A stretch of 64,000 nucleotides of DNA, taken from Candidatus Limnocylindrales bacterium (GTDB lineage Bacteria > Chloroflexota > Limnocylindria > Limnocylindrales > CSP1-4). Of this stretch, positions 1 through 64,000 are shown piece by piece. The position numbers and the translations under genes are program-made. Under the pieces are notes generated by a model. It was not told the DNA's origin and did no database searches. It saw only the letters and a program-made list of their open reading frames with translations. The DNA lies in the NCBI GenBank assembly GCA_035688805.1, contig DASSMQ010000006.1, positions 15,012-79,011 on the forward strand. The letters run 5' to 3'. Each line of letters begins with the position of its first letter. Position 1 is the first letter of the stretch.

Positions 1-678
1 GCCAGCCATGCCATCGTCAAGGGCCGGATCACGGAGCGTGGCGCGCTGCTGCTCGCGGCGATCGCCTTTGCGTCAGCCGTGGCGATCGGCCTCTACCTCG
101 TCTGGCTCCGGGGGCCGGCCATCGTCGGCCTCGGCATCCTCGGGCTCATCGGTGGCTGGGGCTACACCGCGCCACCGCTCCAGTACAAGAATCGAGGCCT
201 GGGCGTGCCGCTCGTGTTCCTGCTCATGGGCCCGCTGATGGTCGGCGGGGCGTATTTCGCGGTCAGCGGCACCTGGTCGCTCACGGCGATCGTGCTGTCG
301 ATCCCGGTCGGGCTGTTGGTCGCCGCCATCCTGCATGGCAACGAGTGGCGCGATATCCGCGAGGACACTCGGGCCGGCATCACGACCCTGTCGTCCCGTA
401 TAGGGCGACGCTGGGCGCACGACGGGTATGTGGCCCTGGTGCTCGGCGCGTACGTCGTCCTCGCCCTGTCGGTCATCGCCCGGGTGCTCCCGGCCCCGAC
501 GATGCTGGCCATCCTGTCGCTGCCCTTCCTCGCCCAGGTGATCCGGTCCGCCGAGCTCGGTGCGACCGGACAGGCCCGGGCCATCGCCATGATCGATCTG
601 CAGACTGCCCGGCTCCACCTCGCCTTCGGGTCGCTGCTGGTCGTCGGGCTGGTGCTGTCCCGGGCCATCGGTGGCTGA
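1..678 (+). CDS. menA: UbiA-family prenyltransferase, MenA-like (1,4-dihydroxy-2-naphthoate polyprenyltransferase); 5' end lies outside the window
   Basis: Frame 1 is open from base 1. The polytopic membrane protein has a MenA-like loop, HGNEWRDIREDTRAGITTLSSRIG (compare NxxRDxxxDxxxGxxTL). It ends at 678 and overlaps the next start. Confidence 0.7.
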   Translation, partial: ASHAIVKGRITERGALLLAAIAFASAVAIGLYLVWLRGPAIVGLGILGLIGGWGYTAPPLQYKNRGLGVPLVFLLMGPLMVGGAYFAVSGTWSLTAIVLSIPVGLLVAAILHGNEWRDIREDTRAGITTLSSRIGRRWAHDGYVALVLGAYVVLALSVIARVLPAPTMLAILSLPFLAQVIRSAELGATGQARAIAMIDLQTARLHLAFGSLLVVGLVLSRAIGG

Positions 679-1348
679 TCGATCCGAAGCGGGCCGGGAC
701 GCCTCGCCCGGGACGGTCGCGCTCGGGCTGCTGGCGGCCCAGGTCGCGTTCGCGGCCACATTCCGCGGACCGCGCCATCGATTCTGGCAGCGGATGACCA
801 TGACCGGGCTGGGGCTGGGTGCCCTGGCGTTGGCGACCAGCGGCACTGCCCGCGCGACCCGTATCGGCGCTCGCGACATCGCGCTCGGCCTCGCCTCGGC
901 GGGGACCCTGTACGCGACGTTCAAGGCCGGCGATGTGTTCGCGCGTCGGTTCGTCCCGGGTGGGGACGCCCAGATCCGCGACATCTACACGCTGCGGACG
1001 CTCCGCCCGAAGGGCGAGATCGCGACGCGGCTGGCGACCGTCATCGGGCCCGCTGAGGAGCTGTTCTGGCGCGGTCTCGTCGCCGATGTGCTCATGACCC
1101 GTTACGGCCGATGGCGCGGGGCAGCGCTGGCGGCCGCAGCGTACGGCGGCGTCCACATCATCACCGGCAACTTCACGCTGTTCGGCGCGGCGGGTATCGC
1201 CGGCGCGCACTGGTGCGCCCTGTACGCGGCCGGGGTCCCGCTCGGGGCGCTGATCGTCAGCCACGTCGCCTGGGATGTCTGGATCTTCCTGCTCCAGCCG
1301 ACCGGCGAGATCGAGCCCATCCGACCCCTGGCGGCCGCGACGGCGTAG
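671..1348 (+). CDS. CPBP-family intramembrane glutamic endopeptidase (CAAX protease-like)
   Basis: Membrane protein with the EELFWRG motif (EExxxR) and a later H-containing helix (GGVHIITGNF). GTG start in an 8-nt overlap with menA. Confidence 0.7.
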   Translation: MADRSEAGRDASPGTVALGLLAAQVAFAATFRGPRHRFWQRMTMTGLGLGALALATSGTARATRIGARDIALGLASAGTLYATFKAGDVFARRFVPGGDAQIRDIYTLRTLRPKGEIATRLATVIGPAEELFWRGLVADVLMTRYGRWRGAALAAAAYGGVHIITGNFTLFGAAGIAGAHWCALYAAGVPLGALIVSHVAWDVWIFLLQPTGEIEPIRPLAAATA

Positions 1349-1391
1349 TCGCCCGCGTTGGTGGGCGGCGCGGTCGGGCGCGGCGACTGCG

Positions 1392-2162
1392 TCAGTCGAG
1401 CCGGACGACCCGGCCGCGGACCGCCCAGGCTCGAGCCGGGATCACGAACGCACCACTCGGAAGCCGTTCGCGAAGGCGTTCGCGCAGCGCGACGCGTCGT
1501 TCGGGATCCAGGCGCACCGTGTAGGCACCCGCCGGACCGACGCCGCGCGTGAAGGGCTCCCACCATTCCGCGAAGCTCGGGTGCTCGAGGTCGGCGACGA
1601 ACGTCACCTCGATGACGTTCTCCAGCCCGGCCTCCATGAAGAGTGCGGCCAGCTGGCCGGCACGGGCGCCCGGCAGCTCGGATTCGTCGGCGACACCGGG
1701 ATCGAGCTCGCGTGCCACGGTCCAGAAGAGGCCGAGCGGACCCAGTCCGCCGGCATGGTCCCAGACGCTCGCGGCAAGGACCCCGTCTGGACGCGTGACA
1801 CGGGCCATCTCCGCGAGGCCCGCGATCGGGTCCGGCATGAAATGGACGACGAGCTGGGCGAGGGCCGCGTCGAAGGCCGCGTCCGGGAACGGCAACGCGT
1901 CGGCCGATGCCTGCCGGACGTCCACGCCCGGGTTCCGCGCTCGCGCAGCCTCGACGAACGGCGCAGACGGGTCGACTGCGGCGACCGACGCCTCGCCGAG
2001 CCGCGTCACCAGCTCGCCCGTGAGCGCCCCCGGGCCACAGCCCACGTCGATGACGCGCTGACCCGGCGCGACGCCGGCGAGATCGGCCAGTTGCGGCGAC
2101 AGCAGCCGCGAATAGCGGCCCATGAACGCGTCATAGGCATCGGCGGCGACGTCGAAACTCAT
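1392..2162 (-). CDS. class I SAM-dependent methyltransferase
   Basis: 256 aa with the motif I sequence VIDVGCGPGALT and a typical Methyltransf_11-like layout. Confidence 0.8.
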   Translation of the reverse strand: MSFDVAADAYDAFMGRYSRLLSPQLADLAGVAPGQRVIDVGCGPGALTGELVTRLGEASVAAVDPSAPFVEAARARNPGVDVRQASADALPFPDAAFDAALAQLVVHFMPDPIAGLAEMARVTRPDGVLAASVWDHAGGLGPLGLFWTVARELDPGVADESELPGARAGQLAALFMEAGLENVIEVTFVADLEHPSFAEWWEPFTRGVGPAGAYTVRLDPERRVALRERLRERLPSGAFVIPARAWAVRGRVVRLD

Positions 2163-2471
2163 CGGGTGAGGGTACGGCGTTGCAGGAAGAGAGATAGCGA
2201 ATACGCGGGTACGTGGACTGAGAGTGCGCCCGACACAGTCCCCGACGATGCATCCATCCGATTCGGGTCGAGCATGCGGGCGCTCCGTCGCCGGAAGCGT
2301 TGGACCCAGCAGCGCCTCGCCGACGCGGTTCGGGTGTCCCGCTCGGTGATCGCGGGAACAGCGCCGGATCGCGCCGCGCGAAGCTCGGGCCGCTCGACCG
2401 CTCGGGCCGCGCGAACGCCGGGGCCGCGTGAACGCCCGGCGCCGCGTGAGCCCCCGAGCCGATGCCCGGGG

Positions 2472-4421
2472 TCAGACCTCCTTGAACTCGCCCTCGACGG
2501 CCTCGTCGCCTTCGGCCGCGCCGGGCTCGCCAGCGCCTTCCGCGCCACCCGCTCCGCCCTCGCCGCCGGCACCATCGCCGGAGCCGTTCGACGGCCCGGC
2601 TTCGGACGCGGACGCCTGGTAGGCGGCCGTCGACACCCGCTGGAGGGTCTCGGCGAGCGCCGTCGCTCCGGTCCGGACCGCGCCGACGTCGGAGCCCTTC
2701 AGGGCCTCGCGGAGCGAGGACACCTGGTTCTCGACCTCGAGCTTGTCCTCGGACGAGACCTTCTCGCCCAGGTCTTTCAGGGTCCGTTCGGCCTGGAACG
2801 TGAGCGCCTCGGCCTGGTTGCGGACCTCGACCTCCTCGCGCCGCTGCTTGTCCTCGTCGGCGTGCTCGGCCGCGTCGCGCACCATCTGGTCGACGGCGTC
2901 CTTCGACAGCATCGACGAGGCGGTGATCCGGACCTGCTGCTCTTTGCTGGTCGCCCGGTCCTTGGCCTTCACATCGAGGATGCCATTCGCGTCGATGTCG
3001 AACGTGACCTCGATCTGGGGCACGCCCCGTGGAGCCGGCGGGATCCCGTCGAGGATGAACCGGCCGAGGGTCTTGTTGTCCGCCGCGAAGTCGCGCTCGC
3101 CCTGGAGGACGTGGATCTCGACCTGCGACTGCGAGTCGCTGGCGGTCGAGAAGACCTGGGACTTCGAGGTCGGGATGGTCGTGTTCCGCTCGATGAGCTT
3201 GGTCATGACGCCACCGAGCGTTTCGATGCCGAGCGACAGCGGCGTGACGTCGAGCAAGAGGACGTCCTTGACGTCACCCGCCAGGACCCCGGCCTGGATG
3301 GCGGCACCGATGGCCACGACCTCGTCCGGGTTCACGCCCTTGTGCGGCTCCTTGCCGCCGAACATCTTCTTGACCGCCTCGACGACGGCGGGCATCCGGG
3401 TCATGCCACCGACCAGGATCACCTCGTCGATGTCGCCGGGCTTGAGGCCGGCGTCCTTGAGGGCTGCCGACACCGGACCCTCGGTCTTCGACACGAGGTC
3501 GGCGACCAGATCCTCGAGCTTGGCTCGCGAGAGCGAGAGCACGAGGTGTTTCGGGCCGGACGCGTCGGCGGTGACGTAGGGCAGGTTGATCTCGGTCGTC
3601 GCGGTCGAGCTCAGCTCGATCTTGGCCTTCTCGGCGGCCTCCTTGAGCCGCTGGAGCGCCTGCTGGTCCTTGGACAGGTCGATGCCCTGGTCCTTCTTGA
3701 ATTCGGCCAGCAGCCAGTCGATGACGCGCTGGTCGAAGTCGTCGCCACCGAGGTGGGTGTCGCCGTTGGTCGCCTTGACCTCGAAGACGCCCTCACCGAG
3801 TTCGAGGATCGAGATGTCGAACGTGCCGCCACCGAGGTCGTATACGGCGATCTTCTCGTCGTGCTTCTTGTCCAGCCCGTAGGCCAGGGCCGAGGCGGTC
3901 GGCTCGTTGATGATCCGCTTGACGTCGAGGCCGGCGATCCGGCCGGCGTCCTTGGTCGCCTGCCGCTGGGTGTCGTCGAAATAGGCCGGGACCGTGATGA
4001 CGGCCTCCGTGATCTTCTCGCCGAGATACGCCTCCGCGTCGGTCTTGAGCTTCTGGAGGATCATCGCGCTGATCTCGGGCGGCGTGTACGTCTTGCCGTC
4101 GGCCAGCTTGACCGCGACCCCATCGGAGTTGGGGTCCTTCTCCATCTTGTAGGGGACGAGCTCGCGCGAACGCTTCACTTCGGGGTCGTCCCAGCGGCGA
4201 CCCATGAAGCGCTTGATCGAATAGACCGTATTGGTCGGATTGGTGACGGCCTGGCGCTTGGCCAGCTGGCCGACCAATCGCTCGCCCGTCTTGGTGAACG
4301 CGACGACCGACGGAACGGTCCGGCCGCCCTCTGCCGACGCGATGACGGTCGGCTCGCCGCCCTCCATGACGGCGACGACGGAGTTCGTCGTGCCAAGGTC
4401 GATGCCGATGATCTTGCCCAT
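2472..4421 (-). CDS. dnaK: molecular chaperone DnaK (Hsp70)
   Basis: 649 aa beginning [13 protein letters not shown], with DLGGGTFD, the full Hsp70 signature set and an acidic Gly-rich C-terminus. Confidence 0.98.
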
Positions 4422-4466
4422 GGTGTGTGTTCGCTCCTCGCTCGGGATGGCTCGTTCGGTCGGTGG

Positions 4467-5045
4467 TCAGTCGGGTCGATCGGTGGTGGTCGGTTCAGAC
4501 GCGGCGGCGACGGCCACGAGGGCCGGCCGCAGGACGCGGTCGCGCAGTCGGTAACCACGCCGGACCTGCTCGACGATCTCGCCCTCGGCCCGGCCGCTGC
4601 CGGGGACGTTGGCGATCGCGTCGTGCTCGCGCGGATCGAAGGCGGTGCCGGGTTGCGCGTCGATGGCGCTCACGCCCTCGCTTTCGAGCAGGGTCCGGAG
4701 CTTGCGGTCGATGGCGGCGACGCCGTCGAACCACGGGTCCGTGGCGATGGCGTCGGGTCGCGCGTCGATCGCTCGATCGAAGTCGTCGGCCACGGCGAGC
4801 ACCTTGCGGATCAGGTCCTCGCCGGCCAGGCCGAGGTCGCGCTCGCGCTCCTCGGCGGTGCGTCGCTTGAAGTTGAGGAACTCGGCACGTTCTCGCTGCA
4901 GGGCGCCGAGGTACTCCTCGGCCTCCGTCCGGGCCGCGGCAAGCTCGCCGCGCACCGCCTCGAGATCCGCCAACAGCTTGGTCGGCCGGATGTCGATGTC
5001 CTCGGCGCGCTCCTGGGCGCGGGTCCGGTGTCGCGGTTCAGGCAT
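4467..5045 (-). CDS. grpE: nucleotide exchange factor GrpE
   Basis: 192 aa with a coiled-coil N-terminus and a GrpE core (FLNFKRR ... FDPREHDAI). The start overlaps the hrcA stop by 8 nt. Confidence 0.92.
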   Translation of the reverse strand: MPEPRHRTRAQERAEDIDIRPTKLLADLEAVRGELAAARTEAEEYLGALQRERAEFLNFKRRTAEERERDLGLAGEDLIRKVLAVADDFDRAIDARPDAIATDPWFDGVAAIDRKLRTLLESEGVSAIDAQPGTAFDPREHDAIANVPGSGRAEGEIVEQVRRGYRLRDRVLRPALVAVAAASEPTTTDRPD

Positions 5046-6108
5046 ACAGGTGGTCCACCAGCTCGTTCAGGAGACCGGACACGAACGTCACCGTGCCGAT
5101 CGCGTGGGGATAGCTCATGCGCGTCGGCCCGAGCACACCGACGACGCCCAGCGCGCGGCCCGGTCGCCCGTACGGGGCGAGCACGAGCGACACGTCGTGC
5201 ATCTCGGCCCGAGCGTTCTCGGCGCCGATCACGACCCGGATCCGACCCGACCCGGCGACGCTGCCGACCAGCTCGCCGAGGTACGCCCGGTTCTCCAGGG
5301 CCGTGAAGACCTGGCGCAGCTTGTCGCTCTGGGCGAACTCGGGCGCCTCCATGACGTTGAGCAGCCCGTCGGAGAAGACCTCCTCGACCGCGGCCGCGTC
5401 GTAATCGCGCAGGATCCGGACGATCCGGTCCCCGACGCGCTGGGCGACGCGCTGCACGGGGTCGGCACGGTCGAAGCGGGCCAGCGTGGCCTCGGCGGCG
5501 GTAGCCGTCGCCTCGAGCAGGTGCTCGTTGAGCATCGCCGCGACCCGGTTGAGGGTGGCTTGATCGACCGCGTCCGTCTCGTCGAGGGTGACCGCCGCCT
5601 GCTTGATGGCACCCTCCCGGAGGACCAGGATGAGGCTGGCCATCCGTTCGTTGACCGCGACGAGGTCGACCCGGCGGATGTGGGCGACCGCGGGCTTGGC
5701 CGGCGTCGCCAGACCCGCCGACCGGGTGAGGCCGGCCAGGGTCGTCGCCGCGAGGCGGAACCAGTGCTCGCTCGCGAATTCGACCTGACCGAACTGGTGG
5801 CGGATCATCAGCTGCTCGACCGGCGGCAGGGGAGAGGCATCGACGATCGATTCGACGTAGAACCGATACCCGGCGTCGGTCGGCATGCGCCCGGCGCTGG
5901 TATGCGGATGGCTCAGCAACCCAGCCATCTCCAGCTCAGCCAGGATGTTGCGGACGGTCGCGCTGGACACGCCGAGGGCGTAGCGCTCGACGAGTGCCAG
6001 ACTGCCGACCGGCTGGGCGGTGGTGACGTATTCCTCGATGACGGCCCGAAGGATCGCCTGAGAGCGGAGGTCCAACGGGCCGAGCGGGCGGCGGATCCGT
6101 CGCGCCAA
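5038..6108 (-). CDS. hrcA: heat-inducible transcription repressor HrcA
   Basis: 356 aa with an N-terminal wHTH (ILRAVIEEYVTTAQPVGS ... SSATVRN) and a CIRCE operator 20 nt upstream. Confidence 0.95.
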   Translation of the reverse strand: MARRIRRPLGPLDLRSQAILRAVIEEYVTTAQPVGSLALVERYALGVSSATVRNILAELEMAGLLSHPHTSAGRMPTDAGYRFYVESIVDASPLPPVEQLMIRHQFGQVEFASEHWFRLAATTLAGLTRSAGLATPAKPAVAHIRRVDLVAVNERMASLILVLREGAIKQAAVTLDETDAVDQATLNRVAAMLNEHLLEATATAAEATLARFDRADPVQRVAQRVGDRIVRILRDYDAAAVEEVFSDGLLNVMEAPEFAQSDKLRQVFTALENRAYLGELVGSVAGSGRIRVVIGAENARAEMHDVSLVLAPYGRPGRALGVVGVLGPTRMSYPHAIGTVTFVSGLLNELVDHLYA

Positions 6109-6127
6109 ACTCGTTCTCCGGTGGTAG

Positions 6128-6154
6128 TTAGCACTCGATGGGTGAGAGTGCTAA
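6128..6154 (-). promoter_or_regulatory. CIRCE operator (HrcA binding site), TTAGCACTC-N9-GAGTGCTAA
   Basis: Perfect match to the CIRCE consensus, read directly: ttagcactc gatgggtga gagtgctaa. It sits between the candidate promoter and the hrcA start. Confidence 0.95.
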
Positions 6155-6167
6155 CGGGTCGGGAGGC

Positions 6168-6197
6168 ATCGTAGCAGTCGCCGGTCGGGAGTGTCAA
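6168..6197 (-). promoter_or_regulatory. candidate sigma-A promoter of hrcA-grpE-dnaK
   Basis: On the minus strand: TTGACA (6192-6197), an 18-nt spacer, then TACGAT (6168-6173), 13 nt upstream of CIRCE. Confidence 0.6.
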
Positions 6198-6221
6198 CGC
6201 GTGGTCGGCGTCGCGGAGCTC

Positions 6222-7454
6222 CTAGACGAGGCGCTGGAACAACTCGTTGGAGAGCAGCCGTCCACGAGTGGTCAGCACGACGCGCTCCTGTGGCGTCACC
6301 GAGAGCAGCCCAGCGGCGAGCGCCCAGCCGAACGCGTCGGCCAGGGGCGCTTCGTGGGCCGTCGCCAAGGCCACCCCGGTGTCGAGACGCAGCCCGAGGA
6401 TGACGGCCTCAGCCGCGGCGGTCACCGGATCCAGCCGATCGACGCCGCCCGGCGGGAGCGACGGGGTCGAGCCGGCGAGGGCGGCCACGTATCGGTCCAG
6501 CCGCGCCGCGGTCCATCGCCGTGTCTCGCCATCGAATGCATGGGCGCCCGGACCGACCGCCTCGTGCGGCTGCCGCTGCCAGTACACCAGGTTGTGGCGG
6601 CTCTCGTGGCCGGCCTTCGCCCAGTTCGAGATCTCGTACCCGCGGTAGCCGGCCTCGCCGAGCGCGATGGATGCGGCGTGGTATTGGGCCGCAGCCCGGT
6701 CCTCGTCCTGTCCCGGCCTGACCGCGTCGCGCCAGCGGCGCGCACCCTTGGTCGTCGGCAGGTGGTCGCCATCGAGGCCCGTGAGGCCCTCGGCGTCGGG
6801 GTCGTCGAGGGTCAGGGCGTAGAGCGACAGGTGATCCGGTTCGAGCGCCAGCGCCCGGTCGAGCGTCGCCAGCCACGTGGCGAGGTCACTGTCCGGGATG
6901 TCGTATAGCAGATCGACGTTGATCGAGCCGATGCCCGCCGCGCGCGCCGCCGCGACCGCGTCGGCCACGTGGCGCGATCGATGGCGTCGGCCGAGCTTGC
7001 GCAGCTCCGTGTCGTCGAACGACTGGGCCCCGAACGAGAGCCGCGTGACGCCCGCCCGGCGGAGGGCCGCGGGATCGCCACGCTCATCCGGCCCGGGGTT
7101 CGCCTCGGCCGTGATCTCGGCACCGTCGGCGATTCCGAACCGGTCACGGATCCGGCTCAGCAGTCGTTCGATCGAGGCGGCCGGCAGCAGCGTCGGCGTG
7201 CCGCCACCGAGGTACACGCTCGCGAGTGCCGGCCGACCGTCATCTCCCGGGGCCCCGAACGCCTGGTCCAGGGCGTCGGCTCGCAACTCGATCTCGACGA
7301 GGAGCGCATCCAGGAACTGCCCGATCCGGTTGCGCGGGCCACGGGCCGCCGATCCGGCGATCACCACGAAATCGCAGTACGGACACAGCGAGACGCAGAA
7401 CGGGATGTGGACGTAGAGGGCGACCGGGGGGTCGGCGGCCATCGGCCGAGCCAT
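6222..7454 (-). CDS. hemW: radical SAM heme chaperone HemW / oxygen-independent coproporphyrinogen-III oxidase-like (HemN family)
   Basis: Contains YVHIPFCVSLCPYCDF (the CxxxCxxC radical SAM motif). Start chosen at the ATG at 7454, immediately after the upstream gene's stop; the longer ORF to 7658 would overlap that gene. Confidence 0.85.
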   Translation of the reverse strand: MARPMAADPPVALYVHIPFCVSLCPYCDFVVIAGSAARGPRNRIGQFLDALLVEIELRADALDQAFGAPGDDGRPALASVYLGGGTPTLLPAASIERLLSRIRDRFGIADGAEITAEANPGPDERGDPAALRRAGVTRLSFGAQSFDDTELRKLGRRHRSRHVADAVAAARAAGIGSINVDLLYDIPDSDLATWLATLDRALALEPDHLSLYALTLDDPDAEGLTGLDGDHLPTTKGARRWRDAVRPGQDEDRAAAQYHAASIALGEAGYRGYEISNWAKAGHESRHNLVYWQRQPHEAVGPGAHAFDGETRRWTAARLDRYVAALAGSTPSLPPGGVDRLDPVTAAAEAVILGLRLDTGVALATAHEAPLADAFGWALAAGLLSVTPQERVVLTTRGRLLSNELFQRLV

Positions 7455-7456
7455 CG

Positions 7457-8227
7457 TCAGCGGTCCCGCTGAGCGGACTCCCGACTCCCGATGACCCGCC
7501 AGCCATCCGGCGGCCGACGCCGTCGGTCGATCTCTTCGACCTCGCGTCCCTTCGGCAGGGTCTGGCCGGTGTGGCCCGTACAGAGGAAGACGGCGAACCG
7601 GGTGGCCGCGTGCCCCAGGAAGGCCGCCGCGATGCCGCCGGTGATCGCCGTCAGCCAACCGGCGATGAGCCCGATCGCCAGCGTCAGGACCAGCAGATAT
7701 CGATCACGACCGGGCGCCCCGAGCCGGGTGGACAGGGCGTAGAGCAGGGCCTGGACCACGTTCGCGAGGTTCGGGTCGAGGCCCACGGTCAGCATCATCC
7801 CGAACAGCGCGCCGCGGAACGTGGCCTCGTCGACGAACGCGGTCGCCGTCGAGTTGAGCAATGCGCCCGGGTACGAGGCCATGTCCGGGAACCGGATCCG
7901 CTGGTAGCGCAGGGTCGCGAACGCGATGGCCTGGGCGATGCCCAGCCCGGCGAAGATCAGGCCGCCGAATACCGCCCCCAGCCGATCGCCGGTCCCGAGG
8001 TACAGCTGGGTCGTCGAGTGGGGGTGGATGTAGGCGATCGCGATCACGAGCGCCGCCCCGAGCGCGTACCAGGCGATCCGCCGGCGGACCCGCGGCCGCT
8101 CGCCGTCTCGGGTGCTCTCGTAGTACTCGGCGGTCCCGAACCGCTCGGCATCGAGGCGCAGCAGGATCAGGAGCATCACGAGACCGACGACGATCCAGCC
8201 GCGGGACAGGTCGAACAGGCCCTGCAC
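7457..8227 (-). CDS. CPBP-family intramembrane protease-like membrane protein
   Basis: Polytopic membrane protein with FVDEATFRGALFG and FLGHAATRF motifs. The GTG at 8227 lies 6 nt after the lepA stop. The start is uncertain because the ORF extends to 8371. Confidence 0.55.
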   Translation of the reverse strand: MQGLFDLSRGWIVVGLVMLLILLRLDAERFGTAEYYESTRDGERPRVRRRIAWYALGAALVIAIAYIHPHSTTQLYLGTGDRLGAVFGGLIFAGLGIAQAIAFATLRYQRIRFPDMASYPGALLNSTATAFVDEATFRGALFGMMLTVGLDPNLANVVQALLYALSTRLGAPGRDRYLLVLTLAIGLIAGWLTAITGGIAAAFLGHAATRFAVFLCTGHTGQTLPKGREVEEIDRRRRPPDGWRVIGSRESAQRDR

Positions 8228-8232
8228 GCCCG

Positions 8233-10044
8233 TCAACCCTCGTCCATGCGCAACATCGCCAGGAAGGCCTCCTGCGGGATCTCGACCGACCCCACCCGCT
8301 TCATCCGCTGCTTCCCCTCTTTCTGCTTCTCGAGGAGCTTGCGCTTGCGGGTGATGTCGCCACCGTAACACTTGGCCAGCACGTTCTTGCGCATCGCGCG
8401 GACCGTTTCGCGGGCGATCACGTTGCTGCCGATCGCAGCCTGGATCGGGATCTCGAACATCTGGCGCGGGATCAGCTGCTTGAGTCGCTCGGCGAGCGCC
8501 CGGCCGGTCGACGGGGCGCGGTCACGGTGCACGATGATGCTGAGCGCGTCGACGGGTTCGCCGTTCACCAGGATGTCGACCTTGGCGAGCTCGGCCGGTC
8601 GATAGCCGAGCTCCTCGTAGTCCATCGACGCGTAGCCCTGGCTGCGACTCTTGAGCTGGTCGAAGTAGTCGACGATCAGCTCGGCCAGAGGCATCTCGAA
8701 ATGGAGCACGACGCGGGTAGGGTCGAGGTACTCCATGTCGATGAACTCCCCGCGCCGGTTGGTCGAGAGCTCCATCAGCGCGCCGATGTACTGGCTGGGA
8801 CTGACGACGCTGAGGCTGACCCACGGCTCATCGATGGACTCGATCTCGGACGGACCGGGTAGACGGGCCGGGTTATCGACTACCACCAGGCCCCGGCCGT
8901 GCTGGAGGTGGACGTGGTATTCGACCGACGGGGCCGAGGCGATGAGGTCGAGACCGAACTCGCGCTCGAGGCGTTCCTGGACGATCTCCATGTGGAGCAG
9001 CCCGAGGAACCCGCACCGGAACCCGAACCCGAGGGCCACCGAACTCTCCGGCTCGAACGTGAAGCTCGCATCGTTGAGGTGGAGCTTGTCGAGTGCCTCC
9101 CGCAATTCGGGGTAGTCCTCGCCGCTGACCGGGTAGATGCCGGCGAAGACGAGGCTCTTGGCGGCCTGGTAGCCGGGCAGTGGCTGGGCCGCCGGCCGTG
9201 CCTGGGTCGTGACCGTATCGCCGACCTGGGCCTCGCGCACGTTCTTGAGCCCCGTCGCGACGTAGCCGACCTCCCCGGCGGTCAGCTGGCGGACCGGGAC
9301 GAGCTGGGGTCGGAAGACGCCGAGCTCGAGGGGCTCGGCGACCGCGCCACTGGCCATCAACCGGATCGGATCGTTGGCACGCAGGGTGCCCTGGGCGAGC
9401 CGGACGTAGACGATCACGCCCTTGTAGGCGTCGTAGTGGCTGTCGAAGATCAGGCCCTGGACCGGTGCCGCCGGGTCACCCTTCGGGGCGGGGATGCGCT
9501 CGACGACCGCCTCGAGGATGTCGATGACGCCGGTGCCGTCCTTGGCGCTCGCCAGGATGACCTCCTCGCGCGGGATGGCCAGGACGGTCTCCAGCTCCTC
9601 GATGATGGTGTCGGGATCGGCCGACGGCAGGTCGATCTTGTTGAGCACCGGGATCAGCGTGAGGTTCTCGCGCAGGGCCAGGTGGACGTTGGCCAGGGTC
9701 TGGGCCTCGATGCCCTGGGTCGCGTCGACGACGAGGATAGCGCCCTCACACGCCTGCAGGCTGTGGCTGACCTCGTAGGCGAAGTCGACGTGTCCCGGGG
9801 TGTCGATCAGGTTGAGGCCGTAAGTAAGACCGTCGCGGGCGGTGTACTCGAGGCGCACGGCGCGGGCCTTGATCGTGATGCCCTTCTCGCGCTCGAGATC
9901 CATCGAGTCGAGCACTTGGCTGGTCATCTGCCGGGCGTCGATCGTGTGGGTCAGCTCGAGCAACCGGTCCGCCAGCGTCGACTTGCCGTGATCGATGTGG
10001 GCGATGATCGAGAAGTTGCGCAGGCGCTCCTGGGGGATGGTCAC
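8233..10044 (-). CDS. lepA: translation elongation factor 4 (LepA)
   Basis: 603 aa beginning [20 protein letters not shown], with [12 protein letters not shown] and the LepA-specific C-terminal domain. Confidence 0.97.
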
Positions 10045-10324
10045 GAGGCGGGAGTGTAGCGGGCGCGGAGCCGCCGACTACTCGTGTGCCTACGGCAGGA
10101 CCGCCATCGTCGCTTCGCGTGGAGTCGTGAGAGGACTGCCATCCGGCATTGGTCGGCAGGTATCTTCAGGCCTGGTTTCCGTAGGACGTACCCAAGAGCG
10201 ATCTGACGTGGAGCGACCATTCCGAGTCACGCGGCGAATACACCCAAAGAAGCTCGTTCCTGGCTCCACGCCACCGGCGACCTGACTCTCGCGGCGCCGC
10301 TTCGCAGGGGCAACCCCCCGAGGA

Positions 10325-11077
10325 TCAGGCCGGTTCGGCCGCGGGCTCCGATCCGGGTCCGATCGATGCCCCGAGCCAGATGGTCCAGAGCGGCACGAGC
10401 ACGCCCGACACGATCACGAGAAGGTACAGGCCGAGGTCGCCACCGACCTGCAGCACGCCCACGAGGACCGTCGCGACCAGCCCGATCGCCGTCACCCACG
10501 AGACGATGCTCCATGCCGCCGGCAGCCGTGCCCGGAAGGCGGCGTCGACGGCGAGGATGCCGATCGCGGCCAGGATGGCGGCTGCGTTGACCAGCCAGTT
10601 CTTCGCGCCCTCCAGCAGCATCTGTCCCCAGATCTGGCTGACGATCTCCGTCTCCTTGAAGCCGCAGTCGCAGTACGCGAGGTCGATCGTCACCTGCGTC
10701 GCGCCGATCAGGATGAGCTGGCCGACGGCGCCGAGGATGCCCCCGACCGCCAGACCCACGGCGATCGCGGTGCGCCTCGTATCCGTGGGTGCAAGCAGAG
10801 CGGCGAGCGCAACGCCAAGACCGGCGAGGGCGACGAAGCCGATGCCGAAGCTCATGTTGTTCAGGAAGAAGATCGGCCAGATCGCGACACGGTAGCCCTG
10901 CACCGCGAGGCGCTGCTCCACCATGTTCGACGCGCCCGTGTCAGGCGGCGTCGCGTAGAGGTTCAGGATGTCCACGAGTTGGAACGCCGTCCCGATCAGG
11001 AACAGGACACCTACGGCCCAGGCCAGCCACCGAACTGCCCTCATCTGCACGTCGCCCTCCTCGAAGTGTCCGGACAC
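10325..11077 (-). CDS. hypothetical polytopic membrane protein
   Basis: About 6 predicted TM helices and no recognised family. Alternative ATG start at 11044, preceded by GAGGAGG. Confidence 0.5.
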   Translation of the reverse strand: MSGHFEEGDVQMRAVRWLAWAVGVLFLIGTAFQLVDILNLYATPPDTGASNMVEQRLAVQGYRVAIWPIFFLNNMSFGIGFVALAGLGVALAALLAPTDTRRTAIAVGLAVGGILGAVGQLILIGATQVTIDLAYCDCGFKETEIVSQIWGQMLLEGAKNWLVNAAAILAAIGILAVDAAFRARLPAAWSIVSWVTAIGLVATVLVGVLQVGGDLGLYLLVIVSGVLVPLWTIWLGASIGPGSEPAAEPA

Positions 11078-11196
11078 CGGCGATTGTAGGGGCGCGTCGG
11101 CTGCATCTCGCCACCATCTGCTACCATCCGTCGTCGCGCCGCCGCCCTCGCGCCGCGCGAACCCGATCAGATCCCACGCACGTGAGGTTCTCCCCC

Positions 11197-11847
11197 TTGG
11201 CCAAGACGCCCCGCACCTGGACCGGCGCGCGGACCCCGTCGGGACTCAAGCGCGTCCGGCAGGCGAATAGCCGCCACGAGGTGCTTGGTCCGCGTCGGAG
11301 TGCCGCCAAGACCTTCGTCGCCAAGGCCGTCAGCGCCGCCGCCTCCACCGATGCCGAGGCAGCCACCGCCGCACTGACCGAGGCGCTGTCGGCGCTCGAT
11401 CGAGCCGCCAAGGCGGGCGCGATCCACCCGAACGCGGCCGCCCGACGCAAGTCGCGGCTGACCCGCAAGGTCAACGCCGCGGTCGGTGGGACGGGCGTCC
11501 AGGCCGGCGGCCGGGTCGCCAAGCAGACCGGCAAGGCCGCCGCGGCCAAGGCCGCCAAGGCGCGCATCGCCGCCGGCAAGTCGACCAAGGCCAAGGGCGC
11601 TCAGACGGCCGCCGGCAAGGCGCGCGCCGCGCTGTCGAAGACGGCTCGGGCAGAAGCCGCCGCGGCGAAGGCCGCCCAGGCGTCCTCAGCAGAGACCCCC
11701 GCGCCCGCGGCCGTGAAGCCGGCGCGGCCGGCCGCGAAGGCCACGGCCACCAAGAAGCCGACCACCGCCAAGGCAGGCGCCACGAAGGCGGCGTCGAGGT
11801 CGACGGCGACGAAGTCCGCGACCGCTCGGAAGACCACCAAGAGCTAA
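11197..11847 (+). CDS. rpsT: 30S ribosomal protein S20 with a ~130-aa Ala/Lys/Pro-rich C-terminal extension
   Basis: The N-terminal ~85 aa match S20 (LKRVRQANSRH ... LDRAAKAGAIHPNAAARRKSRL). A TTG start at 11197 lies 9 nt after GAGG. The tail is AKAAKA / KPARPAAKATATKKP-like. Confidence 0.85.
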   Translation: MAKTPRTWTGARTPSGLKRVRQANSRHEVLGPRRSAAKTFVAKAVSAAASTDAEAATAALTEALSALDRAAKAGAIHPNAAARRKSRLTRKVNAAVGGTGVQAGGRVAKQTGKAAAAKAAKARIAAGKSTKAKGAQTAAGKARAALSKTARAEAAAAKAAQASSAETPAPAAVKPARPAAKATATKKPTTAKAGATKAASRSTATKSATARKTTKS

Positions 11848-11926
11848 GTGGACGGGGTCCGGCGACGGGCCCCTCTCGGTACCGTCGACCGCCCCGGCAC
11901 CAGCCGGGGCGTCGTCATGCCGCCCC

Positions 11927-12729
11927 CTACTGGAAGCACCACCCCCGCGCTTCGAGGGCTTTTCGCTCGAGATCGGACAGGGCGATCACGAACGCCGTCT
12001 GGTCGAATGCCTTGTACAGCTCGAAGCGCCGTCCCGGGCTGGCGATGAGGGCGTCGATCGGGGCGAGGATGCCGGGATCGATCCAATCCTCGAGGTAGGC
12101 CGGGTGGAGCTCGTGGACGCCGTCCGCGAGGCTGAACCTGACCGTGACCGGACCCTTCGACCCAGCCCATGTCTCGGTGATGTCACCCGGATCGAACGCC
12201 CCGCCCGAGATCTCGCTCCAGGCGGCCAGGGTCTGGACGTACACCTCGTTCTCCGGGGCGACGTCCGCCTCGAGGTCCTGCCACCAGACGCGGGCGTGGT
12301 CCTGCTGAGCGACGGCGAGGTCGAGCATGGCGGGCGGGAGCTCGACGGACCCGCTCGGGTCGCTCGCGGCAGTCTGGCCGGACCCATCTCCGGCGCTGCC
12401 CCAGGTCTCGGCGATACCGTCCTTGACGTAGGCCGTCAGGTCGGCCTCCGAGAGCTCGGCCTGATCCGCGAAAAGGCCGATCGCCCGCAGGTCGGCTACG
12501 CGTTGGGCGATCGTGGCGTCGGTCGCCGGCGGCAGCGGGTCGGCGTCGCAGGCCGCGCTGGCGACATTCGTCGGTCGGGGCACGTCGACACGGGTCGAGC
12601 CGAGCCCGGGCACGTCGACGAACTCACCCGAGCCGACGCCGCCCGTCGGCGGAGCCGCACACGCGGCGGCGAGGACGCCGGCGACGAGGCTGGCCGCGAT
12701 CGCCGCGACCGCCGCGCGGAGACGCCCGC

Positions 12730-12733
<4 letters not shown>
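11927..12733 (-). CDS. hypothetical secreted lipoprotein
   Basis: Signal peptide plus lipobox (MSGRLRAAVAAIAASLVAGVLAAAC). The ATG overlaps the upstream stop (ATGA). Confidence 0.6.
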
Positions 12734-17031
<4,298 letters not shown>

Positions 17032-17041
17032 AGGGACATGG

Positions 17042-17068
17042 GAAGGCCCCGCCATCGGCGGGGCCTTC
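17042..17068 (-). terminator. strong 12-bp GC hairpin downstream of the DUF5679-like gene
   Basis: GAAGGCCCCGCC-ATC-GGCGGGGCCTTC, a perfect 12-bp stem 22 nt after the stop. No U-tract. Confidence 0.45.
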
Positions 17069-17089
17069 GGTCGCGTCAGAGGACGGGCT

Positions 17090-17230
17090 TCAGCCGCCGA
17101 TCTTGAAGACCTTGTTGCCGCAGATCGGACAGGTGCCCTGCAGGGCGGGCTTGCCGTTCTTCATCGTGATCCGCTGGGCGTTCTGGACTTCCACTTTTCG
17201 CTTGTCCTTGACGCAGTAGGCCTCAGCCAT
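17090..17230 (-). CDS. small zinc-ribbon-like protein (DUF5679-like), 46 aa
   Basis: Too short for the ORF track. Sequence MAEAYCVKDKRKVEVQNAQRITMKNGKPALQGTCPICGNKVFKIGG. GGAGG lies 7 nt upstream of the ATG. The first CxxC is degenerate (CVKD). Confidence 0.65.
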   Translation of the reverse strand: MAEAYCVKDKRKVEVQNAQRITMKNGKPALQGTCPICGNKVFKIGG

Positions 17231-17299
17231 CTGGGCTCCTCCTCGTTCGATCGAGCGTCACGGGAACCTTTGTCCCGCATCCGCTCCTTGGGTGTCGCG

Positions 17300-18166
17300 C
17301 TAGGTGGTCCACAGCGACGGCCGCCAGCGGTCCGTCGCGGCAGTCCGCTTCTGGGCATCGATCGTCGCCAATACGAGCAGGCTCTCGAGACCAGTCGCCA
17401 CGCACGCTGCCTCGGCAGCGTCCTTGGCCGATCCCTCGACGAACTCGCCGGTCGTCCGGTTCGCGTAGACCGCGCAGACGACCCCGGCCCGTGCGCCGGC
17501 GAGCGATGCGAACACCAGCAGTGCCGATGCCTCCATCTCGAAGTTCATGACGCGCTGGCGCGCCATGGTCTCCGCGAGGTCAGGGTAGCGGATGGGCAAC
17601 TGGGGGATCGGGCGTCCCTGCGCACCGAAGAACCCCGGCGCCGTCGCCGTCACCCCGACGTGATACCGGTAGCCGAGCCGCTCCGCCGCCTCGATGAGGG
17701 CCATCGTCGCCTCGAGATCGGCGACCGCGGGATACCCATCGTGGACGTACCAGCTCGTCGTCGTCTCGAGCCGCACCGCTCCGGTCGTGATGACCAGGTC
17801 ACCCAGGGCCATCTCCGGCTGGAGCGCGCCGCACGAGCCGACCCGGATGAAGGTCGGACGATGCGTGATCGCCAGGATCTCGGCCACGGCGATCTCGACG
17901 TTGTCCGTGCCGATGCCGGTCGACACGACCGACACCCGCTGTCCTCGATACGTGCCGGTCGCCGATGCGAACTCCCGGTGTCGGTGCTCGAGCTCGACGG
18001 AATCGAAGCGCGAGGCGATCCGTGTCGTTCGGTCCTGGTCCCCGGGGAGGAGGATGTACTCGGCCAGGTCTCCCGGTCCGAGTCCGATGTGGTACTGCCG
18101 TTCCCCGTCGGGGATCGCTATGCGGCGATCTCGCGGGCTTTCGACGCGGGTATCCGCGTTCGGCAA
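17300..18166 (-). CDS. nucleoside phosphorylase, PNP/UDP family 1 (uridine phosphorylase-like)
   Basis: 288 aa with STGIG, FIRVGSCGAL and NFEMEASAL motifs typical of Udp/DeoD-type phosphorylases. Confidence 0.8.
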   Translation of the reverse strand: MPNADTRVESPRDRRIAIPDGERQYHIGLGPGDLAEYILLPGDQDRTTRIASRFDSVELEHRHREFASATGTYRGQRVSVVSTGIGTDNVEIAVAEILAITHRPTFIRVGSCGALQPEMALGDLVITTGAVRLETTTSWYVHDGYPAVADLEATMALIEAAERLGYRYHVGVTATAPGFFGAQGRPIPQLPIRYPDLAETMARQRVMNFEMEASALLVFASLAGARAGVVCAVYANRTTGEFVEGSAKDAAEAACVATGLESLLVLATIDAQKRTAATDRWRPSLWTT

Positions 18167-18238
18167 GACCTCTCCTCGTGCACGTAGCGTGCTTCGCGGG
18201 CGCGAAACTCGGGCGAGGATAGTCCGCTGATTCTGCGA

Positions 18239-18268
18239 GCGTCAAGCACGCTCGCGCACGCTTGACGC
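18239..18268 (-). terminator. 9-bp inverted repeat downstream of the large surface-protein gene
   Basis: GCGTCAAGC-N12-GCTTGACGC, 26 nt after the stop at 18294. No U-tract. Confidence 0.35.
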
Positions 18269-18293
18269 CCGCACGACGCCTGTTCAGCCGCGC

Positions 18294-21200
18294 TCAGCCC
18301 CCGTTCACCGTCCGGCCAACGCCCTCCGGCGGTCGTGCCCGCCCGCCGATCGACGCCAGGCGGGTCGCGACGCGGGCCGCCACCAGCCGTCGCGCATGGC
18401 GCCGCCGCAGGGTGGCGGCGACCACCGACAAGGCACCGACCCCGGTCAACCCGAGCAGGCTCGCGCCGGCACCCGGCAGGAGTCCCGGGTCCGCCCCGAA
18501 CCCCGCCACCTGCATCTCGGGCGCGGAGCGCTCGCCCGTCGTGCCGATGGCGGCGGTGCCAGCCTCCGGTGAGCTGGCGGGCGTCGGGTTTCCCAGCCCG
18601 TCCAGGCCGCTGCCGAGGACGATCGTCGAGGGGTCGTCGACCACGACGACCGTCTGGCCGTCCTCGTCGCGACGCACTCGGCCGACGACGTTGATGGCGT
18701 CGCGTGGCTCGATCAGCCCGAGCCAGCCGGCGGCCTCCCCGGTCAGGACGATCGACCCGACGGACGTGCCGTCGTCCAGTCGGAAGCCGGTGGGCCGCAG
18801 CTCCACCACCAACCCGCCGACCCGCACGGTCGCGCCGAGAAGCGCCTCCAGGTCGGCCAGGTCGGCATCGGCCACGGTCCGACCGACACCCGGGGCTCCC
18901 GATGACAGGACCGGACCCTCGGTCGAGGTCACGGCGACGCCGCTGTCACCCCCGGAGCGACGATCGCTCGCCCGCGGCACGCTCGTCACGTGCACGTCCG
19001 CCGAGCCCCTCGGCAGCACCGCTGGCCGTCGGTCCGTCGCACTCGGATAGGCCGGGCGGACGATCCCGACGATCTCGGCGGTCCCGCCGGCGCCGAGCAC
19101 CGTGCTGGGAATCGCGGCACCGGGCTGGCCGATCACGACGAGGGACTGCGCGCCGCTGATCACCTCCGCGCGCCAGCGGTCGCCGAGCTTGTGGACCGCA
19201 TCGACCCGGCCCGCGATCGATACGAGGCGCCACGTATGCGCGGCCCCGAGGGCGCCGGCCACGCGGAGTGGCGCCGGGATCGATGCCGAGCCGAGGCGGT
19301 CGAGGCTGGTCGCCCGCAGGCGCGGAGCGCCGTAGGCCGATCCGATCCGGCCGACCGCCCGGATCCTCGACCCGACCCCCGGGGCCGACGCGGTCTTGGG
19401 CACGAGCACTTCGATCGCGCCACTCGGGTCCTGGACGACGATCCGTCGGCCCGTCGAATCGAGCAAGGTGGCCGGCGCGGTCACGACCGCCTCGATCGCG
19501 ACATCGCGATCGGTGACCCGCCGGGCGGCCGCGATGGATAGCACGGTCGGAGTGCCGCCGGTCGTGGTCGATCCATTCGGCTTGGGCTTCGGGGTCGGCG
19601 TCGGGGCGTGACTCGGTGACGGGGTCGGCGTCGGCGCAGGAACCGTGAGCACGACGTCTGCAGGATCCCGGGCCCAGATCCGATAGCCGTCCGGCTGGTC
19701 CTTCTTCGACGCGCGCTGGCCCGCGATGCCGGTGACCCGGTACCGGGCCCATAGGTCGAAGGCCGAGGTCCCCAGCCCGCTCGAAGCGTCGGTCATCACC
19801 CGGACTCGCGTGCCGTCCGAGGTCTCGATCGTGACCGTGATGTCGTTGCTCGTCGACTTCACCGGCCGGACGACCACGAGACCGTCGAAGCGGACGAGCT
19901 TCGCCTCGGACGACTCGTCCGGACCACTCGGGGGAACGACCGCCGGCTCCGGCAGGACGCCAACGCCCTCGACGTGCAGGTCGCTGGCGAGGGGTCGGAT
20001 CTCGGTCTGCCCGTACGGATCGGCGAGCGGACCACGGACCCACACGACCTGGCCACGACTGGGTGCCGGCAGCTCGGCGGGGAGTCGCACGATCAGCGCG
20101 CCGGTCGCATCCTGGACCGGGAACAAGGCAGGCGTCCCCACCCGGCCGGGCTCGGCCGTGACGACGCCACGGATCGCGACGCTCGTGCCGACCGGCATCG
20201 TCCGGGCCGTCCCGATGGCCATCGCTTCGGCGGGCGGCGCCGACGTGGCGGTCGGGGTCGGGATCGGGGTCGGGGTTACGGTCGGGGTCGCGGTCATGTC
20301 GGCAGTCGGCGTGGGCTCGGGCGTCGCGGTAGGGTCCTCGGTCGGCGTGGTAGATGGGGCCGAGGTCGGGGAAGGCGCAGGCGTCGACGTCGGCACGGGG
20401 GTCGAGGTCGGCAGGGCGAGCTGCAGGTCGCCCGGCGCCGTGACATAGAGCCGATAGCCGCCGGTGCCGGTCCCGGAGCTGTCGCGCTGCCCGAGCGGGC
20501 CGACCGCGGTGACCATGGTCCCTTGCGAAACAGGCCTGCCCGCAACGGCCGTCGGCGTGACGACCACCCGGACGGGTCCGGAACCGTCGTCGATCGAGAA
20601 GGCCGTCCCGTCGGCGAGGGCCTCGTCGGCGCCCGTGACCGAACCCTGCGCCTCGAGCCGAGTACCTTCGAGCAGCTCGGTTGCGCCGCCGGTCGTCGTG
20701 CCGAGGGCTGGCGGGACACCAGGGTTGCCATCAACCATCACCGCACCCTGGGTGATGCGCAGCGTTCGCTGGGCATAGCGAGAATCGACCTCGCCGTGCA
20801 CGTGGATGGCAGTACCCGCAGCGATCGGGTCGACCACCACCGCGTCAAGGTAGAGGGCGATCCCACCGGTCGCGTCCTGGACGAAGGCAGTCCGACCGGC
20901 CTCGAGCGCGCCGAGGTCCGTGGTCAGGACGCCTGAGATCGTGACGACGGATCCATCGGGCAAGGCGCGGGCGGCAACGATGGACGTCGTGGGCGGAGGC
21001 GTCGGCGTCGGTGCCGGGGAGACGGTCGGGACTGGCGTGGGCTCCGGCGTGGGCGGCATGGTCGGCTCCGGCGTGGGCGGCACGGTCGGCTCCGGCGTTG
21101 GCGCCGGGGTGGGCGGCACGGTCGGCTCCGGCGTGGGCGGCACGGTCGGCTCCGGCGTCGGCGCCGGGCTGGGCGGCGCGGTCGGCTCGGGCATCGGCGC

Positions 21201-21965
21201 CGGGGTGGGCTCGATCGTCGGCACCGGCGACGCAGTCGGACCGGGGGTGGCCGTCGCCGTCGGACTGGGCGACAGCGTCGGCACGGCGGTCGGCGTGGCC
21301 GTCGGCGTCGGGCTCGGGCTCGCGACGGGGGCAGGGATCGGCGGTGACGCTACATCCTGCGGTCCCGGCGTCGCCGACACGAACCAATCAGCGCCATTGG
21401 CGTTCGTGTCGATGGCGTTGCCGAGGACTCCACCAGGGCGCCGTTCGAGGCTGGATCCCGCGGGTGGCGCGGCAGCCGCCGTCCCCTCGACGAAGGCGTT
21501 GGTCGCATCACCCCAGCCGATCGCGTCGATCACCGAACCACCGACCACGCGCAGCGCGACCGACCCTCCGGTCGCGGCGAAACCGCCCGAGTACGTCGCA
21601 TCGCCGAACCCGACGTAGGAGCCAGCGCCATTGACGATGAGCGTCCGCTGTCCGGGACCAAGGATCGTCGACGTCGACCAGGTCGCCTTGCGCGTGACCG
21701 TCGAGCCGGTCGACGTCGCGTACACGACCTCGAGCCCGACCAGATCGGCAGGACCCGTACCCTGATTGGCGATCTCGACGAACTCGTCCGATGCGCTCGA
21801 GCCGCCGGTCTGGATCTCCGACACGACGAGCGTGGATACCGGCCACGCGGCCGACGCCGCGAGTGCGACGTCCCCCAGCCGTGCGCTGTGTGTGGGTCCG
21901 CTCGACAGGCAGACGGCGACGACGAGGGCGAGCGCGGTGGTCCCCGCGCGCCGGGCGCGTTGCAT
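18294..21965 (-). CDS. large secreted/anchored protein: signal peptide, lamin-tail domain (LTD), Pro/Thr linkers, repeated OB-fold-like modules, C-terminal TM helix
   Basis: 1223 aa. N-terminal signal peptide, then an LTD-like VVSEIQTGGSSASDEFVEIANQG. At least four internally similar ~90-aa modules (e.g. VTISGVLTTD...FVQDATGGIALY and VAIRGVVTAE...PVQDATGALIVRL). C-terminal hydrophobic helix followed by RRRHARR. Confidence 0.8.
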   Translation of the reverse strand: MQRARRAGTTALALVVAVCLSSGPTHSARLGDVALAASAAWPVSTLVVSEIQTGGSSASDEFVEIANQGTGPADLVGLEVVYATSTGSTVTRKATWSTSTILGPGQRTLIVNGAGSYVGFGDATYSGGFAATGGSVALRVVGGSVIDAIGWGDATNAFVEGTAAAAPPAGSSLERRPGGVLGNAIDTNANGADWFVSATPGPQDVASPPIPAPVASPSPTPTATPTAVPTLSPSPTATATPGPTASPVPTIEPTPAPMPEPTAPPSPAPTPEPTVPPTPEPTVPPTPAPTPEPTVPPTPEPTMPPTPEPTPVPTVSPAPTPTPPPTTSIVAARALPDGSVVTISGVLTTDLGALEAGRTAFVQDATGGIALYLDAVVVDPIAAGTAIHVHGEVDSRYAQRTLRITQGAVMVDGNPGVPPALGTTTGGATELLEGTRLEAQGSVTGADEALADGTAFSIDDGSGPVRVVVTPTAVAGRPVSQGTMVTAVGPLGQRDSSGTGTGGYRLYVTAPGDLQLALPTSTPVPTSTPAPSPTSAPSTTPTEDPTATPEPTPTADMTATPTVTPTPIPTPTATSAPPAEAMAIGTARTMPVGTSVAIRGVVTAEPGRVGTPALFPVQDATGALIVRLPAELPAPSRGQVVWVRGPLADPYGQTEIRPLASDLHVEGVGVLPEPAVVPPSGPDESSEAKLVRFDGLVVVRPVKSTSNDITVTIETSDGTRVRVMTDASSGLGTSAFDLWARYRVTGIAGQRASKKDQPDGYRIWARDPADVVLTVPAPTPTPSPSHAPTPTPKPKPNGSTTTGGTPTVLSIAAARRVTDRDVAIEAVVTAPATLLDSTGRRIVVQDPSGAIEVLVPKTASAPGVGSRIRAVGRIGSAYGAPRLRATSLDRLGSASIPAPLRVAGALGAAHTWRLVSIAGRVDAVHKLGDRWRAEVISGAQSLVVIGQPGAAIPSTVLGAGGTAEIVGIVRPAYPSATDRRPAVLPRGSADVHVTSVPRASDRRSGGDSGVAVTSTEGPVLSSGAPGVGRTVADADLADLEALLGATVRVGGLVVELRPTGFRLDDGTSVGSIVLTGEAAGWLGLIEPRDAINVVGRVRRDEDGQTVVVVDDPSTIVLGSGLDGLGNPTPASSPEAGTAAIGTTGERSAPEMQVAGFGADPGLLPGAGASLLGLTGVGALSVVAATLRRRHARRLVAARVATRLASIGGRARPPEGVGRTVNGG
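21041..21200 (-). repeat. in-frame tandem repeat (60-nt period with 24-nt sub-repeat) encoding the PEPTVPPT linker
   Basis: 21061-21120 and 21121-21180 are 57/60 identical. Encodes TPEPTVPPTPEPTVPPTPAP. Confidence 0.85.
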
Positions 21966-22143
21966 GGGTGTCCTCCCGGCGGGGACGAGCGGACGGCGGC
22001 GCGACGGGATTGATAGCAGGGGCCGCCCATCTCGGCCTCGCCGCCAGGTTCACTCGCGCTGCACGCAGGCTGCACGCACGCTTCGCTCCGGATCTCCTCG
22101 TATCGCATGGAGCCGGATGGCGCCTGTGCGCCGTTCGACTACG

Positions 22144-22926
22144 ATGACCGGCAACCCGCACGTCCATGCAGGACCGTCACCAGGAGACGCCGTGGCCCGC
22201 GCCAAGAGGACCGCCAGGGCAGAAGCCCGTCGCCGCTACCGAGCGGACCAGCCAGCATCGGTCGAGACGCCGCTCGCCGACGACCCGCCCGACCCTCGCC
22301 CGCGGGACCGGACCGTCGCCCGAGCGACGCCTGCGCCGACCGGTCGGCGCAGCTTCGCCGGGGCCTTCCGTGATGCGTTCCGACCGCTTGACCTGCGCGG
22401 CGACCTGCAGGCGCTGCCGCGGATCGCGCTACGAACGAACGCCCTCTGGATCCCGGTGGCGTTGACCCTGCTCAGCCTTGTGCTGTTCCTTGTCATCCGG
22501 CCGGAGGGCCGCACGGACATCCTGGCTGTCGTGACGATCTTCCTGTTCCAGTACTTCATCGTGACGCCGGCCATCGGGGGCGTGTTCATCGCCGGGTTCC
22601 TGGCTCCCCGAGCGAGCTGGCTGCTGGGCGGGATCGTCGGCCTGGTGTCGGCCGCCTGCTACTCGTTCCTGGTGATCGGCGGGTTCATGAAGGTCGCGCC
22701 GACAGCGACCAGTCAGAACCTGGTCCAGGAGGTGACGCTGGCGGCCTTCGTGATGTCGCCGCTCGTCGGGGCGGTCTTCGCCTCGGCGGCAGCGTGGTAT
22801 CGCCGGTTCCTCCAGCTGTCCAACCCGAACCGGGGACGCTCGCGACCGTCGGCGTCGGAGGCGGGACGCCGACCGGACGGTCGAACCCGGGCTGGGGGGA
22901 ACCAGAAGGCGAGCGCGCGCCGCTAG
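22144..22926 (+). CDS. hypothetical membrane protein with an Arg-rich N-terminus
   Basis: ATG at 22144 inside the longer ORF 21766-22926. Four to five TM helices. No recognised family. Confidence 0.5.
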   Translation: MTGNPHVHAGPSPGDAVARAKRTARAEARRRYRADQPASVETPLADDPPDPRPRDRTVARATPAPTGRRSFAGAFRDAFRPLDLRGDLQALPRIALRTNALWIPVALTLLSLVLFLVIRPEGRTDILAVVTIFLFQYFIVTPAIGGVFIAGFLAPRASWLLGGIVGLVSAACYSFLVIGGFMKVAPTATSQNLVQEVTLAAFVMSPLVGAVFASAAAWYRRFLQLSNPNRGRSRPSASEAGRRPDGRTRAGGNQKASARR

Positions 22927-22968
22927 CCAGCGTTGCGCTCCGTCGAAGACGGCCCACGACGGAGCCGG

Positions 22969-25900
22969 CTAGCCGAGCCGACGCATGCCGGCATGCCCGA
23001 GCTGTCGGACCCCACCAGGTTGCTCCGGCCCGCCGACCGTGGCGACCACCTCGGGGAGTGGCTTGATGTCGCGAGCGACGAGGTTGACGACCTTGCCTTC
23101 GCGCTGGAGCTCACCATCGACCAGCAGCAGGGCGTGCCGGCGGACCACGCCGCGTAACCGTTCCCAGACGTTCGGCCAGAGGGTCACATTCACCATCCCG
23201 GTCTCGTCCTCGAGCGCCAGGAAGACCGTGCCCTTGGCGGTCATCGGATGCTGCCGGGTGACGACTAGTCCTCCCACCCGGACCCGGCCCGGCCGCCGAT
23301 CGGCCAGTGACGCATTCGGCACCGCCCCGAGTCGATCGAGCGCGGTCCGGAAGAGCCCGACCACCTGCCGGCGGGCATCGACCCCCAGTACCGCATAGGC
23401 GTCACCGACCCGCTCGGACTCGGTGATCGCCGGCAGGTCGGGCGCATCGGTCGCCGGGAGTCGGAGATCCAGCGGCCGGCCCGCTGCCGCGTGCCGCTTG
23501 CCGGCGGCCCGCCCGAGGGCACGGACCGTCCGGCCATCCATCCGACCGCGTGACGCCCCGGCCACCTCGCGCAACTGCCAGAGCAGCTCCCGCCGTGGCC
23601 GGTCCAACGAGTCCATCGCGCCGCTGCGGATGAGTCGCTCGAGCACCTCCTCGGGCAGGCCCGTCCGTTCGACCACGTCGACCAGGTTCCGATACGGGCC
23701 GCGGGCCCGCTCGGCATCGAGCGCTGCCTGGTGCTGCTCCCCGATGCCCTTCACCAGGCCGAGCCCGAGCCGGACCGCCCAGCCGGCGGTCACCGCCGGC
23801 GTCCAGCGCTCCCGCGACGACGCGGAGGGAACGATGCACGCGGAGGAGACGACCGGGTCGGGCTGTGCGTCTGGGCCGATCCACTCGGTCGTCGTCGCGT
23901 AGCACGACGCGTTGACGTCCACGGGCAGCACCGCTACCCCGTGGCGCTTCGTGTCGTTGACCAGGACCTCGACCGGATAGAAGCCCATCGGCTGGGCATT
24001 GATCAGCCCGACCAGGAACTGGGCGGGGTAGAACAGCTTGAGGAAGGCCGACTCGTAGGCGGTCCGGGCGAAGGCCGCCGCGTGCGACTTGGCGAACCCG
24101 AAACTGGCGAACGCGGCGACCTGGCGAAACAGCTCCTCGGCGGTCTCGAGCTCGAGCCCGGGCTGGCGCAGCGCCCCGTCGACGAACCGGTGATGGAGCT
24201 TCTCCATCTCGCGCGATGAACGCCAGGTCCCCATCGCTCGCCGGAAGCCATCCGATTCGGCCGGGCTGAACCCGGCCACCTCGATGGCGATGCGCATGAC
24301 CTGCTCCTGGTAGAGGATCACTCCGAGCGTGTCCTTCAGCACGGGCTCCAGGCTGGGGTGCAGGTAGACGACCGGCTCGAGGCCCTGCTTGCGGCGCAGG
24401 TACGGGTGGACGGCGTTGCCCTGGATCGGCCCGGGTCGGATGATCGCCACCTCGACCACCAGGTCATCGAGCCTGCCCGGCCGCGACTTGGGGAGCGTCT
24501 GCATCTGTGCCCGGCTCTCGACCTGGAAGACGCCCACCGTGTCGGCCGCCTGGAGCATCGCGAAGACCTCGGGCACGTCCTCGGGCAGGCGGTCGAGATC
24601 GAGGCAGACCGCACAGTCATGCTCGATGAGCTGCAGGGTCTCGTCCATCGCGGCGAGCATCCCGAGACCGAGCAGGTCGAGCTTGATGAGCTTGAGCGTC
24701 TCGACGTCGCGCTTGTCGAACTGGACGACCACCCGGTCGGGCATCGTGGCCCGCTCGAGCGGGGCGAGGTCGATGAGGGGGGCGGCCGTGACGAGCATGC
24801 CGCCGCTATGGATGCTGAGGTGACGCGGGAACCCGTCGATCCGGGCGCAGAACTCGAGCCAGCGCTCCCAGTGGGAGAGGCCGACCGTCGAGCCGCCACG
24901 GGCCTGCGGCGGTGGCTCGGGCACGATGCGGGCGACCGAGCTCGCATTCGCTGGGGTCGGCGGGGGATCCCACATGATCGGCCTGCCGAGACGATCGGTC
25001 TTCCGTGGTGGCGGCAGGGTCATGCCGCTCTCCGGATCGACCGGGACGGGTCCCTGGCCCAGCGGGGGTGTGCCATAGCCCGTCCCCCGCCCGGCTCGCA
25101 GCCAGGCCACGCTCGCCGGCGTGTCGCCCGGTCCGCCCTCGTCGTCGGACGGCCCGCGGCGGATCGTCGTGACCGGTGCGAGCGGGTCCTCGCGGAACGC
25201 GGCATCACCACGCTCCGTGGCATTGCCCTCCTCGGTGGTCGATTCCCGGAGCCAGGCGAACGGACGCGGCGCGTCCGGGTCCACCGGGGTCCGCGGCTGC
25301 TTCCACGGTGGCACCTTCCCGATCAGGGGCAGCCGCTTGTTCAACTGGCCCATGCCATCGACCAGCCCGTGCGCCTCCGCCTGTTCGGCCGCGCCGGCCT
25401 CCGGTGGCAGGCCCTCCCCGGATCGTCGGAAGAACTCGGCGAACCCGCCGTCGGCCTCGAGGTCGCGCCGGACCATGACCGAGTCGTACGTCTCGAGCGC
25501 CTTCGCGACCCGATCTACCAGGGGCCGCGGGAAGCCGAGCGCATAGCCCACCTCGCGCACCGCCGAACGCGCCCGGTAGGTGACAAGGTTGCAGACCATC
25601 CCCGTGTGCTCCGGCCCGTAGCGTCGGTAGATGTACTGGATGACCTCCTCGCGCCGAGCCGAGCTGAAGTCGATGTCGACGTCCGGGTACGTCGTCCGAC
25701 CCGGATTGATGAACCGCTCGAACAGGAGGTCGTGGGCGATCGGCTCGACGCGGCTGATCCCGAGGGTGTACGACACGATCGAACTGGTCGCGCTCCCCCG
25801 ACCCTGGGCCGGGATGCCCTGCTCCCTCGCGAAGCGCATCAGGTCCCAGCAGATGAGGAAGAACTCGGCAAGGCCGGCTCGCTCGATGACGTCGAGTTCA

Positions 25901-27072
25901 TGGGCGAGCCGCTTGACCACCGCCGAGGTCAACGGGTGATAGCGCCGCCGTGCGCCGGTCCAGCACAGCTCGGAGAGATGAGAGAACGGTGTCTCACCCT
26001 CAGGGACCGGGAAGCCCGGGAACCGGTACTGCTCGAACCCGAGATCGACCGAGCACGATGCCGCGATCTCGACCGAGTTGGCGATCCCCTCGCGCCAGGC
26101 ACGGGCAGCACTCGACTCGAGCGAGTCGCCGAGCGTTGCCAGCGCCTCGCCCGATTTCAGGAAGGACTCGCCGTCCGGCCGACGCAGATCGGCCAGCGTG
26201 TCGAGCGTCCGGCCGTGTCGGATGGCGGTCAGCACGTCGTGGAACTCGCGGTCGTCGGCCGTCGCGTAATGGACGTCGTTGGTGACCACGACGGGCAGGC
26301 CGAGCTCGATCGCCAGCGCGGCCGATTCGGCGACCAGCCAGTCGTCGTCGGGCAGGAGATGGTGCGACAGCTCGATGAAGAACCCGCTCGTCGACGGGCC
26401 ATCGCCGCGGCCGAAGAGCGTCGCATAGCGCTCGGCGACAGCGCGCGCGCCGGCCCGATCGCCGACCCGCAGGCGTCGCGCGATCTCCCCCTCGCGACAA
26501 GCCGACAGCGCGACCAGGCCATCGTGATCAGCCTCGAGCAGGTCGTGCGTGATGCGCGGCATCGCCTTGGTCCCGGCCAGGTTGGCGTGCGACACCAGGC
26601 GACTCAGGCTGCGCCAGCCGGCAGGGGTCCGGGCGAGGAGCACGAGGTGTGGGCCGCGGGCCCGGTCCCCGACCCCGCGCACATCTTCCTTGACCAGGTC
26701 GCGGTGACCGGGCAGACGGGCGCGATCGGGTCGCGGCCGCACGGGCCGGCCGTCGGTGATCGTCGGCTCGACGGCCGGAGACTCGCCCTGCCGGCGGCGT
26801 GGCCGGCGGCGAGACGGGACCACCACCCGGCCGGGATCGGGCACGGCCGTATCGATCAGGTCGATCTCGGTCCCGACGACGCCAGGGAGGCCAGCCTCCT
26901 CGGCGGCACTCATGAACCGGACGGCGCCGTACAGCCCGTTCCGATCCGTCGCAGCGAGGGCGGTCAGCCCCAGGGCGACGGCCCGCTCGACCAGGTCGTC
27001 CGGCGGCGAGGCGCCATCGAGGAACGAGAAGTTGGTGTGGGCGTGGAGTTCGGCGTATGGGATGGTCGCCAC
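22969..27072 (-). CDS. dnaE2: error-prone DNA polymerase III alpha-subunit paralog (DnaE2/ImuC type), unusually long at 1367 aa
   Basis: N-terminal PHP domain (YAELHAHTNFSFLDGASPPDDLV), a Pol III alpha core (PDVDIDF, GFPRHLSIHSGGMLV) and an OB fold at the C-terminus. LexA-type box and SD upstream. GTG start. Confidence 0.9.
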   Translation of the reverse strand: MATIPYAELHAHTNFSFLDGASPPDDLVERAVALGLTALAATDRNGLYGAVRFMSAAEEAGLPGVVGTEIDLIDTAVPDPGRVVVPSRRRPRRRQGESPAVEPTITDGRPVRPRPDRARLPGHRDLVKEDVRGVGDRARGPHLVLLARTPAGWRSLSRLVSHANLAGTKAMPRITHDLLEADHDGLVALSACREGEIARRLRVGDRAGARAVAERYATLFGRGDGPSTSGFFIELSHHLLPDDDWLVAESAALAIELGLPVVVTNDVHYATADDREFHDVLTAIRHGRTLDTLADLRRPDGESFLKSGEALATLGDSLESSAARAWREGIANSVEIAASCSVDLGFEQYRFPGFPVPEGETPFSHLSELCWTGARRRYHPLTSAVVKRLAHELDVIERAGLAEFFLICWDLMRFAREQGIPAQGRGSATSSIVSYTLGISRVEPIAHDLLFERFINPGRTTYPDVDIDFSSARREEVIQYIYRRYGPEHTGMVCNLVTYRARSAVREVGYALGFPRPLVDRVAKALETYDSVMVRRDLEADGGFAEFFRRSGEGLPPEAGAAEQAEAHGLVDGMGQLNKRLPLIGKVPPWKQPRTPVDPDAPRPFAWLRESTTEEGNATERGDAAFREDPLAPVTTIRRGPSDDEGGPGDTPASVAWLRAGRGTGYGTPPLGQGPVPVDPESGMTLPPPRKTDRLGRPIMWDPPPTPANASSVARIVPEPPPQARGGSTVGLSHWERWLEFCARIDGFPRHLSIHSGGMLVTAAPLIDLAPLERATMPDRVVVQFDKRDVETLKLIKLDLLGLGMLAAMDETLQLIEHDCAVCLDLDRLPEDVPEVFAMLQAADTVGVFQVESRAQMQTLPKSRPGRLDDLVVEVAIIRPGPIQGNAVHPYLRRKQGLEPVVYLHPSLEPVLKDTLGVILYQEQVMRIAIEVAGFSPAESDGFRRAMGTWRSSREMEKLHHRFVDGALRQPGLELETAEELFRQVAAFASFGFAKSHAAAFARTAYESAFLKLFYPAQFLVGLINAQPMGFYPVEVLVNDTKRHGVAVLPVDVNASCYATTTEWIGPDAQPDPVVSSACIVPSASSRERWTPAVTAGWAVRLGLGLVKGIGEQHQAALDAERARGPYRNLVDVVERTGLPEEVLERLIRSGAMDSLDRPRRELLWQLREVAGASRGRMDGRTVRALGRAAGKRHAAAGRPLDLRLPATDAPDLPAITESERVGDAYAVLGVDARRQVVGLFRTALDRLGAVPNASLADRRPGRVRVGGLVVTRQHPMTAKGTVFLALEDETGMVNVTLWPNVWERLRGVVRRHALLLVDGELQREGKVVNLVARDIKPLPEVVATVGGPEQPGGVRQLGHAGMRRLG

Positions 27073-27113
27073 GGCTGCTCCGGTCGGTGGCCGGTCGGAT
27101 CGGGGCGGACAGT

Positions 27114-27131
27114 ATAGAACGCATGTTCTAT
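27114..27131 (-). promoter_or_regulatory. LexA-type SOS box (ATAGAAC-N4-GTTCTAT) overlapping a -10 TATACT upstream of dnaE2
   Basis: Perfect 7-bp arms of the GAAC-N4-GTTC (Cheo-box) class. The minus strand reads GGCTTCCCCTGATAGAACATGCGTTCTATACT, then a 38-nt leader with GGAG. Confidence 0.8.
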
Positions 27132-27186
27132 CAGGGGAAGCCCACCCATCCGCAGGACCAATGAGGGGCTGGACGACCGCAACTCG

Positions 27187-28725
27187 ATGGGCTTACCTGA
27201 CCGGGTGCGATCGACCCGTCACCGTCGCCATGCCGCCTGGTCTCGCCTCGTCCTCACCCTGACCGCCGCGGTCACGCTCTTGGCCGGGATCGCGGGCCCG
27301 ATCCCCGCTGTCCGGGCCGCGGACATCCGACCGCGGATCACCGGGATCGCGCCCCTGACCCACGAGGTCTACGGGTATCTCCCCTACTGGCGCCTGGATG
27401 CCGGCACGGTCGACCGGCTGCACTACGACCTCGTGTCGACCATCGCGTTCTTCGGCCTCGGGATCCTCGGGACGGGGGCGATCGACACGTCCTGGATCGG
27501 CTATCGGGCGTACATCGGCGACGACGCGGCGGCGGTCACCAATGCCGCCCACGACCACGGGGTTCGGGTCGTTCCCACGTTCCAGCTGTTCGATTCGGCG
27601 ACCGGCGCGCCCAAGATGACGGCGTTCCTCGGCAGTCGGTCGGCGCAGGACCGGTTCATCGGCGAGGCGCTCGACCTCATGGCCGCACGGAGCGCCGACG
27701 GTGCCGGGCTCGACTTCGAACCGGTCGGCGCCCTGGCCGCGCGCGCCTCGGAGTACGTCGCCTTCGTGGCCCGGTTCCGGGGCGCGATGAAGGCCCGCTT
27801 CCCGGGAGCCACGCTGGTGACCGCGACCTCGGCTGGGGCGACCCAGGAGCTCGTCCAGGGTGTCGCCCCATACGTCGATCATCAGATGGTGATGACCTAC
27901 AACTACCGCTCCTCCGGCTCGACGATCGCCGGCGCGGTTGCCCCGCTCGATCACGCGACGAGGAACGTCAAGAAGCACATCACCCGGATGCTGGGCTGGG
28001 TGCCGGCACGCTCCTTGCTGCTCGGCGAGCCCTATTACGGATACGACTGGCCGGTCACCAGCGCCATCCCGAACGCGACGGTCCAGTCGGACAAGTCGAC
28101 CTATGGCCCCGTCCGGAGCGTCACCTACGCCAGTGCCCGCGATTTCCTGGCCGCGCACCCGAGTGTCGTCCGGCGCTACGACTCTCTCGAGGGGAGCGCC
28201 TTCTACTGGTACTACGACAGCACGAAGCGGACCTACCGCGAAGCCTATTTCGACGATGAGCGGAGCCTCGCCGCGAAGGACGACTACGCGATCGCCACCG
28301 GCCTTGGCGGGATCGGCATCTGGACGCTCGACAACGACCGCGGCTACCGGCAGCTGTGGGACGTCCTCCGTTCGAAGTTCTACGCCCCGGTCCTGAGCAT
28401 GTCGGTCCGGGCGTCGGTCAGCGACCTGACCCGGGTATCCGGGGTCGTGTCCGTGGTCGTCCATGCCGGAGCCACGAATACGGGGACCGTGCCGCTGACC
28501 GGATCGCTGCGCTGGGCGATCCGCGACCCAGGTGGCCGAGTCGTGGCCAGCGGTCATTGGCCGACCACCGTCGTCTACCCTGGCCGGAGCACGAGTCACG
28601 CCGTCCGTGCCGCCCTCGGGCTGGCCACCTCCCTGCCAGCCGGCACCTACCACCTTCGGGTGCGGTTCGTGACGTCGACGAAGGCCTACGGGCCGCCGGA
28701 CGTGGCCTTCCGCCAGCCGTACTGA
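27187..28725 (+). CDS. secreted glycoside hydrolase family 18 protein (chitinase / peptidoglycan-hydrolase-like)
   Basis: Signal peptide, catalytic motif DGAGLDFEP (DGxxxDxE), then MTYNY and GIGIWTLDND. Has a ~110-aa C-terminal beta-rich domain. Confidence 0.85.
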   Translation: MGLPDRVRSTRHRRHAAWSRLVLTLTAAVTLLAGIAGPIPAVRAADIRPRITGIAPLTHEVYGYLPYWRLDAGTVDRLHYDLVSTIAFFGLGILGTGAIDTSWIGYRAYIGDDAAAVTNAAHDHGVRVVPTFQLFDSATGAPKMTAFLGSRSAQDRFIGEALDLMAARSADGAGLDFEPVGALAARASEYVAFVARFRGAMKARFPGATLVTATSAGATQELVQGVAPYVDHQMVMTYNYRSSGSTIAGAVAPLDHATRNVKKHITRMLGWVPARSLLLGEPYYGYDWPVTSAIPNATVQSDKSTYGPVRSVTYASARDFLAAHPSVVRRYDSLEGSAFYWYYDSTKRTYREAYFDDERSLAAKDDYAIATGLGGIGIWTLDNDRGYRQLWDVLRSKFYAPVLSMSVRASVSDLTRVSGVVSVVVHAGATNTGTVPLTGSLRWAIRDPGGRVVASGHWPTTVVYPGRSTSHAVRAALGLATSLPAGTYHLRVRFVTSTKAYGPPDVAFRQPY

Positions 28726-28800
28726 CGGGCCCTCCCACGACGGGACCATCGATCCCGCCCACCCGTGCAACAACTCGCCGCGCTCCGGCGTCTCTTGGCC

Positions 28801-28944
28801 ATGCACGCTCCCAGCCACCTCGATCGCCCGCTTCGACCGGCCGCTGCGGCCGCGTTCCGGACGGCCCTCGCGGTGGTGGTGGCGTCGCTGCTGATCCTCG
28901 TCGTCCTCCCCGCGATGCTCGCGGTCCAGGCGACGACGATCTAG
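28801..28944 (+). CDS. candidate 47-aa single-TM micro-protein
   Basis: MHAPSHLDRPLRPAAAAAFRTALAVVVASLLILVVLPAMLAVQATTI. Third-position GC is about 89% in this frame. No clear SD. Confidence 0.3.
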   Translation: MHAPSHLDRPLRPAAAAAFRTALAVVVASLLILVVLPAMLAVQATTI

Positions 28945-29130
28945 CACCAACCGACGTCTCGGCGCCTGGGGGCTCGGGACGATCGTCGGCGATCGACTGC
29001 GATAGCCGATCCGCCGACCTGCCGGATCGCTGGTGAGCGAGGATCCGGCCACAGGACCCCGTCGCTGGGGGCGACGGGGTCCTGTCACGTCCGGGGGCCG
29101 ATCGGCCCGCAGCCCGTAGACTCATCCGAC

Positions 29131-29670
29131 ATGACATCGCGAACCCGCCGCCTCCTGATGACGATCGTGACGATGGCACTTCTGGGCGGGTGTGGCGGCA
29201 CGTCGCCCGGCAGCCCCGGACCGTCGACTGCCGCGACGGCGACCGCGGCCGCTTCGACGCCGGCCGGGGGACCGAGCACCAGCGCATCGGCCGAACCGAC
29301 CGCCACGACCCCGCGTGCCGGTCCCGCGGTGGGTCAGACCGACACCGACTGGGGCCGGATCTGGGACGCCGTCCCGACCGATTTCCCGCGGTTCCCAGGA
29401 TCGAAGGTCGCCGATGACACGGGCGAGGCGCCGGTCAGCGCCCGGTTCGCGGTCGACGGCGGCGATCCCAAGGCGATGGCCGCCTGGATGCAGTCGGCGA
29501 TGGAGACGGCCGCGTACAGTACGGAGGGCCTCAACGGGCCCCTCGAGGATGGCAGCATGGTCCTCGAATCGGTCGGGGATGGCGGCTGTCGCATCCAGAC
29601 GACGATCGCCCCGCTCGGCGGGACGGTCTTCGTGACGATCCGGTACGGCGCCGCCTGCCCGCTGCACTGA
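29131..29670 (+). CDS. hypothetical lipoprotein
   Basis: Lipobox in MTIVTMALLGGC, an Ala/Thr/Pro-rich linker and a ~110-aa globular C-terminus. Confidence 0.65.
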   Translation: MTSRTRRLLMTIVTMALLGGCGGTSPGSPGPSTAATATAAASTPAGGPSTSASAEPTATTPRAGPAVGQTDTDWGRIWDAVPTDFPRFPGSKVADDTGEAPVSARFAVDGGDPKAMAAWMQSAMETAAYSTEGLNGPLEDGSMVLESVGDGGCRIQTTIAPLGGTVFVTIRYGAACPLH

Positions 29671-29691
29671 CCACAGGAGCATCGATCGCGC

Positions 29692-29799
29692 ATGCAGCCC
29701 CGCTCCACCGACTTCCTTGGTGCCGCGCTCCTGGCCATCGTCCTGATCGGGCTGGTGGTGATCCTGTTCGTCGGCAATATCCCGGCGGCCACCGCCTGA
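29692..29799 (+). CDS. candidate 35-aa single-TM micro-protein
   Basis: MQPRSTDFLGAALLAIVLIGLVVILFVGNIPAATA. Third-position GC is about 91%. AGGAG lies 12 nt upstream. Confidence 0.35.
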   Translation: MQPRSTDFLGAALLAIVLIGLVVILFVGNIPAATA

Positions 29800-29904
29800 A
29801 TCCGGTAGCTGCGCGCGGTTCTCGTCGCGCGTTGTGCTCGCCCCGCCGCTATGCTGTGGCTGGATCGACCGGGACTTCGGTCCGGACAGGGGGAACGCCG
29901 CTCC

Positions 29905-30009
29905 ATGCAATCGGCACGACCGCGTGATCTGGGTGTCCTCGTCCTCGCGATGGGGGTCCTGCTCGTTCTGTTCGTGGTGAGCCTGACGCTCGGGTCGCCG
30001 TTGCGCTGA
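29905..30009 (+). CDS. candidate 34-aa single-TM micro-protein (similar layout to 29692-29799)
   Basis: MQSARPRDLGVLVLAMGVLLVLFVVSLTLGSPLR. Third-position GC is about 79%. Confidence 0.3.
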   Translation: MQSARPRDLGVLVLAMGVLLVLFVVSLTLGSPLR

Positions 30010-30028
30010 GTCCGGTCCGGCACGGACG

Positions 30029-30277
30029 TCAGTCGTACAGACGTTCGATATGCCAGGTGCCGGCGATCCGGTCGAGATAGACGAGCGCGAGCCAGCGTTC
30101 GCCCACGACCTTCGCGTACTCGCGGGCGATCGGATCGCGCCACCACGACTCATCGACCCGCCAGCGGTTGCACACCTCGACCGCCTCGCGACGCCCGTTC
30201 CAGCGGATGGCGATGAGCCGTCCATCGCCATCGAGCTCGACGTCGATGCGCGGATGCTCGCGCAGGAGGCGGGTCAT
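30029..30277 (-). CDS. 82-aa conserved-looking hypothetical protein, translationally coupled to imuB
   Basis: ATG at 30277 overlaps the imuB TGA (ATGA). Sequence MTRLLREHPRIDVELDGDGRLIAIRWNGRREAVEVCNRWRVDESWWRDPIAREYAKVVGERWLALVYLDRIAGTWHIERLYD, Trp/Arg-rich and beta-strand-like. Confidence 0.65.
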   Translation of the reverse strand: MTRLLREHPRIDVELDGDGRLIAIRWNGRREAVEVCNRWRVDESWWRDPIAREYAKVVGERWLALVYLDRIAGTWHIERLYD

Positions 30278-31548
30278 GCCGGCCATCCGTCGCGCCCGTC
30301 GTCGGCGAGCCCGACTGAGCGCCACGCCCAGCGTGCTTCCGCCAGCGGCGCCTCCGGGTCGGTGATGGCGACCCGGCGGATGCGATCCTCCCCGTAGGTC
30401 AGCGCCAGCCTCGCCAGCTGCCACCCGAGTCGGGCCGTCCGGGCGGCCTGGGGCACGAACAACGGCAGTTGTTGGCCCGCCGCCGGGGTCGTGCCGCGCA
30501 GTTCCAGGTCGATCCGCTGGACCGCTGCCGGCGGCGGCTGGCGCTCGAGGCGCGCGAACAGCAGACGCTCGACGGCTTCGGGGTCCGCGGTGGGTTCCGG
30601 GAAGCGCTGCTCGACCTCCATCCGCGGCGACGTACCGACCGGCGCGAACGCAAGGTCCAGTTCCAGCGTCAGCACTGCCCGATCCGCGGCGAGCCCTCGA
30701 CCGGTGAGCTGGGCGGCCAGCGCCGCCACTAGGCGATGGAGGACGAACCGGAGCGGCTCGAGCTCCTCGACCGGGGGTTCGATGGGCAGGGCGAGGGCCA
30801 GGCGCTCGGTCGCGTGGCGAGCCCCGAACGGCTCGGTCTCCTCGCCTCGAGCACGAGCATGGAGCCGCGCGCCCTCCTCGCCGAACCGGGCGATCAGCGC
30901 GGATCGCGGGAGGACCGCCACCGCGCCGATCCGACGCAGTCCGAAGCGGGTCAGGCGTGCCCGGACATCGGGGTCGGTGGTGAGCAGCCCGGACGGACGG
31001 TCGGCCAGGAACGCCGCCTCACCCCCGGGTGGGACGATGATCGGACCGTCCGGGGTGGCGGCCAGCGCCGCGACCGAGGCGGCGAACCGGGTGCCGGCGA
31101 TCCCGGCGCGCGGTGACGGCTCCCCGGGGAGGGCGCCTCGCAGCGCCGCACCGGCCCGCTCGATCAGTCGGGGCTCGGCCCCCCACAGCGGCTCGAGCCC
31201 ATCGATCCCGACCTCGAAGAACCCGAATGAGGCCGCCGATGGGTCGCTGGTCCCGGCCAGGCTCGGGCTGGATCGCCCGAGCGCCTCGAACACGGCCTCG
31301 GCAGCTCCCCGATCCGCATCGGGATCGGGGTCGATGAAGGTCGCCTCAGGGACGAGTCGGTGGGCGCTCCCGAGCGGCATCCCGCGTCGGACGCCGAGCG
31401 CCCGAGCTGTCGGATCGGCGTCGAGGACCGGACCCGGATCCCAGGGTCGCCCGCCCAGCACGAGCGGGCCGGTCGGGAAGGGCTCGGAGCGTCGAGCCCG
31501 GGCCAGGTGGAGCGGCAGGTGCGGCACGAACAGGTGCAGACGTCGCAT
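30274..31548 (-). CDS. imuB: ImuB, Y-family-polymerase-like mutasome subunit
   Basis: Start at the ATG at 31548 (MRRLHLFVPHLPLHLARARR..., a typical ImuB/DinB-like N-terminus). The catalytic acidic residues are not evident. Gene order is imuA'-imuB. Confidence 0.85.
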   Translation of the reverse strand: MRRLHLFVPHLPLHLARARRSEPFPTGPLVLGGRPWDPGPVLDADPTARALGVRRGMPLGSAHRLVPEATFIDPDPDADRGAAEAVFEALGRSSPSLAGTSDPSAASFGFFEVGIDGLEPLWGAEPRLIERAGAALRGALPGEPSPRAGIAGTRFAASVAALAATPDGPIIVPPGGEAAFLADRPSGLLTTDPDVRARLTRFGLRRIGAVAVLPRSALIARFGEEGARLHARARGEETEPFGARHATERLALALPIEPPVEELEPLRFVLHRLVAALAAQLTGRGLAADRAVLTLELDLAFAPVGTSPRMEVEQRFPEPTADPEAVERLLFARLERQPPPAAVQRIDLELRGTTPAAGQQLPLFVPQAARTARLGWQLARLALTYGEDRIRRVAITDPEAPLAEARWAWRSVGLADDGRDGWPA

Positions 31549-32719
31549 GGTCGGTCTCGCGATCGGGGGCCTCATGAACGGGGGCGTGGACGGGAGGCGG
31601 CGGAGCGGCCGACAGCCGGAGGTCGACCGGATCGGCCCAGCGGGTGGGTTCCTTGCTTCCCGCGTACGAGCTTGCAGGCACGGCAAGTACCACGGGCGAG
31701 GACCGCGTACGGGCCTCATCTCCGAGCGATCCCTTGCCTTCGGGGCAAGGAACGGCGGCGATGGCCCGGCTATCGGTCGACGGCACCTCATCACTTGCGA
31801 GGACCGCAAGTTCCACGACCATCTCGCCTGGCCGTGCAGCGGTACTTGCCGTGGAGGCAAGCCCTTGCGCCGCGGGCACGTCGAGCGCGTCGAACAGGAG
31901 GGCGTCGTCGGCGAGGCACGCATCGCGCTCACCGCCCTCCGCGTAGAGGATCCGCAGGATGGCTCGGCGTCCCGGCGGACCGTGGCGGTTGTGGGCGACG
32001 AGCGCCTCGGTCCGCTGCCCGACGACGTCCCGGCCGAGACGGACCCAGGACCGCCGAGCGAGCTCCAGCCGGATGCCGGTCGATTGGTCGACCGCGGTCG
32101 TGAGGCCACCGCCCGACCCGGGCGCATCGAGGATCAGGAGCAGCGTCTCCGCCCGCCGGGCGAGAGCGGCGAGTCGATGGAGGCGATCGGCGATCTTCGC
32201 CGGCGTGTCGGTCCTGGCCAGACGGCCACCGGGCAGGTCGATGACGAGCAGGTCGACCGAGCGGCCGGCCAGCAGGCTGCCGGCGATGCCCAGGCCCTCG
32301 TCCAGGCTGGCCGGGGTGATGACCACGAGCCATTCGAGCCGGATGCCGCGGCTGACGGCTTCGACCGGGTCGAAGCTGCGCGACAGGTCCAGCCACGCCA
32401 CGACCGAGCCCTGGGCCTGGGCCTCCGCGGCGACCCGCAGGCTGAGGGTCGTCCGCCCGCTCGAGCCTTCCCCCCGGATCGCGACGCTGGCCGAGGTCGG
32501 CAACCCGCCCGGTCCGAGGATCGCGTCGAGGGCGGCGAAGCCGGTGTGGATGATCCGGTCGGCGGGCCGTGGGTCGGCGGAGGGTGACGGTCCCGGCATC
32601 TCTGTGGGGACCGGTGCCGGAGCCAGGGCCAGGGCGCCGACCACGCTCGGAGCTGCAGCACCCCAGCGGGCCCGGAGGCCCGCGACGGCGGCATCCACAT
32701 CACCCCGACCGGTCGACAT
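31346..32719 (-). CDS. imuA: ImuA' (RecA/SulA-fold mutasome subunit) with a ~190-aa low-complexity run-on tail
   Basis: RecA-like core at about aa 60-285 (FAALDAILGPGGLPTSASVAIRGEGSSGRTTL ... LLVIDLPG). Codon bias collapses near 31865, yet no in-frame stop occurs until 31346, 200 nt inside imuB. Confidence 0.7.
   Translation of the reverse strand: MSTGRGDVDAAVAGLRARWGAAAPSVVGALALAPAPVPTEMPGPSPSADPRPADRIIHTGFAALDAILGPGGLPTSASVAIRGEGSSGRTTLSLRVAAEAQAQGSVVAWLDLSRSFDPVEAVSRGIRLEWLVVITPASLDEGLGIAGSLLAGRSVDLLVIDLPGGRLARTDTPAKIADRLHRLAALARRAETLLLILDAPGSGGGLTTAVDQSTGIRLELARRSWVRLGRDVVGQRTEALVAHNRHGPPGRRAILRILYAEGGERDACLADDALLFDALDVPAAQGLASTASTAARPGEMVVELAVLASDEVPSTDSRAIAAVPCPEGKGSLGDEARTRSSPVVLAVPASSYAGSKEPTRWADPVDLRLSAAPPPPVHAPVHEAPDRETDHATSAPVRAAPAAPPGPGSTLRALPDRPARAGRATLGSGSGPRRRSDSSGARRPTRDAARERPPTRP
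31651..31876 (-). repeat. array of CTTGC-N7-GCAAG hairpins (4 complete, 2 half-sites)
   Basis: Hairpins at 31671-31687, 31732-31750, 31793-31811 and 31845-31861, with stems of 5-7 bp and loops that all differ. Extra CTTGC copies at 31653 and 31865. Confidence 0.8.
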
Positions 32720-32732
32720 CGGACGTCGATAG

Positions 32733-32748
32733 TAGAACAGATGTTCTA
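32733..32748 (-). promoter_or_regulatory. LexA-type SOS box (TAGAAC-N4-GTTCTA) inside the imuA' promoter
   Basis: The minus strand reads TTGCCT (32752-32757), a 17-nt spacer containing the box, then TACTAT (32729-32734). The ATG is 9 nt after the -10, implying a near-leaderless mRNA. Confidence 0.8.
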
Positions 32749-32807
32749 GTCAGGCAAGCCGTTTCCGTCACCCGATCGACACGAGCGATGGCTAGCCTCG
32801 GCCTACC

Positions 32808-33566
32808 ATGCTGCCGATGCCGACCTCGACCTCCGACCCCGCGGTCCCGACCGCGCCGATCCTCGTCGTCGACGACGACGCGAAGATCGTCCGGCTCGTG
32901 CGGACCTACCTCGAACGGGACGGGTTCTCGGTCGTGACCGCCGCCGACGGCCCGGCCGCGCTCGCCGCGATCGAGGCCCATGCGCCCGCCCTCGTCGTGC
33001 TGGACCTGATGCTCCCCGAACTGGACGGGCGGGCCGTCATCCGGGCCGTCCGCCGCGACGACGAGGCCGGCCGCACGCCGATCCTCGTCCTGTCCGCGCG
33101 TAGCTCGACCATCGACCGGATCGCCGGACTCGAGGATGGGGCCGACGACTACCTGCCCAAGCCGTTCTCACCCGCCGAGCTCGTGCTCCGGGTGAAGTCG
33201 ATCCTGCGCCGTGCGGCGCCGGCCGGGGCAGGCCTGGCGGATGCCCGACGACCATCGACTCCGCTGCTCCGCCACGCCGATCTCACCGTCGACCCGTCCC
33301 GCCACGAGGTCCGCCGCGGCGACGCGGCCATCGACCTCACCCGGGTCGAGTTCAAGCTGCTGTCGACGATCCTGGCGGCGGATGGCCGCGTCCTGTCGCG
33401 CGACCAGCTGCTCGACGCCGTGTACGGCCACGAGGCGGCCGACGTCCTCGACCGGACCATCGACGTGCATGTCCGCCGATTGCGCGACAAGCTCGACGAT
33501 GACCCGGAAGCGCCGCGCTATGTCCAGACCGTGCGCGGCATCGGGTATCGCGCCGCCCGGACGTGA
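32808..33566 (+). CDS. OmpR/PhoB-family response regulator
   Basis: Receiver domain (ILVVDDD ... VVLDLMLPELDG ... KPF) plus a winged-helix C-terminus (VRGIGYR). Confidence 0.92.
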   Translation: MLPMPTSTSDPAVPTAPILVVDDDAKIVRLVRTYLERDGFSVVTAADGPAALAAIEAHAPALVVLDLMLPELDGRAVIRAVRRDDEAGRTPILVLSARSSTIDRIAGLEDGADDYLPKPFSPAELVLRVKSILRRAAPAGAGLADARRPSTPLLRHADLTVDPSRHEVRRGDAAIDLTRVEFKLLSTILAADGRVLSRDQLLDAVYGHEAADVLDRTIDVHVRRLRDKLDDDPEAPRYVQTVRGIGYRAART

Positions 33567-34627
33567 TCGGTCGAGGTATCGCCGCACGCATCGCCCTGGC
33601 GGCCATCGCGAGCGCCGCGGTCGGCCTGGTCATCCTCGCCATCGGTGTGGCCGTGGTCGGTGGCGGGGTCTTCACCGAGTTGATGATGAAGGCCGGCGAC
33701 TCGGCCGAGCACGCTCGACGGATGTACGACGACTCGGTGGTCACGGTCGTGGTCGCGGCCTCCGCCCTGGCCGTGCTGGCGAGCCTCGGTCTAGCCGTCG
33801 CCCTCGCCCGGATGCTGGCCCGGCCGCTCGACGAGATCAGTGGCGCCGCTCGACGGATCGCCGACGGTGACTACGCGGCCCGCGTCCCGCGCGAGGGGCC
33901 CGAGGAGCTGGCCAGCCTGGCCGACTCATTCAACCAGATGGCCGCTTCGCTCGAGCGTCAGGAGCAGATGCGGCGCGACTTCATCGCCAACGCAGCCCAT
34001 GAGCTACGGACGCCGTTGACCAATCTGCAGGGCTACCTCGAAGCGCTGCGCGACGGCGTCATCGTGGCCGATGCCGCGACCTACGAGTCGCTCCACGAGG
34101 AGGCCGATCGCCTCGTCCGCCTGTCGCGCTCGCTCGACGCGCTCGCGGAGGGCGACGCCGACACGAGCCCGGCGACACGCATCGAGCTCGATCTCGCGGC
34201 TGCGATCCGCTCAGCGATCGACCTCGCCGCGCCGGCGATCGAACGCGCCGGGCTGCGCCTGGAGACCGGCCTTCCCCCCTCGCTGCCGGCCCGGGCGGAT
34301 CCAGACCGGGTCGCCCAGGTCCTCGCCAACCTCCTCTCGAACGCCATCCGGTACACGGCACGCGGCGGCCTGGTCACGGTCCGCGCCGAACGGCGTCCAG
34401 CCGATGTCCTGGTCTCGGTGACGAATACCGGCGACTCGATCCCGGCCGACGACCTCGATCGGGTATTCGAGCGGTTCTACCGGGTCGAGAAGTCACGCGA
34501 TCGCGCTCGGGGAGGCGCCGGCATCGGGCTGGCCATCGTGAAGCAGCTGGTCGAATCGGGCGGCGGTCGAGTCGGCGCCGAATCGGCTGAAGGTCAGACG
34601 CGCTTCTGGTTCAGCATCCCGGCCTGA
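33563..34627 (+). CDS. sensor histidine kinase (HAMP-HisKA-HATPase_c)
   Basis: GTGA overlap with the regulator. H-box FIANAAHELRTPLT, N-box LLSNAIRYT, G-box GGAGIGLAIVK. Confidence 0.92.
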   Translation: MIGRGIAARIALAAIASAAVGLVILAIGVAVVGGGVFTELMMKAGDSAEHARRMYDDSVVTVVVAASALAVLASLGLAVALARMLARPLDEISGAARRIADGDYAARVPREGPEELASLADSFNQMAASLERQEQMRRDFIANAAHELRTPLTNLQGYLEALRDGVIVADAATYESLHEEADRLVRLSRSLDALAEGDADTSPATRIELDLAAAIRSAIDLAAPAIERAGLRLETGLPPSLPARADPDRVAQVLANLLSNAIRYTARGGLVTVRAERRPADVLVSVTNTGDSIPADDLDRVFERFYRVEKSRDRARGGAGIGLAIVKQLVESGGGRVGAESAEGQTRFWFSIPA

Positions 34628-34637
34628 TCCAGTCTGT

Positions 34638-35528
34638 CTACGGGAGCGCGATCGCGACCAACCCGACGAACACGCCGGCGAGGCCGACCCACTGGATCGG
34701 CCGCAGGCGTTCGCCGAGCAGGGCCACGGCGACGATGATCGTGACCGTCGGCCCGAACGATGAGGCCAGGCCGACGAGCCACGTCTCGGCGTGTTCGAGC
34801 CCGTAGGCGAACGAGGCGAGGCCCACGACATCGAGCAGCCCCGCGAGCGCGATCGCGCCGAACGTACGAGCGTGCGCGCCACCCGTTCCTTCAAGGGCCG
34901 GACCGGCGTGGCCGCGCAGGACCGTCGACGCCACCACCAGCACGACGGTCGACAGCAGCGCGTTGGCGGTGCGCGACACGAGCACGACCTCCAGCCATGG
35001 CGCGCGGTCGATGACGATGTCGCTGCCGATACTCATCGACGCGAACAGGACGAGGGCGACGACCGCGAAGACCACCCCCGGACTCGCAAACCGTGTCCCA
35101 CGCAACCCTTGGTCGAATGCCACACCCGTCATCACGACGCCGATCGTCGCCACGGCAGCGCCCACCCCCTGCAGCGGGGTCAGCGTCTCGCCCCGGACCA
35201 CGACCGCCAGCACGACCGTCAGGCCCCCATAAGCCGCGACCATCCCGCTGACGACGGCGATCGGCCCGATCCGAAGGCCGGTGAAATAGGACAGGTAGGC
35301 GCCGGCGCCGGCCAGGCCGACCAGGGCACCGCCGACGAGGACGAAGGGGTCCCCTGAGATCGTGGTCCCGGTCGCGATCGCCGCGATCCACACGAAGACC
35401 GCCCCGACGACCTGCATCCCAGCGGTCACCACCAGGCTGCCGACCCGTCGGCTGGCCAGCGCGGAGAAGAGATCGAGCGTGCCCCACGACAGGGCCGCAC
35501 CGAGCCCGGTGAGCAGGCCAAGCGGCAT
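34638..35528 (-). CDS. EamA/DMT-superfamily transporter
   Basis: 296 aa with 10 predicted TM helices in two EamA-like halves. Confidence 0.75.
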   Translation of the reverse strand: MPLGLLTGLGAALSWGTLDLFSALASRRVGSLVVTAGMQVVGAVFVWIAAIATGTTISGDPFVLVGGALVGLAGAGAYLSYFTGLRIGPIAVVSGMVAAYGGLTVVLAVVVRGETLTPLQGVGAAVATIGVVMTGVAFDQGLRGTRFASPGVVFAVVALVLFASMSIGSDIVIDRAPWLEVVLVSRTANALLSTVVLVVASTVLRGHAGPALEGTGGAHARTFGAIALAGLLDVVGLASFAYGLEHAETWLVGLASSFGPTVTIIVAVALLGERLRPIQWVGLAGVFVGLVAIALP

Positions 35529-35646
35529 CGGCGGAGCCTACGGTCCAACGGTCGAGCGGCCACCGTGGTCCCGTCGGCCGGGACGCGCCGTCGCCGGCCG
35601 CGGCGGCCGGTCGGGCGGGAAGCCCGTGCTACACTCGCTCGCCCGT

Positions 35647-35722
35647 GGGGATGTAGCTCAGCTGGGAGAGCACCGCGTTCGCATCGCGGGGGTCAGGGGT
35701 TCGAGTCCCCTCATCTCCACCA
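35647..35722 (+). tRNA. tRNA-Ala (anticodon CGC), CCA encoded
   Basis: Cloverleaf folded by hand: acceptor GGGGATG/CATCTCC with G3:U70, anticodon loop TTCGCAT, T-loop GGTTCGAGTCC. Confidence 0.95.
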
Positions 35723-35742
35723 TCCCGATCGGAGGGGTCCCC

Positions 35743-36105
35743 ACGTCCGTCGTCGCGGCGATCCTGGTCGCGCTCGTCGCGCTGATCCACGCCTACATCC
35801 TCGTGCTCGAGATGTTCCTGTGGCGCACGCCTCGCGGTCGGCAGGCATTCGGGACGACCGCCGAGCAGGCCGAGACGATGGCGACGCTCGCGGCCAACCA
35901 GGGGCTGTACAACGGGTTCCTCGCCGCCGGTCTGGCCCTGAGCCTCGTCCTGCCCGAGCCGAGCGCCCTGGTCCTGAAGGTCTTCCTGCTGGCGTGCGTG
36001 GTGATCGCGGGTCTCTATGGCGCCGCGACCGTGTCGCGCCGGATCGTCCTCGTGCAGGCCTTGCCGGCCGCGCTGGCGTTGGGGGCCGTGCTGCTAGCAC
36101 GCTGA
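35743..36105 (+). CDS. DUF1304-like small membrane protein (start codon uncertain)
   Basis: IHAYILVLEMFLWRTPRGRQAFG is typical of the family. No canonical start codon lies between the tRNA and the first TM helix, so the 5' limit is approximate. Confidence 0.55.
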   Translation, partial: TSVVAAILVALVALIHAYILVLEMFLWRTPRGRQAFGTTAEQAETMATLAANQGLYNGFLAAGLALSLVLPEPSALVLKVFLLACVVIAGLYGAATVSRRIVLVQALPAALALGAVLLAR

Positions 36106-36240
36106 CGCGCGATCGACCTTGGAGGATCCGCCTCCGGCGGTGCCGGGCCTCGTGGCGCTGACGAGTGGTCGCTGGTTCGTGCAGCGGTCGTGCAGTCGTC
36201 GATACGCCTCGGGTGAGCGCTCGCCGTCAGCATCGACGCC

Positions 36241-36957
36241 ATGAAGTCGACCAAGATCGCCAGGCAGGAACGGCGCGCCCGTCGCGTCTCGAAACGCCAC
36301 CACCGAGATCCGGGCCTCCGGCTGACGCCGCTCGGCGCGGGCACGTTCGAACCGGGCCTCAAGAAGGCCATCCTGGCTGCCTTCCGGGGATTCGACCCGA
36401 CCGGTCCCTGGTCCGAGATGGCGCCACGCATCGTGCCCGTCCTCAAGCGTCGCCGCCATCCGTTCCCGGCGGAGGCGACACCGCTGCACATCAACGTCCC
36501 GCCCGGGGTCTGGACCGGTTTCGGGATCGACCTCGGGCCGGCCTTCTCGCACGTGACTCGCGCGCTCGTCGATGGCTGGGGGATCGACGACGCCACGCTT
36601 CTGGCGACCGCGTTGGACAACCTGGCCGCCCTGGCCAGGTCGGAGACGCCGGTGATCGAACGTCTCGATCTCGATGGCGTCGGCGTCACGGCCATCCAGG
36701 GTCAGGGTTGGGGCTCGTCGCTCATCCTCGCCCCGGACCTGCTGCGGCGCATCCTCGGGCCTGGACCGCGCGTGTTATTGGCGCCGGTCCGCAACACGTT
36801 GCTCGCGCTGCCTGACGACGTTGACCCCGACCTGACGGTCGATCTCTGGGCTGCGATCGCCGCCGGCGCGCACGATGAGCTCGACGTCGACCCGCTGCGC
36901 TGGACCGGGTCGACCGTGACGATGCTTGGCGGGCGAGCGCTCGGCCTGCCAAATTGA
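36241..36957 (+). CDS. hypothetical protein
   Basis: 238-aa ORF with good codon bias and a basic N-terminus. No recognised motif. Confidence 0.5.
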   Translation: MKSTKIARQERRARRVSKRHHRDPGLRLTPLGAGTFEPGLKKAILAAFRGFDPTGPWSEMAPRIVPVLKRRRHPFPAEATPLHINVPPGVWTGFGIDLGPAFSHVTRALVDGWGIDDATLLATALDNLAALARSETPVIERLDLDGVGVTAIQGQGWGSSLILAPDLLRRILGPGPRVLLAPVRNTLLALPDDVDPDLTVDLWAAIAAGAHDELDVDPLRWTGSTVTMLGGRALGLPN

Positions 36958-36963
36958 GACGTC

Positions 36964-37743
36964 CTAGCGGCGCGTCGCGGCGATCAGCCTGACCTGCCAA
37001 TCCGTGACGACCGGTCCGGAACCCCACGTCGCCTCGACCCGGCTCCGGAACGCGTCGCGATACCGCTCGACCACCTCCGTGGACCAGACGGTCGGCGCCC
37101 CGAAGCTCGATCGGTAGGCCAGGTACGCCTCCACGTCGTCGTGGCTGACCTCGAAGCTGCGTGTCTGGGTCTCGATCTCGTGGAACCCGGCCCGGCGGAG
37201 ACGCTGGAGCAACGTCGCGACGGGCACGGCCGGGTACGGACCGATGCCGGCGTCACGGCGGGCGGCGTTCAGCAGCGTCAGCTCCCCGTACTCCAGGCCC
37301 CAGATCGCCGCCACGAGCCGGCCGCCCGGGCGCAGCACCCGAGCCGCCTCACGGATCGTTGCGGGGGCGTCGAGCAGCGGCGTGAATTGCGACAGGAGCA
37401 TGTCGAAGCGGCCATCGTGAAACGGCAGTCGCGCCAGGTCGGCCTCCTGGAACGCCACGCCAGCCCGCCGCCGGGCCGGAGCGGCGGCCGGCACGACCCG
37501 TCGGGCGACCGCCAACATGCCGGCGGACACGTCCGTCGCGGTGAGGCGGCCTCGGGCTCCGAGATGCGCGACGACGTGCCGCGAGAGCCCGCCCGTCCCT
37601 GCTCCCACCTCCAGGATGTCGGCGTCCTCCCGCGGGTCGGCGAACGCCGCGAGCGCCTCCGCGACGACGCGGAATTTGGGGACGATCCAGCGCTCGTACG
37701 ACTCGGCGACCGGGTCGTACTGGCTGACGGTCGGGGCGCTCAT
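36964..37743 (-). CDS. class I SAM-dependent methyltransferase
   Basis: ILEVGAGTGGLS motif I. ATGA overlap with the upstream metallopeptidase gene. Confidence 0.8.
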   Translation of the reverse strand: MSAPTVSQYDPVAESYERWIVPKFRVVAEALAAFADPREDADILEVGAGTGGLSRHVVAHLGARGRLTATDVSAGMLAVARRVVPAAAPARRRAGVAFQEADLARLPFHDGRFDMLLSQFTPLLDAPATIREAARVLRPGGRLVAAIWGLEYGELTLLNAARRDAGIGPYPAVPVATLLQRLRRAGFHEIETQTRSFEVSHDDVEAYLAYRSSFGAPTVWSTEVVERYRDAFRSRVEATWGSGPVVTDWQVRLIAATRR

Positions 37744-38558
37744 GCGCTGAGCGTCGTGCTGGGCGGGTCGAGCGCGCCGTGCAATTCCGTGGCGTGATCG
37801 TGGAGCCAGCGCCGCCAGGCACGATGGTCCGACCGGTGGTGCGCGACGAGTGACCAGAACCGCGGTCCGTGCCCGAAGACTCGCAGATGCGCCAGTTCGT
37901 GGACGACGACCGTCTCCAGCGCCTCGGGGGGCGCGAGGATCAGCCGCCACGAGAAGGACAGGCGTCCGCTGCGGGCTGCGCTCCCCCAGCGCGTCCGGGG
38001 ATCGCGCAGGGCGATGCCGGCGGGAATGACGCCCATCCTCGGAGCGTGCTCGGCCACCGCGGTGTGGACGGCATCGCTCGCCCGGTCGCGCAGCCACCGC
38101 TCGAGGATGACGCCCTCGGGCCGCCGGTCGGCAGGCACTCGATGGATGACGAGCTCATCGTCGATGGCCACGACATCGGAGCGCCGGATGCCCGACACGG
38201 CCGGCACGACCCGGATCGACTGCCATCGACCCTGGAACAGGATCGAGCCGCCGTCGACCGGTCCGCCCCGCCGTGCGAGCGCCGCCAGTACCTCGGTCTG
38301 GCGTCGCAGATGGCGACGCAGCCACGCTTCCCGTTCGCCAAGGAACGCGGTCGCCCGTCGCTCCCCATCGAGTCGCCCGGTGCGCGTGGCCGGCAGGGTC
38401 ACGACGACGCCCCGCTCCGGATGGATCACGACTCGCAGGCTTCGGGCGCGCGGCGAGTGGCGGAGTGTGAAGGGCAGCGGGCCACCCGGGAGGTGCGCGA
38501 CCGCCGCGATCTCGGTCACGCCCGCCCGGCGCGCGCGGGTCGGCGATGGTGCGCTCAC
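37740..38558 (-). CDS. YgjP-like (DUF45 / M48-related) zinc metallopeptidase
   Basis: C-terminal HELAHLRVFGHGPRFW (HExxH) in the characteristic YgjP context. Confidence 0.78.
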   Translation of the reverse strand: MSAPSPTRARRAGVTEIAAVAHLPGGPLPFTLRHSPRARSLRVVIHPERGVVVTLPATRTGRLDGERRATAFLGEREAWLRRHLRRQTEVLAALARRGGPVDGGSILFQGRWQSIRVVPAVSGIRRSDVVAIDDELVIHRVPADRRPEGVILERWLRDRASDAVHTAVAEHAPRMGVIPAGIALRDPRTRWGSAARSGRLSFSWRLILAPPEALETVVVHELAHLRVFGHGPRFWSLVAHHRSDHRAWRRWLHDHATELHGALDPPSTTLSA

Positions 38559-40240
38559 GAGCGGTGACGCAGGAGCCGACCCGTTCGAACCCCCGTCTCG
38601 CGCCCAGCCCGGACCGCCAGGCGGCCGTTGACGACGACGTGCGGGATCCCCACCGGATAGCGAGCCGGATCGTCGTACGTGGCAGCGTCGACCACCGTCG
38701 CCGGGTCGAACGCGACGAGGTCAGCGAACGCACCCTCGCGGACGACCCCCCGATCCCGGAGCCCGAGCCGTGCGGCCGGCACACTCGTCAGCTTCGCGAT
38801 CGCCGTCTCCAGCGCGAGCGTCTCCCGGTCGCGTACGTAGGTCCCGAGGACCCGCGCGGTCGAACCGTAGGTGCGCGGATGCGGTCGTCCGGAATCCAGG
38901 ATCGGATGGCCGGGTCGCCGGCCGGCCGCGTCGGTGCACACCGCGATCCATGGGACGGCCATGATCGCCTCGACGTCCGGATCGGCCATGCAGTCGATGA
39001 CGACGTCCACGTCCAGCCGATCGTCGATCAGCGCGTCGACCGCGAGGTCCCCCGGGTCCGCCCCCATCTCGGCACCGAGATCGGCGAGTGATCGTCCCTC
39101 CCAGTCTGGATGGCCCGCCGCCGCCGAGATGCGGATGCCCGACCAACCGGGGTCACGCACGACGTTCGGCCAGCTCGAGATGCCCCGCGCCATCTCGGCC
39201 ATCGCCAGATCACGGACCTCATGATCAGCCAGTGCGGCGACGCACCCTTCGATCCCAAGACCCAGCAGCGCCGGCGGCAGGATGACCGCGAGCGTCGTCG
39301 ATGCCGCGGTGTAGGGGTACTGGTCCGCGGCGACGTCCAGTCCCTCGGACCGGGCCGTCTCGAGCACGGCGATGGCGTCCCCCGCCCGGCCCCAGACTGC
39401 CCGCGAGGCGCACTTCAGGTGGGACACCTGCAGCCGCGGGTCCGCCACCCCGCCATCGCGGGCGGCGCGAACGGTTCCGATCGCCTCGGCCAGCGCGCCG
39501 AACAGCCCGTCGGCTTCATCGCGGAGGTGGGTCGCGTAGAGGCCATCACGTCGCGTAGCGGACGTCACGAGCGCCTCGACCTCCGATGCGTCGGCGTGGA
39601 GGCCAGGTGCGTAGATGAGCCCACTCGACAGACCGAGGGCGCCAGCATCCATCGCCGAGTCGACCTCGCGGACCATGGCATGTCGCTCCAGATCGGTCGC
39701 CCGGCGCGCCTCGGAGCCCATCACAGACGCGCGGACCGTGCCATGCCCGATGAGGCTCGCGACATTGATGCCGAGGGGCGTCGACTCGACCGCATCAAGG
39801 TACTCGGCGAAGGTGCGCCAGCGCGCGACGAGGCCGTTCGGACGCAGAGCCAGCTCGACGATCTCTCGGCCGAGGTCACTGATCGGTGCCAGCGAATCGC
39901 CACAATTCCCGGACAGCTGCGTCGTGAACCCCTGGTGCAGATGACTGGCCAGGCCGCCGTCGACGAAGAGCGTGCCGTCGGAGTGGCCGTGCGGGTCGAT
40001 GAACCCGGGTGTCACGGCCAGGCCCGCTGCGTCGATGGTTTCGGCGACGGCCGCATCCTCCACGGCCCGCAGGTCGCCGACCGCCAGGATCCGATCGCCC
40101 AGGACGCCGACATCGGCGCGCCGCCCGATGCTGCCGGTGCCATCGATGACGGTCCCGCCACGGATCAACAGGTCGAACTCGGTCACCCGGGGATGATGCC
40201 ATCCGCGACTCCGGACGCGGCCGTGACTCGGGAGCGTCAC
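38555..40240 (-). CDS. N-acyl-D-amino-acid deacylase (D-aminoacylase) family amidohydrolase
   Basis: DLLIRGGTVIDGTG ... PGFIDPHGHSD, and C-terminal VNG...V typical of D-aminoacylases. Alternative GTG start at 40186. Confidence 0.82.
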   Translation of the reverse strand: MTLPSHGRVRSRGWHHPRVTEFDLLIRGGTVIDGTGSIGRRADVGVLGDRILAVGDLRAVEDAAVAETIDAAGLAVTPGFIDPHGHSDGTLFVDGGLASHLHQGFTTQLSGNCGDSLAPISDLGREIVELALRPNGLVARWRTFAEYLDAVESTPLGINVASLIGHGTVRASVMGSEARRATDLERHAMVREVDSAMDAGALGLSSGLIYAPGLHADASEVEALVTSATRRDGLYATHLRDEADGLFGALAEAIGTVRAARDGGVADPRLQVSHLKCASRAVWGRAGDAIAVLETARSEGLDVAADQYPYTAASTTLAVILPPALLGLGIEGCVAALADHEVRDLAMAEMARGISSWPNVVRDPGWSGIRISAAAGHPDWEGRSLADLGAEMGADPGDLAVDALIDDRLDVDVVIDCMADPDVEAIMAVPWIAVCTDAAGRRPGHPILDSGRPHPRTYGSTARVLGTYVRDRETLALETAIAKLTSVPAARLGLRDRGVVREGAFADLVAFDPATVVDAATYDDPARYPVGIPHVVVNGRLAVRAGRETGVRTGRLLRHRS

Positions 40241-40268
40241 AGGTCATTTGGTACACTGCCCGTCCCGT

Positions 40269-40341
40269 GGGGCTATAGCTCAGCTGGAAGAGCACCTGCA
40301 TGGCATGCAGGGGGTCCGGGGTTCGAATCCCCGTAGCTCCA
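40269..40341 (+). tRNA. tRNA-Ala (anticodon GGC), CCA not encoded
   Basis: Acceptor GGGGCTA/TAGCTCC with G3:U70, anticodon loop ATGGCAT, T-loop GGTTCGAATCC. Confidence 0.95.
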
Positions 40342-40365
40342 CTAGACCGACGAGACCGCCGATCC

Positions 40366-40392
40366 TCACCCCTCGCCGACGGCGGGGGGTGA
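40366..40392 (+). terminator. GC-rich hairpin after tRNA-Ala(GGC)
   Basis: TCACCCCTCGCC-GAC-GGCGGGGGGTGA (one bulge). No U-tract. Confidence 0.35.
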
Positions 40393-40426
40393 TGCGTATG
40401 GGCGGCCCGATCAGAGGCCCGCCGTC

Positions 40427-43006
40427 GTGACCGACACCGCCGACACCACCGAGACCGCAGACAGGACCCCGGGTCGAACGAGGGTCGAACGCTACGACCC
40501 GACTGCCATCGAGCCGCGCTGGCAGGCTCGCTGGGCGGAGCTCGGCCTGCATGACACTGACCTGCAGGAGACGTCCCGGCCGAAGTACTACCTGCTGACG
40601 ATGTACCCGTATCCATCCGGGGACCTGCACATCGGGCACTGGTACATCGTGACGCCGAGTGACGCGCTGGCTCGCTTCCGGCGGATGCACGGCTACAACG
40701 TGTTCTTCCCCATCGGCTTCGATGCATTCGGGTTGCCCGCGGAGAACGCCGCGATCAAGAACGGCGGCCACCCGTTCACCTGGACGATGAAGAACATCGA
40801 GAACATGCGCCGCCAGTTCCGAACGATGGGTGCGACGTTCAGCTGGAAACACGAGGTCGTCACCGCCGACCCGGCCTACTACCGCTGGAACCAGTGGCTG
40901 TTCCTGCGCTTCCTGGAGCGCGGCCTGGCCTACCGCCAGCGCTCGGCGGTCGACTGGTGCCCGAACGACGGCACGCTGGCTCGCGAGCAGGTCGAGGGGC
41001 CGGAGCGCCGATGCTGGCGCTGCGGCGAGCTGGTCGAGAAGCGCGACCTGGATCAGTGGTACCTGAAGACGACGGCCTACGCGGACGAGCTGCTGTCGTT
41101 CGACGGCATCGATTGGCCTGAGCCGATCAAGATCCAGCAGACCAACTGGATCGGTCGATCCGAGGGCGCGCAGATCGATTTCGAGACGGCCCCGACCGAT
41201 CACCACGAGGGCGGCGCGTCCATCCGCGTCTTCACGACCCGACCCGACACCCTGTTCGGCGCCACGTTCATGGTCCTGGCGCCCGAGCACCCGCTCGTGA
41301 CGGAGCTGACCGCGCCCGGGCGCCGCGCCGAGGTCGATGCGTACGTGGCCCAGGCCCGGCGCCGCACCGAGATCGATCGCTTGTCGACCGATCGCGAGAA
41401 GACCGGGGTAGCGATCGGGGCCGACGCGATCAACCCGGTCAACGGCGAGCGGATCCCGATCTTCATCGCGGACTACGTGCTGGCCGGCTACGGCACGGGC
41501 GCGATCATGGCCGTGCCCGCACATGACGAGCGCGATTTCGCGTTGGCCACGGCCTTCGGGCTGCCGATCCGGCGGGTCGTCGCGGCACCCGGTACCGAGG
41601 CCGGCGATCCGATGTCCGATGCCTATGTCGCCCATGCGGCCGACGAGCGGCTGGTCAACAGCGGTCGCTACGACGGCATGGGCGCGGACGATGGTGGGCG
41701 CGCCATCGTGGCGGCCCTGGCCGAGCGTGGCGCCGCCGAACCGACGGTCACCTACCGTCTTCGCGACTGGCTGATCAGCCGCCAGCGCTACTGGGGGACG
41801 CCGATCCCGGTCATCTACTGCGAGCGCGACGGCATCGTCCCGGTCCCGGACGAGGACCTGCCGGTCCTGTTACCCGAGACGGTCGACTACCGCGGCCGTG
41901 GCGACAATCCGCTGAACCACGATGCGGCGTTCCTGCGGGTCACGTGTCCACGCTGTGGTGAGGCGGCGCGGCGCGAGACCGACACGATGGACACCTTCGT
42001 CGACTCATCGTGGTACTGGTTCCGCTACCTGTCGCCGGACCGGACCGACGGGCCGGTGGATCGAGCCATGACCGACGCGTGGACCCCGGTCGACCAGTAC
42101 ACGGGCGGCGCCGAGCACGCCGTCATGCACCTGCTGTATGCCCGCTTCTGGACGAAGGCGATGCGGGACTGCGGCCTGATCGGCGAGGACGAGCCGTTCC
42201 GCCGGCTGTTCAACCAGGGCCAGATCCTGGGCGCCGACGGCGAGCGCATGTCGAAGTCGCGTGGCAATGTGGAGGACCCCGATGAGCTGGTCGGCCGGTT
42301 CGGGGCGGACACGGTCCGGCTGTTCCTGATGTTCATGGGTCCGTGGGACCAGGGCGGCCCGTGGAGCCCAACGGGCATCGGCGGGGTCCACCGTTTCCTG
42401 AATCGGGTCTGGACGCTGGCGCTCGATCCGCACGGACGTGAGCACGGCGACCCCGACGCTGGGCACCTGCCGGTCGGCGAATCGGCAGCGGACGCCGCGG
42501 CCGCCATCCGGGCTGCCGCGCATCGCACGCTGCGCGACGTGACCGAGGACTACGACGGGTTCCGGTTCAACACGATGGTCGCCAAGCTGATGGAGCTCGC
42601 GAACACCCTCTATCGCTATCGCGGGACCGAGGCGGCCGGCGACACCGAGTGGGACGAGGCCATCCGCTTGCTGCTGCTGATGCTGGCCCCGGCCGCACCG
42701 CACATCACCGAGGAGATCTGGTCGAGGCAGGCGACCGGCGCGGGCCGTCCCTGGACCTCGATCCACGAGGAGTCGTGGCCGATCGTCGATGAACGGGCCA
42801 TCGCCGTCTCGGTCCATGAGATCCCGGTGCAGATCAACGGCAAGCTCCGCGACCGCGTGGTCGTGGCGACCGGCGCCGACCAGGCGACGATCGAGGCCGC
42901 GGTCCTGGCCAGCCCGAAGGTCCAGGCGGCATTGGCCGGCCGGACGCCGGACCGGATCATCCACGCCGGCGGCAAGCTCGTGAACCTGGTCGTTCGCGGC
43001 GCCTGA
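40427..43006 (+). CDS. leuS: leucine--tRNA ligase
   Basis: 859 aa with PYPSGDLHIGH (HIGH motif), MSKSRGN (KMSKS motif), and CP1 editing and zinc-binding inserts. Confidence 0.97.
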   Translation: MTDTADTTETADRTPGRTRVERYDPTAIEPRWQARWAELGLHDTDLQETSRPKYYLLTMYPYPSGDLHIGHWYIVTPSDALARFRRMHGYNVFFPIGFDAFGLPAENAAIKNGGHPFTWTMKNIENMRRQFRTMGATFSWKHEVVTADPAYYRWNQWLFLRFLERGLAYRQRSAVDWCPNDGTLAREQVEGPERRCWRCGELVEKRDLDQWYLKTTAYADELLSFDGIDWPEPIKIQQTNWIGRSEGAQIDFETAPTDHHEGGASIRVFTTRPDTLFGATFMVLAPEHPLVTELTAPGRRAEVDAYVAQARRRTEIDRLSTDREKTGVAIGADAINPVNGERIPIFIADYVLAGYGTGAIMAVPAHDERDFALATAFGLPIRRVVAAPGTEAGDPMSDAYVAHAADERLVNSGRYDGMGADDGGRAIVAALAERGAAEPTVTYRLRDWLISRQRYWGTPIPVIYCERDGIVPVPDEDLPVLLPETVDYRGRGDNPLNHDAAFLRVTCPRCGEAARRETDTMDTFVDSSWYWFRYLSPDRTDGPVDRAMTDAWTPVDQYTGGAEHAVMHLLYARFWTKAMRDCGLIGEDEPFRRLFNQGQILGADGERMSKSRGNVEDPDELVGRFGADTVRLFLMFMGPWDQGGPWSPTGIGGVHRFLNRVWTLALDPHGREHGDPDAGHLPVGESAADAAAAIRAAAHRTLRDVTEDYDGFRFNTMVAKLMELANTLYRYRGTEAAGDTEWDEAIRLLLLMLAPAAPHITEEIWSRQATGAGRPWTSIHEESWPIVDERAIAVSVHEIPVQINGKLRDRVVVATGADQATIEAAVLASPKVQAALAGRTPDRIIHAGGKLVNLVVRGA

Positions 43007-43021
43007 TCTTCGGGCGTCGGG

Positions 43022-43702
43022 TCAGTCGAGCAGCGGCTCGCCGACAGCGGCGGCCGGGGCGACCGTCTTCGATCTGGCCCGATGGCGCGCCGCTTTGGCC
43101 CGATTGCCGCAGGTCGCCATGTCGCACCAGCGCCGACGCACCGTCCGCGAGGTGTCGTAGAAGACCCATCGGCAGCGGTCGTTGTCGCACACCTTGATGC
43201 GCTCTGGCTGACCGGCCGTCAGCTCCGTCACGAGGGGGTCGCACAGCCGGGCAAGGGCGTCATCGACCGGGTCCCCGACATGGCGGTGATCGACCGCGAC
43301 GCAGCCGTCGGACGAGGGCACGAGCTCGATGACCTGGCGGGCGTGCAGGGCCCGATTGACCGTATCGAGCGCCCCTTCACGCGGGGGTCGATGGTCGACG
43401 ATGGCGTCGGCCACTTCGCGGAGGGCGCCCCGGACCGAATGGATCCGGGCGAGATCACGGGTCGCCCCGCCCGGGTCGACGTCGGCCTGCACGCGCAGGC
43501 GATCAGCGCCCTCGCCGTGGATCACGCCGCGCTCCACGAACCAGGTCAAGGCCGCGTCGAGGGTCGGTAATCCCTCGACCGGGAGACCGTTCTCGAGGTC
43601 GTCGGTGTTCAGGAAATCGAAGGTGTCCTCGATCCGCACCTCATGGGCGTGGTGACCGCGGTCGGGATACAGGATGGTCGGCGTCGTCATGTCGATAACC
43701 AC
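43022..43702 (-). CDS. CGNR zinc-finger (ABATE-domain) putative regulator
   Basis: C-terminal CDNDRCRWVFYDTSRTVRRRWCDMATCGNRAKAARHR is the zf-CGNR signature. Confidence 0.85.
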   Translation of the reverse strand: MVIDMTTPTILYPDRGHHAHEVRIEDTFDFLNTDDLENGLPVEGLPTLDAALTWFVERGVIHGEGADRLRVQADVDPGGATRDLARIHSVRGALREVADAIVDHRPPREGALDTVNRALHARQVIELVPSSDGCVAVDHRHVGDPVDDALARLCDPLVTELTAGQPERIKVCDNDRCRWVFYDTSRTVRRRWCDMATCGNRAKAARHRARSKTVAPAAAVGEPLLD

Positions 43703-43707
43703 TTTAG

Positions 43708-43741
43708 ACCTGTTGACAGGTTACGCGCAAGAGGGTACAGT
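43708..43741 (+). promoter_or_regulatory. candidate sigma-A promoter (TTGACA-17-TACAGT) overlapped by the palindrome ACCTGTTGACAGGT
   Basis: Read directly. -35 at 43713-43718, -10 at 43736-43741, perfect 6+2+6 inverted repeat at 43708-43721. GACAGGTTAC is repeated at 43768-43777. Local GC is far below the window average. Confidence 0.55.
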
Positions 43742-43798
43742 TCACGAGTAACCGATAAGACACCAAAGACAGGTTACAAGACTCACAGGAGGCCGACC

Positions 43799-43915
43799 AT
43801 GGAAACCATCATCTTGCTCCTGGTCATGGTCATCGGTTTCGCCACCCTCGGCCTGGCCTCCATCCGATTCGGAACGGACTCCCGGGACCGATTGCCCGAC
43901 AGCCACGTCCGTTGA
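43799..43915 (+). CDS. 38-aa single-TM micro-protein
   Basis: METIILLLVMVIGFATLGLASIRFGTDSRDRLPDSHVR. AGGAGG lies 7 nt upstream of the ATG. Confidence 0.5.
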   Translation: METIILLLVMVIGFATLGLASIRFGTDSRDRLPDSHVR

Positions 43916-43941
43916 GTCGATCACCAACCCCGGAGGTTCCT

Positions 43942-44178
43942 GTGCATTCCTATTACGCCCTTCTCGCCCTTGATCTCGCGAACGATCGCGTGCAGGCGGC
44001 CGAGCACGAGCGGCTGGCCTCGCTGGCCCGCTCCGGTCGTCCGGCTCGACCCTCGATCGTGCGACGCGGCCTGGCGCATGGCACGGCTGCGATCAGCCGC
44101 ACCGCCGCGGCTGCGACCCGTCGACTCGACGATTGCGTCGCGGACGATCTCGGTCGGAGCCTGGCCCTAGCGGACTAG
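43942..44178 (+). CDS. 78-aa hypothetical protein
   Basis: The GTG follows GGAGG by 6 nt. Sequence VHSYYALLALDLANDRVQAAEHERLASLAR ... RRLDDCVADDLGRSLALAD. Confidence 0.5.
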   Translation: MHSYYALLALDLANDRVQAAEHERLASLARSGRPARPSIVRRGLAHGTAAISRTAAAATRRLDDCVADDLGRSLALAD

Positions 44179-44204
44179 CCTCTCCGCCGAACCGACGAAC
44201 GACC

Positions 44205-44238
44205 GAGCGCCTGCCCTTCCGGCAGGCGCTCTTCGATT
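44205..44238 (+). terminator. intrinsic terminator
   Basis: Perfect 11-bp stem GAGCGCCTGCC-CTTCC-GGCAGGCGCTC, followed by TTCGATT. Confidence 0.65.
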
Positions 44239-44270
44239 CCCGGTGCCGCGACACGCTAGGCTGGTCGACC

Positions 44271-44684
44271 ATGACCACTGACCTCCGCTCCCCGTCGACG
44301 TGCGCGGTGTCGTGGGGCCCGCACCGGATCGACCTCTTCACCGTCAGCGACGACCGCCACCTCGTCCATCGAGCCTTCCGGGACGGTCAGTGGTCAGAGG
44401 AGACGGACCTCGGCGGGCGGTTGGCGTCGGCGCCCGCCGCGACGGCCTGGGCCGTCGACCAGCTCGAAGTCTTCGCGATCCTCGACGACGGCCAGCTCTG
44501 GAACCGGTTCTGGGACGGGACGTCATGGCACGACTGGGAATCGATGGGCGGGGAGTTGACCGGGACGCCGACGGCGTCGTCCTGGGGTGCGGACCGGATC
44601 GACGTGTTTGCCCCGGGCCGGGACGGACGGGTGTGGCATCGCTGGTGGGACGGCGTTCGCTGGGTCGATTGGGAGCAGCTCTGA
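44271..44684 (+). CDS. Trp-rich beta-propeller-repeat protein (DUF346 / PLL-tectonin-like lectin repeats), 137 aa
   Basis: Three ~45-aa repeats: WGPHRIDLFTV..., WAVDQLEVFAI...LWNRFWDGTSWHDWESMGG, and WGADRIDVFAP...VWHRWWDGVRWVDWEQL. Confidence 0.7.
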   Translation: MTTDLRSPSTCAVSWGPHRIDLFTVSDDRHLVHRAFRDGQWSEETDLGGRLASAPAATAWAVDQLEVFAILDDGQLWNRFWDGTSWHDWESMGGELTGTPTASSWGADRIDVFAPGRDGRVWHRWWDGVRWVDWEQL

Positions 44685-44745
44685 TCTCCCGCGCCGATGG
44701 CGCCAGATAAGTCGCAGCTAAGCGCTCGTCCGTAAGGTCCGCCCA

Positions 44746-44790
44746 GACGTCTCGCCGCGTCGGAAGTGCCCCCGACCTTGGCGAGACGTC
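44746..44790 (+). terminator. long composite hairpin between the propeller gene and comEA
   Basis: GACGTCTCGCC ... GGCGAGACGTC (11 bp) enclosing GTCGG/CCGAC. It covers the first possible comEA start (GTG at 44766). Confidence 0.35.
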
Positions 44791-45569
44791 AGACTCCCTG
44801 GCGCTCCCGGGTCGGTCCGCCCGCCGCGGAGGCGTCCTTGGAACCGACCGCGAGCCCACCTTGGCGCGTGCTCGACACGACGCCTGTCGACACCACGCCA
44901 GGGAGCACGCCCACCGCCACGTCCGGTGATCCGGCACGTCCCTCCGGTGCGATCGCCGTCAGGGTCGGCATCATCGCCGCGGCCACGATCGCGATCGCGG
45001 CCATCGCGATCGTGCTGGCCGGCACGACCGATGGGGGGACGGTCCGGGTCGATGGCGACTCGGTCGGTGGCACCGAAGCCACGGCGGATCTCGGGCAGCC
45101 GGGCTCGAGCGGCGCGAACCTGTCCAACGCCCTGGTCGTCGAGATCGTGGGGGCGGTGGCCAAGCCCGGTGTCTATCGCCTGGAGCGTGGGGCCCGCGTC
45201 GGCGACCTGCTCCGCGCCGCCGGCGGATACGGCCCGCGGGTCGATACCGCGCGGTTGGCGTCGGAACTCAACCTCGCGGCCGAACTGACCGACGGCGGCC
45301 ACATCCGCATCCCGTCCCGAGACGATCCCGCAGGAACGGCTGGGCCCCATGACGCGTCCGGCGGCGCATCGGCCGGCGCACTCGTCGACCTGAACCGGGC
45401 GACCCAGGCCGGATTGGAGGCACTCCCTGGGGTCGGGCCGGCGACGGCGACCAAGATCATCACCGCCCGCGAGGAAGCACCGTTCACGTCCGTCGACGAA
45501 CTGCGGTCGCGCGGCATCCTGGGCGAGAAGACGTTCGCCAAGCTGCGCGACCTGGTCACCGCGGGTTGA
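44766..45569 (+). CDS. comEA: ComEA-family DNA receptor (TM anchor, SLBB-like domain, C-terminal helix-hairpin-helix)
   Basis: LVDLNRATQAGLEALPGVGPATATKIITAREEAPFTSVDEL. Start uncertain; the TTG at 44838 follows GGAGG by 5 nt and is more plausible. Confidence 0.8.
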   Translation: MPPTLARRQTPWRSRVGPPAAEASLEPTASPPWRVLDTTPVDTTPGSTPTATSGDPARPSGAIAVRVGIIAAATIAIAAIAIVLAGTTDGGTVRVDGDSVGGTEATADLGQPGSSGANLSNALVVEIVGAVAKPGVYRLERGARVGDLLRAAGGYGPRVDTARLASELNLAAELTDGGHIRIPSRDDPAGTAGPHDASGGASAGALVDLNRATQAGLEALPGVGPATATKIITAREEAPFTSVDELRSRGILGEKTFAKLRDLVTAG

Positions 45570-48331
45570 TGCCACGCAGCGGCTGGCTGGCGATCGGGGC
45601 GGTCGCAGCGGCGCTCGCGGTCCTGCAGCACGATGCGCGACTCATCTGGGCGGCGGTCGCCGGCGCGGTCGTCGCTGGCGCCATCGCGGTCGGCTGGTTC
45701 CGGTCGGGTCGAGCGCCGCTCGCGGCCATCGCGGTCGGCAGCTCGCTGATCGTCCTCCGGGCGACCGTCGTCGCCCCGCCGCCGGCGCCAGATGGTGCGC
45801 CCGAGGGCGCGGGGCCGTGGACGATGGTCGTGGAGTCCGTATCGTCACCGCGCGACGGCGACCAGGTCGCCACGTTGCGGACGGTCGAGGGCAGGACCGA
45901 CGGGTTTCGTCTCGCGGCCACGCTGCCCAGGTACCCGCCAGTCGAACCGGGCGACATCGTCGACGTCGAGGGCCATGCTCGAGCGAGGCCCGACAGTGCG
46001 TTCGGGCGGTACCTGGAGCGGCTCGGAGCCTGGGGAACCCTCGATGCGCGTGGACTCAGGGTCCACGATCGGCCGGTCGATGCGGGGCGGGTCCTCGAGG
46101 CGGCGCGGCGTGATGCTGGCGATGCCCTGACCCGCGTCCTTCCCGAGCCCGAGGCCGGTCTGGCGGCCGGCATCCTCATCGGCCTGCGCGACCGGGTCGA
46201 CCGCGCGGTCGCCTCCGCCTTCACGACGGCGGGCGTGAGTCACGTCGTCGCCATCTCAGGCTGGAACATCGCCATCGTGGCGGCAGCCATCGCGGCCGTG
46301 TCCGGGCGCATCGGGCGACGACGACGAGCCATCGTGACCAGCCTGGCCATCGTCGCCTACATCGTGTTCGCCGGCGCCTCGCCCTCGGTGTTGCGTGCGG
46401 GTGCGATGGCCGGGGTCGTCCTCGTTGCGCGGGAGAGCGGGCGGGCGAGTCGGGCCGCGGCCGCCCTCGGCTGGGCCGTCGTCCTGCTCCTGTTGGCCGA
46501 TCCGTCGCTGGTCGGCGACGCTGGCTTCCAGCTGTCGAGTCTGGCTACAGCTGGGCTGATCGCGTGGGCGACACCGCTGTCCGAGCGGCTGGGATCGCTC
46601 GGCGGCGGCCGGATGCCGCGCTGGCTGGCCGAGAGCCTCGGGGTCTCACTCGCGGCCCAGGTCGCGACGCTGCCGCTGGTGCTGGCGGCGTTCGGCCGGC
46701 TCGCGATCATCGCGCCCGCGGTCAACCTCGCGGTCGTGCCCTTGGTCGCGCCCGCCATGGCGGCTGGGGTCGTGGCGCTGGCCGGCGGGATCCTCGTTGG
46801 CCTCGGTGCGCCGGGTGCGGTGGGGTCGATGCTTGCGGCGCCAGCGTGGGTCGCGCTGCGGCTGATCATCGCCGTGGTCGACGCGGCAGCGGCGGTCCCA
46901 TTCGCGAGCATCGCCGTGGGCCCGTCTCTCGGCACCACCTCCGGCCTCGCCTGCGCTGGCGTCGTCGGCCTGGCGATGGCCTGGCGGCGTCACCGGAGTG
47001 CGCAGCCATCTCGCCCAGCCCAGCCGACGACGAAAGCCGCCGCCTCGACCGCCGCCCGACCGGCGCGGAGGGCCACCACGCCGATGCCGCTGCGGCTCGC
47101 GACGATCGGCCTGGTCACGACCCTGGTGGTCGCCGGAGCGGTCGTCGTCACCCGGCGCGAGGCCGTCGCGCGAGTCACGGTGCTCGATGTCGGGCAGGGC
47201 GACGCGATCCTTGTCGAGGGCTCGCGTGGGGGACGCGTGCTGGTCGACGGTGGGCCGGATCCCGACCGGCTGCTCATCGAGCTCGATCGGCGCCTGCCGC
47301 CATGGGACCGTAGGATCGACCTGGTAGTCCTGTCCCATCCCCACGAGGATCACGTCGCCGGCCTGGCCATGCTGCTGGGTCGATATCGCATCGGCCGCGT
47401 CCTCGAGCCCGGGATGCGCGGCCCGGGACCGGGGTACACGGCCTGGTCCCGGGCGCTCGCCAGGGTCGGTGCGCCCCATCGGGGCTCGGTCTTCGCCGGC
47501 GATCGACTGCGCGTCGATGAGGTCGATCTCCGTGTCCTGTGGCCGATCCGTGGCCAGGTCCCGGCCGAACCACCCGATACGGGCACGGGCATCAACAACG
47601 TCTCGATCGTGCTCCTCGGTACGGTAGCCGGCCGGCGATTCCTGCTGGCCGGTGACGTCGAACAGGACATCGACCCGCGGCTGCTGGCCGAGGGCCTCCC
47701 CCACGTCGACCTGCTGAAGGTCGCCCACCACGGCAGTCGGACCGCCACGACCGAGCCGTTCGTCGAAGCGGTCCGGCCTCGGGTCGCGATCGCCTCCGCG
47801 GGCACGGGCAACCCGTACGGTCACCCGGCGCGGTCGACGCTCGATCGGCTGGCGGCGGCCGGCGCGCGTGTCTACCGGACCGACCGCGACGGATCGGTGG
47901 CGGTCACTTTCGATGCGGGCGGGATGCGTGTTCGAACCGAGTCGGATCGCCCCGCCCAGCGACCCCCAGCGCCGACGCCGGGGCCGCGCGTGCTCCTCGC
48001 GACGTCGATCGGTCCGCGGCGGTCGTTCGCGTGCGCGATCCCCGTGGTCCCCGATGCGGCCCAGGCGTCCGAGCCGGCGCCGATCCCACCGCGCCCGACC
48101 ACGGCAGGGCCCCCGCCGGTCGGCCCCGGGCCCTCCGTCAGCCTCTTGTACCATCGGCCCGATGACCGGCCGCCCCGACCGCCCGCTCAGCCCGTTGCTG
48201 TATGTCTGGGGCGACGACGAGCTGACCGCCGAGCGAACGGTCGGCCGGTTCGCGGTCGCCATGGCCGATGCCGCCGGCGGCCCGCTCGAGCGGTGGGATC
48301 TCCGGTCGCAGCTGGCGACCGCGACGGCTGA
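45566..48331 (+). CDS. comEC: ComEC/Rec2 DNA internalisation channel with a metallo-beta-lactamase domain
   Basis: Polytopic competence domain plus MBL motif (VLSHPHEDHVAGL ... KVAHHGS). The conserved part ends near 47940. The frame stays open to 48331, overlapping holA by 170 nt. Confidence 0.88.
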   Translation: MMPRSGWLAIGAVAAALAVLQHDARLIWAAVAGAVVAGAIAVGWFRSGRAPLAAIAVGSSLIVLRATVVAPPPAPDGAPEGAGPWTMVVESVSSPRDGDQVATLRTVEGRTDGFRLAATLPRYPPVEPGDIVDVEGHARARPDSAFGRYLERLGAWGTLDARGLRVHDRPVDAGRVLEAARRDAGDALTRVLPEPEAGLAAGILIGLRDRVDRAVASAFTTAGVSHVVAISGWNIAIVAAAIAAVSGRIGRRRRAIVTSLAIVAYIVFAGASPSVLRAGAMAGVVLVARESGRASRAAAALGWAVVLLLLADPSLVGDAGFQLSSLATAGLIAWATPLSERLGSLGGGRMPRWLAESLGVSLAAQVATLPLVLAAFGRLAIIAPAVNLAVVPLVAPAMAAGVVALAGGILVGLGAPGAVGSMLAAPAWVALRLIIAVVDAAAAVPFASIAVGPSLGTTSGLACAGVVGLAMAWRRHRSAQPSRPAQPTTKAAASTAARPARRATTPMPLRLATIGLVTTLVVAGAVVVTRREAVARVTVLDVGQGDAILVEGSRGGRVLVDGGPDPDRLLIELDRRLPPWDRRIDLVVLSHPHEDHVAGLAMLLGRYRIGRVLEPGMRGPGPGYTAWSRALARVGAPHRGSVFAGDRLRVDEVDLRVLWPIRGQVPAEPPDTGTGINNVSIVLLGTVAGRRFLLAGDVEQDIDPRLLAEGLPHVDLLKVAHHGSRTATTEPFVEAVRPRVAIASAGTGNPYGHPARSTLDRLAAAGARVYRTDRDGSVAVTFDAGGMRVRTESDRPAQRPPAPTPGPRVLLATSIGPRRSFACAIPVVPDAAQASEPAPIPPRPTTAGPPPVGPGPSVSLLYHRPDDRPPRPPAQPVAVCLGRRRADRRANGRPVRGRHGRCRRRPARAVGSPVAAGDRDG

Positions 48332-49277
48332 CGCGGCCCAGCTCTACGAGCGGCTCGCCACGCCGGCGATGTTCGGCGGCGGGACCCTCGCGGTCGTGAC
48401 CGAGCCGTGGGCCCTGGTGCGGCGCAACGACACCCGCGATCGGGTCGTCGACGCCATCGCTCTCATCGCCATGGGCAACGCGCTTGCCGTCGTGGAGTCG
48501 GCGAAACCCGGCGCCAAGGGTCCGGCCGTCAAGCGGCTGGCGGAGGCGATCGCGGCGGCTGGCGGCCAGGTCCGCGGAGCCGCCGGGCCGCGCCCGACCG
48601 CGCTGGCGGCCTGGATCGCCGACGAGGCTCGCGATCGCGGCCTGCGGCTCGCCACGGGCGCCGCTCGCGAGCTCGCGGATCGGCTGGGCGCACGGGTGAC
48701 CGAAGGCGACGTGGACCGTCGCTTCCTGAGTCGCGTCGCGGCGGGGGAGCTCGACAAGCTCGCCCTTCGCCATGGCGTGGATGGTGAGGCGATCACGGCC
48801 GACGATGTGCGGGCCCTGGTGGCCGAGACCGCGCCGTCATCCATGTGGGCGATCACCGACGCGATCGCGGAGCGTCGGGTCGACGCGGCATCGACTGCTC
48901 TCGATCATGCCCTGGATACGACGCCCGAGCCCGTCATCCTGGCGGTCATCCATCGACGCCTGGTCGAGCTCATCGGGCTCGCCGATCGGCTGGCAGCCGG
49001 CGCGACGCTGCCGGATGCGGCTCGCGCGATCGGCGTGACCAACGAGTTCCGGGCGAAGACCCTGGCCGGACAGGCGCGACGGTGGACGGTCGACGAGTTG
49101 GCCGGCGCCCTGACCGGCTTGCTCGAACTCGATGCGATGGTCAAAGGCGTCGCAGGCTCGGAACTCGACCCGGCGCAGCGGCGCCTGGCGTTCCTGCTGT
49201 GGGTCGGCGACCACGCCACGTCGTCGGGGCGTCCACCGGTCGCCATGGGACCGGGACGGCGGGTCGGCCCCGGCTGA
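48162..49277 (+). CDS. holA: DNA polymerase III delta subunit
   Basis: N-terminus PLLYVWGDDELTAERTV, the position after comEC and ~370 aa of alpha-helical protein fit HolA. Confidence 0.78.
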   Translation: MTGRPDRPLSPLLYVWGDDELTAERTVGRFAVAMADAAGGPLERWDLRSQLATATADAAQLYERLATPAMFGGGTLAVVTEPWALVRRNDTRDRVVDAIALIAMGNALAVVESAKPGAKGPAVKRLAEAIAAAGGQVRGAAGPRPTALAAWIADEARDRGLRLATGAARELADRLGARVTEGDVDRRFLSRVAAGELDKLALRHGVDGEAITADDVRALVAETAPSSMWAITDAIAERRVDAASTALDHALDTTPEPVILAVIHRRLVELIGLADRLAAGATLPDAARAIGVTNEFRAKTLAGQARRWTVDELAGALTGLLELDAMVKGVAGSELDPAQRRLAFLLWVGDHATSSGRPPVAMGPGRRVGPG

Positions 49278-49306
49278 CCCCGGGACCGACGACCGCGCTC
49301 AGACCG

Positions 49307-49561
49307 TCAGTCGGCGGACGACCAGGCCTGTTCCTGGACGACGAGATCGCTCTCGATGGCGAAGACGCAGCGGCCCTCGCCGAGATCGAGCAACTCGATC
49401 AGATCAGGGTCGATGTACAACTGCGAGCAGTCCTCGCACAGGCCGCCCGGGATGCCGAAGCACAGCCGCTCGCTCCGGTCGGGCAACCGGAACGTCGTGT
49501 CGAACCGGGTCGTGATGAGCCGGTGACCGCAGGCGGGGCAGCGATCGTGCGAGGTGGACAT
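49307..49561 (-). CDS. YgiT/MqsA-type zinc-ribbon protein without an HTH domain
   Basis: CPACG ... 30 aa ... GGLCEDCSQLYID matches the MqsA N-terminal zinc-finger layout. 84 aa. Confidence 0.55.
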   Translation of the reverse strand: MSTSHDRCPACGHRLITTRFDTTFRLPDRSERLCFGIPGGLCEDCSQLYIDPDLIELLDLGEGRCVFAIESDLVVQEQAWSSAD

Positions 49562-49628
49562 GCCGCGATGCTGTCATCAGCATCCCGAGGCACCCATGAC
49601 CCGTCCGTACCCCGCGCTCTGGTACGCC

Positions 49629-50063
49629 TTACTGCACCCGAAGGATCGTCTTGGCGTCCGACCAGTGCTTCTCGAGGCCGTAATAGTCGCGTTCGGGCGG
49701 GGTGAAGATGTGGACGATCACCGAACCGAAGTCGATCAGGACCCAGTGCGATGCGGCCGTCCCTTCGCGACCGATCGGTCGCACCCGGTCGTCGCGCAGG
49801 GAGGAGACGATGCCATCGGCGATGGCCTCGAGCTGCCGCTCGGAACCGCCGGAGCAGATCACGAAGTAGTCGGCGAGGGTCGTCAGCGGGCCGAGCTCGA
49901 GGAGGACGATATCGGCCGCCTTCTTGTCTTCCGCCAGCTCGACGACCCGACGGGCCAGGTCGAGCGCTGCACGTTCGTCCATGGGTGCGGGCGCCCGGAC
50001 GTCGCGACGGGGTAGCCCGTCGGCACTCGGGGCGATGGCGTTCGGCAGCGCGGGTTCGGTCAC
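49629..50063 (-). CDS. rsfS: ribosome silencing factor RsfS
   Basis: DKKAADIVLLEL...ADYFVICSG.SERQ ... WVLIDFGSVIVHIF...R.YY.LE..W. Confidence 0.9.
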   Translation of the reverse strand: MTEPALPNAIAPSADGLPRRDVRAPAPMDERAALDLARRVVELAEDKKAADIVLLELGPLTTLADYFVICSGGSERQLEAIADGIVSSLRDDRVRPIGREGTAASHWVLIDFGSVIVHIFTPPERDYYGLEKHWSDAKTILRVQ

Positions 50064-50734
50064 GATCGATGGTCCCTCCGTGGATCCTGATACAGGCCAT
50101 GGTCGCCGATATACGTCGCGACCGCATCCGGAACGAGATAGCGAACGGAACGTCCTGCGGCGGCGCGATCGCGGATCTCCGATGCCGACAGCCGCATCCG
50201 CGGCCCGTCCAGGAACCCGATCGCGGCCGGCGCCCTGGGAAAGCGGGCGGCGATGAGGCCCTCATCCGCGTCGGGATAGCCGTCGCGCGGCACGACGATC
50301 ACGTCGGCGAGCTCGAGGATCCGCGCCGGGTCGCGCCACGTCGGCAGTTCCGCGTAGGACTCGGCCGAAAGGATCAAGGCCAGCGGCTCATCCGGTTCGC
50401 GCGCCCGCAGCGCTGCGAGCGTGTCGACGGTGTATGAGGGTCCGTCGCGATCGATCTCGATCCGACTCATCTCGAATGCCGCGTTGCCGGCGATCGCGGC
50501 CTGGACCATGGCGAGCCGATCCTCGGCCGCGGTGATGGAGACGCCGGGCTTGTGGGGAGGTCGCGCGGCGACCACGAACAGCACCCGCCGCAACGCGAAG
50601 GCGTCGCGGGCCGCCTCGGCGATGGCCAGGTGAGCGAGATGGATCGGGTCGAACGTCCCGCCGAAGACCCCGGTCGCGCCCCGGAGACGTCGTGGGTCCC
50701 GCTTCACCGCTGCTCCCAGGGCTGCGCCTCCCAC
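50060..50734 (-). CDS. nadD: nicotinate-nucleotide adenylyltransferase
   Basis: GVFGGTFDPIHLAHL (the (H/T)xGH motif) and ISASEIR. ATGA-type overlap with rsfS. Confidence 0.9.
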   Translation of the reverse strand: MGGAALGAAVKRDPRRLRGATGVFGGTFDPIHLAHLAIAEAARDAFALRRVLFVVAARPPHKPGVSITAAEDRLAMVQAAIAGNAAFEMSRIEIDRDGPSYTVDTLAALRAREPDEPLALILSAESYAELPTWRDPARILELADVIVVPRDGYPDADEGLIAARFPRAPAAIGFLDGPRMRLSASEIRDRAAAGRSVRYLVPDAVATYIGDHGLYQDPRRDHRS

Positions 50735-51999
50735 TCCAGCTCGGTGGCACCGATGCGGACGAGGTCGCCGGCCGCGACGCCGGCCCGACGCAGTTCCACG
50801 TCGATGCCGAGGCGAGCCAGGTCGCGCTGGAAGCGCTCGGCCGATTCCTCGATCTCGAAGTCGGTCTGGGCGGCGATGCGCTCGATGCGCTTGCCGCGGA
50901 CCCGGAACGCGCCGTCCTCGTCGCGCTCCACGAGGAAGCCATCGCCCATGGCGTCGATGCGGTGGACGACGACGCCGGACGGCTCGGGTGGTTCAGCGAG
51001 CTCCTCCGCCGTGGGGAGCAGGCCGGCGACGTGGGCCCGGAACGTGGCGAGGCCCTCCCCGGTCGAGGCGGCGATGGCGACCGCATCGCGACCCTCTGCT
51101 CGCCGCGCGCGGGCGAATGCCGGCCAGGCGGCCTGGGCCGCCGGGAGGTCGACCTTGTTGAAGGCGATGAGGGTCGGCTTTTCGAGGAGCGCCGGATCGT
51201 GGGCGTGCAGCTCGTCTCGGATGACGTCGTAGTCCCATTGCGGATCGCGCGCTGCGCCGTCGACGACGTGGACCAGGACCCGGGTCCGCTCGACGTGGCG
51301 CAGGAAGGCATGGCCGAGGCCAGCCCCGGTCGACGCTCCCTCGATCAGACCGGGTACGTCGGCGATGGTCGGGCGGCGTTCGTCATCCTCGCCCAGCTCC
51401 ATCACCCCCAGGTTCGGCTCGAGGGTCGTGAACGGATAGTCGGCGATCTTGGGCTGGGCCGCCGTGACCGCGGCGAGGAGCGTCGATTTGCCCGCGTTCG
51501 GCAGCCCGACCAGACCGATATCGGCGATCAGCCGAAGCTCGAGGCGGAGCCAGCGCTCCTCGCCGGGCTCGCCCTTCTGAGCATGGCGCGGCGCCTGGTG
51601 GGTGGCGGTCTTGAAATGGGTATTGCCGAGGCCACCCCGGCCGCCCCGAGCCACCATCGCGTGCTGGCCCACGGCCACAAGATCGGCCAGCAGCTCGCCA
51701 CTCCCGTCGTCGATGACGGCGGTCCCCGGCGGCACCTCGAGGATCAGGTCATCGCCGGACGCCCCGTGCCGCCGGGACCGCGTGCCACGACCGCCGGGGG
51801 TGGCTTTGAAATGGTGCCGGTACTGGAAGTCACGGAGCGTGGTCTGACCTGGATCGACGCGCAGATGGACCGACCCACCGCGGCCACCGTCACCCCCGTC
51901 GGGGCCGCCGCGAGGGACGTGCGCCTCGCGACGGAACGTCGCCGCGCCGTTGCCGCCATCGCCGGCGCGGACCCAGATCTTCACGCGGTCGAGGAACAT
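50704..51999 (-). CDS. obg: GTPase Obg/CgtA
   Basis: Obg fold (FLDRVKIWVRAGDGGNG), G domain (GLPNAGKSTLL, DVPGLIEGA, NKVD) and a C-terminal OCT domain. Confidence 0.96.
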   Translation of the reverse strand: MFLDRVKIWVRAGDGGNGAATFRREAHVPRGGPDGGDGGRGGSVHLRVDPGQTTLRDFQYRHHFKATPGGRGTRSRRHGASGDDLILEVPPGTAVIDDGSGELLADLVAVGQHAMVARGGRGGLGNTHFKTATHQAPRHAQKGEPGEERWLRLELRLIADIGLVGLPNAGKSTLLAAVTAAQPKIADYPFTTLEPNLGVMELGEDDERRPTIADVPGLIEGASTGAGLGHAFLRHVERTRVLVHVVDGAARDPQWDYDVIRDELHAHDPALLEKPTLIAFNKVDLPAAQAAWPAFARARRAEGRDAVAIAASTGEGLATFRAHVAGLLPTAEELAEPPEPSGVVVHRIDAMGDGFLVERDEDGAFRVRGKRIERIAAQTDFEIEESAERFQRDLARLGIDVELRRAGVAAGDLVRIGATELEWEAQPWEQR

Positions 52000-52056
52000 C
52001 GCGGCATTCTCGCACGGCGTCCGGGCGGGCCCGGACCGGCATCTCGCGCGGTTCGC

Positions 52057-53439
52057 CTAGAGATAGGCGAGCGGATTGACCCTCGTGCCGCCGTCCCATA
52101 CCCGCCCGCGCCAGACCTCGAAGTGGAGGTGCGAGCCGGTCGCGTTGCCGGTCGCGCCCATCCGGCCGACGCGCTGGCCGCGACTCACCGTCTGTCCCCG
52201 CCCGACCGAGACGCTCGACATGTGGTTGTACGTCGTGTACAGGTTCGATCCGTGGGAGATCCAGACCTGGTACCCACCGCCGTTGTCTTTCCAGCCGGCG
52301 AAGATCACCGTGCCGGAGGCGGCTGCCCAGATCGGATCGCCGGTGTTGCCGTCGATGTCGATGGCGTAATGGCCGTAATGGAAGTACTGGCTGATATGCC
52401 GGCTGGTGGTCGGCCACATGAGCCGGCCGCCGGTGTAGGTCCGCGGTTGCTGGACCGAGCTGCCACCGGAGACCCGAGTCGACCGGCTCACCACTCGTGG
52501 TGCGGACGTCGCTCGTGGGCGCGCCTTGGGCTCCGCGATCCGGGCGCCACGAGCGCCGGGGAGCATCAGGACCTGGCCGACGACGAGGTTCCGGTCGGTG
52601 AGCCCGTTCGTGGCCAGGATGTCGTCAGCGGTGACCTCATAGCGGGCCGCGATCGCATCGAGGGTGTCGGCGGCCGTGACCTCGATGACCAGGCCGTTGA
52701 CCGGCGGGATGCGCAACTGCTGGCCGACGACGAGCCGATCCTTGGACTTGAGCTTGTTCGCCCACCACAGGGTCATCATCGAAACCTTGAACTTGCGCGC
52801 GATCGTGGCAAGCGTGTCGCCCGACCGGACCTTGTACTGGCGCATGAGGTCGCTGCCGTCCGGCACCGCGGTATCGACCGCGACGGGCTTCAGGAGCGTG
52901 CCATCAGCAAGGAAGGGGCCGAAGACCACCGGCGCGCGCTGGGCGGCGAGGACGGCTTCTGCCGGCATGCCGACCGGTTCGGCGACGTCGATGCCGTAGG
53001 CCTTGCGGACCGCGATCTCGCTCGGGTCCGGGCCCACATAGGCCGACGTGTCGATGTAGTCCTCTTGCACGGAGCCGACGTCGCTCCCGTCGCCGGAAGC
53101 GCCGATCGTCAGGCGCGGAGACAGGCCGTCGCCGGATGTGCCGCCGGTCGCTCCCGAGGATCGGACTGGGGTGACGCTCAGGAACGACGCACCGAGGACG
53201 ATCCCCGCGACGGCGACGGCGACCAGGCGCTCATGGCCGAGCTCTCGCGCGATCCGTCGGATGGGGATCGTTCGCAACGCGTGGCGCATGCCTGCGATCG
53301 TCGGCAGGGTCAGGCGCCGGGAACGGCGGATCGGATGCGCGAAGCGGCGTGCGCCCGGAGTCTGTCGAGGACCTGACGACACGATGCCTCGAACGGTCAC
53401 CCGTCGGGGGACGGGGAGCGAGGCCATGGTCGGGTCCAT
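52057..53439 (-). CDS. LysM-domain M23-family peptidoglycan metalloendopeptidase
   Basis: TM anchor, two LysM repeats (YKVRSGDTLATIARKF, DTLDAIAARYEV) and an M23 core (HYAIDI ... GNATGSHLHFEV). Start uncertain (ATG at 53439, 53427 or 53289; the ORF is open to 53682). Confidence 0.8.
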   Translation of the reverse strand: MDPTMASLPVPRRVTVRGIVSSGPRQTPGARRFAHPIRRSRRLTLPTIAGMRHALRTIPIRRIARELGHERLVAVAVAGIVLGASFLSVTPVRSSGATGGTSGDGLSPRLTIGASGDGSDVGSVQEDYIDTSAYVGPDPSEIAVRKAYGIDVAEPVGMPAEAVLAAQRAPVVFGPFLADGTLLKPVAVDTAVPDGSDLMRQYKVRSGDTLATIARKFKVSMMTLWWANKLKSKDRLVVGQQLRIPPVNGLVIEVTAADTLDAIAARYEVTADDILATNGLTDRNLVVGQVLMLPGARGARIAEPKARPRATSAPRVVSRSTRVSGGSSVQQPRTYTGGRLMWPTTSRHISQYFHYGHYAIDIDGNTGDPIWAAASGTVIFAGWKDNGGGYQVWISHGSNLYTTYNHMSSVSVGRGQTVSRGQRVGRMGATGNATGSHLHFEVWRGRVWDGGTRVNPLAYL

Positions 53440-53734
53440 ATGAGGTCGGCGCAGTCGTCCGAGGACGCGCTGGACGCCGACCGACGCGTTCAGCAATACG
53501 GTCTCCTGGCGTGAGGACGAGCCCGGGCGCGTGGGGGGAAAGCGCGGGGATGGGGGTGGTGGGCCCGTCCGGGGTCGCGGTATCGAGGCTGGGGGTTCTC
53601 GCTTCGCGGCCGCGTCCGACATCTCGTCGGGCTTACGACATCGGGCGAAACCTACCACGCACCTTGCACCTGTGGCAAACACGGGGTCCGTGAACGCACG
53701 ATATCCGGTGCGTGAACGAGACGGCCGTGTGGGA

Positions 53735-55135
53735 TCAGGCCTCCAGGTTCTTGGTCAGCGACGCCAGGAACTCGGCATTCGACTGGGACTTCGAAAGGCG
53801 ATTGAGCAGGATCTCGATGCCTTCGTTCGGGCCGACCGCCGAGAGCATCCGGCGCATGGTCCAGACCATCTTGAGCGTGCCTTCTTCGAGCAGCAGCTCT
53901 TCGCGGCGTGTGCCGGAGCGCTGCACGTCGATCGACGGGAAGATCCGCTTCTCGGCCAGCTTCCGGTCGAGGATGAGTTCGGAGTTGCCGGTCCCCTTGA
54001 ATTCCTCGTAGATCACGTCATCCATGCGCGAGCCGGTGTCGACCAGACACGTGCCGATGATCGTCAGGGAGCCGCCCTCCTCGATGTTGCGCGCAGCACC
54101 GAAGAAGCGCTTCGGTGGGTAGAGCGCGATCGGGTCGAGGCCGCCCGAGAGCGTGCGCCCGCTCGGCGGCAGCGCGAGGTTGTACGCGCGCGCCAGGCGC
54201 GTGATCGAGTCGAGCAGGATCACCACGTCGCGCCCTGTCTCGACCTGGCGCTTGGCGATCTCGAGCGCCATCTCGGCCACATGCGTGTGGTTCTCGGTCG
54301 GCTCGTCGAAGGTCGAGCTGATGACCTCGCCCTTGACGCTCCGGCGCATGTCCGTGACTTCCTCGGGCCGCTCGCCGATGAGCGCGACCATGAGCAGGAT
54401 CTCGGGATAGTTCGCGCTGACCCCGTTGGCGATCTGCTTGAGCAGCATCGTCTTGCCGGCCTTCGGCGGGCTCACGATCAGTGCGCGCTGCCCCTTGCCA
54501 AGCGGGTTGACCAGATTGATCAACCGCTGACTGAGGTTCTTGGGGTCCGTCTCGAGGTTGATGAGTTCGTCGGGGTGGACCGGGGTCAGGTCGTTGAAGA
54601 CGGGCCGCCGCCGGGCCGTATCGGTGTCGACGCCGTTGACGCTGTCGACCCGGAGCATGCCCCAGTACTTTTCCGCCTCGCGCGGCGCGCGGACGGCGCC
54701 CGAGATCCGGTCGCCGATGCGCAGTCCGAACCGACGCACCTGGCTCGAGCTGACGTAGACGTCCTCGGGGCTCGGCAGCAGGCCATGGCGGCGCATGAAG
54801 CCGAAGCCCTCATCGACGATGTCGAGGATGCCACTCGCGTACGCGTGGCCGGCGTTCTCGGTCTGACGCTGCAGGATGCGGTCGACCAGATCGTCCTTGC
54901 GCTCGCCGGATCCGGTGTCGAGCTCGAGGTCGCGGCCGATCTGGCGAAGTTCGGTGACGCTCATCTCGCGCAGGTCGCTGATGTCGAGATCGTTCCGCTC
55001 GCGTGCGGCTTCGAGCTCCTGCTGCTCCTCGTACTCGGTGACGGGGGCACGGAACGTTGACTGGCCGCGCCGACGCGGACGTCGGTTGCGGGAACGCTGG
55101 TCTTGGCCGGGGCCGGGCATCTGGATTGGGGTCAC
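53735..55135 (-). CDS. rho: transcription termination factor Rho
   Basis: Rho_N domain, CSD-like RNA-binding domain (GFGFMRR) and an ATPase domain (PPKAGKT, Walker B). Arg-rich N-terminal extension. Preceded by a ~340-nt leader. Confidence 0.96.
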
Positions 55136-55474
55136 CTACGCGTGCGTGGCGGGTCGGACTCGCATAGCCTGGGCTGCGGTCCGGGTCGCTGGGGCCCGAA
55201 GCGGGTGTGCGCGCGGAATCGCTGCCGCTGCGCGGGACCGGTCGGGATGTGCGGAGCATAGCCCCGGCCGGAATCGGCGTCAATGCGGGTGGCCAGTACC
55301 TCCGTCCCTCTCGGCCCACGTTCGCCGATGTCGGAGCCGGTCGCCTGCGGCACGGCTCGTCGGCACTGGCCCGCTCGATGCGCCACGGACCGGTCCTCGC
55401 CATCGACGCTCGTCTCGGCCACGATAGGCGGGCGCGATCTCGACCCATCCCGCGAACCGCAGGAGCCACCACGC

Positions 55475-55900
55475 ATGCGAACCAACCTGACGATCGACGA
55501 TCTCGGTGGACTCCTCGATCAACCACTCATCGCGGTCCTGGCCACCCGGCGACAGGACGACACGGTCATGCTCTCGCCGGTCTGGTTCGAGTGGTTCGAG
55601 GGTGGGATCAACATCTGGGTCCCGACGATCGAGGGTGGCAAGGTCGCCCACGTCCGACGCGACCCGCGGGTGACCGTCGTCGTGGCCAACCAGGCCTGGC
55701 CATACAAGGGCTTCGAGCTGCGCGGCGAGGCCACGGTCTCGACGGACCCCGATGCCTTCTACGGGACGCTGGGCCGCACGGGCTTGCGCTACAGCGGTCC
55801 CGAGGCCGCCGAGCGGATGGTCCGCGAGTACGCACCCGGCGCCGTCATCCGACTCGAGCCGGGGACGATCCGGGCGTGGGACTACGAAGACGAGGCCTGA
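55475..55900 (+). CDS. PPOX-class (pyridoxamine 5'-phosphate oxidase-like) flavin/F420-binding protein
   Basis: 141 aa beginning LLDQPLIAVLATRRQDDTVMLSPVWFEW, then RDPRVTVVV. AGGAG lies 9 nt before the ATG. Confidence 0.72.
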   Translation: MRTNLTIDDLGGLLDQPLIAVLATRRQDDTVMLSPVWFEWFEGGINIWVPTIEGGKVAHVRRDPRVTVVVANQAWPYKGFELRGEATVSTDPDAFYGTLGRTGLRYSGPEAAERMVREYAPGAVIRLEPGTIRAWDYEDEA

Positions 55901-55914
55901 ACAACGGCGCGCTC

Positions 55915-55928
55915 CACGACATGTCGTG
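55915..55928. promoter_or_regulatory. perfect 14-bp palindrome CACGACATGTCGTG upstream of the SorC-type regulator gene (operator or terminator candidate)
   Basis: Read directly. It lies 14 nt after the PPOX stop and 52 nt before the regulator start, and is followed by a second small hairpin, CGCTC-GAAT-GAGCG. Confidence 0.4.
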
Positions 55929-55980
55929 ACCGCTCGAATGAGCGCTTGCCACCCACATGCGCAACGACTAGGGTCATCGG

Positions 55981-56964
55981 GTGGCTCCCGTCCAGCGTCC
56001 GGTCCTCGCACTCCAGGTCGCGCGGCTCTTCTTCGACCGGCGGATGACGCGCATCGAGATCGCCGCCCAGCTCGGGATCTCGCGCTTCCGCGTCGCTCGA
56101 CTGCTCGACGGCGCCCTCGCTGACGGTCTCGTCCGCGTCGAGTACCGCGATCTGCCGATCGAGGACCGCGACGTCGCCAGACGGCTCGAGGACCGGTTCG
56201 GACTCGGCCTGTGCGCGGTAGCGGCCGACGGTCCGAGCCCGACCGCCGGCGCGGTCGCGGAACTCGCGGGCTCGCTGCTCGATGGGCTCATCGGCCAGGA
56301 CGAGACCGTCGGTATCGCGTGGGGCTCGACGCTGGCGGCCGTGGTCGCCGCGGTGCCACCGCGCCACGATCCGTCGATCCGGGTGGTCCAGCTCGCCGGG
56401 TCCTCCAGCCGGCTGGTCGGAGGGCGCGATGCCGGGGAACTGACTCGGGCCCTGGCCGCGCGACTCGGTGCTGCTCACCATGCGATCTACGCCCCGGCCG
56501 TGGTCGACTCCGCCATCGTCCGCGAGGCACTCGTCCGGGCGCCCGAGGTCGCCGACGCGGTGGGTCGGTTCGACGACATCAGCCTGGCGGTCGTCGGCAT
56601 CGGGGTGATCCCCGCGGACGGGGTCACACCCGCGTCATCGCTGATTCGATCCGGAGCGCTCGATGCGGCGGACATCCGACGGATGGTCGACCTCGGCGCG
56701 GTCGGCGAGCTCGTGGTCCATCCGTTCGATCTCGACGGCCGATTCGTCGACGCGGCGCTGGCGGCTCGCGCGATCGCCATCGACATCGATCGGCTGCGAG
56801 CGATCGGCCGCGTCGTCGCGGTCGCATGGGGAGTCGACAAGGCGACGGCCATCCGGGGTGCCCTGCGGTCGGGCGTCGTGGACATGCTGGTGACGGACGC
56901 TCGGACCGCCGCGGCCGTCCTCGAGGTCGATGATCAGCTCCGCTCGGCGACCCTCGATGGCTGA
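55981..56964 (+). CDS. SorC/CggR-family sugar-binding transcriptional regulator
   Basis: N-terminal HTH (TRIEIAAQLGISRFRVARLL) plus a sugar-phosphate-binding domain (IGIAWGSTL ... AVGELVVHPFD). Confidence 0.8.
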   Translation: MAPVQRPVLALQVARLFFDRRMTRIEIAAQLGISRFRVARLLDGALADGLVRVEYRDLPIEDRDVARRLEDRFGLGLCAVAADGPSPTAGAVAELAGSLLDGLIGQDETVGIAWGSTLAAVVAAVPPRHDPSIRVVQLAGSSSRLVGGRDAGELTRALAARLGAAHHAIYAPAVVDSAIVREALVRAPEVADAVGRFDDISLAVVGIGVIPADGVTPASSLIRSGALDAADIRRMVDLGAVGELVVHPFDLDGRFVDAALAARAIAIDIDRLRAIGRVVAVAWGVDKATAIRGALRSGVVDMLVTDARTAAAVLEVDDQLRSATLDG

Positions 56965-57757
56965 CCGACTCCGGGGACGGACGCTGCTCGTGACCGGCTC
57001 CACGGGCATCGCGGCCGCGACCGCCGTGCGCGCGGCGACCGAGGGCGCCCGAGTGTTCGTGATCTCGCGCGCAGCAGATCACGCAGCAGCGCTCGCCGAC
57101 CGTGTCGCAGGTGGGTGGGCCGCGGCCGATCTGACCGATGAGTCGGCCGTCGATGCCGCGGTTCGCGCTGCCATGGATCATCTCGGCCGGATCGACGCCG
57201 CCTTTTCGGCGGCCGGCGGGAGCGGCCGTCGATTCGGCGACGGTCCGATCCACGAGCTCACAGCTGCGGCGTGGGAGGCAACGGCCGGCTTGAACCTCCG
57301 AACCCAGGTCCTCGTCTGCGGCCGGGTCATCCGCGCGATGCGCGAGCAAGCGCTCGACGCGGACGGCGGTCGCGGATCCCTCCTGCTCCTCGGTAGCGTG
57401 ACGGCGACCGCACCCGTGCCCGAGTGGTTCGGGACCCACGCCTATGCGACCGCCAAGGGGGCACTGACCGCCCTGATGACCTCGCTCGCAGCGACCTACA
57501 TCGCGGACCGGATCCGGGTGAACCTCCTCGTGCCCTCGCTGACCGCGACGCCGATGGCGGCGCGAGCCGCTGCCGACGCGCGGATCCTCGCCTATGCCGC
57601 CCGCAAGCAGCCGCTGGCGGGGCCGATGCTCGACCCCGACGAGGTGGCCAAGGCGGCGCTCTTCTTCCTGTCCGACGAGTCGCGGGCCGTCACCGGCCAG
57701 TCGCTGGCCGTCGATGGTGGCTGGTCCATCGTGTCGACCGGCGCGGAGCTGACGTGA
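56957..57757 (+). CDS. SDR-family oxidoreductase
   Basis: LVTGSTGIAAA (TGxxxGxG-like) and YATAKGAL (YxxxK). 8-nt overlap with the regulator gene. Confidence 0.85.
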   Translation: MADRLRGRTLLVTGSTGIAAATAVRAATEGARVFVISRAADHAAALADRVAGGWAAADLTDESAVDAAVRAAMDHLGRIDAAFSAAGGSGRRFGDGPIHELTAAAWEATAGLNLRTQVLVCGRVIRAMREQALDADGGRGSLLLLGSVTATAPVPEWFGTHAYATAKGALTALMTSLAATYIADRIRVNLLVPSLTATPMAARAAADARILAYAARKQPLAGPMLDPDEVAKAALFFLSDESRAVTGQSLAVDGGWSIVSTGAELT

Positions 57758-59103
57758 CCAGCGATCGATGGCCGCTCATCGCCGATGTCGACGTGGGCAT
57801 CGTGGGCGGTGGCTCGGCGGGGTCCACTGCCGCGATCGCTGCGGCCCGGCAGGGCGCGTCGGTCCTGCTTATCGATCGACTGCCCTTCCTGGGCGGCACG
57901 AGCACGGCGGTCCTCGACACGTTCTACGGCTTCGTCACCCCCGGTGAGCGGCCGCGCAAGGTGGTCGGCGGCGTGGCCGACGAGATCGTCGCCGGCCTGC
58001 GCCGACTCGGGCCGGTCGTCGAGCGACCCAACACGTACGGCGCGGGGACCGGGATCACCTATCTACCGGATCACCTGAAGGTGGTGTGGGAGGACGCGGT
58101 GGCCGGTTCCGGATCCCGGGTCCTGCTGCATGCGATGCTCCAGGAGGCGGACGTCGCCGACGGCCGGGTCCGGTCGGTCCTGGTCGCGACCCGCGGCGGC
58201 CTCGTGCGGATCCGCGCGCGGGTGTTCATCGATGCGTCCGGCGACGCCGACCTATGCGCCGCCGCCAACCTTGGCTACGAGATCGCCGGCGCCGTCGAGC
58301 CCGCCCAGACGCTGACGACCACGTTCCGGATGACCAACGTGGACCTCGAACGGCGACGAACAGTGTCGAAGGCCGATCTCCATGCGCGCATGGCCGACGC
58401 TGCGGCAAGCGGCGACTACGACCTGCCGCGGCGGGATGGCAGCGACCACGTCACGCCGATCGACGGCGTCATGGCGACGGTCATGACTCGCCTCGCGTCG
58501 ACGCGCGCGGGGCTCGACGGGCACTTGGTCGACGTCACCGATCCATGGTTCCTGACCGAGGTGGAGATGGCGGGACGCCGCCAGGTGCTCGACTATGTCC
58601 GCTTCCTGCGCGATCGCGTCCCGGGCTATGAGGACGCCTCGCTGGTCGGGGTCGGAACCCAGATCGGGGTGCGCGAGACACGGCGGGTCTTCGGGGATGC
58701 GCGCCTCACGGGCGACGACGTCCTCGCTGCCCGCCAGTTCGACGATCAGATCGGCCTGTGCGGCGCCCCGATCGAGGACCACCATCCCGGCAGTGACACG
58801 GCCTGGCGCTACCTGCCCGAGGGCCGGGCCGTGGGGATCCCGTATCGAGCGTTGGTCGTGCGCGACGCGGCGAACGTCCTCGTCGCGGGCCGCTGCTTCA
58901 GCGCGACCCACGAGGCGCATGCCGCGGTCCGCTCGATGGCCCAGTGCATGGCGATGGGCCAGGCGGCCGGGACGGCCGCCGCGATCGCGGTCGGCGATGG
59001 CGTCGACCCGCGCGAGATCGACGCGACCGCGCTGCGCGACGCGCTTCGGCGCGATGGCGCCGTCGTCGACCTCGATCGGGCGCCGGCATGGGTGGCGGCA
59101 TGA
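57754..59103 (+). CDS. FAD-dependent oxidoreductase (FAD_oxidored / GidA-like fold)
   Basis: GTGA overlap with the SDR gene. DVGIVGGGSAGSTAAIAAARQGASVLLIDR...GGT dinucleotide-binding motif. Confidence 0.8.
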   Translation: MTSDRWPLIADVDVGIVGGGSAGSTAAIAAARQGASVLLIDRLPFLGGTSTAVLDTFYGFVTPGERPRKVVGGVADEIVAGLRRLGPVVERPNTYGAGTGITYLPDHLKVVWEDAVAGSGSRVLLHAMLQEADVADGRVRSVLVATRGGLVRIRARVFIDASGDADLCAAANLGYEIAGAVEPAQTLTTTFRMTNVDLERRRTVSKADLHARMADAAASGDYDLPRRDGSDHVTPIDGVMATVMTRLASTRAGLDGHLVDVTDPWFLTEVEMAGRRQVLDYVRFLRDRVPGYEDASLVGVGTQIGVRETRRVFGDARLTGDDVLAARQFDDQIGLCGAPIEDHHPGSDTAWRYLPEGRAVGIPYRALVVRDAANVLVAGRCFSATHEAHAAVRSMAQCMAMGQAAGTAAAIAVGDGVDPREIDATALRDALRRDGAVVDLDRAPAWVAA

Positions 59104-60083
59104 CGGCCGCGCGGTTCGTTCGAACCGTGCTCGGCGATATCGACCCGGTCGAGCTCGGGGTGACGTACGCCCACGAGCACCTGGTCATCGACGGCGGCCG
59201 CCCCGTTCTGATGGAACCCGACTTCGATCTCGCCGACGTCGACGCGATGGTCGCCGAGGTCGGCGCGGCCGTCGATCTCGGGCTGGGCGCGGTCGTCGAC
59301 GCGATGCCCTGCGATGCCGGTCGCAATGCCGCCAAGCTCGCGGAGATCTCGCGGCGCACCGGCGTGCAGGTCATCGCATCGACGGGATTGCACCACGAGC
59401 GCTACTACGGACCCGCCCATTGGTCGCATCGGATCGACGTCGAGGAGCTGGCCGACTTGTTCGTGGCCGACATCGAGATGGGCATCGACGCCAACGACTA
59501 CTCGGGTCCCGTCGTCCACCGGATGGCCCACCGCGCCGGCGTCATCAAGGTGGCCGGATCCGCGGGCGGCCTGTCCGACCGGGACCGACCGGTCTTCGAG
59601 GCGGCGGCGGCGGCACATCACCGCACGGGCGCCCCGATCCTGACCCACTGCGAGGGTGGGACCGGCGCCCTCGAGCAGGTGGCCTACCTGCTCGACCGGG
59701 GAGTCGAACCGGATGGCCTCGCCCTGAGCCACGTCGACAAGGTCCTTGACCGCGGCTATCACCGCGACCTGCTGGCCACCGGCGCGACGGCCGAGTACGA
59801 CGGCAGCTTCCGCTGGGGCGACGCACCGAACGGGACGCTCCAGTTGCTCGAGTGGATGACCGAGGACGGCCTCTCGGATCGGATCGTCCTCGGCATGGAC
59901 GCCGCGCGACGGGGCTACTACGCGGTGTACGGTGGGACACCGGGCCTGCGCTGGCTGCTCGACGGCTTCTCGTCGGCGATGGATGCGCGCGGCCTCGGAC
60001 CAGAGCTGCGGCACCGCTGGTTCGTCGAGGTCCCGGCCCGCGTCTTCTCGTTCGGCGCTGTCGATGGAGGGCCTACTGCATGA
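59100..60083 (+). CDS. phosphotriesterase-family (PTE/PHP-like) amidohydrolase-fold hydrolase, probable lactonase-type enzyme
   Basis: ATGA overlap. GVTYAHEHLVID (HxH metal motif), then GLHHE, KVAGS and LTHCE. Confidence 0.78.
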   Translation: MTAARFVRTVLGDIDPVELGVTYAHEHLVIDGGRPVLMEPDFDLADVDAMVAEVGAAVDLGLGAVVDAMPCDAGRNAAKLAEISRRTGVQVIASTGLHHERYYGPAHWSHRIDVEELADLFVADIEMGIDANDYSGPVVHRMAHRAGVIKVAGSAGGLSDRDRPVFEAAAAAHHRTGAPILTHCEGGTGALEQVAYLLDRGVEPDGLALSHVDKVLDRGYHRDLLATGATAEYDGSFRWGDAPNGTLQLLEWMTEDGLSDRIVLGMDAARRGYYAVYGGTPGLRWLLDGFSSAMDARGLGPELRHRWFVEVPARVFSFGAVDGGPTA

Positions 60084-61135
60084 CCGATGGGCTGCGCACC
60101 AGCGTCGTCGGATCGCACGCCCGACCGTCCTGGTTCGTCGCCGGGATCGCCGCCGCGGAACGCGGGGAATTCGGGCCGGCCGACCTCGCCGAGATGCTCG
60201 ACGACGGGGTGGACCTCGCGATCCGCGACCAGGAGGATGCGGGTATCGACCTGGTCAGCGACGGGGAGATGCGCCGTGCCGGATTCTTCACCGCCGAGTT
60301 CTACCTGCGGATCAGCGGCGTCCGGGCCCTGCCAGCGGACCGCCGACTCGGCGCCGGTGGCCACGACCAGCAGCATCGGTTCGAGGTCCTCGAGCCGATC
60401 GCCGCGCCCGACGGCCTCGGCGTGGTCGCCGAGTACCGCTACGCCGCGACTCGCGCGCATCGGCCGCTGAAGGTGACCATCCCCGGTCCGTACACGCTTT
60501 CTGGTCGGTTGCGCACCGGTCCCGGCGAGGTCTACCGCGACCGGGAGGCCGCCGCCGAGGCATTCGTGCCGATCCTGCGGGACGAGCTCCAGGCGCTGGT
60601 CGCTGCGGGCGCGCAGCACATCCAGATCGATGACCCGTCGCCGGCGATCCACCCGGATGCCCCGTCGGATGTGGCCGGGTTGTTCAACGCCGCCGTCGAG
60701 CCCGTGGTCGGTCGGGTCAGGCTGGGGGCGCACCTGTGCTTCGGCAACTACCTCGGACGGCCACTCGCACGGCGCACCTACCGGCCCGTGATGCGGGCCA
60801 TGCTCGAATTCCGCGTCGACGAGCTCGTCCTGGAGTTCGCCAATCGGGAGATGGCCGAGGTCGAGCTGCTCGGGGAGATCGCCTCGGCCGGGCGCGACGT
60901 CGCCGCGGGGATCGTCGATGTCAAGAACTACCACCTCGAGACGCCCGACGAGGTCGCCGAGCGTGCGGACGCGGTCCTCGCCGCGGGCGTTCCGGCTGAG
61001 CGGCTCAGCCTCGTCCCAGACTGTGGGTTCAGCCAGACGGCTCGCTGGGCGACCGTCGCCAAGCTTCGCGCACTCGTCGCCGGCCGCGACCTGGTCGCCG
61101 GTCGCGTCGGTCGACAGGAGGGATCGCATGGATAG
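60080..61135 (+). CDS. MetE C-terminal-like (cobalamin-independent methionine synthase family / URO-D-like) protein
   Basis: ATGA overlap. [13 protein letters not shown] ... SDGEMRR ... HLCFGNY ... VPDCGF are typical of Meth_synt_2 family members. Confidence 0.72.
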
Positions 61136-62327
61136 CCACCGCATCTCGCTACTCGGCACCGGGCTGATCGGTGACTTCTACACCTCGACGCTGCACGGCC
61201 AGCGCGGTCGCGACCGGGTCGAGGTCGTGTATTCGCGCAGCGACGCCCGAACGGCGGCGTTCAAGAAGCGCTGGGATATCCCGGTCGCCACGACCGACAT
61301 CGACGCGGCCATCGAGCATCCCGACACCGACGTCGTGGTGGTCGCCTTGCCCAACTTCCTGCACGTCGACGCGGTCGAGCGGGTCGCCCGCGCGGGGAAG
61401 GCCGTCCTGTGCACCAAGCCACTCGGTCGGACCGCCGACGAGGCGCGCCGGATGCTCGAGGCGGTCGAGTCGGCCGGCGTGTTCGGCGGCTACCTCGAGG
61501 ACCTGGTCTACACGCCAAAGACGCTCAAGGCGGCCGCCGCTGTGGCCGGGGGTGCCGTCGGCGAGGTGACGTGGGTCCGCTCGCGCGAGGCCCATCCGGG
61601 CCCGCACTCGGCCTGGTTCTGGGATGGCCGTCTGACCGGTGGCGGCGCGATCATCGACCTGGGCTGTCATTGCATCGAGATCATCCGGACCTTCGTCGGC
61701 AAGGGCGATCGGCCGGTCGACGTGATGTGCCACACCGACACCCTGGTCCACCCGATCAGCGACGAGGACAACGCCGTCGCGCTCATCCGATTCGAATCGG
61801 GCGCTGTCGGCCAGTTCGAGGTCAGCTGGACGTTCCGGGGCGGCATGGACCTACGCGACGAGGTCGCCGGCACCCACGGCACGATCTGGTTGAACCATTT
61901 CCTGCGGACCGGCTTCGAGATGTTCACGGCCGGCGGCGCCGGGGGCTACGTGGCCGAGAAGGCGGAGACCGAAGCGGGCTGGCTGTTCCCCGTCGGCGAC
62001 GAGACCGCCGAGCTCGGCTACGTCGACATGTTCAGCGACATGTTCCGCGCGATGGAGACGGGCAACGACCCCCGTGAGACCTTCTACGACGGCTACGTCG
62101 TGAACGCGGTCATGGATGCCTGCTACCGGTCGGCGGCGAGCGGCAACTGGGCCCCGGTCGACCTCGAGTGGCGCGGCGGCACGACCGCGCGCATCGCGTC
62201 GACACCGGAACGGTACGAGGGCCAGGTCGTCATCAAGCGCGAGATGCTGCCCGACGGCCGGCACAAGCTGATCCTCAAGGACGAGGCGACCGGCGACTTC
62301 AGCGATCGCGTGGTGGCGGCAGGCTGA
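61128..62327 (+). CDS. Gfo/Idh/MocA-family NAD(P)-dependent oxidoreductase
   Basis: 8-nt overlap, with GGAGGG upstream. [13 protein letters not shown] Rossmann motif and CTKPL (EKP-like). Confidence 0.85.
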
Positions 62328-62343
62328 CGGCCCGCCGCCCGCG

Positions 62344-63690
62344 TCAGCCGGTCGGGGCGAGCCGCAGCGCCGGTGCCGCGGCCGGGTGACCGGCCTCGAG
62401 CCAGCGGCCGATCGACTCGCGCGCGAACAGCTGGTCAACGACCATCGCCGACGCGCCGATGACGCCGGCGAGGCCGCCGAGCGACGAGTGGGCGATGCGC
62501 AGGTCCCGCGTCGCCAGAGGCAACGATCGGCGCTCGACCGTCTGGCGGATCGCGGCGATGAACGACTCCGGGCTATTCGCGACGCCGCCGCCGATCACGA
62601 TCAGCGACGGGTTGAAGAAGTTCACGACGCTCGCCAGCATCGACCCGACCCGGCGGCCGGCCGTGTCGAGCATGGCCGCCGCCACGGGGTCGCCGAAGGA
62701 TGCGGCTCGCGCGACGTCCTCGGCCGTGACCTGGCCGGTCCGGTCGAGGGCCCCGGCCAGACGCACGCTGCGACCCTCCCGGGCGGCGAGTTCGCCCGCT
62801 CGCCCCAGAGCGCCACCACCGGCATATGCCTCGAGGCACCCGACGTTCCCACACCGGCAGACGACCGAGGGGTCGTCCGAGACGCCGATATGGCCGACGT
62901 CCCCGGCACTGCCCTGGGCGCCGCGATGGAGGCGACCGTCGGAGATGATCCCGGCCCCGATCCCGGTCCCGACCTTGATGACGACCACGTTGTCGTGGCC
63001 CGACGCGACCCCGGATCGCCATTCCCCGAGGGCCAGCAGGTTGACGTCGTTGTCGACCCAGACCGGCGCCGCGTAGCGCTCTTCGAAGCGCTCCCGGATC
63101 GGGTAGCCGTCCCAGCCGGGCATGATCGGCGGGGAGATCGGTCGACCGGACCCGAACTCGACGGGACCTGGGACACCCACACCGACCCCCCACAGCCGAC
63201 CCGGCACGTCCTTGGCGGTCGCCAGGAGCAGCGCGAACAGGGCGTCGACGCGATCAAGGCACGCCTCGGGGCCGTCCTCGATGCGGGCCGGCTCGTCATG
63301 ATGGCCGAGGATCCGGCCGTCGAGCGTGGTCAGGGCGACGTCGATGCTGGTCGCACCGAGATCGGCGACGAGCACGTGCCCGGCCGTCGCCTTGAACGCC
63401 AGCTGGCGGGGCGGGCGTCCGCCGGTGCTGGGCCCGACGGGGCCTTCGCTGATCAGGCCCCGGTCGAGCAACTCGCCGACCCGACGCGCGACGATCGCGC
63501 GACCGAGCCCCGTCCGCTCGACGAGCTCCGAGCGCGACCGAGACCGCCCCAGGCGGATCTCATCCAGGACCGTGACCAAGTCGTCGAGCACTTCGTCCGG
63601 TAGCGCCGGCGCGGTAGGCGTCGGCAGGTCCTCGTCCACGCCGCGATGATACCCACCGACCCTTGTCACGACCACTTTTGCACTTGACAC
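62344..63690 (-). CDS. ROK-family transcriptional regulator (NagC/XylR type)
   Basis: wHTH (RSELVERTGLGRAIVARRVGELLDRGLI), a ROK core and the zinc motif CRCGNVGCLEAYAGG. A GTG at 63639 is a more likely start than 63690. Confidence 0.85.
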   Translation of the reverse strand: MSSAKVVVTRVGGYHRGVDEDLPTPTAPALPDEVLDDLVTVLDEIRLGRSRSRSELVERTGLGRAIVARRVGELLDRGLISEGPVGPSTGGRPPRQLAFKATAGHVLVADLGATSIDVALTTLDGRILGHHDEPARIEDGPEACLDRVDALFALLLATAKDVPGRLWGVGVGVPGPVEFGSGRPISPPIMPGWDGYPIRERFEERYAAPVWVDNDVNLLALGEWRSGVASGHDNVVVIKVGTGIGAGIISDGRLHRGAQGSAGDVGHIGVSDDPSVVCRCGNVGCLEAYAGGGALGRAGELAAREGRSVRLAGALDRTGQVTAEDVARAASFGDPVAAAMLDTAGRRVGSMLASVVNFFNPSLIVIGGGVANSPESFIAAIRQTVERRSLPLATRDLRIAHSSLGGLAGVIGASAMVVDQLFARESIGRWLEAGHPAAAPALRLAPTG

Positions 63691-63695
63691 GTCAA
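63684..63695. promoter_or_regulatory. inverted repeat TTGAC-AC-GTCAA in the ROK/Gfo divergent region (operator candidate)
   Basis: Read directly. A further repeat block, AGACCATC-TAGACTGTCT-AGACCATC with two TCTAGA palindromes, lies at 63763-63788. Confidence 0.35.
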
Positions 63696-63824
63696 AGTAC
63701 GATCGCTCTAGCAGCGAGGATCGTGCGGCGCGCGCAACACGAGGCGCCGCATCGGGTCGCGCAGACCATCTAGACTGTCTAGACCATCACGGCTCGGCGC
63801 CAGGCAGGAGGAGGCCAGACGCCA

Positions 63825-64000
63825 TTGGCGAATCTCGCGTCCGTCGGCGCCGCCGTCATCGGGACCGGCTTCATCGGCACGGTCCACGTCGAGGCGTTGC
63901 GTCGCATCGGGGTCCAGGTCCGCGGTGTGCTCGGCAGTACCCCGGAGCGTGGCGCGGCACGAGCCGACGATCTCGGGGTGGCCACGGCCTACCGAGACCT
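63825..64000 (+). CDS. Gfo/Idh/MocA-family oxidoreductase, 3' end outside the window
   Basis: A TTG start follows GGAGGAGG by 10 nt. N-terminus VGAAVIGTGFIGTVHVEALRRIG is a Rossmann motif. Confidence 0.7.
   Translation, partial: MANLASVGAAVIGTGFIGTVHVEALRRIGVQVRGVLGSTPERGAARADDLGVATAYRD

Follow-up and report, generated by a model that had tools for sequence, protein, structure and literature searches.

The closest described systems are the extracellular nucleases ExeM (Shewanella oneidensis), Xds (Vibrio cholerae) and NucH (models NF033680/NF033681), which, like the protein analysed here, are secreted, cell-associated and equipped with a lamin tail domain (LTD) and a tandem 'YhcR-like' OB pair, the label YhcR-like having been given to the OB region of ExeM (PMC6085458). 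For both ExeM and Xds, deletion of the OB region abolishes nuclease activity and the LTD is dispensable; that the OB region on its own binds DNA directly is only inferred in these papers (PMC6085458, PMC6746945). ExeM additionally has a hydrophobic C-terminal anchor region, as does the present protein (PMC6085458), and LTD-bearing nucleases are located in DNA-degradation loci of DNA-foraging bacteria (PMC8289736).

This study analysed a window of 64,000 nucleotides, the whole stretch of DNA considered, from a Candidatus Limnocylindrales bacterium (GCA_035688805.1, DASSMQ010000006.1:15012-79011). The 1223-aa ORF at positions 18294-21965, which an earlier note made from the sequence alone had described, is real and lies on the minus strand; it has an ATG start, a GGGAGG ribosome-binding site 7 nt 5' of that start, and a third-position GC of 0.78-0.92 over its entire length, which is typical of coding DNA given the window GC of 70.8%. 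The encoded protein is laid out as a signal peptide, an LTD, three OB-pair units with Pro/Thr linkers between, a seventh OB, a transmembrane helix and an Arg-rich tail:

18294..21965, minus strand: whole ORF, LTD plus seven-OB surface protein, 1223 aa plus stop (ORF list, translation)
21849..21965, minus strand: signal-peptide-like N-terminus, residues 1-39 (read from sequence)
21354..21848, minus strand: lamin tail domain segment, residues 40-204 (Pfam PF00932, E 1e-10 to 5e-12)
20991..21353, minus strand: Pro/Thr linker 1, residues 205-325 (composition scan)
20427..20990, minus strand: U1, rigid tandem OB pair, residues 326-513 (acidic, net ~-9)
20223..20426, minus strand: Pro/Thr linker 2, residues 514-581 (composition scan; 43-74 aa across the family)
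19650..20222, minus strand: U2, tandem OB pair, residues 582-772 (hhalign U1-U2 99.6%, 186 columns)
19542..19649, minus strand: Pro/Thr linker 3, residues 773-808 (composition scan; 13-46 aa across the family)
18972..19541, minus strand: U3, tandem OB pair, residues 809-998 (AF2 pLDDT >90; Foldseek to multi-OB proteins)
18864..18971, minus strand: disordered spacer U3-U4, residues 999-1034 (AF2 pLDDT <50 at 1006-1027)
18612..18863, minus strand: U4, single classical OB fold, residues 1035-1118 (AF2; Pfam PF01336)
18486..18611, minus strand: disordered juxtamembrane segment, residues 1119-1160 (AF2 pLDDT <50 at 1120-1134; weakly conserved)
18408..18485, minus strand: single C-terminal transmembrane helix, residues 1161-1186 (Kyte-Doolittle)
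18297..18407, minus strand: Arg-rich tail, predicted cytoplasmic, residues 1187-1223 (RRRHARRLVAARVATRLA...)

Sequence, Pfam and hydropathy agree with the earlier description of the protein as having a signal peptide, an LTD and a C-terminal transmembrane helix followed by RRRHARR. The N-terminus opens with MQRARRAG, continues into a hydrophobic core and contains AxA-like sites, a signal-like pattern that is kept in the family consensus. PF00932 matches residues 44-152 with 42.2 to 46.6 bits, above its gathering score of 34.3, and the LTD is the best-conserved part of the protein (72% mean identity in the family; net charge ~-9), the relatives carrying the NCBI name 'lamin tail domain-containing protein'. 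Kyte-Doolittle windows exceed 1.6 at ~1165-1186, the sole other such segment being a buried strand in U1, and the basic 37-aa tail beyond the helix (family consensus LRRRxxRRLLAARxAxRLA) gave no sorting-signal or other family match in family-model scans. The Pro/Thr linkers had been placed between single modules; three are indeed present, but they separate pairs, and the disordered spacer between U3 and U4 is not rich in Pro/Thr. Linker 1 varies from 27 to 147 aa across the family and its DNA holds tandem repeats of period 24/60 at 21022-21227 (TRF); the family median lengths of linkers 1, 2 and 3 are 89, 55 and 27 aa.

The OB-type fold that had been proposed for the repeats held up, as domain searches gave no carbohydrate-binding or unrelated fold, and the count of at least four ~90-aa modules was revised to seven OB folds, arranged in three tandem pairs (U1 326-513, U2 582-772, U3 809-998) plus the single U4 (1035-1118). 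Similarly, the motif (I/V)xGVVT...VQD(A/P)(T/S)G(A/G)I, previously assigned to each module, is confined to the leading OB of each pair (residues 343/361, 598/615 and 826/842), U4 and the second OBs having degenerate versions. Profile comparison with hhalign (U1-U2 99.6%, U2-U3 98.8%, U1-U3 96.8%) and blastp of the first OBs against each other (E 1e-7 to 1e-10) indicate that the repeats are paralogous, well above chance. By alignment, the (I/V)xGVVT...VQD motif corresponds to the beta2-beta3 strand signature of RPA-type OB folds, with a marginal match to archaeal RPA 3dm3, and the 3dm3 Trp at the end of strand beta3 reads as D or P in the target. The loops with which OB folds canonically contact their ligands, here L12 of OB-a and L45 of OB-b, are near-invariant in the family and rich in Gly, Ser and Asp, together with R and Y; conserved loops in U1 read TTxLGALExGR and GPLGQRDSSGTGxxGYR. 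The units differ in charge, with U2 being neutral to slightly basic in the family and U3 strongly basic family-wide (median net ~+9, pI ~11). U4 has a helix between strands 3 and 4, is acidic (net ~-9) and contains the best stretch (1049-1109) for PF01336, the 'tRNA_anti-codon' OB-fold nucleic-acid-binding domain. The fold is an OB of the RPA/aaRS/YgiW type, and the best Foldseek matches were all multi-OB nucleic-acid binders (RPA, HIN-200, POT1, Teb1, RADX and CST).

The earlier note had linked the LTD and OB modules to the non-catalytic part of ExeM/NucH-type nucleases. Several comparisons show that both the LTD and the tandem OB unit are indeed homologous to the modules that stand beside the catalytic domain in the extracellular nucleases ExeM, NucH and Xds. 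Against the LTD of the ExeM/NucH endonuclease encoded by pVV8 of Thermus thermophilus HB8, the target LTD shows 32.5% identity, and the family LTD HMM scores that same Thermus domain at 60.7 bits. U1 aligned with an ExeM/NucH OB-pair profile at an hhalign probability of 97.8% over 156 columns, collinear across both OBs, against controls of at most 1.3% (column-shuffled) and below 1% (DnaE PF01336 OB); U2 reached 97.3% against the same pair, and U1 and U2 were also matched weakly by the OB segments of NF033680 and NF033681. As full-length models, these two scored 22.5 bits (cutoff 1300) and 11.5 bits (cutoff 300) on the target, below their thresholds. Pfam and NCBIfam scans of the whole protein and of each segment found no EEP or other catalytic family, all 1223 residues are accounted for by signal peptide, LTD, OB folds, disordered linkers, transmembrane helix and tail, and a nuclease domain occurs in 0 of 44 diverse relatives, so the claim that the protein has no nuclease domain is confirmed. 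Additionally, a nuclease gene is absent both from the window and from the flanks (23 kb) of 80 related loci. Combined, these comparisons show that the target keeps the non-catalytic parts of ExeM/NucH, with the OB pair in three copies, and is without EEP.

The family is found throughout an uncultured Chloroflexota class, the Limnocylindria. A total of 1105 database homologues have a similar length, family matches occur in 500 GTDB species genomes, and the best 80 loci are Limnocylindria-type Chloroflexota contigs with one copy per retrieved locus at a fixed position. Full-length ORFs are intact and the domain architecture is constant across hundreds of species at 40-80% identity; in one distant relative, units are fused to a subtilase. 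Domain lengths are fixed across the family and linker lengths vary, which, together with the near-invariant loops and the 72% identity of the LTD, suggests that selection acts on the folded domains. The target lies between dnaE and a nucleoside phosphorylase gene and is divergent from orfX, and the housekeeping block dnaE-target-udp-gap-pgk-eno is syntenic across the whole class. The relevant neighbours are:

17300..18166, minus strand: uridine/purine nucleoside phosphorylase-like gene, downstream (PF01048)
21966..22143, no strand: divergent intergenic region between target and orfX, 178 bp (88-198 bp in 19 related loci)
22144..22926, plus strand: orfX, 260 aa, ~4 predicted transmembrane helices, divergent (hydropathy)
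44766-45569, strand opposite to the target: comEA
45566-48331, strand opposite to the target: comEC

The phosphorylase-like gene (TIGR01718 213 bits, under the cutoff of 280) has its own promoter-like site at 18245-18216 and adjoins the target in 71 of 81 loci. The product of orfX, which occupies the same divergent position in ~78 of the 81 loci, gave no Pfam or NCBIfam match; its 1589 homologues are all 'hypothetical' and without Pfam, P0298 being 100% identical, and the intergenic region matched no Rfam family. Both the phosphorylase gene and the comEA-comEC pair, to which the earlier note had drawn attention, are real; neither carries functional weight, the former belonging to the syntenic housekeeping block and the latter being at a distance of 23 kb and on the opposite strand, as part of the housekeeping block leuS-comEA-comEC-holA, their usual position. 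Because the neighbours are housekeeping genes, the context is silent on function.

From its sequence relationships, the protein probably serves to retain DNA, or else some other polymer, on the outside of the cell. We favour, tentatively and at somewhat less than an even chance, a binder of extracellular nucleic acid that is tethered to the cell and has no catalytic role; we infer topology, ligand and fate after binding as follows. The target would be a type-I membrane protein with an N-terminal signal peptide, one C-terminal transmembrane helix and, on the cytoplasmic side, a basic tail. The ectodomain would extend outward as 'beads on a string', from acidic U4 through basic U3, near-neutral U2 and acidic U1 to the LTD at the tip, with the Pro/Thr linkers lengthening toward that tip. 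Relative to ExeM/NucH, the OB pair has been triplicated and the EEP nuclease domain is absent. The OB pairs would engage DNA, as is thought for ExeM and Xds, and three pairs on flexible linkers could provide multivalent, high-avidity capture at the presumably single-membrane Chloroflexota surface. Captured DNA might then be passed on, either to nucleases encoded by other genes or to machinery for uptake, or be kept as matrix. The acidic LTD, U1 and U4 are neutral rather than contrary to DNA binding, since the ExeM/NucH OB pairs are acidic as well (median net -8). The reading is weakened by the replacement of the beta3 Trp by D or P, by the lack of a nearby nuclease gene in the loci surveyed, and by the frequent binding of ligands other than nucleic acids among extracytoplasmic OB folds such as YgiW/BOF, CcmE and toxin B subunits. 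A bolder version, which we regard as rather unlikely, is that this widely conserved Limnocylindria gene encodes a dedicated, non-catalytic receptor for extracellular DNA with triplicated, substrate-binding ExeM/NucH OB pairs on a membrane tether, maybe acting with orfX. If true, single-membrane bacteria would have an undescribed route, separate from ComEA and type IV pili, by which DNA from the environment is captured and then taken up, used as a nutrient or built into matrix.

A structural or tethering protein of the envelope, or an adhesin, with the OB pairs as rigid spacers, the LTD binding wall, S-layer or exopolysaccharide, and no nucleic-acid role, is somewhat unlikely yet has several observations on its side. 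A widely conserved class gene amid housekeeping genes is what would be expected of a basic envelope component, the graded linkers would fit wall spanning, and conservation peaks in the LTD tip rather than in the OBs. Being basic and close to the membrane, U3 might attach to anionic lipids or to polymers of the wall, and the top Pfam/NCBIfam OB matches are to periplasmic YgiW/BOF, not known as DNA binders. A role of LTDs in targeting proteins to membranes, or to structures associated with them, has also been proposed (Mans 2004, as quoted in PMC6085458), whereas membrane localisation of Xds did not need its LTD (PMC6746945). Near-invariant ligand loops are unexpected in mere spacers, and the homology of the units is specifically with the OB pair that accompanies the nuclease in ExeM/NucH rather than with OBs in general.

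The same absence of a nearby nuclease gene, in the window and in the 23-kb flanks of the 80 loci, argues against a split nuclease or uptake system in which the protein, itself non-catalytic, recruits a separately encoded secreted nuclease or partners orfX or ComEA/ComEC, the whole being catalytic or transporting; we consider this improbable. The persistent divergent orfX with its short shared promoter region would suit such a system, the conserved basic tail could contact a membrane partner, comEA and comEC are present in the genome, and the subtilase fusion implies that the unit can target an enzyme. However, the dnaE-to-eno block is wholly syntenic, so that having orfX as a neighbour says nothing specific; no domain is recognisable in orfX, and comEA/comEC sit in their usual housekeeping cluster 23 kb away. 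Decay of an ExeM/NucH nuclease into a pseudogene-like remnant that lost EEP and has no function of its own would explain why the LTD and OB pair are common to both and only the catalytic domain is absent. This explanation is contradicted by the family-wide conservation, namely intact ORFs in hundreds of species, near-invariant loops and fixed domain lengths at 40-80% identity, and OB-pair triplication with an added transmembrane anchor is gain, not decay; it is therefore extremely improbable.

Compared with ExeM/NucH, the target has three OB pairs and one additional OB, with long Pro/Thr linkers and without EEP, and its second OB is without the long insertion present in those enzymes. Its C-terminus is a plain transmembrane helix followed by 37 aa of tail, and no sorting-signal model matches it, including that for GlyGly-CTERM of the ExeM-GG subtype; a 37-aa tail after the helix exceeds the length allowed for GlyGly-CTERM-like sorting signals. 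Thermus WP_014677615.1 (L082:1076-4513), whose LTD (976-1135) and OB pair (~429-650) are homologous to the target LTD and U units, has the order N-terminal Ig-like region, OB pair, EEP and C-terminal LTD, with a single OB pair, and is catalytic (NF033681 553 bits, versus 11.5 for the target). The extracytoplasmic YgiW/YdeI 'BOF' proteins (PF04076, NF033674) are the top Pfam and NCBIfam sequence match for the first OB of U1, but are single-domain proteins of 110-130 aa rather than a 1223-aa, seven-OB, anchored one. PF04076 scores 34.7 bits on the whole protein and 22.4 on isolated U1a (cutoff 25.8), with NF033674 at 30 on U1a (cutoff 35) and TIGR00156 at 27 (cutoff 108); by profile comparison, the U units appear more specifically related to the ExeM/NucH pair than to BOF. 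RPA, POT1, Teb1, HIN-200/AIM2/IFI16, RADX and CST are the best structural matches to the tandem and triple OB arrays, a fold-level likeness only, as identities of 8-20% and TM-scores of 0.2-0.45 reflect another inter-domain geometry, and these multi-OB binders are, unlike the target, cytoplasmic or nuclear. Under the favoured reading of a tethered nucleic-acid binder, ComEA would be a functional analogue, being a non-catalytic, membrane-tethered binder of extracellular DNA without sequence or fold kinship to the target; it binds through helix-hairpin-helix motifs and an SLBB domain, whereas Pfam scans of the whole target and its segments found no HhH family. B. subtilis YhcR and Streptococcus SsnA/SWAN are reportedly surface-anchored and combine OB folds with DNA processing. 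In addition to a nuclease domain, these Firmicutes proteins have sortase anchors of the LPXTG kind; likened by description, the target shares with them surface anchoring and OB folds.

The 1,223-aa surface protein encoded on the minus strand at 18294-21965 is a C-terminally anchored surface array of a lamin tail domain (LTD) and seven OB folds, and it is conserved across a bacterial class. According to the ORF list and translation, the gene opens with an ATG; a GGGAGG ribosome-binding site lies 7 nt 5' of this start, and third-position GC stays at 0.78-0.92 over the full length in a window of 70.8% GC. The features of the protein (residue positions) and of the divergent gene orfX are as follows.

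N-terminus, minus strand: signal-peptide-like, as seen in the sequence
Residues 44-152: LTD (Pfam PF00932, E 1e-10)
Residues 205-325, 514-581 and 773-808: three Pro/Thr-rich linkers
Residues 324-406: BOF OB fold (Pfam)
Residues 326-513: U1, paralogous unit of ~190 aa (self-comparison)
Residues 582-772: U2, paralogous unit of ~190 aa (self-comparison)
Residues 809-998: U3, paralogous unit of ~190 aa (self-comparison)
Residues 1049-1109: tRNA_anti-codon OB fold (Pfam)
Residues 1165-1186: single C-terminal hydrophobic helix, followed by RRRHARR and a basic tail
Window 22144-22926, plus strand: orfX, 260 aa, about four predicted TM helices, divergent from the surface protein gene

The layout described in the earlier note (signal peptide, LTD, linkers, OB-like modules and a C-terminal TM helix with RRRHARR) was recovered. 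Its statement that an endonuclease/exonuclease/phosphatase domain is missing also agrees with the domain scans: Pfam reported no catalytic family in the protein, and NCBIfam returned only sub-threshold YgiW-type OB matches and a 22-bit LTD match to ExeM. All residues of the protein are accounted for, which leaves no space for an overlooked catalytic domain; this candidate was ruled out, with a nuclease domain in 0 of 44 diverse relatives.

Comparison of the family profiles with hhalign gave 99.6% for U1-U2 over 186 columns, 98.8% for U2-U3 and 96.8% for U1-U3. In AlphaFold2 models built with an alignment of 57 orthologues, U1 consists of two rigidly packed five-stranded barrels (pLDDT 94, pTM 0.90), and residues 806-1135 (overall pLDDT 88) comprise the tandem pair U3, a disordered spacer (1006-1027) and then U4, a single OB carrying the classical helix; residues 1120-1134, before the membrane helix, are disordered. 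The modeled repeats (U1 and residues 806-1135), a check suggested previously, are thus OB folds, mostly in tandem pairs. Combined, the seven OB folds are organized as three pairs and one single domain; the earlier proposal of at least four modules between linkers was right in recognizing repeats and wrong in their count and organization. The proposed (I/V)xGVVT...VQD motif is confined to the first OB of each pair, and it corresponds to the beta2-beta3 signature of RPA-type OBs. Pfam scanning of the individual modules yielded no more than weak PF01336 or BOF matches. The top Foldseek ranks were occupied by tandem or multi-OB nucleic-acid binders (RPA, HIN-200, POT1, Teb1, RADX and CST), with low TM-scores that place the likeness at the fold level only. 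Sequence searches of the PDB returned only low-complexity Pro/Thr matches for the whole protein (e.g., circumsporozoite protein, internalin) and only a marginal RPA match for the unit profile (E 0.03). A carbohydrate-binding fold for the modules was ruled out by the OB folds in the models and the fold search.

The relationship to the ExeM/NucH extracellular nucleases was evaluated against a Thermus thermophilus HB8 pVV8 protein annotated as an 'ExeM/NucH family extracellular endonuclease', which reaches 553 bits against NF033681, a model that covers its residues 437-957 (OB pair and EEP, the catalytic domain). The LTD is 32.5% identical to that of this comparator (tblastn against plasmids); the family LTD HMM scored 60.7 bits on the comparator and the U1 HMM 13 bits on its OB region. 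Against an ExeM/NucH OB-pair profile made from 29 homologues of the comparator's OB-pair region, U1 matched with a probability of 97.8% over 156 columns, collinear through both OBs and with the motifs GVVTA, F(Y/V)(L/V)QD, ExxEG, (L/V)DDxS and YRL in common; U2 and U3 reached 97.3% and 96.9%. Column-shuffled controls (n = 10) for the U1 comparison gave at most 1.3%, and the DnaE OB (PF01336) from the same genome stayed below 1% for U1-U3; therefore, the likeness to ExeM/NucH is specific and goes beyond what OB folds share in general. U1 is roughly equidistant from the ExeM/NucH pair (score 87) and from U3 (score 69). These results show that the LTD and OB-pair modules are homologous to their ExeM/NucH counterparts and support the earlier assignment of LTD plus OB modules to the non-catalytic part of these nucleases.

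A word-indexed search found 1,105 homologues, the best 120 of which are mostly 1,100-1,250 aa long (a few shorter ones come from short contigs), carry LTD and/or OB domains, and are annotated as 'lamin tail domain-containing protein' or 'hypothetical' in MAGs of Chloroflexota or Candidatus Limnocylindrales. The three-unit profile matched 3,046 proteins among 1.84 billion representatives (301 at E < 1e-30), and the best 150 of the 3,046 all belong to the same family. Among 44 diverse profile matches, OB domains were detected in 41, an LTD in 22, a subtilase in one and a nuclease domain in none. In the alignment of distant proteins that carry the unit (A4, P0167-P0268), the subtilase-bearing protein has Peptidase_S8 (E 1e-58) beside the tandem-OB unit, and in others the unit matches four to six times (e.g., P0194, 1,511 aa); it therefore also recurs in surface architectures of other kinds. 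Additionally, a scan of GTDB species genomes identified 500 stretches encoding a relative, and the best 80 are Chloroflexota/Limnocylindria MAGs except for three contigs binned elsewhere (L058, L061 and L036, from MAGs classified as Binatia, Verrucomicrobiia and Anaerolineaceae). L058 and L061 contain dnaE and the surface protein gene, their DnaE being 74-80% identical to that of the window, and in L061 and L036 the phosphorylase and gap come after the surface protein gene; the three contigs probably stem from Limnocylindria and were mis-binned.

Across the retrieved loci, the protein is 39-57% identical, less than its neighbors (mostly 70-93%). Decay to a pseudogene was excluded by the conservation of the family. 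The LTD is the best-conserved part of the family (72%), and two loops of U1, L12 in the first OB and L45 in the second, are nearly invariant. Domain lengths are fixed and linker lengths vary, and the linker medians become shorter toward the membrane (89, 55 and 27 aa, starting at the tip). In linker 1, window positions 21022-21227 hold DNA tandem repeats of period 24 and 60 (85-95% matches) encoding PTPEPTVPPTPEPT, and the range of 27-147 aa for this linker among orthologues suggests expansion and contraction by slippage. A charge gradient over residues 40-1118 (window 18612-21848) is also conserved in the family: LTD -9, U1 -9, U2 about +3, U3 about +9 (pI ~11) and U4 -9, so that the basic pair U3 is nearest to the membrane, the acidic U4 excepted.

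In retrieved loci with enough contig, the gene order on one strand is dnaE, the surface protein gene, nucleoside phosphorylase, gap, pgk and eno, except in two loci where no phosphorylase match was obtained. The window as a whole is a housekeeping region (dnaK-grpE-hrcA, lepA, eno, pgk, gap, dnaE, leuS, comEA-comEC-holA, obg, rho). The downstream gene is uridine phosphorylase- or DeoD-like and has its own promoter-like site, the only one in the promoter/terminator scan. Both the phosphorylase and comEA-comEC are present as first described, but because the whole block is syntenic they say nothing about function; the former was rejected as functional context owing to this housekeeping synteny and the latter because it lies 23 kb away. 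A whole-window scan detected no Rfam element (riboswitch or leader) near the gene, the only matches being tRNA genes at 35647-35719 and 40269-40341 (plus strand); the first lies within a longest-ORF call (35362-36105), and the start of that DUF1304 gene must therefore be downstream of the tRNA.

Several other features were observed in the window. DnaE (22969-27072, minus) is long, with 1,367 aa here and 1,486 aa in the related locus L001; the PHP match extends across 230 residues and the NTPase match falls into two pieces, which suggests lineage-specific insertions. Divergent from dnaE is a GH18 (chitinase-like) gene (27187-28725, plus) that, unlike the rest of the block, was detected beside dnaE by tblastn in just 12 of the 81 related loci. 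Several overlapping high-GC ORFs occupy 28.7-32.8 kb, and a 617-aa ORF (30274-32127, minus) with weak Y-family polymerase matches (IMS 35 bits, IMS_C 22 bits) is possibly ImuB- or DinB-like. A small ORF with a DUF346 repeat (44133-44684, plus) is located just 5' of comEA, within the leuS-comEA-comEC-holA cluster.

We tentatively favor, at somewhat under even odds, a role in which the protein would bind extracellular nucleic acid multivalently and hold it at the cell surface. Net charge was dropped as an argument against DNA binding, since genuine ExeM/NucH OB pairs are equally acidic (median net charge -8). The main rival, in which the protein would have a structural or tethering function in the envelope and a ligand other than nucleic acid, appears less likely; the fold-level likeness to nucleic-acid binders and the specific match to nuclease OB pairs sit with the binding role. 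It seems improbable that the protein forms part of a split system together with orfX or a separate nuclease. Of 81 Limnocylindria loci, about 78 have orfX at this position, separated from the surface protein gene by 178 bp here (intergenic 21966-22143) and by 88-198 bp in related loci; orfX has no known domain, none of its 1,589 database homologues having a Pfam or NCBIfam family, and it carries an Arg-rich N-terminal VARAKRTxRAEARRRYRA and a conserved C-terminal AAWYRRFLxLSNPNRGR. The window has no nuclease gene other than the metallo-beta-lactamase domain of ComEC, and the search for a separately encoded nuclease, as the earlier note had advised, yielded no partner within the window or the 23-kb flanks of 80 loci.

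The Chloroflexota class Limnocylindria (formerly Ellin6529) is uncultured and has been encountered mainly in soil and freshwater metagenomes; to our knowledge, its cell surface has hardly been characterized. If the protein binds DNA, it is a candidate determinant of extracellular DNA retention or foraging in this class; if it binds a wall polymer, the 'nucleic-acid-binding' label of OB modules in nuclease annotations would be redefined.

In ExeM of Shewanella oneidensis and Xds of Vibrio cholerae, deletion of the OB region abolishes nuclease activity and the LTD is dispensable for activity (PMC6085458, PMC6746945), as it is for membrane localization of Xds (PMC6746945). Secreted bacterial proteins that combine an LTD with only OB domains are also mentioned in the ExeM paper, with reference to Mans et al. 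2004 (PMC6085458), so this general type of architecture has a precedent. In contrast to ExeM/NucH members, the present protein lacks the catalytic domain and scores far below the cutoffs, which places it outside that family; it is a non-catalytic derivative of the ExeM/NucH module set. Since it parts the substrate-engaging modules of these DNases from catalysis and multiplies them, it provides a natural test case for what an LTD and a tandem-OB pair do alone, the question left by the ExeM and Xds studies.

Follow-up and report, generated by a model that had tools for sequence, protein, structure and literature searches.

Phased palindromes with conserved arms in a lineage-specific, in-frame insertion at the imuA'/imuB junction of a Limnocylindrales genome

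At the imuA'/imuB junction in the window analysed here, that is, the whole 64,000-nt stretch of DNA, short hairpin-forming palindromes lie close together within an imuA' reading frame that does not stop before imuB begins. Whether such a cluster acts through the encoded peptide, through the mRNA or through the DNA itself, and whether it has anything to do with the run-on frame, is the question raised by this locus.

Four exact copies of CTTGC-N7-GCAAG are found within 31671-31861, as had been claimed, against 0.05 expected per 64 kb, and this number is reached in none of 100 shuffles. In gene order they are palindrome 1 (31845-31861; CTTGC-ctccacg-GCAAG on the minus strand, followed by TACC), palindromes 2 (31794-31810; aCTTGC-ggtcctc-GCAAGt) and 3 (31733-31749; cCTTGC-cccgaag-GCAAGg), both with 6-bp arms, and palindrome 4 (31671-31687; ggtaCTTGC-cgtgcct-GCAAG), which is palindrome 1 copied in inverted orientation, flank included. 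The start-to-start distances of 62, 61 and 51 nt are as first described. A degenerate fifth site, CTTGCGCCGCGGGCACG on the plus strand (31864-31880), has one mismatch and lies 19 nt from palindrome 1, a double-site arrangement also present in the related loci L081 and L017, while a lone half-site, ggaaGCAAGgaac on the minus strand (31652-31656), is kept in L081. CTTGC starts on the plus strand at 31652, 31671, 31733, 31794, 31845 and 31864; the two extra half-sites of the original prediction are indeed present, although the positions given for them, 31653 and 31865, were wrong by 1 nt. What does not hold is a compensatory change of the sixth stem pair, described as C:G twice and G:C once: the actual positions are G·T, A:T, C:G and A/C, and 8/22 related hairpins are Watson-Crick at this pair, with no excess over chance (permutation p = 0.35). 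Other CTTGC clusters in the window (11447-11619 and 52792-53068) proved to be ordinary coding sequence.

The frame carrying the palindromes is a 457-aa imuA' ORF on the minus strand (31346-32719), comprising a RecA-like core (Pfam RecA at aa 56-163), a variable linker with an insertion, and a tail over imuB, where it is read out of frame; predicted secondary structure stops near aa 275. The imuB gene (30274-31548, minus strand) has IMS and IMS_C domains, and its start, MRRLHLFVPHLPL, is kept across 80 loci. It is borne out that the imuA' frame meets no stop until 31346-31348, 200 nt past the imuB ATG (31548). The resulting overlap of 200 nt plus the stop codon (31346-31548, minus strand) is clade-wide, and codon-position GC within it tracks the imuB frame. 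That an insertion removed the imuA' stop is, however, contradicted by the same imuA'/imuB frame in 76/80 Limnocylindria genomes. In most of the 80 relatives the imuA' frame extends 188-302 nt into imuB, and P0003/L082 lacks the insertion, yet its imuA' has the same tail. One common frame is maintained in the 76 junctions despite 35 distinct lengths; the clade-wide continuation of the imuA' frame into imuB limits linker indels almost entirely to multiples of three. Nor does an indel hide the true stop: all four palindromes recur in an independent assembly (L212, GCA_046128415.1; 99.4% identity along 4.45 kb), and a JGI contig (P0004) encodes the same ImuA' peptide, which rules out an assembly artefact or a hidden frameshift. 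The long overlap was also considered as a sign of selection and rejected, as synonymous recoding of the imuB N-terminus keeps the imuA' frame open in ~70% of trials. A false lead is thereby removed, since an open imuA' frame is how these genes are normally arranged across a whole class of uncultured soil Chloroflexota.

All palindromes are carried by a stretch of 279 nt or 93 codons (31596-31874, minus strand) that is missing from the closest relatives, L082 and L083, which are 96% identical to the window in ImuA'. The comparison with these two loci shows the array to sit in a lineage-specific in-frame insertion in the length-variable linker between the RecA-like core and the tail, its borders being uncertain by a few nt (CCGCC microhomology). 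The insertion has no stop codon, the downstream imuA' tail remains in frame and the host ORF is intact; other ImuA' insert variants are likewise in frame. Its codon-position GC is flat and 5/6 frames are open, and the reported fall in third-position GC is real (0.90-0.97 for the RecA-like core, 0.67-0.77 for the hairpin segment). Most junctions measure 55-112 nt and are hairpin-free. ImuA' variants with an insert are dispersed over the core tree; the nearest neighbour of each, at a distance of 0.02-0.04, is insert-free, and the inserts of P0011, P0012, P0030 and P0065 are mutually homologous. Units of 36 nt in L081 and of 46 nt in L211 are locally duplicated, and L017 too shows local duplication.

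The insert diverges by ~32%, versus ~7% for the flanks, and this divergence is unevenly distributed. Between the window and L081, 3/40 arm positions are changed versus 83/255 elsewhere in the insert (p = 6e-4), a divergence four times slower in the palindrome arms than in the remaining insert. Conservation at the sequence level is shown for the 5-bp arms and not for the 7-bp centres or the spacers. The L081 site orthologous to palindrome 2 is disrupted (CTGGC), as is its counterpart of palindrome 3 (..AAAAG).

Conserved arms within an open frame could be a by-product of an L-A-x-x-A-S peptide repeat under protein-level selection. As noted originally, three of the four copies do encode LAxxAS in the imuA' frame (L-A-S-T-A-S, L-A-V-L-A-S and L-A-V-P-A-S for palindromes 1, 2 and 4), with palindrome 3 in a different frame (P-C-P-E-G-K-G). 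However, this fourth copy and five copies in L017 are translated in other frames, as PCPEGKG, SLPGPQG, ILRREQG, SLPALQG and PCRARKK, the identical palindrome also occurs in non-coding DNA, and the region lacks predicted secondary structure, albeit in a poor model (AlphaFold, 457-aa ORF, pLDDT 43, none predicted after ~residue 275). Since the copies in L017 fall in three different frames, the palindrome acts at the nucleic-acid level, in agreement with the earlier claim of a DNA/RNA-level motif rather than a protein one. The peptide repeat is contradicted by this frame analysis, and its probability is regarded as practically negligible.

With the protein set aside, the four stem-loops may be active in the imuA'-imuB mRNA, where the ImuA':ImuB ratio would be set by their effect on ribosome transit, translational coupling or mRNA stability, as one of the original suggestions had it. 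Folding of the sense RNA surpasses that of shuffled sequences (z = -3.47; antisense, -2.21), the arms are conserved relative to the remaining insert, pair 2 is changed on both sides in L207 and L208 (CGTGC..GCACG), and pairing/covariation in the motif alignment is slightly above shuffles (score 0.137 vs 0.077). In that alignment 26 hairpins have T:A and 3 have G:C at pair 2, which 12 leave unpaired, while pairs 3-5 are nearly invariant and uninformative. The weak pairing and covariation signal and the folding of the sense RNA (z = -3.5) speak against the DNA-level reading preferred below, and the hairpins may have a role in RNA or in single-stranded DNA. Against an RNA element, the array is missing in most relatives, including the 96%-identical ones, L081 has 2/4 hairpins disrupted, positions 3' of rpoD and upstream of promoters have the same palindromes, the stems are just 5-6 bp and covariation at the sixth pair is not significant. 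Mismatches are mainly G/A, G/G or T/C with no G·U bias: among 30 non-Watson-Crick arm positions, 3 are G·U in the sense RNA, 6 would be G·U in the antisense and 21 are neither. Rfam returned no match to a known RNA family, and the ~10.5-nt steps in spacing described below would be meaningless for single-stranded spacers. An RNA element setting ImuA':ImuB is consequently not favoured and is considered unlikely. Two narrower RNA candidates were also discarded. CsrA-type GGA loops are inconsistent from copy to copy. As for a mimic of an anticodon arm, the only other exact matches near imuA' (L042, L045 and L047) are the real tRNA-Ala(GGC) anticodon arm, and the array loops do not fit Y-U-NNN-R.

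The spacing of the palindromes directs attention to double-stranded DNA. Neighbouring sites are separated by 19, 29-30, 49-52, 60-62, 73, 81-83 or 122-123 nt, distances that correspond to an integral number of turns of the DNA helix. The Rayleigh R is 0.82 at 10.5 nt (n = 35 spacings) and 0.90 for protein-anchored arrays (n = 17), the latter reached by 0/5000 random sets; overall R ranges from 0.82 to 0.97 at 10.5-10.8 nt, values reached by 0-1/5000 random sets, with some of the contributing arrays related to one another. As the spacings are multiples of ~10.5 nt, the option of phased protein-binding sites, one of those put forward at the outset, gains support.

Arrays of the same build are not confined to imuA'. 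A CTTGC palindrome array is found 3' of rpoD in L103 (a Limnocylindrales contig) and L211, whereas L210, with an RpoD 98% identical, has none there; L093 has a palindrome array 3' of another gene, which its ortholog L257 lacks. L093 is placed no more finely than Chloroflexota. Further arrays occur upstream of imuA' and of promoters, and same-build arrays can have other arms (GTTCGC, AGTGC, CATCGC or GTGCA), the arms being identical and the centres variable within each array. Comparison of these loci shows arrays of this build to be present or absent among close relatives. Two points weigh against the reading preferred below: the CTTGC arrays outside imuA' were found through an exact-motif search, so that the sharing of arms across loci is partly a selection effect, and the arm sequences differ between arrays, so that one host protein cannot read all of them by sequence. 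No similarity between arrays was found beyond the arms. Nor are hundreds of dispersed copies, as of a generic repeat, seen in the stretches covered, where arrays are rare: the 64-kb window has a single one, while the 21.7 kb from L210 and the 20.8 kb from L257 (Limnocylindria/Chloroflexota DNA) contain no array. The genes adjoining arrays include a response regulator and kinase, imuB, GH18, dnaG and rpoD, and no binding-protein, transposase or RAYT gene was found among them. An ordinary operator pair, GGCTA-N7-TAGCC twice at 22 nt, is conserved in these genomes. In a metagenome scan for paired sites, most matches listed are unrelated tandem repeats with identical loops, and matches in a viral scan are mostly unrelated; five promoter-proximal copies in the phage L217 are probably that phage's own operator.

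The array could also be a decaying, functionless minisatellite without any binding partner, in which a 50-60 nt hairpin unit was tandemly duplicated in a slippage-prone linker and the arms persist by mutational bias (template switching at quasi-palindromes) and not by selection. The junction is a repeat-expansion hotspot, with unrelated tandem repeats in L066, L077 and L079 and the 36-nt duplication in L081; units 2 and 3 are residually similar (GATGAGG..CCGT, and GCGGTCCTCGC twice), and the excess divergence of the insert and its flat codon-position GC are as expected of such a sequence. Template switching, however, would keep arms complementary but not 4-5 copies alike while loops and spacers randomise, and neither spacing in whole helical turns nor an identical architecture at unrelated loci is explained. 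A minisatellite of this kind is given a low probability.

It may alternatively be asked whether the insert is a MITE, moved by a transposase encoded elsewhere and repeatedly landing in the imuA' linker, with the palindrome plus GGTA/TACC as terminal inverted repeats and with target-site duplications. The window insert does have inverted ends: the 30 nt at 31662-31691 (palindrome 4 plus flank) are 80% complementary to 31841-31870 (palindrome 1 plus flank), a pair that resembles terminal inverted repeats or a REPIN. In L084, palindrome a matches the reverse complement of palindrome d at 19/26 positions (aligned by hand). In both loci the inverted repeats are subterminal, not at the exact insert ends. 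Direct repeats flank the inserts of L084 (ATCGAC), L206 (CCTCATCGA) and the window and L081 (CCGCC), and homologous inserts are found in ImuA' backgrounds whose nearest relatives are insert-free. Yet these direct repeats are short and GC-rich and fit microhomology deletion equally well, no transposase lies nearby, and no further copy similar beyond the arms was found in the sequences compared, including the other arrays and plasmid and phage collections. A 2.7-kb junction insertion in L004 was examined as the autonomous element and dismissed, since it encodes an ABC-transporter ATPase and no transposase. Such an element is on balance rather improbable.

Because similar arrays occur at unrelated loci, the cluster is probably a DNA repeat or protein-binding array and not a dedicated imuA'/imuB RNA switch. 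The preferred explanation, given about an even chance of being correct, is that these are phased 17-bp palindromes acting on double-stranded DNA and belonging to a gain- and loss-prone, REP/BIME- or MITE-like class of arrays in Limnocylindria (Chloroflexota). A putative dimeric, sequence-specific DNA-binding protein would occupy them on one face of the helix; it might be a host factor, a role that gyrase and IHF have at BIMEs, or else a mobile element's transposase or recombinase. Arrays would grow through local duplication and be lost through deletion between short direct repeats. In imuA', the array may be mainly a tolerated passenger in a frame-constrained linker, adding ~93 probably disordered residues, and at most a roadblock that could lower imuA' to imuB read-through.

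Among known systems, REP/BIME elements were invoked in the original prediction; an insertion and clustered short palindromes at unrelated loci agree with this, the removal of the imuA' stop does not. REP/BIME elements are likewise short, imperfectly palindromic sequences in which the arms are conserved and the centres vary; they cluster in extragenic or intercistronic DNA, some as inverted pairs, with sequences differing among lineages, and BIMEs are bound as double-stranded DNA by the host proteins gyrase, IHF and Pol I. The palindromes of 17-19 nt are at the short end of the REP/BIME range (about 20-40 nt). Unlike in REP/BIME elements, the arms are just 5-6 bp, copies seem to be few, arm sequence is particular to each array, the window array lies inside an ORF and no RAYT gene adjoins the arrays; the conserved 5' GTAG is missing, the flanks being heterogeneous with a subset having 5' GGTA or 3' TACC (in L040, GGTAGG is on the 3' side of the palindrome). 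Mycobacterial MIRUs, repeats of ~50-80 nt at gene junctions inside operons, are strain-variable in copy number and preserve reading frames overlapping the flanking genes, but their copies are near-identical direct tandem repeats, whereas the units described here share palindrome arms alone and have unrelated spacers. Resolvase res sites, plasmid centromeres (sopC) and phased operator arrays also combine several palindromes, identical half-sites and whole-turn spacing, and the 5-N7-5 palindrome would fit a dimeric DNA-binding protein as at such multi-site nucleoprotein assemblies. In contrast to these, the arrays are dispensable, their arm sequences vary, no cognate recombinase, ParB-type protein or regulator gene adjoins them, and their positions (inside an ORF, 3' of rpoD) are odd for operators. 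Rickettsia palindromic elements (RPEs) are in-frame palindromic insertions which add a peptide while the gene survives, and which are present or absent among relatives (PMC10969869). The imuA' insertion is similarly palindromic, in frame, compatible with an intact gene and variably present; RPEs, however, form ~150-bp families that have a conserved consensus, encode a conserved peptide and number dozens of copies, while here recurrence is limited to the 10 bases of the arms, conservation of the peptide is lacking and no extra copies were found.

A more specific proposal is that the palindromes are operators for a putative DNA-binding protein on one helix face, in or just upstream of a LexA-controlled imuA'-imuB operon. 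A LexA-type box, TAGAAC-ATCT-GTTCTA (32733-32748, minus strand; read by eye), lies 13 nt upstream of the imuA' start codon, flanked by TTGCCT (32757-32752) and TACTAT (32734-32729). The same box is present in L008, L040 and L051, where related arrays are in phase with it. The promoter scan did not call the box of imuA', and no terminator or promoter was called within the region. Everted LexA half-sites in L051 (GTTCGC..GCGAAC) are judged a coincidence, as other arrays lack them. Operators of this kind are decidedly unlikely; if real, they would place the mutasome under a second level of control, exerted by roadblock or looping, and array gain and loss between strains would tune damage-induced mutagenesis.

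What has been described is a small type of repeat for which Rfam and the searchable literature gave no counterpart: the arms of its palindromes are conserved and the centres free, the spacing is by whole turns, and the arrays are strain-variable and able to lie in frame within a gene. Should these arrays have a binding protein, they would provide a handle on chromosome or transcription biology in a class without a cultured model, and an effect on imuB read-through would make them a modifier of SOS mutagenesis that varies between strains.

The palindrome array at the imuA'/imuB junction is real and statistically solid, and its meaning is other than the one originally proposed. Four exact CTTGC-N7-GCAAG sites, starting at 31671, 31733, 31794 and 31845, are found against a chance expectation of 0.05 in 64 kb; no other occurs in the window, and a fifth copy with one mismatch adjoins the array. 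The first and last palindromes, their TACC/GGTA flanks included, are inverted copies of one another, and the reported fall of third-position GC at the hairpins is reproduced (GC3 from 0.90-0.97 to 0.67-0.77). Because an independent assembly (99.4% identity over 4.45 kb) repeats the same four sites and a JGI contig encodes the identical peptide, the re-sequencing suggested to exclude an indel hiding a stop is not needed. The compensatory sixth stem pair does not hold up: the actual pairs are G·T, A:T, C:G and A/C, and compensation is not significant over 22 related hairpins.

The host DNA is high-GC and belongs to an uncultured Limnocylindrales bacterium (Chloroflexota), the nearest proteins and genome contigs all being named Limnocylindrales. 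The minus strand carries a LexA-type box, TAGAAC-N4-GTTCTA (32733-32748, read by eye), the imuA' ORF with its RecA domain (31346-32719), imuB with IMS domains (ATG at 31548, end at 30274) and, beyond a 3.2-kb gap, dnaE2 (22969-27072). In the window the mutasome cassette is not contiguous, for between imuB and dnaE2 lie a GH18 (chitinase-like) gene, which is on the plus strand and so opposite to them (27187-28725), and two minus-strand ORFs without family match (29122-30231 and 27193-29088). Divergent from imuA' are an OmpR-type response regulator and a HAMP/HisKA histidine kinase (32808-34627, plus strand), a neighbour also found in the comparison loci L081 and L083. A strong tandem repeat at 21022-21306 (periods 24, 36 and 60 nt, score up to 265) lies in a Gly/Val-rich coding-like region and is unconnected with the palindrome array.

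One option in the original prediction was that an insertion had removed the imuA' stop; the open frame is a clade property and the hairpins are not its cause. In almost all of 80 species-level genomes the imuA' frame extends 188-302 nt into imuB (exactly 200 nt in 33), and the Arg/Pro-rich tail (...HEAPDRE...TRP) that ends 120/120 best ImuA' homologs is this frame translated across the imuB start. The stretch between the RecA-like core and the imuB start takes 35 distinct lengths (55-589 nt) in the 80 genomes and is nevertheless 1 modulo 3 in 76 of them, so a filter has kept linker indels to multiples of three, an argument for translation through the linker. The out-of-frame overlap of about 200 nt (67 codons) across Limnocylindria (31346-31548 in the window; L001-L080) needs no special explanation, since the imuA' frame stays open in about 70% of trials when the imuB N-terminus is recoded at random with synonymous codons; within the overlap, GC by codon position tracks imuB. 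Gene callers shorten imuB here, e.g., to a start 34 nt ahead of the imuA' stop in L081 and L212 (GCA_046128415.1), and public imuB annotations in Limnocylindria are probably about 55 codons too short. Other junctions vary in other ways. One genome (L004) has a 2.7-kb block between imuA' and imuB (4807-7556), encoding an ABC-transporter ATPase and two ORFs without family match, and its imuA' stops about 120 nt past the core. Unrelated GC-rich tandem repeats expand the linker in L066, L077, L079 (three copies of CGAGCCGGGGCCGCGCCG), L072 and L073; two of these, L066 and L077, no longer keep the frame, and their imuA' stops 96 nt ahead of imuB.

The array occupies a 279-nt, 93-codon block (31596-31874) common to the window and L081. 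This block is lacking in L082 and L083, whose ImuA' is 96% identical. Between the window and L081 about 32% of insert positions differ, versus about 7% in the flanks, and the palindrome arms differ at just 3/40 positions (ten arm bases per palindrome; p = 6e-4); despite this conservation L081 has a broken palindrome at two of the four sites. A 36-nt duplication in L081 also repeats the first unit. Related inserts of other lineages occupy the same spot in the linker. Five exact sites can be found in the 589-nt junction of L017, a homologous four-site insert with drifting arms (CGTGC..GCAAG, CGTGC..GCACG) is common to L084, L205, L206, L207 and L208, and the L209 junction has five GTGCA-N5-TGCAC sites. 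Proteins with the insert are dispersed over the ImuA' core tree, each beside an insert-free relative (distance 0.02-0.04), and the inserts are bounded by short direct repeats. The array is tolerated in imuA' because the linker varies in length and needs only its frame kept; no secondary structure is predicted for the linker, and its structure model is poor.

As translation in L017 reads the palindrome in three frames, the nucleic acid is the conserved object, in agreement with the earlier proposal of conservation at the DNA or RNA level rather than the protein. In an alignment of 42 sites, decayed ones included, pairing and covariation are slightly above column shuffles; of the five arm pairs, three hardly vary and the second fails to pair in 12 sites, and sense-strand G·U accounts for only 3/30 non-Watson-Crick positions. 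Asymmetric intermediates such as CGTGC..GCAAG, which in RNA would mean G·A mismatches, would be expected of half-sites drifting in a dimer-binding palindrome. RNA folding exceeds shuffles (z = -3.5), partly because identical arms can pair across sites, and Rfam gave no family match for the array. With few G·U pairs, asymmetric arms, partly inter-site folding and no Rfam family, a double-stranded DNA role is ranked as more likely than an RNA role. CTTGC-ATGCCAT-GCAAG at L042 323, L045 455 and L047 575 belongs to a tRNA-Ala(GGC) gene, whose anticodon arm it forms; this identity was rejected for the array, whose 5-bp stems and 7-nt loops match that geometry while the loop rules are not followed.

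Neighbouring sites in all the arrays compared lie 19, 29-30, 49-52, 60-62, 73, 81-83 or 122-123 nt apart, with a Rayleigh scan maximum at 10.5 nt (R = 0.82, n = 35). Arrays detected independently of the motif give R = 0.90 (n = 17; reached by 0/5000 random sets) and non-junction arrays only, R = 0.97 (n = 9; 1/5000). Whole-turn spacing is meaningful where one face of double-stranded DNA is bound; for single-stranded spacers and for codons it is not. From the last palindrome to the LexA box, centre to centre, the distance is 71.5 (L051), 53.5 (L040) or 41.5 nt (L008).

Arrays are rare, the window having only one, and the type is not specific to the imuA'/imuB junction. In a metagenome scan for two CTTGC-N7-GCAAG-type sites 30-60 nt apart, most of the matches listed were unrelated repeats; also among them was L103, which has an RpoD at 89-90% identity to named Limnocylindrales proteins and five sites immediately 3' of rpoD. 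A homologous, decaying array follows rpoD in L211 (RpoD 93% identical); L210 (98% identical) has no rpoD array and no site in 21.7 kb. Another array lies 3' of a different gene in L093, and none is found by its 81% ortholog in L257. A motif-independent search of imuA'-anchored loci for at least three same-arm palindromes gave arrays with other arms: GTTCGC-N5-GCGAAC (L051) and AGTGC-N5-GCACT (L040), each lying just upstream of the LexA box of imuA', and CATCGC-N5-GCGATG (L023). Shuffled sequence contained no same-arm palindrome pairs of this kind.

Other palindromes were also encountered. TGCATC-N-GATGCA, a longer one, occurs upstream of the imuA' promoter (L008 2527, CTTGCATCGGATGCAAG; L049 3800; L004 2365) and inside the junction inserts of L205 (CTTGCATCGGATGCATC), L207 and L208, a recurrence that hints either at sites moving about the locus or at a binding protein in common. 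A conserved ATGGCTA-N7-TAGCCAT pair, 22 nt apart and just upstream of an ATG (L017 7497-7540; also L016, L026, L027, L029 and L030, about 3 kb downstream of the imuA' start), resembles an ordinary operator with two sites for a local regulator. The phage-like contig L217 (IMG/VR UViG_3300009095_000756, 4816-11263; 66% GC) has CTTGC-N7-GCAAG at five scattered intergenic positions, two of them followed 7-8 nt later by TTTAATGG; they look like a repressor operator of that phage.

The array resembles REP/BIME clusters, MITEs and the in-frame Rickettsia palindromic elements (PMC10969869), but fits the full definition of none of them. A putative protein may bind the sites, the arrays would have some mode of spread, and the array may affect imuB expression. 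What the finding amounts to is an insertion, variable between strains, that carries a phased palindrome array; arrays of this kind recur elsewhere in Limnocylindria genomes.

Follow-up and report, generated by a model that had tools for sequence, protein, structure and literature searches.

Gene content of the locus

The DNA analysed here (the window, 64,000 nucleotides) comes from an uncultured soil Chloroflexota bacterium (Candidatus Limnocylindrales, MAG-type). Its plus strand encodes, in order, a SorC regulator, a short-chain dehydrogenase/reductase (SDR), a PF12831 flavoenzyme (FADox), a PTE-like hydrolase, a MetE-like protein and a Gfo/Idh/MocA dehydrogenase, Gfo1 (Table 1). The gene calls and families given for this cluster in the initial annotation agree with the open reading frames and Pfam matches, as does the placement of a convergent ROK regulator and a second Gfo/Idh/MocA gene, Gfo2, behind it. 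The neighbours of the cluster are the housekeeping genes Rho, Obg, DnaE and LeuRS.

Table 1. Genes and non-coding features of the locus
Feature	Position	Strand	Basis or remark
Perfect palindrome CACGACATGTCGTG	55915..55928	.	present in sequence
Conserved promoter/operator-like block upstream of SorC	55932..55974	+	inter-locus comparison
GCTCGAATGAGC, candidate operator part	55932-55943		
TTGCCA in SorC upstream block	55946-55951		
CACATGCGC, candidate operator part	55954-55962		beside GCTCGAATGAGC
TAGGGT in SorC upstream block	55969-55974		17 nt after TTGCCA
SorC/DeoR-type sugar-binding transcriptional regulator, 327 aa	55981..56964	+	Pfam Sugar-bind 187 bits
SDR, 266 aa	56957..57757	+	Pfam adh_short_C2 155 bits
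PF12831 FAD-dependent oxidoreductase (FADox), 449 aa	57754..59103	+	Pfam FAD_oxidored 363 bits
PTE-family (PF02126) binuclear-metal hydrolase, 327 aa	59100..60083	+	Pfam PTE 141 bits
MetE/MesD-like zinc TIM-barrel protein, 351 aa	60080..61135	+	Pfam Meth_synt_2 PF01717, 90 bits
Gfo/Idh/MocA NAD(P) dehydrogenase (Gfo1), 399 aa	61128..62327	+	all three Pfam Gfo/Idh/MocA domains
ROK-family protein, regulator type	62344..63675	-	Pfam ROK 203 bits, residues 110-418
Conserved non-coding element TTTTGCACTTGACACGTCAAAGTA	63676..63699	.	directly upstream of ROK
Perfect 7-1-7 palindrome TCTAGACTGTCTAGA	63769..63783	.	about 40 nt upstream of Gfo2
Second Gfo/Idh/MocA gene (Gfo2), 5' end	63825..64000	+	runs off window; reads MANLASVGAAVIGTGFIG from TTG 63825

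The six genes form one translationally coupled unit. All five junctions overlap by 4-8 nt, as had been described, with ATGGCTGA (8 nt) at SorC/SDR, GTGA at SDR/FADox, ATGA at both FADox/PTE and PTE/MetE-like, and ATGGATAG (8 nt) at MetE-like/Gfo1. These overlaps exceed chance, because identical ones recur in other species: the 4-nt ATGA overlap of PTE/MetE-like in 42 of 51 loci, the FADox/PTE overlap in 18 of 22 and the SorC/SDR overlap in 13 of 16. A search of nt 55200-64000 for internal promoter-like or terminator-like sites found none. The reading of the locus as an operon coupled in translation, with two regulators of the sugar type, is supported.

SorC scores highest in NCBIfam with the B. 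subtilis-type DeoR model (145 bits, below the 420 cut-off) and reaches 82 bits with the LsrR model. The SDR reaches no NCBIfam cut-off, and its top PDB match, 4NI5, is an uncharacterised SDR. Its start at nt 56957 is preferable to that of a shorter public gene call (255 aa), which would drop the first Rossmann strand. FADox has no sequence homologue in the PDB. The best NCBIfam models for Gfo1 are IolG (119 bits, cut-off 355) and levoglucosan dehydrogenase (108 bits). The ROK protein carries an N-terminal extension of about 100 aa with a weak winged-helix match at residues 39-81, and its scores with the NagC and Mlc models (169 and 149 bits) are below the cut-offs. Its most likely start is nt 63675, with nt 63690 as the alternative, because nt 63676-63699 are a conserved non-coding element. 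Gfo2 starts at TTG 63825, behind GGAGGAGG, which corrects the start at nt 63824 given initially.

The PTE-like hydrolase matches 3MSR/3OVG (E 1e-48) and 3PNZ (E 1.6e-40) best in the PDB, which we take to be MS53_0025 and Lmo2620, both of them phospho-sugar lactonases that have been characterised. The metal-ligand positions HxH, K, H, H and D align. With the NCBIfam 'phospho-furanose lactonase' model of these structures it reaches 179 bits against a cut-off of 630. The protein is a putative (phospho)sugar lactonase. The earlier name 'PTE-like lactonase' holds for the family and the nearness to phospho-sugar lactonases; the activity itself is predicted from these.

The AF2 model of the MetE-like protein (pLDDT 91.4) has MesD (3RPD) as its top Foldseek match, with a TM of 0.81. 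The protein is a 'core' synthase without the folate domain, and it misses every cut-off of the NCBIfam methionine-synthase models. Among 169 family members, 98-100% keep residues H218, C220, E252, C315, S12, E63 and D184; the Cys2-His-Glu zinc set is complete in the family, and so is the trio of residues binding the homocysteine amino and carboxyl groups.

Conservation of the cluster and its partners

Conservation was counted in 80 species-representative loci of ~20 kb each, a partner being a gene within 3 kb of the MetE-like gene on the same strand. PTE is such a partner in 57 loci, SDR in 55, Gfo1 in 48, FADox in 26 and Eda in 15, and at least one among PTE, SDR, Gfo1, FADox and Eda occurs somewhere in the ~20-kb locus in 77 of the 80. 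Eda, present at all in 28 loci, lies directly 3' of the MetE-like or PTE gene in L060, L068, L070, L071, L073 and L082. FADox is an optional member that stands either after the SDR or in its place; SorC and ROK genes occur in 15 and 34 loci, respectively. The median identity of the MetE-like protein across the species loci is 77%. By gene-neighbourhood comparison the cluster is kept as a unit in hundreds of related species, in every case with the MetE-like gene, and for this reason the concern that it might not be conserved as a unit falls away.

The unit is co-conserved in many species with a neighbour operon comprising Gfo2, AP_endonuc_2, DeoC aldolase, SIS_2 isomerase and a ribose-type ABC transporter. 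In relatives (the L005 orthologue and downstream genes), Gfo2 is the first gene of a Gfo2-AP_endonuc_2-DeoC-SIS_2-Peripla_BP_4-ABC operon, whose DeoC passes TIGR00126 (231 bits, cut-off 117) and whose SIS passes PRK02947 (250, cut-off 135). The substrate-binding protein (SBP) of its transporter is of the ribose/furanose type; the Peripla_BP_4 transporter itself belongs, like the Gfo and AP_endonuc_2 enzymes, to the inositol/sugar type. A common arrangement sets ROK-FADox-PTE-MetE-like divergent from Gfo2-AP_endonuc_2-SBP-ABC across one shared intergenic region. The reported lack of a transporter and a kinase is true within the window but not beyond it: a Peripla_BP_4 ABC transporter follows directly after the second Gfo gene in relatives, and distant relatives carry ROK or PfkB kinases.

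Two enzymes make up the invariant catalytic core that surrounds the MetE-like gene, namely an SDR and a metal-dependent ring-opening hydrolase. The latter is PTE in the window and an MBL-fold protein in distant relatives, a non-orthologous displacement; the MBL-fold gene adjoins the MetE-like gene in L089, L091, L092, L095, L101 and L108, and the sole named relative of these proteins is L-ascorbate-6-P lactonase. Relatives at about 45-60% identity occur in similar clusters, often with SIS_2, SDR, ROK kinase and Gfo, and often with the MBL-fold hydrolase in place of PTE. In distant relatives (42-66% identity) the SDR adjoins the MetE-like gene, as in the modules ROK kinase-Gfo-SIS_2-(M20)-SDR-MetE-like (L088, L104) and SIS_2-SDR-MetE-like (L100, L105). 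The translational coupling of the MetE-like gene and its association with SDR, PTE or MBL, Gfo and SIS_2 outlast gene-order changes and extend to relatives of about 45% identity. Amino-sugar genes lie near some loci, namely NagA, NagB-II and a NagB-like gene after Gfo1, and the L088 operon includes an ArgE/DapE-type N-acyl-amino-acid deacylase.

In one lineage only (L095/L097), the MetE-like gene shows coupling, through an overlap of 4 nt, to IolC (398 bits against a cut-off of 300), IolA/MMSDH (565 against 448) and a DHAP-type aldolase. Among the genes called within +/-10 kb, none belongs to an IolD-like (TPP-enzyme) or an IolB-like (KduI) Pfam family; therefore two steps are missing there alongside two unassigned genes, MetE-like and MBL.

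Some members of the MetE-like family (43-59% identity) are located outside sugar clusters. A stand-alone homologue of 59% identity adjoins a B12 riboswitch and a TonB receptor, and other relatives adjoin CoA ligases or transferases. Comparison of residue positions between sugar-context and stand-alone members gave no clean separator. No methionine, SAM or B12 riboswitch was found before the MetE-like gene.

Candidate operators

The perfect 14-bp palindrome reported before the operon, CACGACATGTCGTG, is present, but its significance did not hold up. The window contains 12 such palindromes against 15.8 +/- 4.1 expected, and among 90 loci this one is restricted to the same-species contigs L001-L003. 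Thus it is probably not a conserved operator. The block immediately after it may be a promoter. Wherever SorC is the first operon gene (L021, L025, L026, L053), GCTCAnATGAGC ... TTGnnn ... CACAnATGnGC is found upstream, and the pattern GCTCNNATGAGC has a single occurrence in the window.

Two candidate operators lie on the ROK side. The element at nt 63676-63699 carries the inverted repeat TTGACnnGTCAA and matches the window once, where 0.00 matches are expected; about 17 other species also have it between ROK and Gfo2. The palindrome at nt 63769-63783 has no second exact match in the window; about 15 other species share it in the form TCTAGAnnGTCTAGAC, and it is a candidate operator of the Gfo2 operon.

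Possible role of the MetE-like protein

The locus is best explained as one half, controlled by SorC, of a catabolic regulon that Limnocylindrales keep in two operons under sugar repressors, with an imported monosaccharide- or cyclitol-like compound as the substrate. Tentatively, and with low confidence, we propose that the MetE-like enzyme is a non-thiol keto-acid processor in an oxidative dehydrogenase-lactonase-dehydrogenase route. Gfo1 would oxidise C1 to give a lactone, which the PTE-like enzyme would open to an aldonate, possibly a phospho-aldonate, and the SDR (and/or the flavoenzyme) would oxidise a hydroxyl to yield a keto-acid. The MetE-like zinc TIM barrel, recruited from methionine synthesis, would convert this keto-acid via a zinc-stabilised enolate, by beta-keto-acid decarboxylation or by aldose-ketose isomerisation/ring processing. 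The AP_endonuc_2 epimerase, SIS_2 isomerase, kinase and aldolase (DeoC; Eda in many relatives) would finish the product. In favour of this route are the conservation of the unit, the linkage of the two operons, the related modules of distant relatives, the 'phospho-furanose lactonase' family of the structures nearest to PTE, and L095/L097 with its two missing steps and two unassigned genes. Pfam and NCBIfam detect no conventional dehydratase or decarboxylase among the cluster genes, and the MetE-like enzyme may fill the single step without a conventional cluster enzyme. In build, the route resembles the oxidative pentose-phosphate, L-ascorbate (ula/yia) and oxidative deoxyribose pathways. The deoxyribose operon of P. 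simiae has a zinc TIM barrel as its cleavage enzyme. That operon follows the same logic: a lactonase and an SDR act first, and the beta-keto-acid that the SDR makes is then cleaved (PMC6365646).

Several points stand against keto-acid processing. The zinc and homocysteine-binding residues, kept at 98-100%, would most simply be read as homocysteine chemistry; residues do not cleanly separate sugar-context from stand-alone members, some of the family lies outside sugar clusters, the IolC/IolA coupling is limited to a single lineage, and the window cluster itself encodes no kinase. To our knowledge, all characterised PF01717 enzymes alkylate a thiol, and we know of no decarboxylase or isomerase precedent in the fold family.

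The main rival, itself doubtful, holds that an O-methylated monosaccharide or cyclitol, such as pinitol-type methyl-inositols or methylated (deoxy)sugars, is activated by the neighbouring dehydrogenases, and that the MetE-like enzyme moves its methyl group to zinc-activated L-homocysteine to give methionine and the free sugar. BHMT similarly couples betaine catabolism to methionine synthesis. The zinc ligands and homocysteine-binding residues are all kept as in MesD and MetE, the nearest fold is MesD crystallised with selenomethionine, and the 'core' synthase without the folate domain would need a non-folate donor. The position of the stand-alone homologue, by its B12 riboswitch and TonB receptor, is one that a methionine synthase might have, the inositol/sugar-type Gfo, AP_endonuc_2 and transporter and the relative coupled to IolC/IolA fit such substrates, and no bacterial methyl-inositol demethylase is known. 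However, alkyl methyl ethers donate their methyl group poorly, the neighbourhood encodes no corrinoid protein, each substrate molecule would cost one homocysteine, and the constancy of SDR and ring-opening hydrolase as top partners is left unexplained. L095 also lacks IolD and IolB, both still needed after demethylation.

The retained alpha-amino/alpha-carboxylate binding triad could alternatively hold an alpha-amino acid such as glucosaminate or mannosaminate. It is improbable that an amino sugar is oxidised to a 2-amino-2-deoxy-aldonate (or phosphate), which the enzyme would convert to a 2-keto-3-deoxy acid and ammonia, with Eda cleaving the acid as in the Salmonella DgaE/DgaF route. Eda in 28 of 80 loci, several times directly after the MetE-like or PTE gene, and the recurrent NagA, NagB-II, NagB-like and deacylase (L088) genes agree with this, but known glucosaminate lyases are PLP-dependent, the family has no known precedent, the SBP is of the ribose/furanose type, and most loci, the window included, are without amino-sugar genes. 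Very improbable is the salvage of S-ribosyl-L-homocysteine or a similar 5-thio-pentose conjugate. The enzyme would bind the homocysteine moiety and its zinc would expel the thiolate once a dehydrogenase had introduced a ketone beta to the C-S bond, in the manner of SAH hydrolase and LuxS, leaving the pentose to kinase, isomerase and aldolase. This would account mechanistically for the SDR/MetE-like coupling and the kept homocysteine site and zinc, and the ribose/furanose-type SBP, DeoR/LsrR-like regulator and DeoC aldolase agree. The nearest characterised relatives of PTE presumably open 5-substituted pentono-1,4-lactones, which also favours it. That the fate of S-pentosyl sulfur compounds is described as an open question (PMC6302742) counts in its favour too. 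Against it, the ROK/PfkB kinases and SIS_2 suggest common phosphosugars whose primary hydroxyl is free, the surroundings contain neither a nucleosidase nor other genes of the methionine cycle, the oxidation-lactonase branch would be superfluous, and no such pathway is known. The least probable reading makes the enzyme a folate-independent methionine synthase, or with PTE a homocysteine-thiolactone hydrolase and methionine synthase pair, whose place in a sugar operon is incidental. The family annotation, residue conservation, surrounding Rho, Obg, DnaE and LeuRS genes and the well-conserved protein would fit. Yet the coupling and the SDR, PTE/MBL, Gfo and SIS_2 association persist through gene-order changes, the gene is under sugar-type repressors without a methionine, SAM or B12 riboswitch before it, and all curated methionine-synthase cut-offs failed.

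The pairing of a PTE-like lactonase with a MetE-like protein had been noted as a pathway not recognised, and searches of Pfam, NCBIfam, the PDB, plasmid records and the literature matched the cluster to no characterised pathway. The MetE-like zinc enzyme is a sugar-operon member without a previously described role in sugar metabolism. Catabolism of a carbohydrate or cyclitol derivative, as first suggested, is still the best general description, and one distant relative couples the MetE-like gene to bona fide IolC/IolA.

Organisation and putative regulatory DNA of the operon

Six genes on the forward strand, spanning nt 55981–62327, encode a SorC-type regulator, an SDR, a PF12831 FAD oxidoreductase (FADox), a PTE-family hydrolase, a Meth_synt_2 (MetE-like) protein and a Gfo/Idh/MocA dehydrogenase (Gfo1). 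ORF calls and Pfam matches agree with the families named in the initial annotation, and all five junctions read exactly as it stated. Each is an overlap of 4–8 nt, in order ATGGCTGA, GTGA, ATGA, ATGA and ATGGATAG. The same start/stop overlaps recur in most orthologous loci, with the ATGA overlap between the PTE and MetE-like genes retained in 42 of 51, and no promoter-like or terminator-like sites were found within the six-gene unit. From the conserved overlaps and the uninterrupted interior, the six genes are predicted to form a translationally coupled operon. A ROK-family gene is convergent with this unit, and beyond it lies a second Gfo/Idh/MocA gene (Gfo2), which starts from a TTG preceded by the ribosome-binding site GGAGGAGG and runs past the end of the window. 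The features are collected in the table.

Genes and putative regulatory elements of the sugar locus
Feature	Position	Strand	Content	Location and occurrence
SorC-upstream conserved block	55932–55974		GCTCGAATGAGC (55932–55943), promoter-like pair TTGCCA-17 nt-TAGGGT, CACATGCGC	Present wherever SorC heads the operon
SorC	55981–56964	+	SorC-type regulator
SDR	56957–57757	+	SDR
FADox	57754–59103	+	PF12831 FAD oxidoreductase
PTE	59100–60083	+	PTE-family hydrolase
MetE-like	60080–61135	+	Meth_synt_2 protein
Gfo1	61128–62327	+	Gfo/Idh/MocA dehydrogenase
ROK	62344–63675	−	ROK-family protein
ROK-upstream element	63676–63699		TTTTGCACTTGACACGTCAAAGTA	Directly upstream of ROK; once in the window, common to at least 15 species
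7-1-7 palindrome	63769–63783		TCTAGACTGTCTAGA	About 40 nt upstream of Gfo2; once in the window, common to at least 15 species
Gfo2	from 63825		Gfo/Idh/MocA dehydrogenase

The public call for the SDR in L001, a locus of the same species, covers nt 2539–3306 and begins 11 codons downstream of the overlapping ATG (window nt 56957). The overlapping start is more plausible, since the shorter call would drop the first Rossmann beta-strand (RTLLVTG). The gap between Gfo1 and ROK is 16 nt in the window; in a few relatives a 246-residue protein with no Pfam match is encoded there (nt 12264–13004 of the relative's locus L005). The remainder of the window, whose G+C content is about 71%, is housekeeping in character (DnaK, LepA, enolase, PGK, DnaE, LeuRS, ComEC), and the names of near-identical proteins point to Candidatus Limnocylindrales, Chloroflexota. 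Among the housekeeping genes are one for a 976-residue protein with only OB-fold/BOF matches (nt 18294–21224, − strand) and a GH18 chitinase-like gene (nt 27187–28725, + strand).

The SorC protein combines a sugar-binding domain (Sugar-bind, 187 bits, residues 62–315) with an N-terminal DNA-binding part, as in the SorC family. Its residues 9–314 align with the DeoR model at 145 bits against a cut-off of 420, so the likeness to DeoR is at the family level only. The ROK protein has its ROK domain at residues 110–418 and, in an N-terminal extension, a weak wHTH match at residues 39–81, and it falls under the cut-offs of both the NagC and Mlc models. ROK proteins of kinase size, lacking the extension, are present in distant clusters.

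A perfect 14-bp palindrome before the operon (nt 55915–55928) had been singled out in the initial annotation. It exists, but it is unremarkable: the window holds 12 perfect 14-bp palindromes against 15.8 expected, and this one was found in same-species contigs only. With a frequency at chance level and no occurrence in other species, it was rejected as an operator. The two elements at nt 63676–63699 and 63769–63783 both lie in the divergent intergenic region of ROK and Gfo2 and are operator-like. The motifs GCTCGAATGAGC, TTGACACGTCAA and TCTAGACTGTCTAGA, within regions 55925–55980 and 63670–63790, are candidate operators for SorC and ROK. The GTG start of SorC is situated just 7 nt past the −10-like hexamer; this could mean that the SorC mRNA has no leader or that translation really begins further downstream.

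Conservation of the locus and its distant relatives

When one genome from each GTDB species was searched for stretches encoding relatives of the MetE-like protein, at least 586 were found, and metagenome contigs gave at least 488. The best 80 of the former display 59–91% identity and almost all come from MAGs of Limnocylindrales or other Chloroflexota. The window proteins, together with those of a relative's neighbour operon, were mapped onto these 80 loci of about 20 kb. Genes were called by a codon-position GC likelihood caller, which reproduces nearly all public calls of L005 apart from a few start sites. The consensus order is [Eda] [SorC] SDR [FADox] PTE MetE-like Gfo1, a convergent ROK, then Gfo2, AP_endonuc_2, DeoC, SIS_2, Peripla_BP_4 and an ABC transporter.

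Within 3 kb of the MetE-like gene and on the same strand, PTE was present in 57 of the 80 loci, SDR in 55, Gfo1 in 48, FADox in 26 and Eda in 15; at least one of the five occurs somewhere in the locus in 77. In a second common layout, ROK-FADox-PTE-MetE-like is divergent from Gfo2-AP_endonuc_2-SBP-ABC with one intergenic region between them, and this shared region indicates that the two operons belong together. The partner counts, the retained overlaps and the linkage of the two operons show that the cluster is conserved as a unit, which answers the doubt, raised with the first description, that relatives might not keep it together. The regulon is among the most conserved sugar-utilisation loci of Limnocylindrales/CSP1-4. 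The earlier statement that no transporter is present holds for the window but not for the locus, as the relatives' ABC transporter sits just beyond the position corresponding to nt 64000. Also beyond the window end, the DeoC of the relatives' second operon passes the TIGR00126 cut-off of 117 bits (231 in L005, 203 in the relative L091), and the relatives' SIS protein passes that of PRK02947.

In about 13 Limnocylindrales species (L012, L013, L014, L016, L022, L031, L055, L056, L062, L063 and others), a GH3 beta-glucosidase, an SBP_bac_1 ABC transporter and a LacI regulator are inserted as a cassette beside Gfo1, which suggests that the region is a general sugar-utilisation island. In two species (L039 nt 2332–8141 and L044 nt 2148–7960), a CarH-type MerR/B12-binding regulator and an operon for an SDR, a cyclase, an amine oxidase, DUF1365 and a cyclopropane fatty acid synthase are situated between rho and the sugar cluster. 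These genes upstream of the SDR were rejected as additional pathway members, being a CarH-regulated operon of the cyclopropane-fatty-acid type.

At E ≤ 1e-30 the subfamily as a whole numbers about 1,400 proteins. More distant MetE-like proteins, with 42–66% identity to that of the window, were examined in long contigs and the metagenome scan. Most are again found in sugar clusters. One layout is ROK kinase-Gfo-SIS_2-(M20 deacylase)-SDR-MetE-like, in which the ROK kinase has no DNA-binding extension; another is SIS_2-SDR-MetE-like; in a third, Gfo-AP_endonuc_2 adjoins the MetE-like gene, accompanied by aldolases of the DeoC family, PfkB kinases and ABC transporters of the ribose type. At six distant loci an MBL-fold hydrolase adjoins the MetE-like gene in place of the Limnocylindrales PTE, and the sole named relative of these MBL proteins is L-ascorbate-6-phosphate lactonase. 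We read this as one ring-opening hydrolase having displaced another.

In L095 and L097 (ERZ16299697 NODE_1; L095 nt 6001–10513), the MetE-like gene overlaps by 4 nt the start of a bona fide IolC, followed by IolA/MMSDH and a LacD-like DHAP aldolase, with Gfo, AP_endonuc_2 and an MBL hydrolase upstream. Among the genes called within 10 kb on either side, none belongs to an IolD-like or IolB-like Pfam family. Judged by this gene content, the locus may represent a variant inositol pathway with two steps replaced.

The more divergent members (about 43–59% identity) are also found outside sugar clusters, where their neighbours include CoA ligases or transferases and lactam/amide hydrolases. A stand-alone homologue of 59% identity on a Rhodothermales chromosome (OZ220707.1; L086 nt 9797–13502) is followed by a cobalamin riboswitch (nt 11300–11550, 78.7 bits) and a TonB-dependent receptor, with no sugar genes near it. 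Apart from this downstream riboswitch, the Rfam search gave no matches in the window or the distant loci, and riboswitch control of the MetE-like gene was rejected. For the most divergent members (about 43% identity; L175–L177, about 5 kb on each side), the surroundings are a long operon that also encodes 5-oxoprolinase-like PxpB/PxpC subunits, an NHL beta-propeller, a CoA transferase of family III, an acyl-CoA ligase and an amidohydrolase. Such a context is non-sugar, yet the MetE-like enzyme is again paired with ring-opening hydrolases and carboxylic-acid activation.

The MetE-like protein and its partner enzymes

The MetE-like protein is a single domain of 351 residues, matching Pfam Meth_synt_2 (PF01717) at 90.5 bits against a cut-off of 21. 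Its best PDB relative by sequence is MesD of Shewanella (3RPD, E 7e-24), with 26–30% identity. The AlphaFold (AF2) model is confident (pLDDT 91.4). Its closest superposition is on 3RPD (TM 0.81), followed by those on the catalytic domains of MetE, and the top 32 Foldseek matches are all MesD or MetE structures (TM 0.66–0.81). The predicted fold is thus the MetE-type (beta/alpha)8 barrel of the PF01717 superfamily. The putative zinc ligands H218, C220, E252 and C315 align with those of MesD (E. coli H641, C643, E665, C726) and are 99–100% conserved in 169 family sequences; S12, E63 and D184 of the homocysteine site (E. coli S433, E484, D599) likewise align with MesD and are 98–100% conserved in the same sequences. 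The roles of these residues are taken from Price et al. 2021 (PMC7857596).

Despite the fold, the protein misses the cut-off of every curated methionine-synthase model in NCBIfam. It is not MetE proper, lacking the N-terminal folate-binding domain and scoring 36 bits against 930 for TIGR01371 and 44 against 541 for PRK05222. MesD and the core folate-independent synthases (3RPD; PMC7857596) share with it the single-domain barrel of about 350 residues, the His-x-Cys...Glu...Cys zinc residues and the Ser/Glu/Asp homocysteine residues. However, it reaches 111 bits against the MesD cut-off of 392 (PRK09121), it lacks the insertion with Tyr226 in the 3RPD alignment, neither the window cluster nor the loci of relatives contain a MesX (DUF1852) partner, and its gene is set in sugar operons rather than methionine-regulated ones. 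Among 72,556 plasmids of cultured bacteria no close homologue was found. The enzyme, annotated everywhere as methionine synthase, is almost certainly not performing ordinary methionine synthesis.

The PTE-like protein belongs to its family by a score of 141 bits for PF02126 (cut-off 22). Its best PDB matches are 3MSR/3OVG (E 1e-48) and 3PNZ (E 1.6e-40), which we take to be the phospho-furanose lactonases MS53_0025 and Lmo2620, respectively, and in the alignments to 3MSR and 3PNZ the metal-ligand positions HxH, Lys, His, His and Asp coincide. Against this likeness, the protein is far under the equivalog cut-off of the 'phospho-furanose lactonase' model NF045706 (179 bits against 630), and the alignment shows replacement of one of two Lmo2620 lysines that presumably serve as phosphate ligands. 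Neither the SDR nor the flavoenzyme has an informative characterised relative in NCBIfam or the PDB sequence search, and the likeness of Gfo1 and Gfo2 to dehydrogenases of inositol and levoglucosan goes no further than the family level.

Possible reactions and comparison with known pathways

The constant module consists of an SDR, a ring-opening metal hydrolase and the MetE-like enzyme, surrounded by sugar-type dehydrogenases, an epimerase/isomerase, kinases, aldolases and a monosaccharide ABC transporter. All parts are from known families, and the regulon can be recognised as a locus for sugar catabolism. The initial annotation did not recognise the pathway, and no characterised counterpart was found in NCBIfam, the PDB sequence search, plasmid records or the literature. 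The combination, and most of all the fixed place of a MetE/MesD-like enzyme in sugar operons, is unmatched in curated family libraries, solved structures, annotated plasmids and the searchable literature.

Pathway logic leads us to favour, tentatively, an oxidative route in which the MetE-like enzyme processes a keto-acid. Gfo1 would oxidise a sugar to a lactone, PTE would open the lactone to an aldonate or phospho-aldonate, and the SDR or the flavoenzyme would oxidise this to a keto-acid. The MetE-like zinc barrel would then decarboxylate or isomerise the keto-acid, the step for which the cluster has no conventional enzyme. Such a route would mirror the oxidative pentose-phosphate and ula/yia ascorbate pathways and the lactonase-SDR-cleavage operon of Pseudomonas simiae (PMC6365646).

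Protein-family logic points away from the keto-acid reading and towards thiol chemistry. In every known detail the MetE-like enzyme resembles a homocysteine-binding, zinc-thiolate alkyl transferase, which fits homocysteine-dependent demethylation of a methylated sugar or cyclitol with formation of methionine; this we regard as possible, if on the unlikely side. The same appearance fits thioether salvage, in which homocysteine is freed from a thio-sugar, a reaction that is less likely than demethylation and quite improbable. An amino-aldonate lyase would reconcile the pathway logic with the protein-family logic, but little speaks for it directly and it is improbable. It is very improbable that the protein is a housekeeping synthase that happens to be co-located, and a modest chance is left for something else. 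At strict thresholds no residues separated the sugar-context from the stand-alone family members, so this comparison could not tell the hypotheses apart.

We consider it probable that the MetE-like protein is the founding member of a functional family new to the methionine-synthase fold, which is widespread among Chloroflexota of soil and freshwater and acts in sugar or cyclitol catabolism alongside an SDR and a metal hydrolase that opens rings, be it as a zinc-dependent keto-acid decarboxylase/isomerase, a homocysteine-dependent sugar/cyclitol demethylase or a C-S lyase freeing homocysteine from a thio-sugar conjugate. The keto-acid role, if true, would give this fold its first chemistry that does not involve a thiol, and demethylation would make methionine directly from a carbohydrate methyl group. 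Once known, the reaction could either bring new chemistry to a textbook fold and correct database annotations by the thousand, or tie the catabolism of carbohydrates directly to the methionine/homocysteine pool. The Limnocylindrales/CSP1-4 Chloroflexota are abundant, uncultured bacteria of soil and freshwater, and little is known of the carbon sources they use. The missing step is clearly delimited and widespread in this lineage, and with the conserved SDR-hydrolase-MetE-like module and the operator motifs the question is open to direct test with recombinant proteins.

In the L-ascorbate (ula/yia) and oxidative pentose-phosphate pathways, a lactonase and the decarboxylation of a beta-keto-acid phosphate are followed by an AP_endonuc_2-family epimerase (UlaE/SgbU) and isomerases. 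The order of chemistry proposed here would be the same, and the MBL hydrolases of distant relatives resemble the L-ascorbate-6-P lactonase UlaG. However, the present cluster has neither UlaF nor a UlaD/SgbH-type (OMPDC-family) decarboxylase, and the decarboxylation would have to be performed by the MetE-like protein.

The P. simiae operon uses a cleavage enzyme that is presumably a zinc TIM barrel; it is of the BKACE family, not MetE. The operon serves oxidative deoxyribose/deoxyribonate catabolism with a lactonase, an SDR (aldonate 3-dehydrogenase) and this enzyme acting on a beta-keto acid (PMC6365646). The lactonase and SDR logic is shared with the present cluster, and relatives have a parallel DeoC kinase/aldolase branch; here DeoC passes its equivalog cut-off and SorC is DeoR-like. 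The first dehydrogenase of the P. simiae operon is, however, molybdenum-dependent and its transporters are MFS.

Resemblance to myo-inositol catabolism (iolGEDBCJA; Thermotoga IolG/M/N/O) extends to Gfo/Idh/MocA, the AP_endonuc_2 enzyme, the Peripla_BP_4 ABC transporter and the putative ROK-type regulator, and in L095 the MetE-like gene is coupled to IolC, IolA and the DHAP aldolase. In contrast, Gfo1, Gfo2 and AP_endonuc_2 are under the IolG/IolE cut-offs, with IolG scores of 119 bits in the window and 103 in L005 against 355 and no IolE match in either. IolD and IolB were not found within 10 kb on either side in L095, and IolC and IolA, whose cut-offs are passed in L095 only, were found in a single lineage. 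On these grounds a canonical inositol cluster was rejected as an account of the window.

The epoxyalkane:coenzyme M transferase system of Xanthobacter comprises the MetE-like XecA, SDR dehydrogenases and an FAD enzyme acting on a thioether intermediate. This trio resembles the SDR, FADox and MetE-like proteins here, but its thiol is coenzyme M, its substrate is an epoxide and its flavoenzyme is a disulfide reductase, not PF12831. The single 'xecA1' record found, a plasmid gene annotated 'xecA1, 2-hydroxypropyl-CoM lyase' (AP026971.1, nt 263035–264060; L094), was rejected as an XecA reference, because its gene context marks it as a probable misnamed MesD. It is preceded by genes for MetR, an FMN reductase and a hypothetical protein, a methionine-synthase context of the MesD/MesX type, and the annotation is probably wrong.
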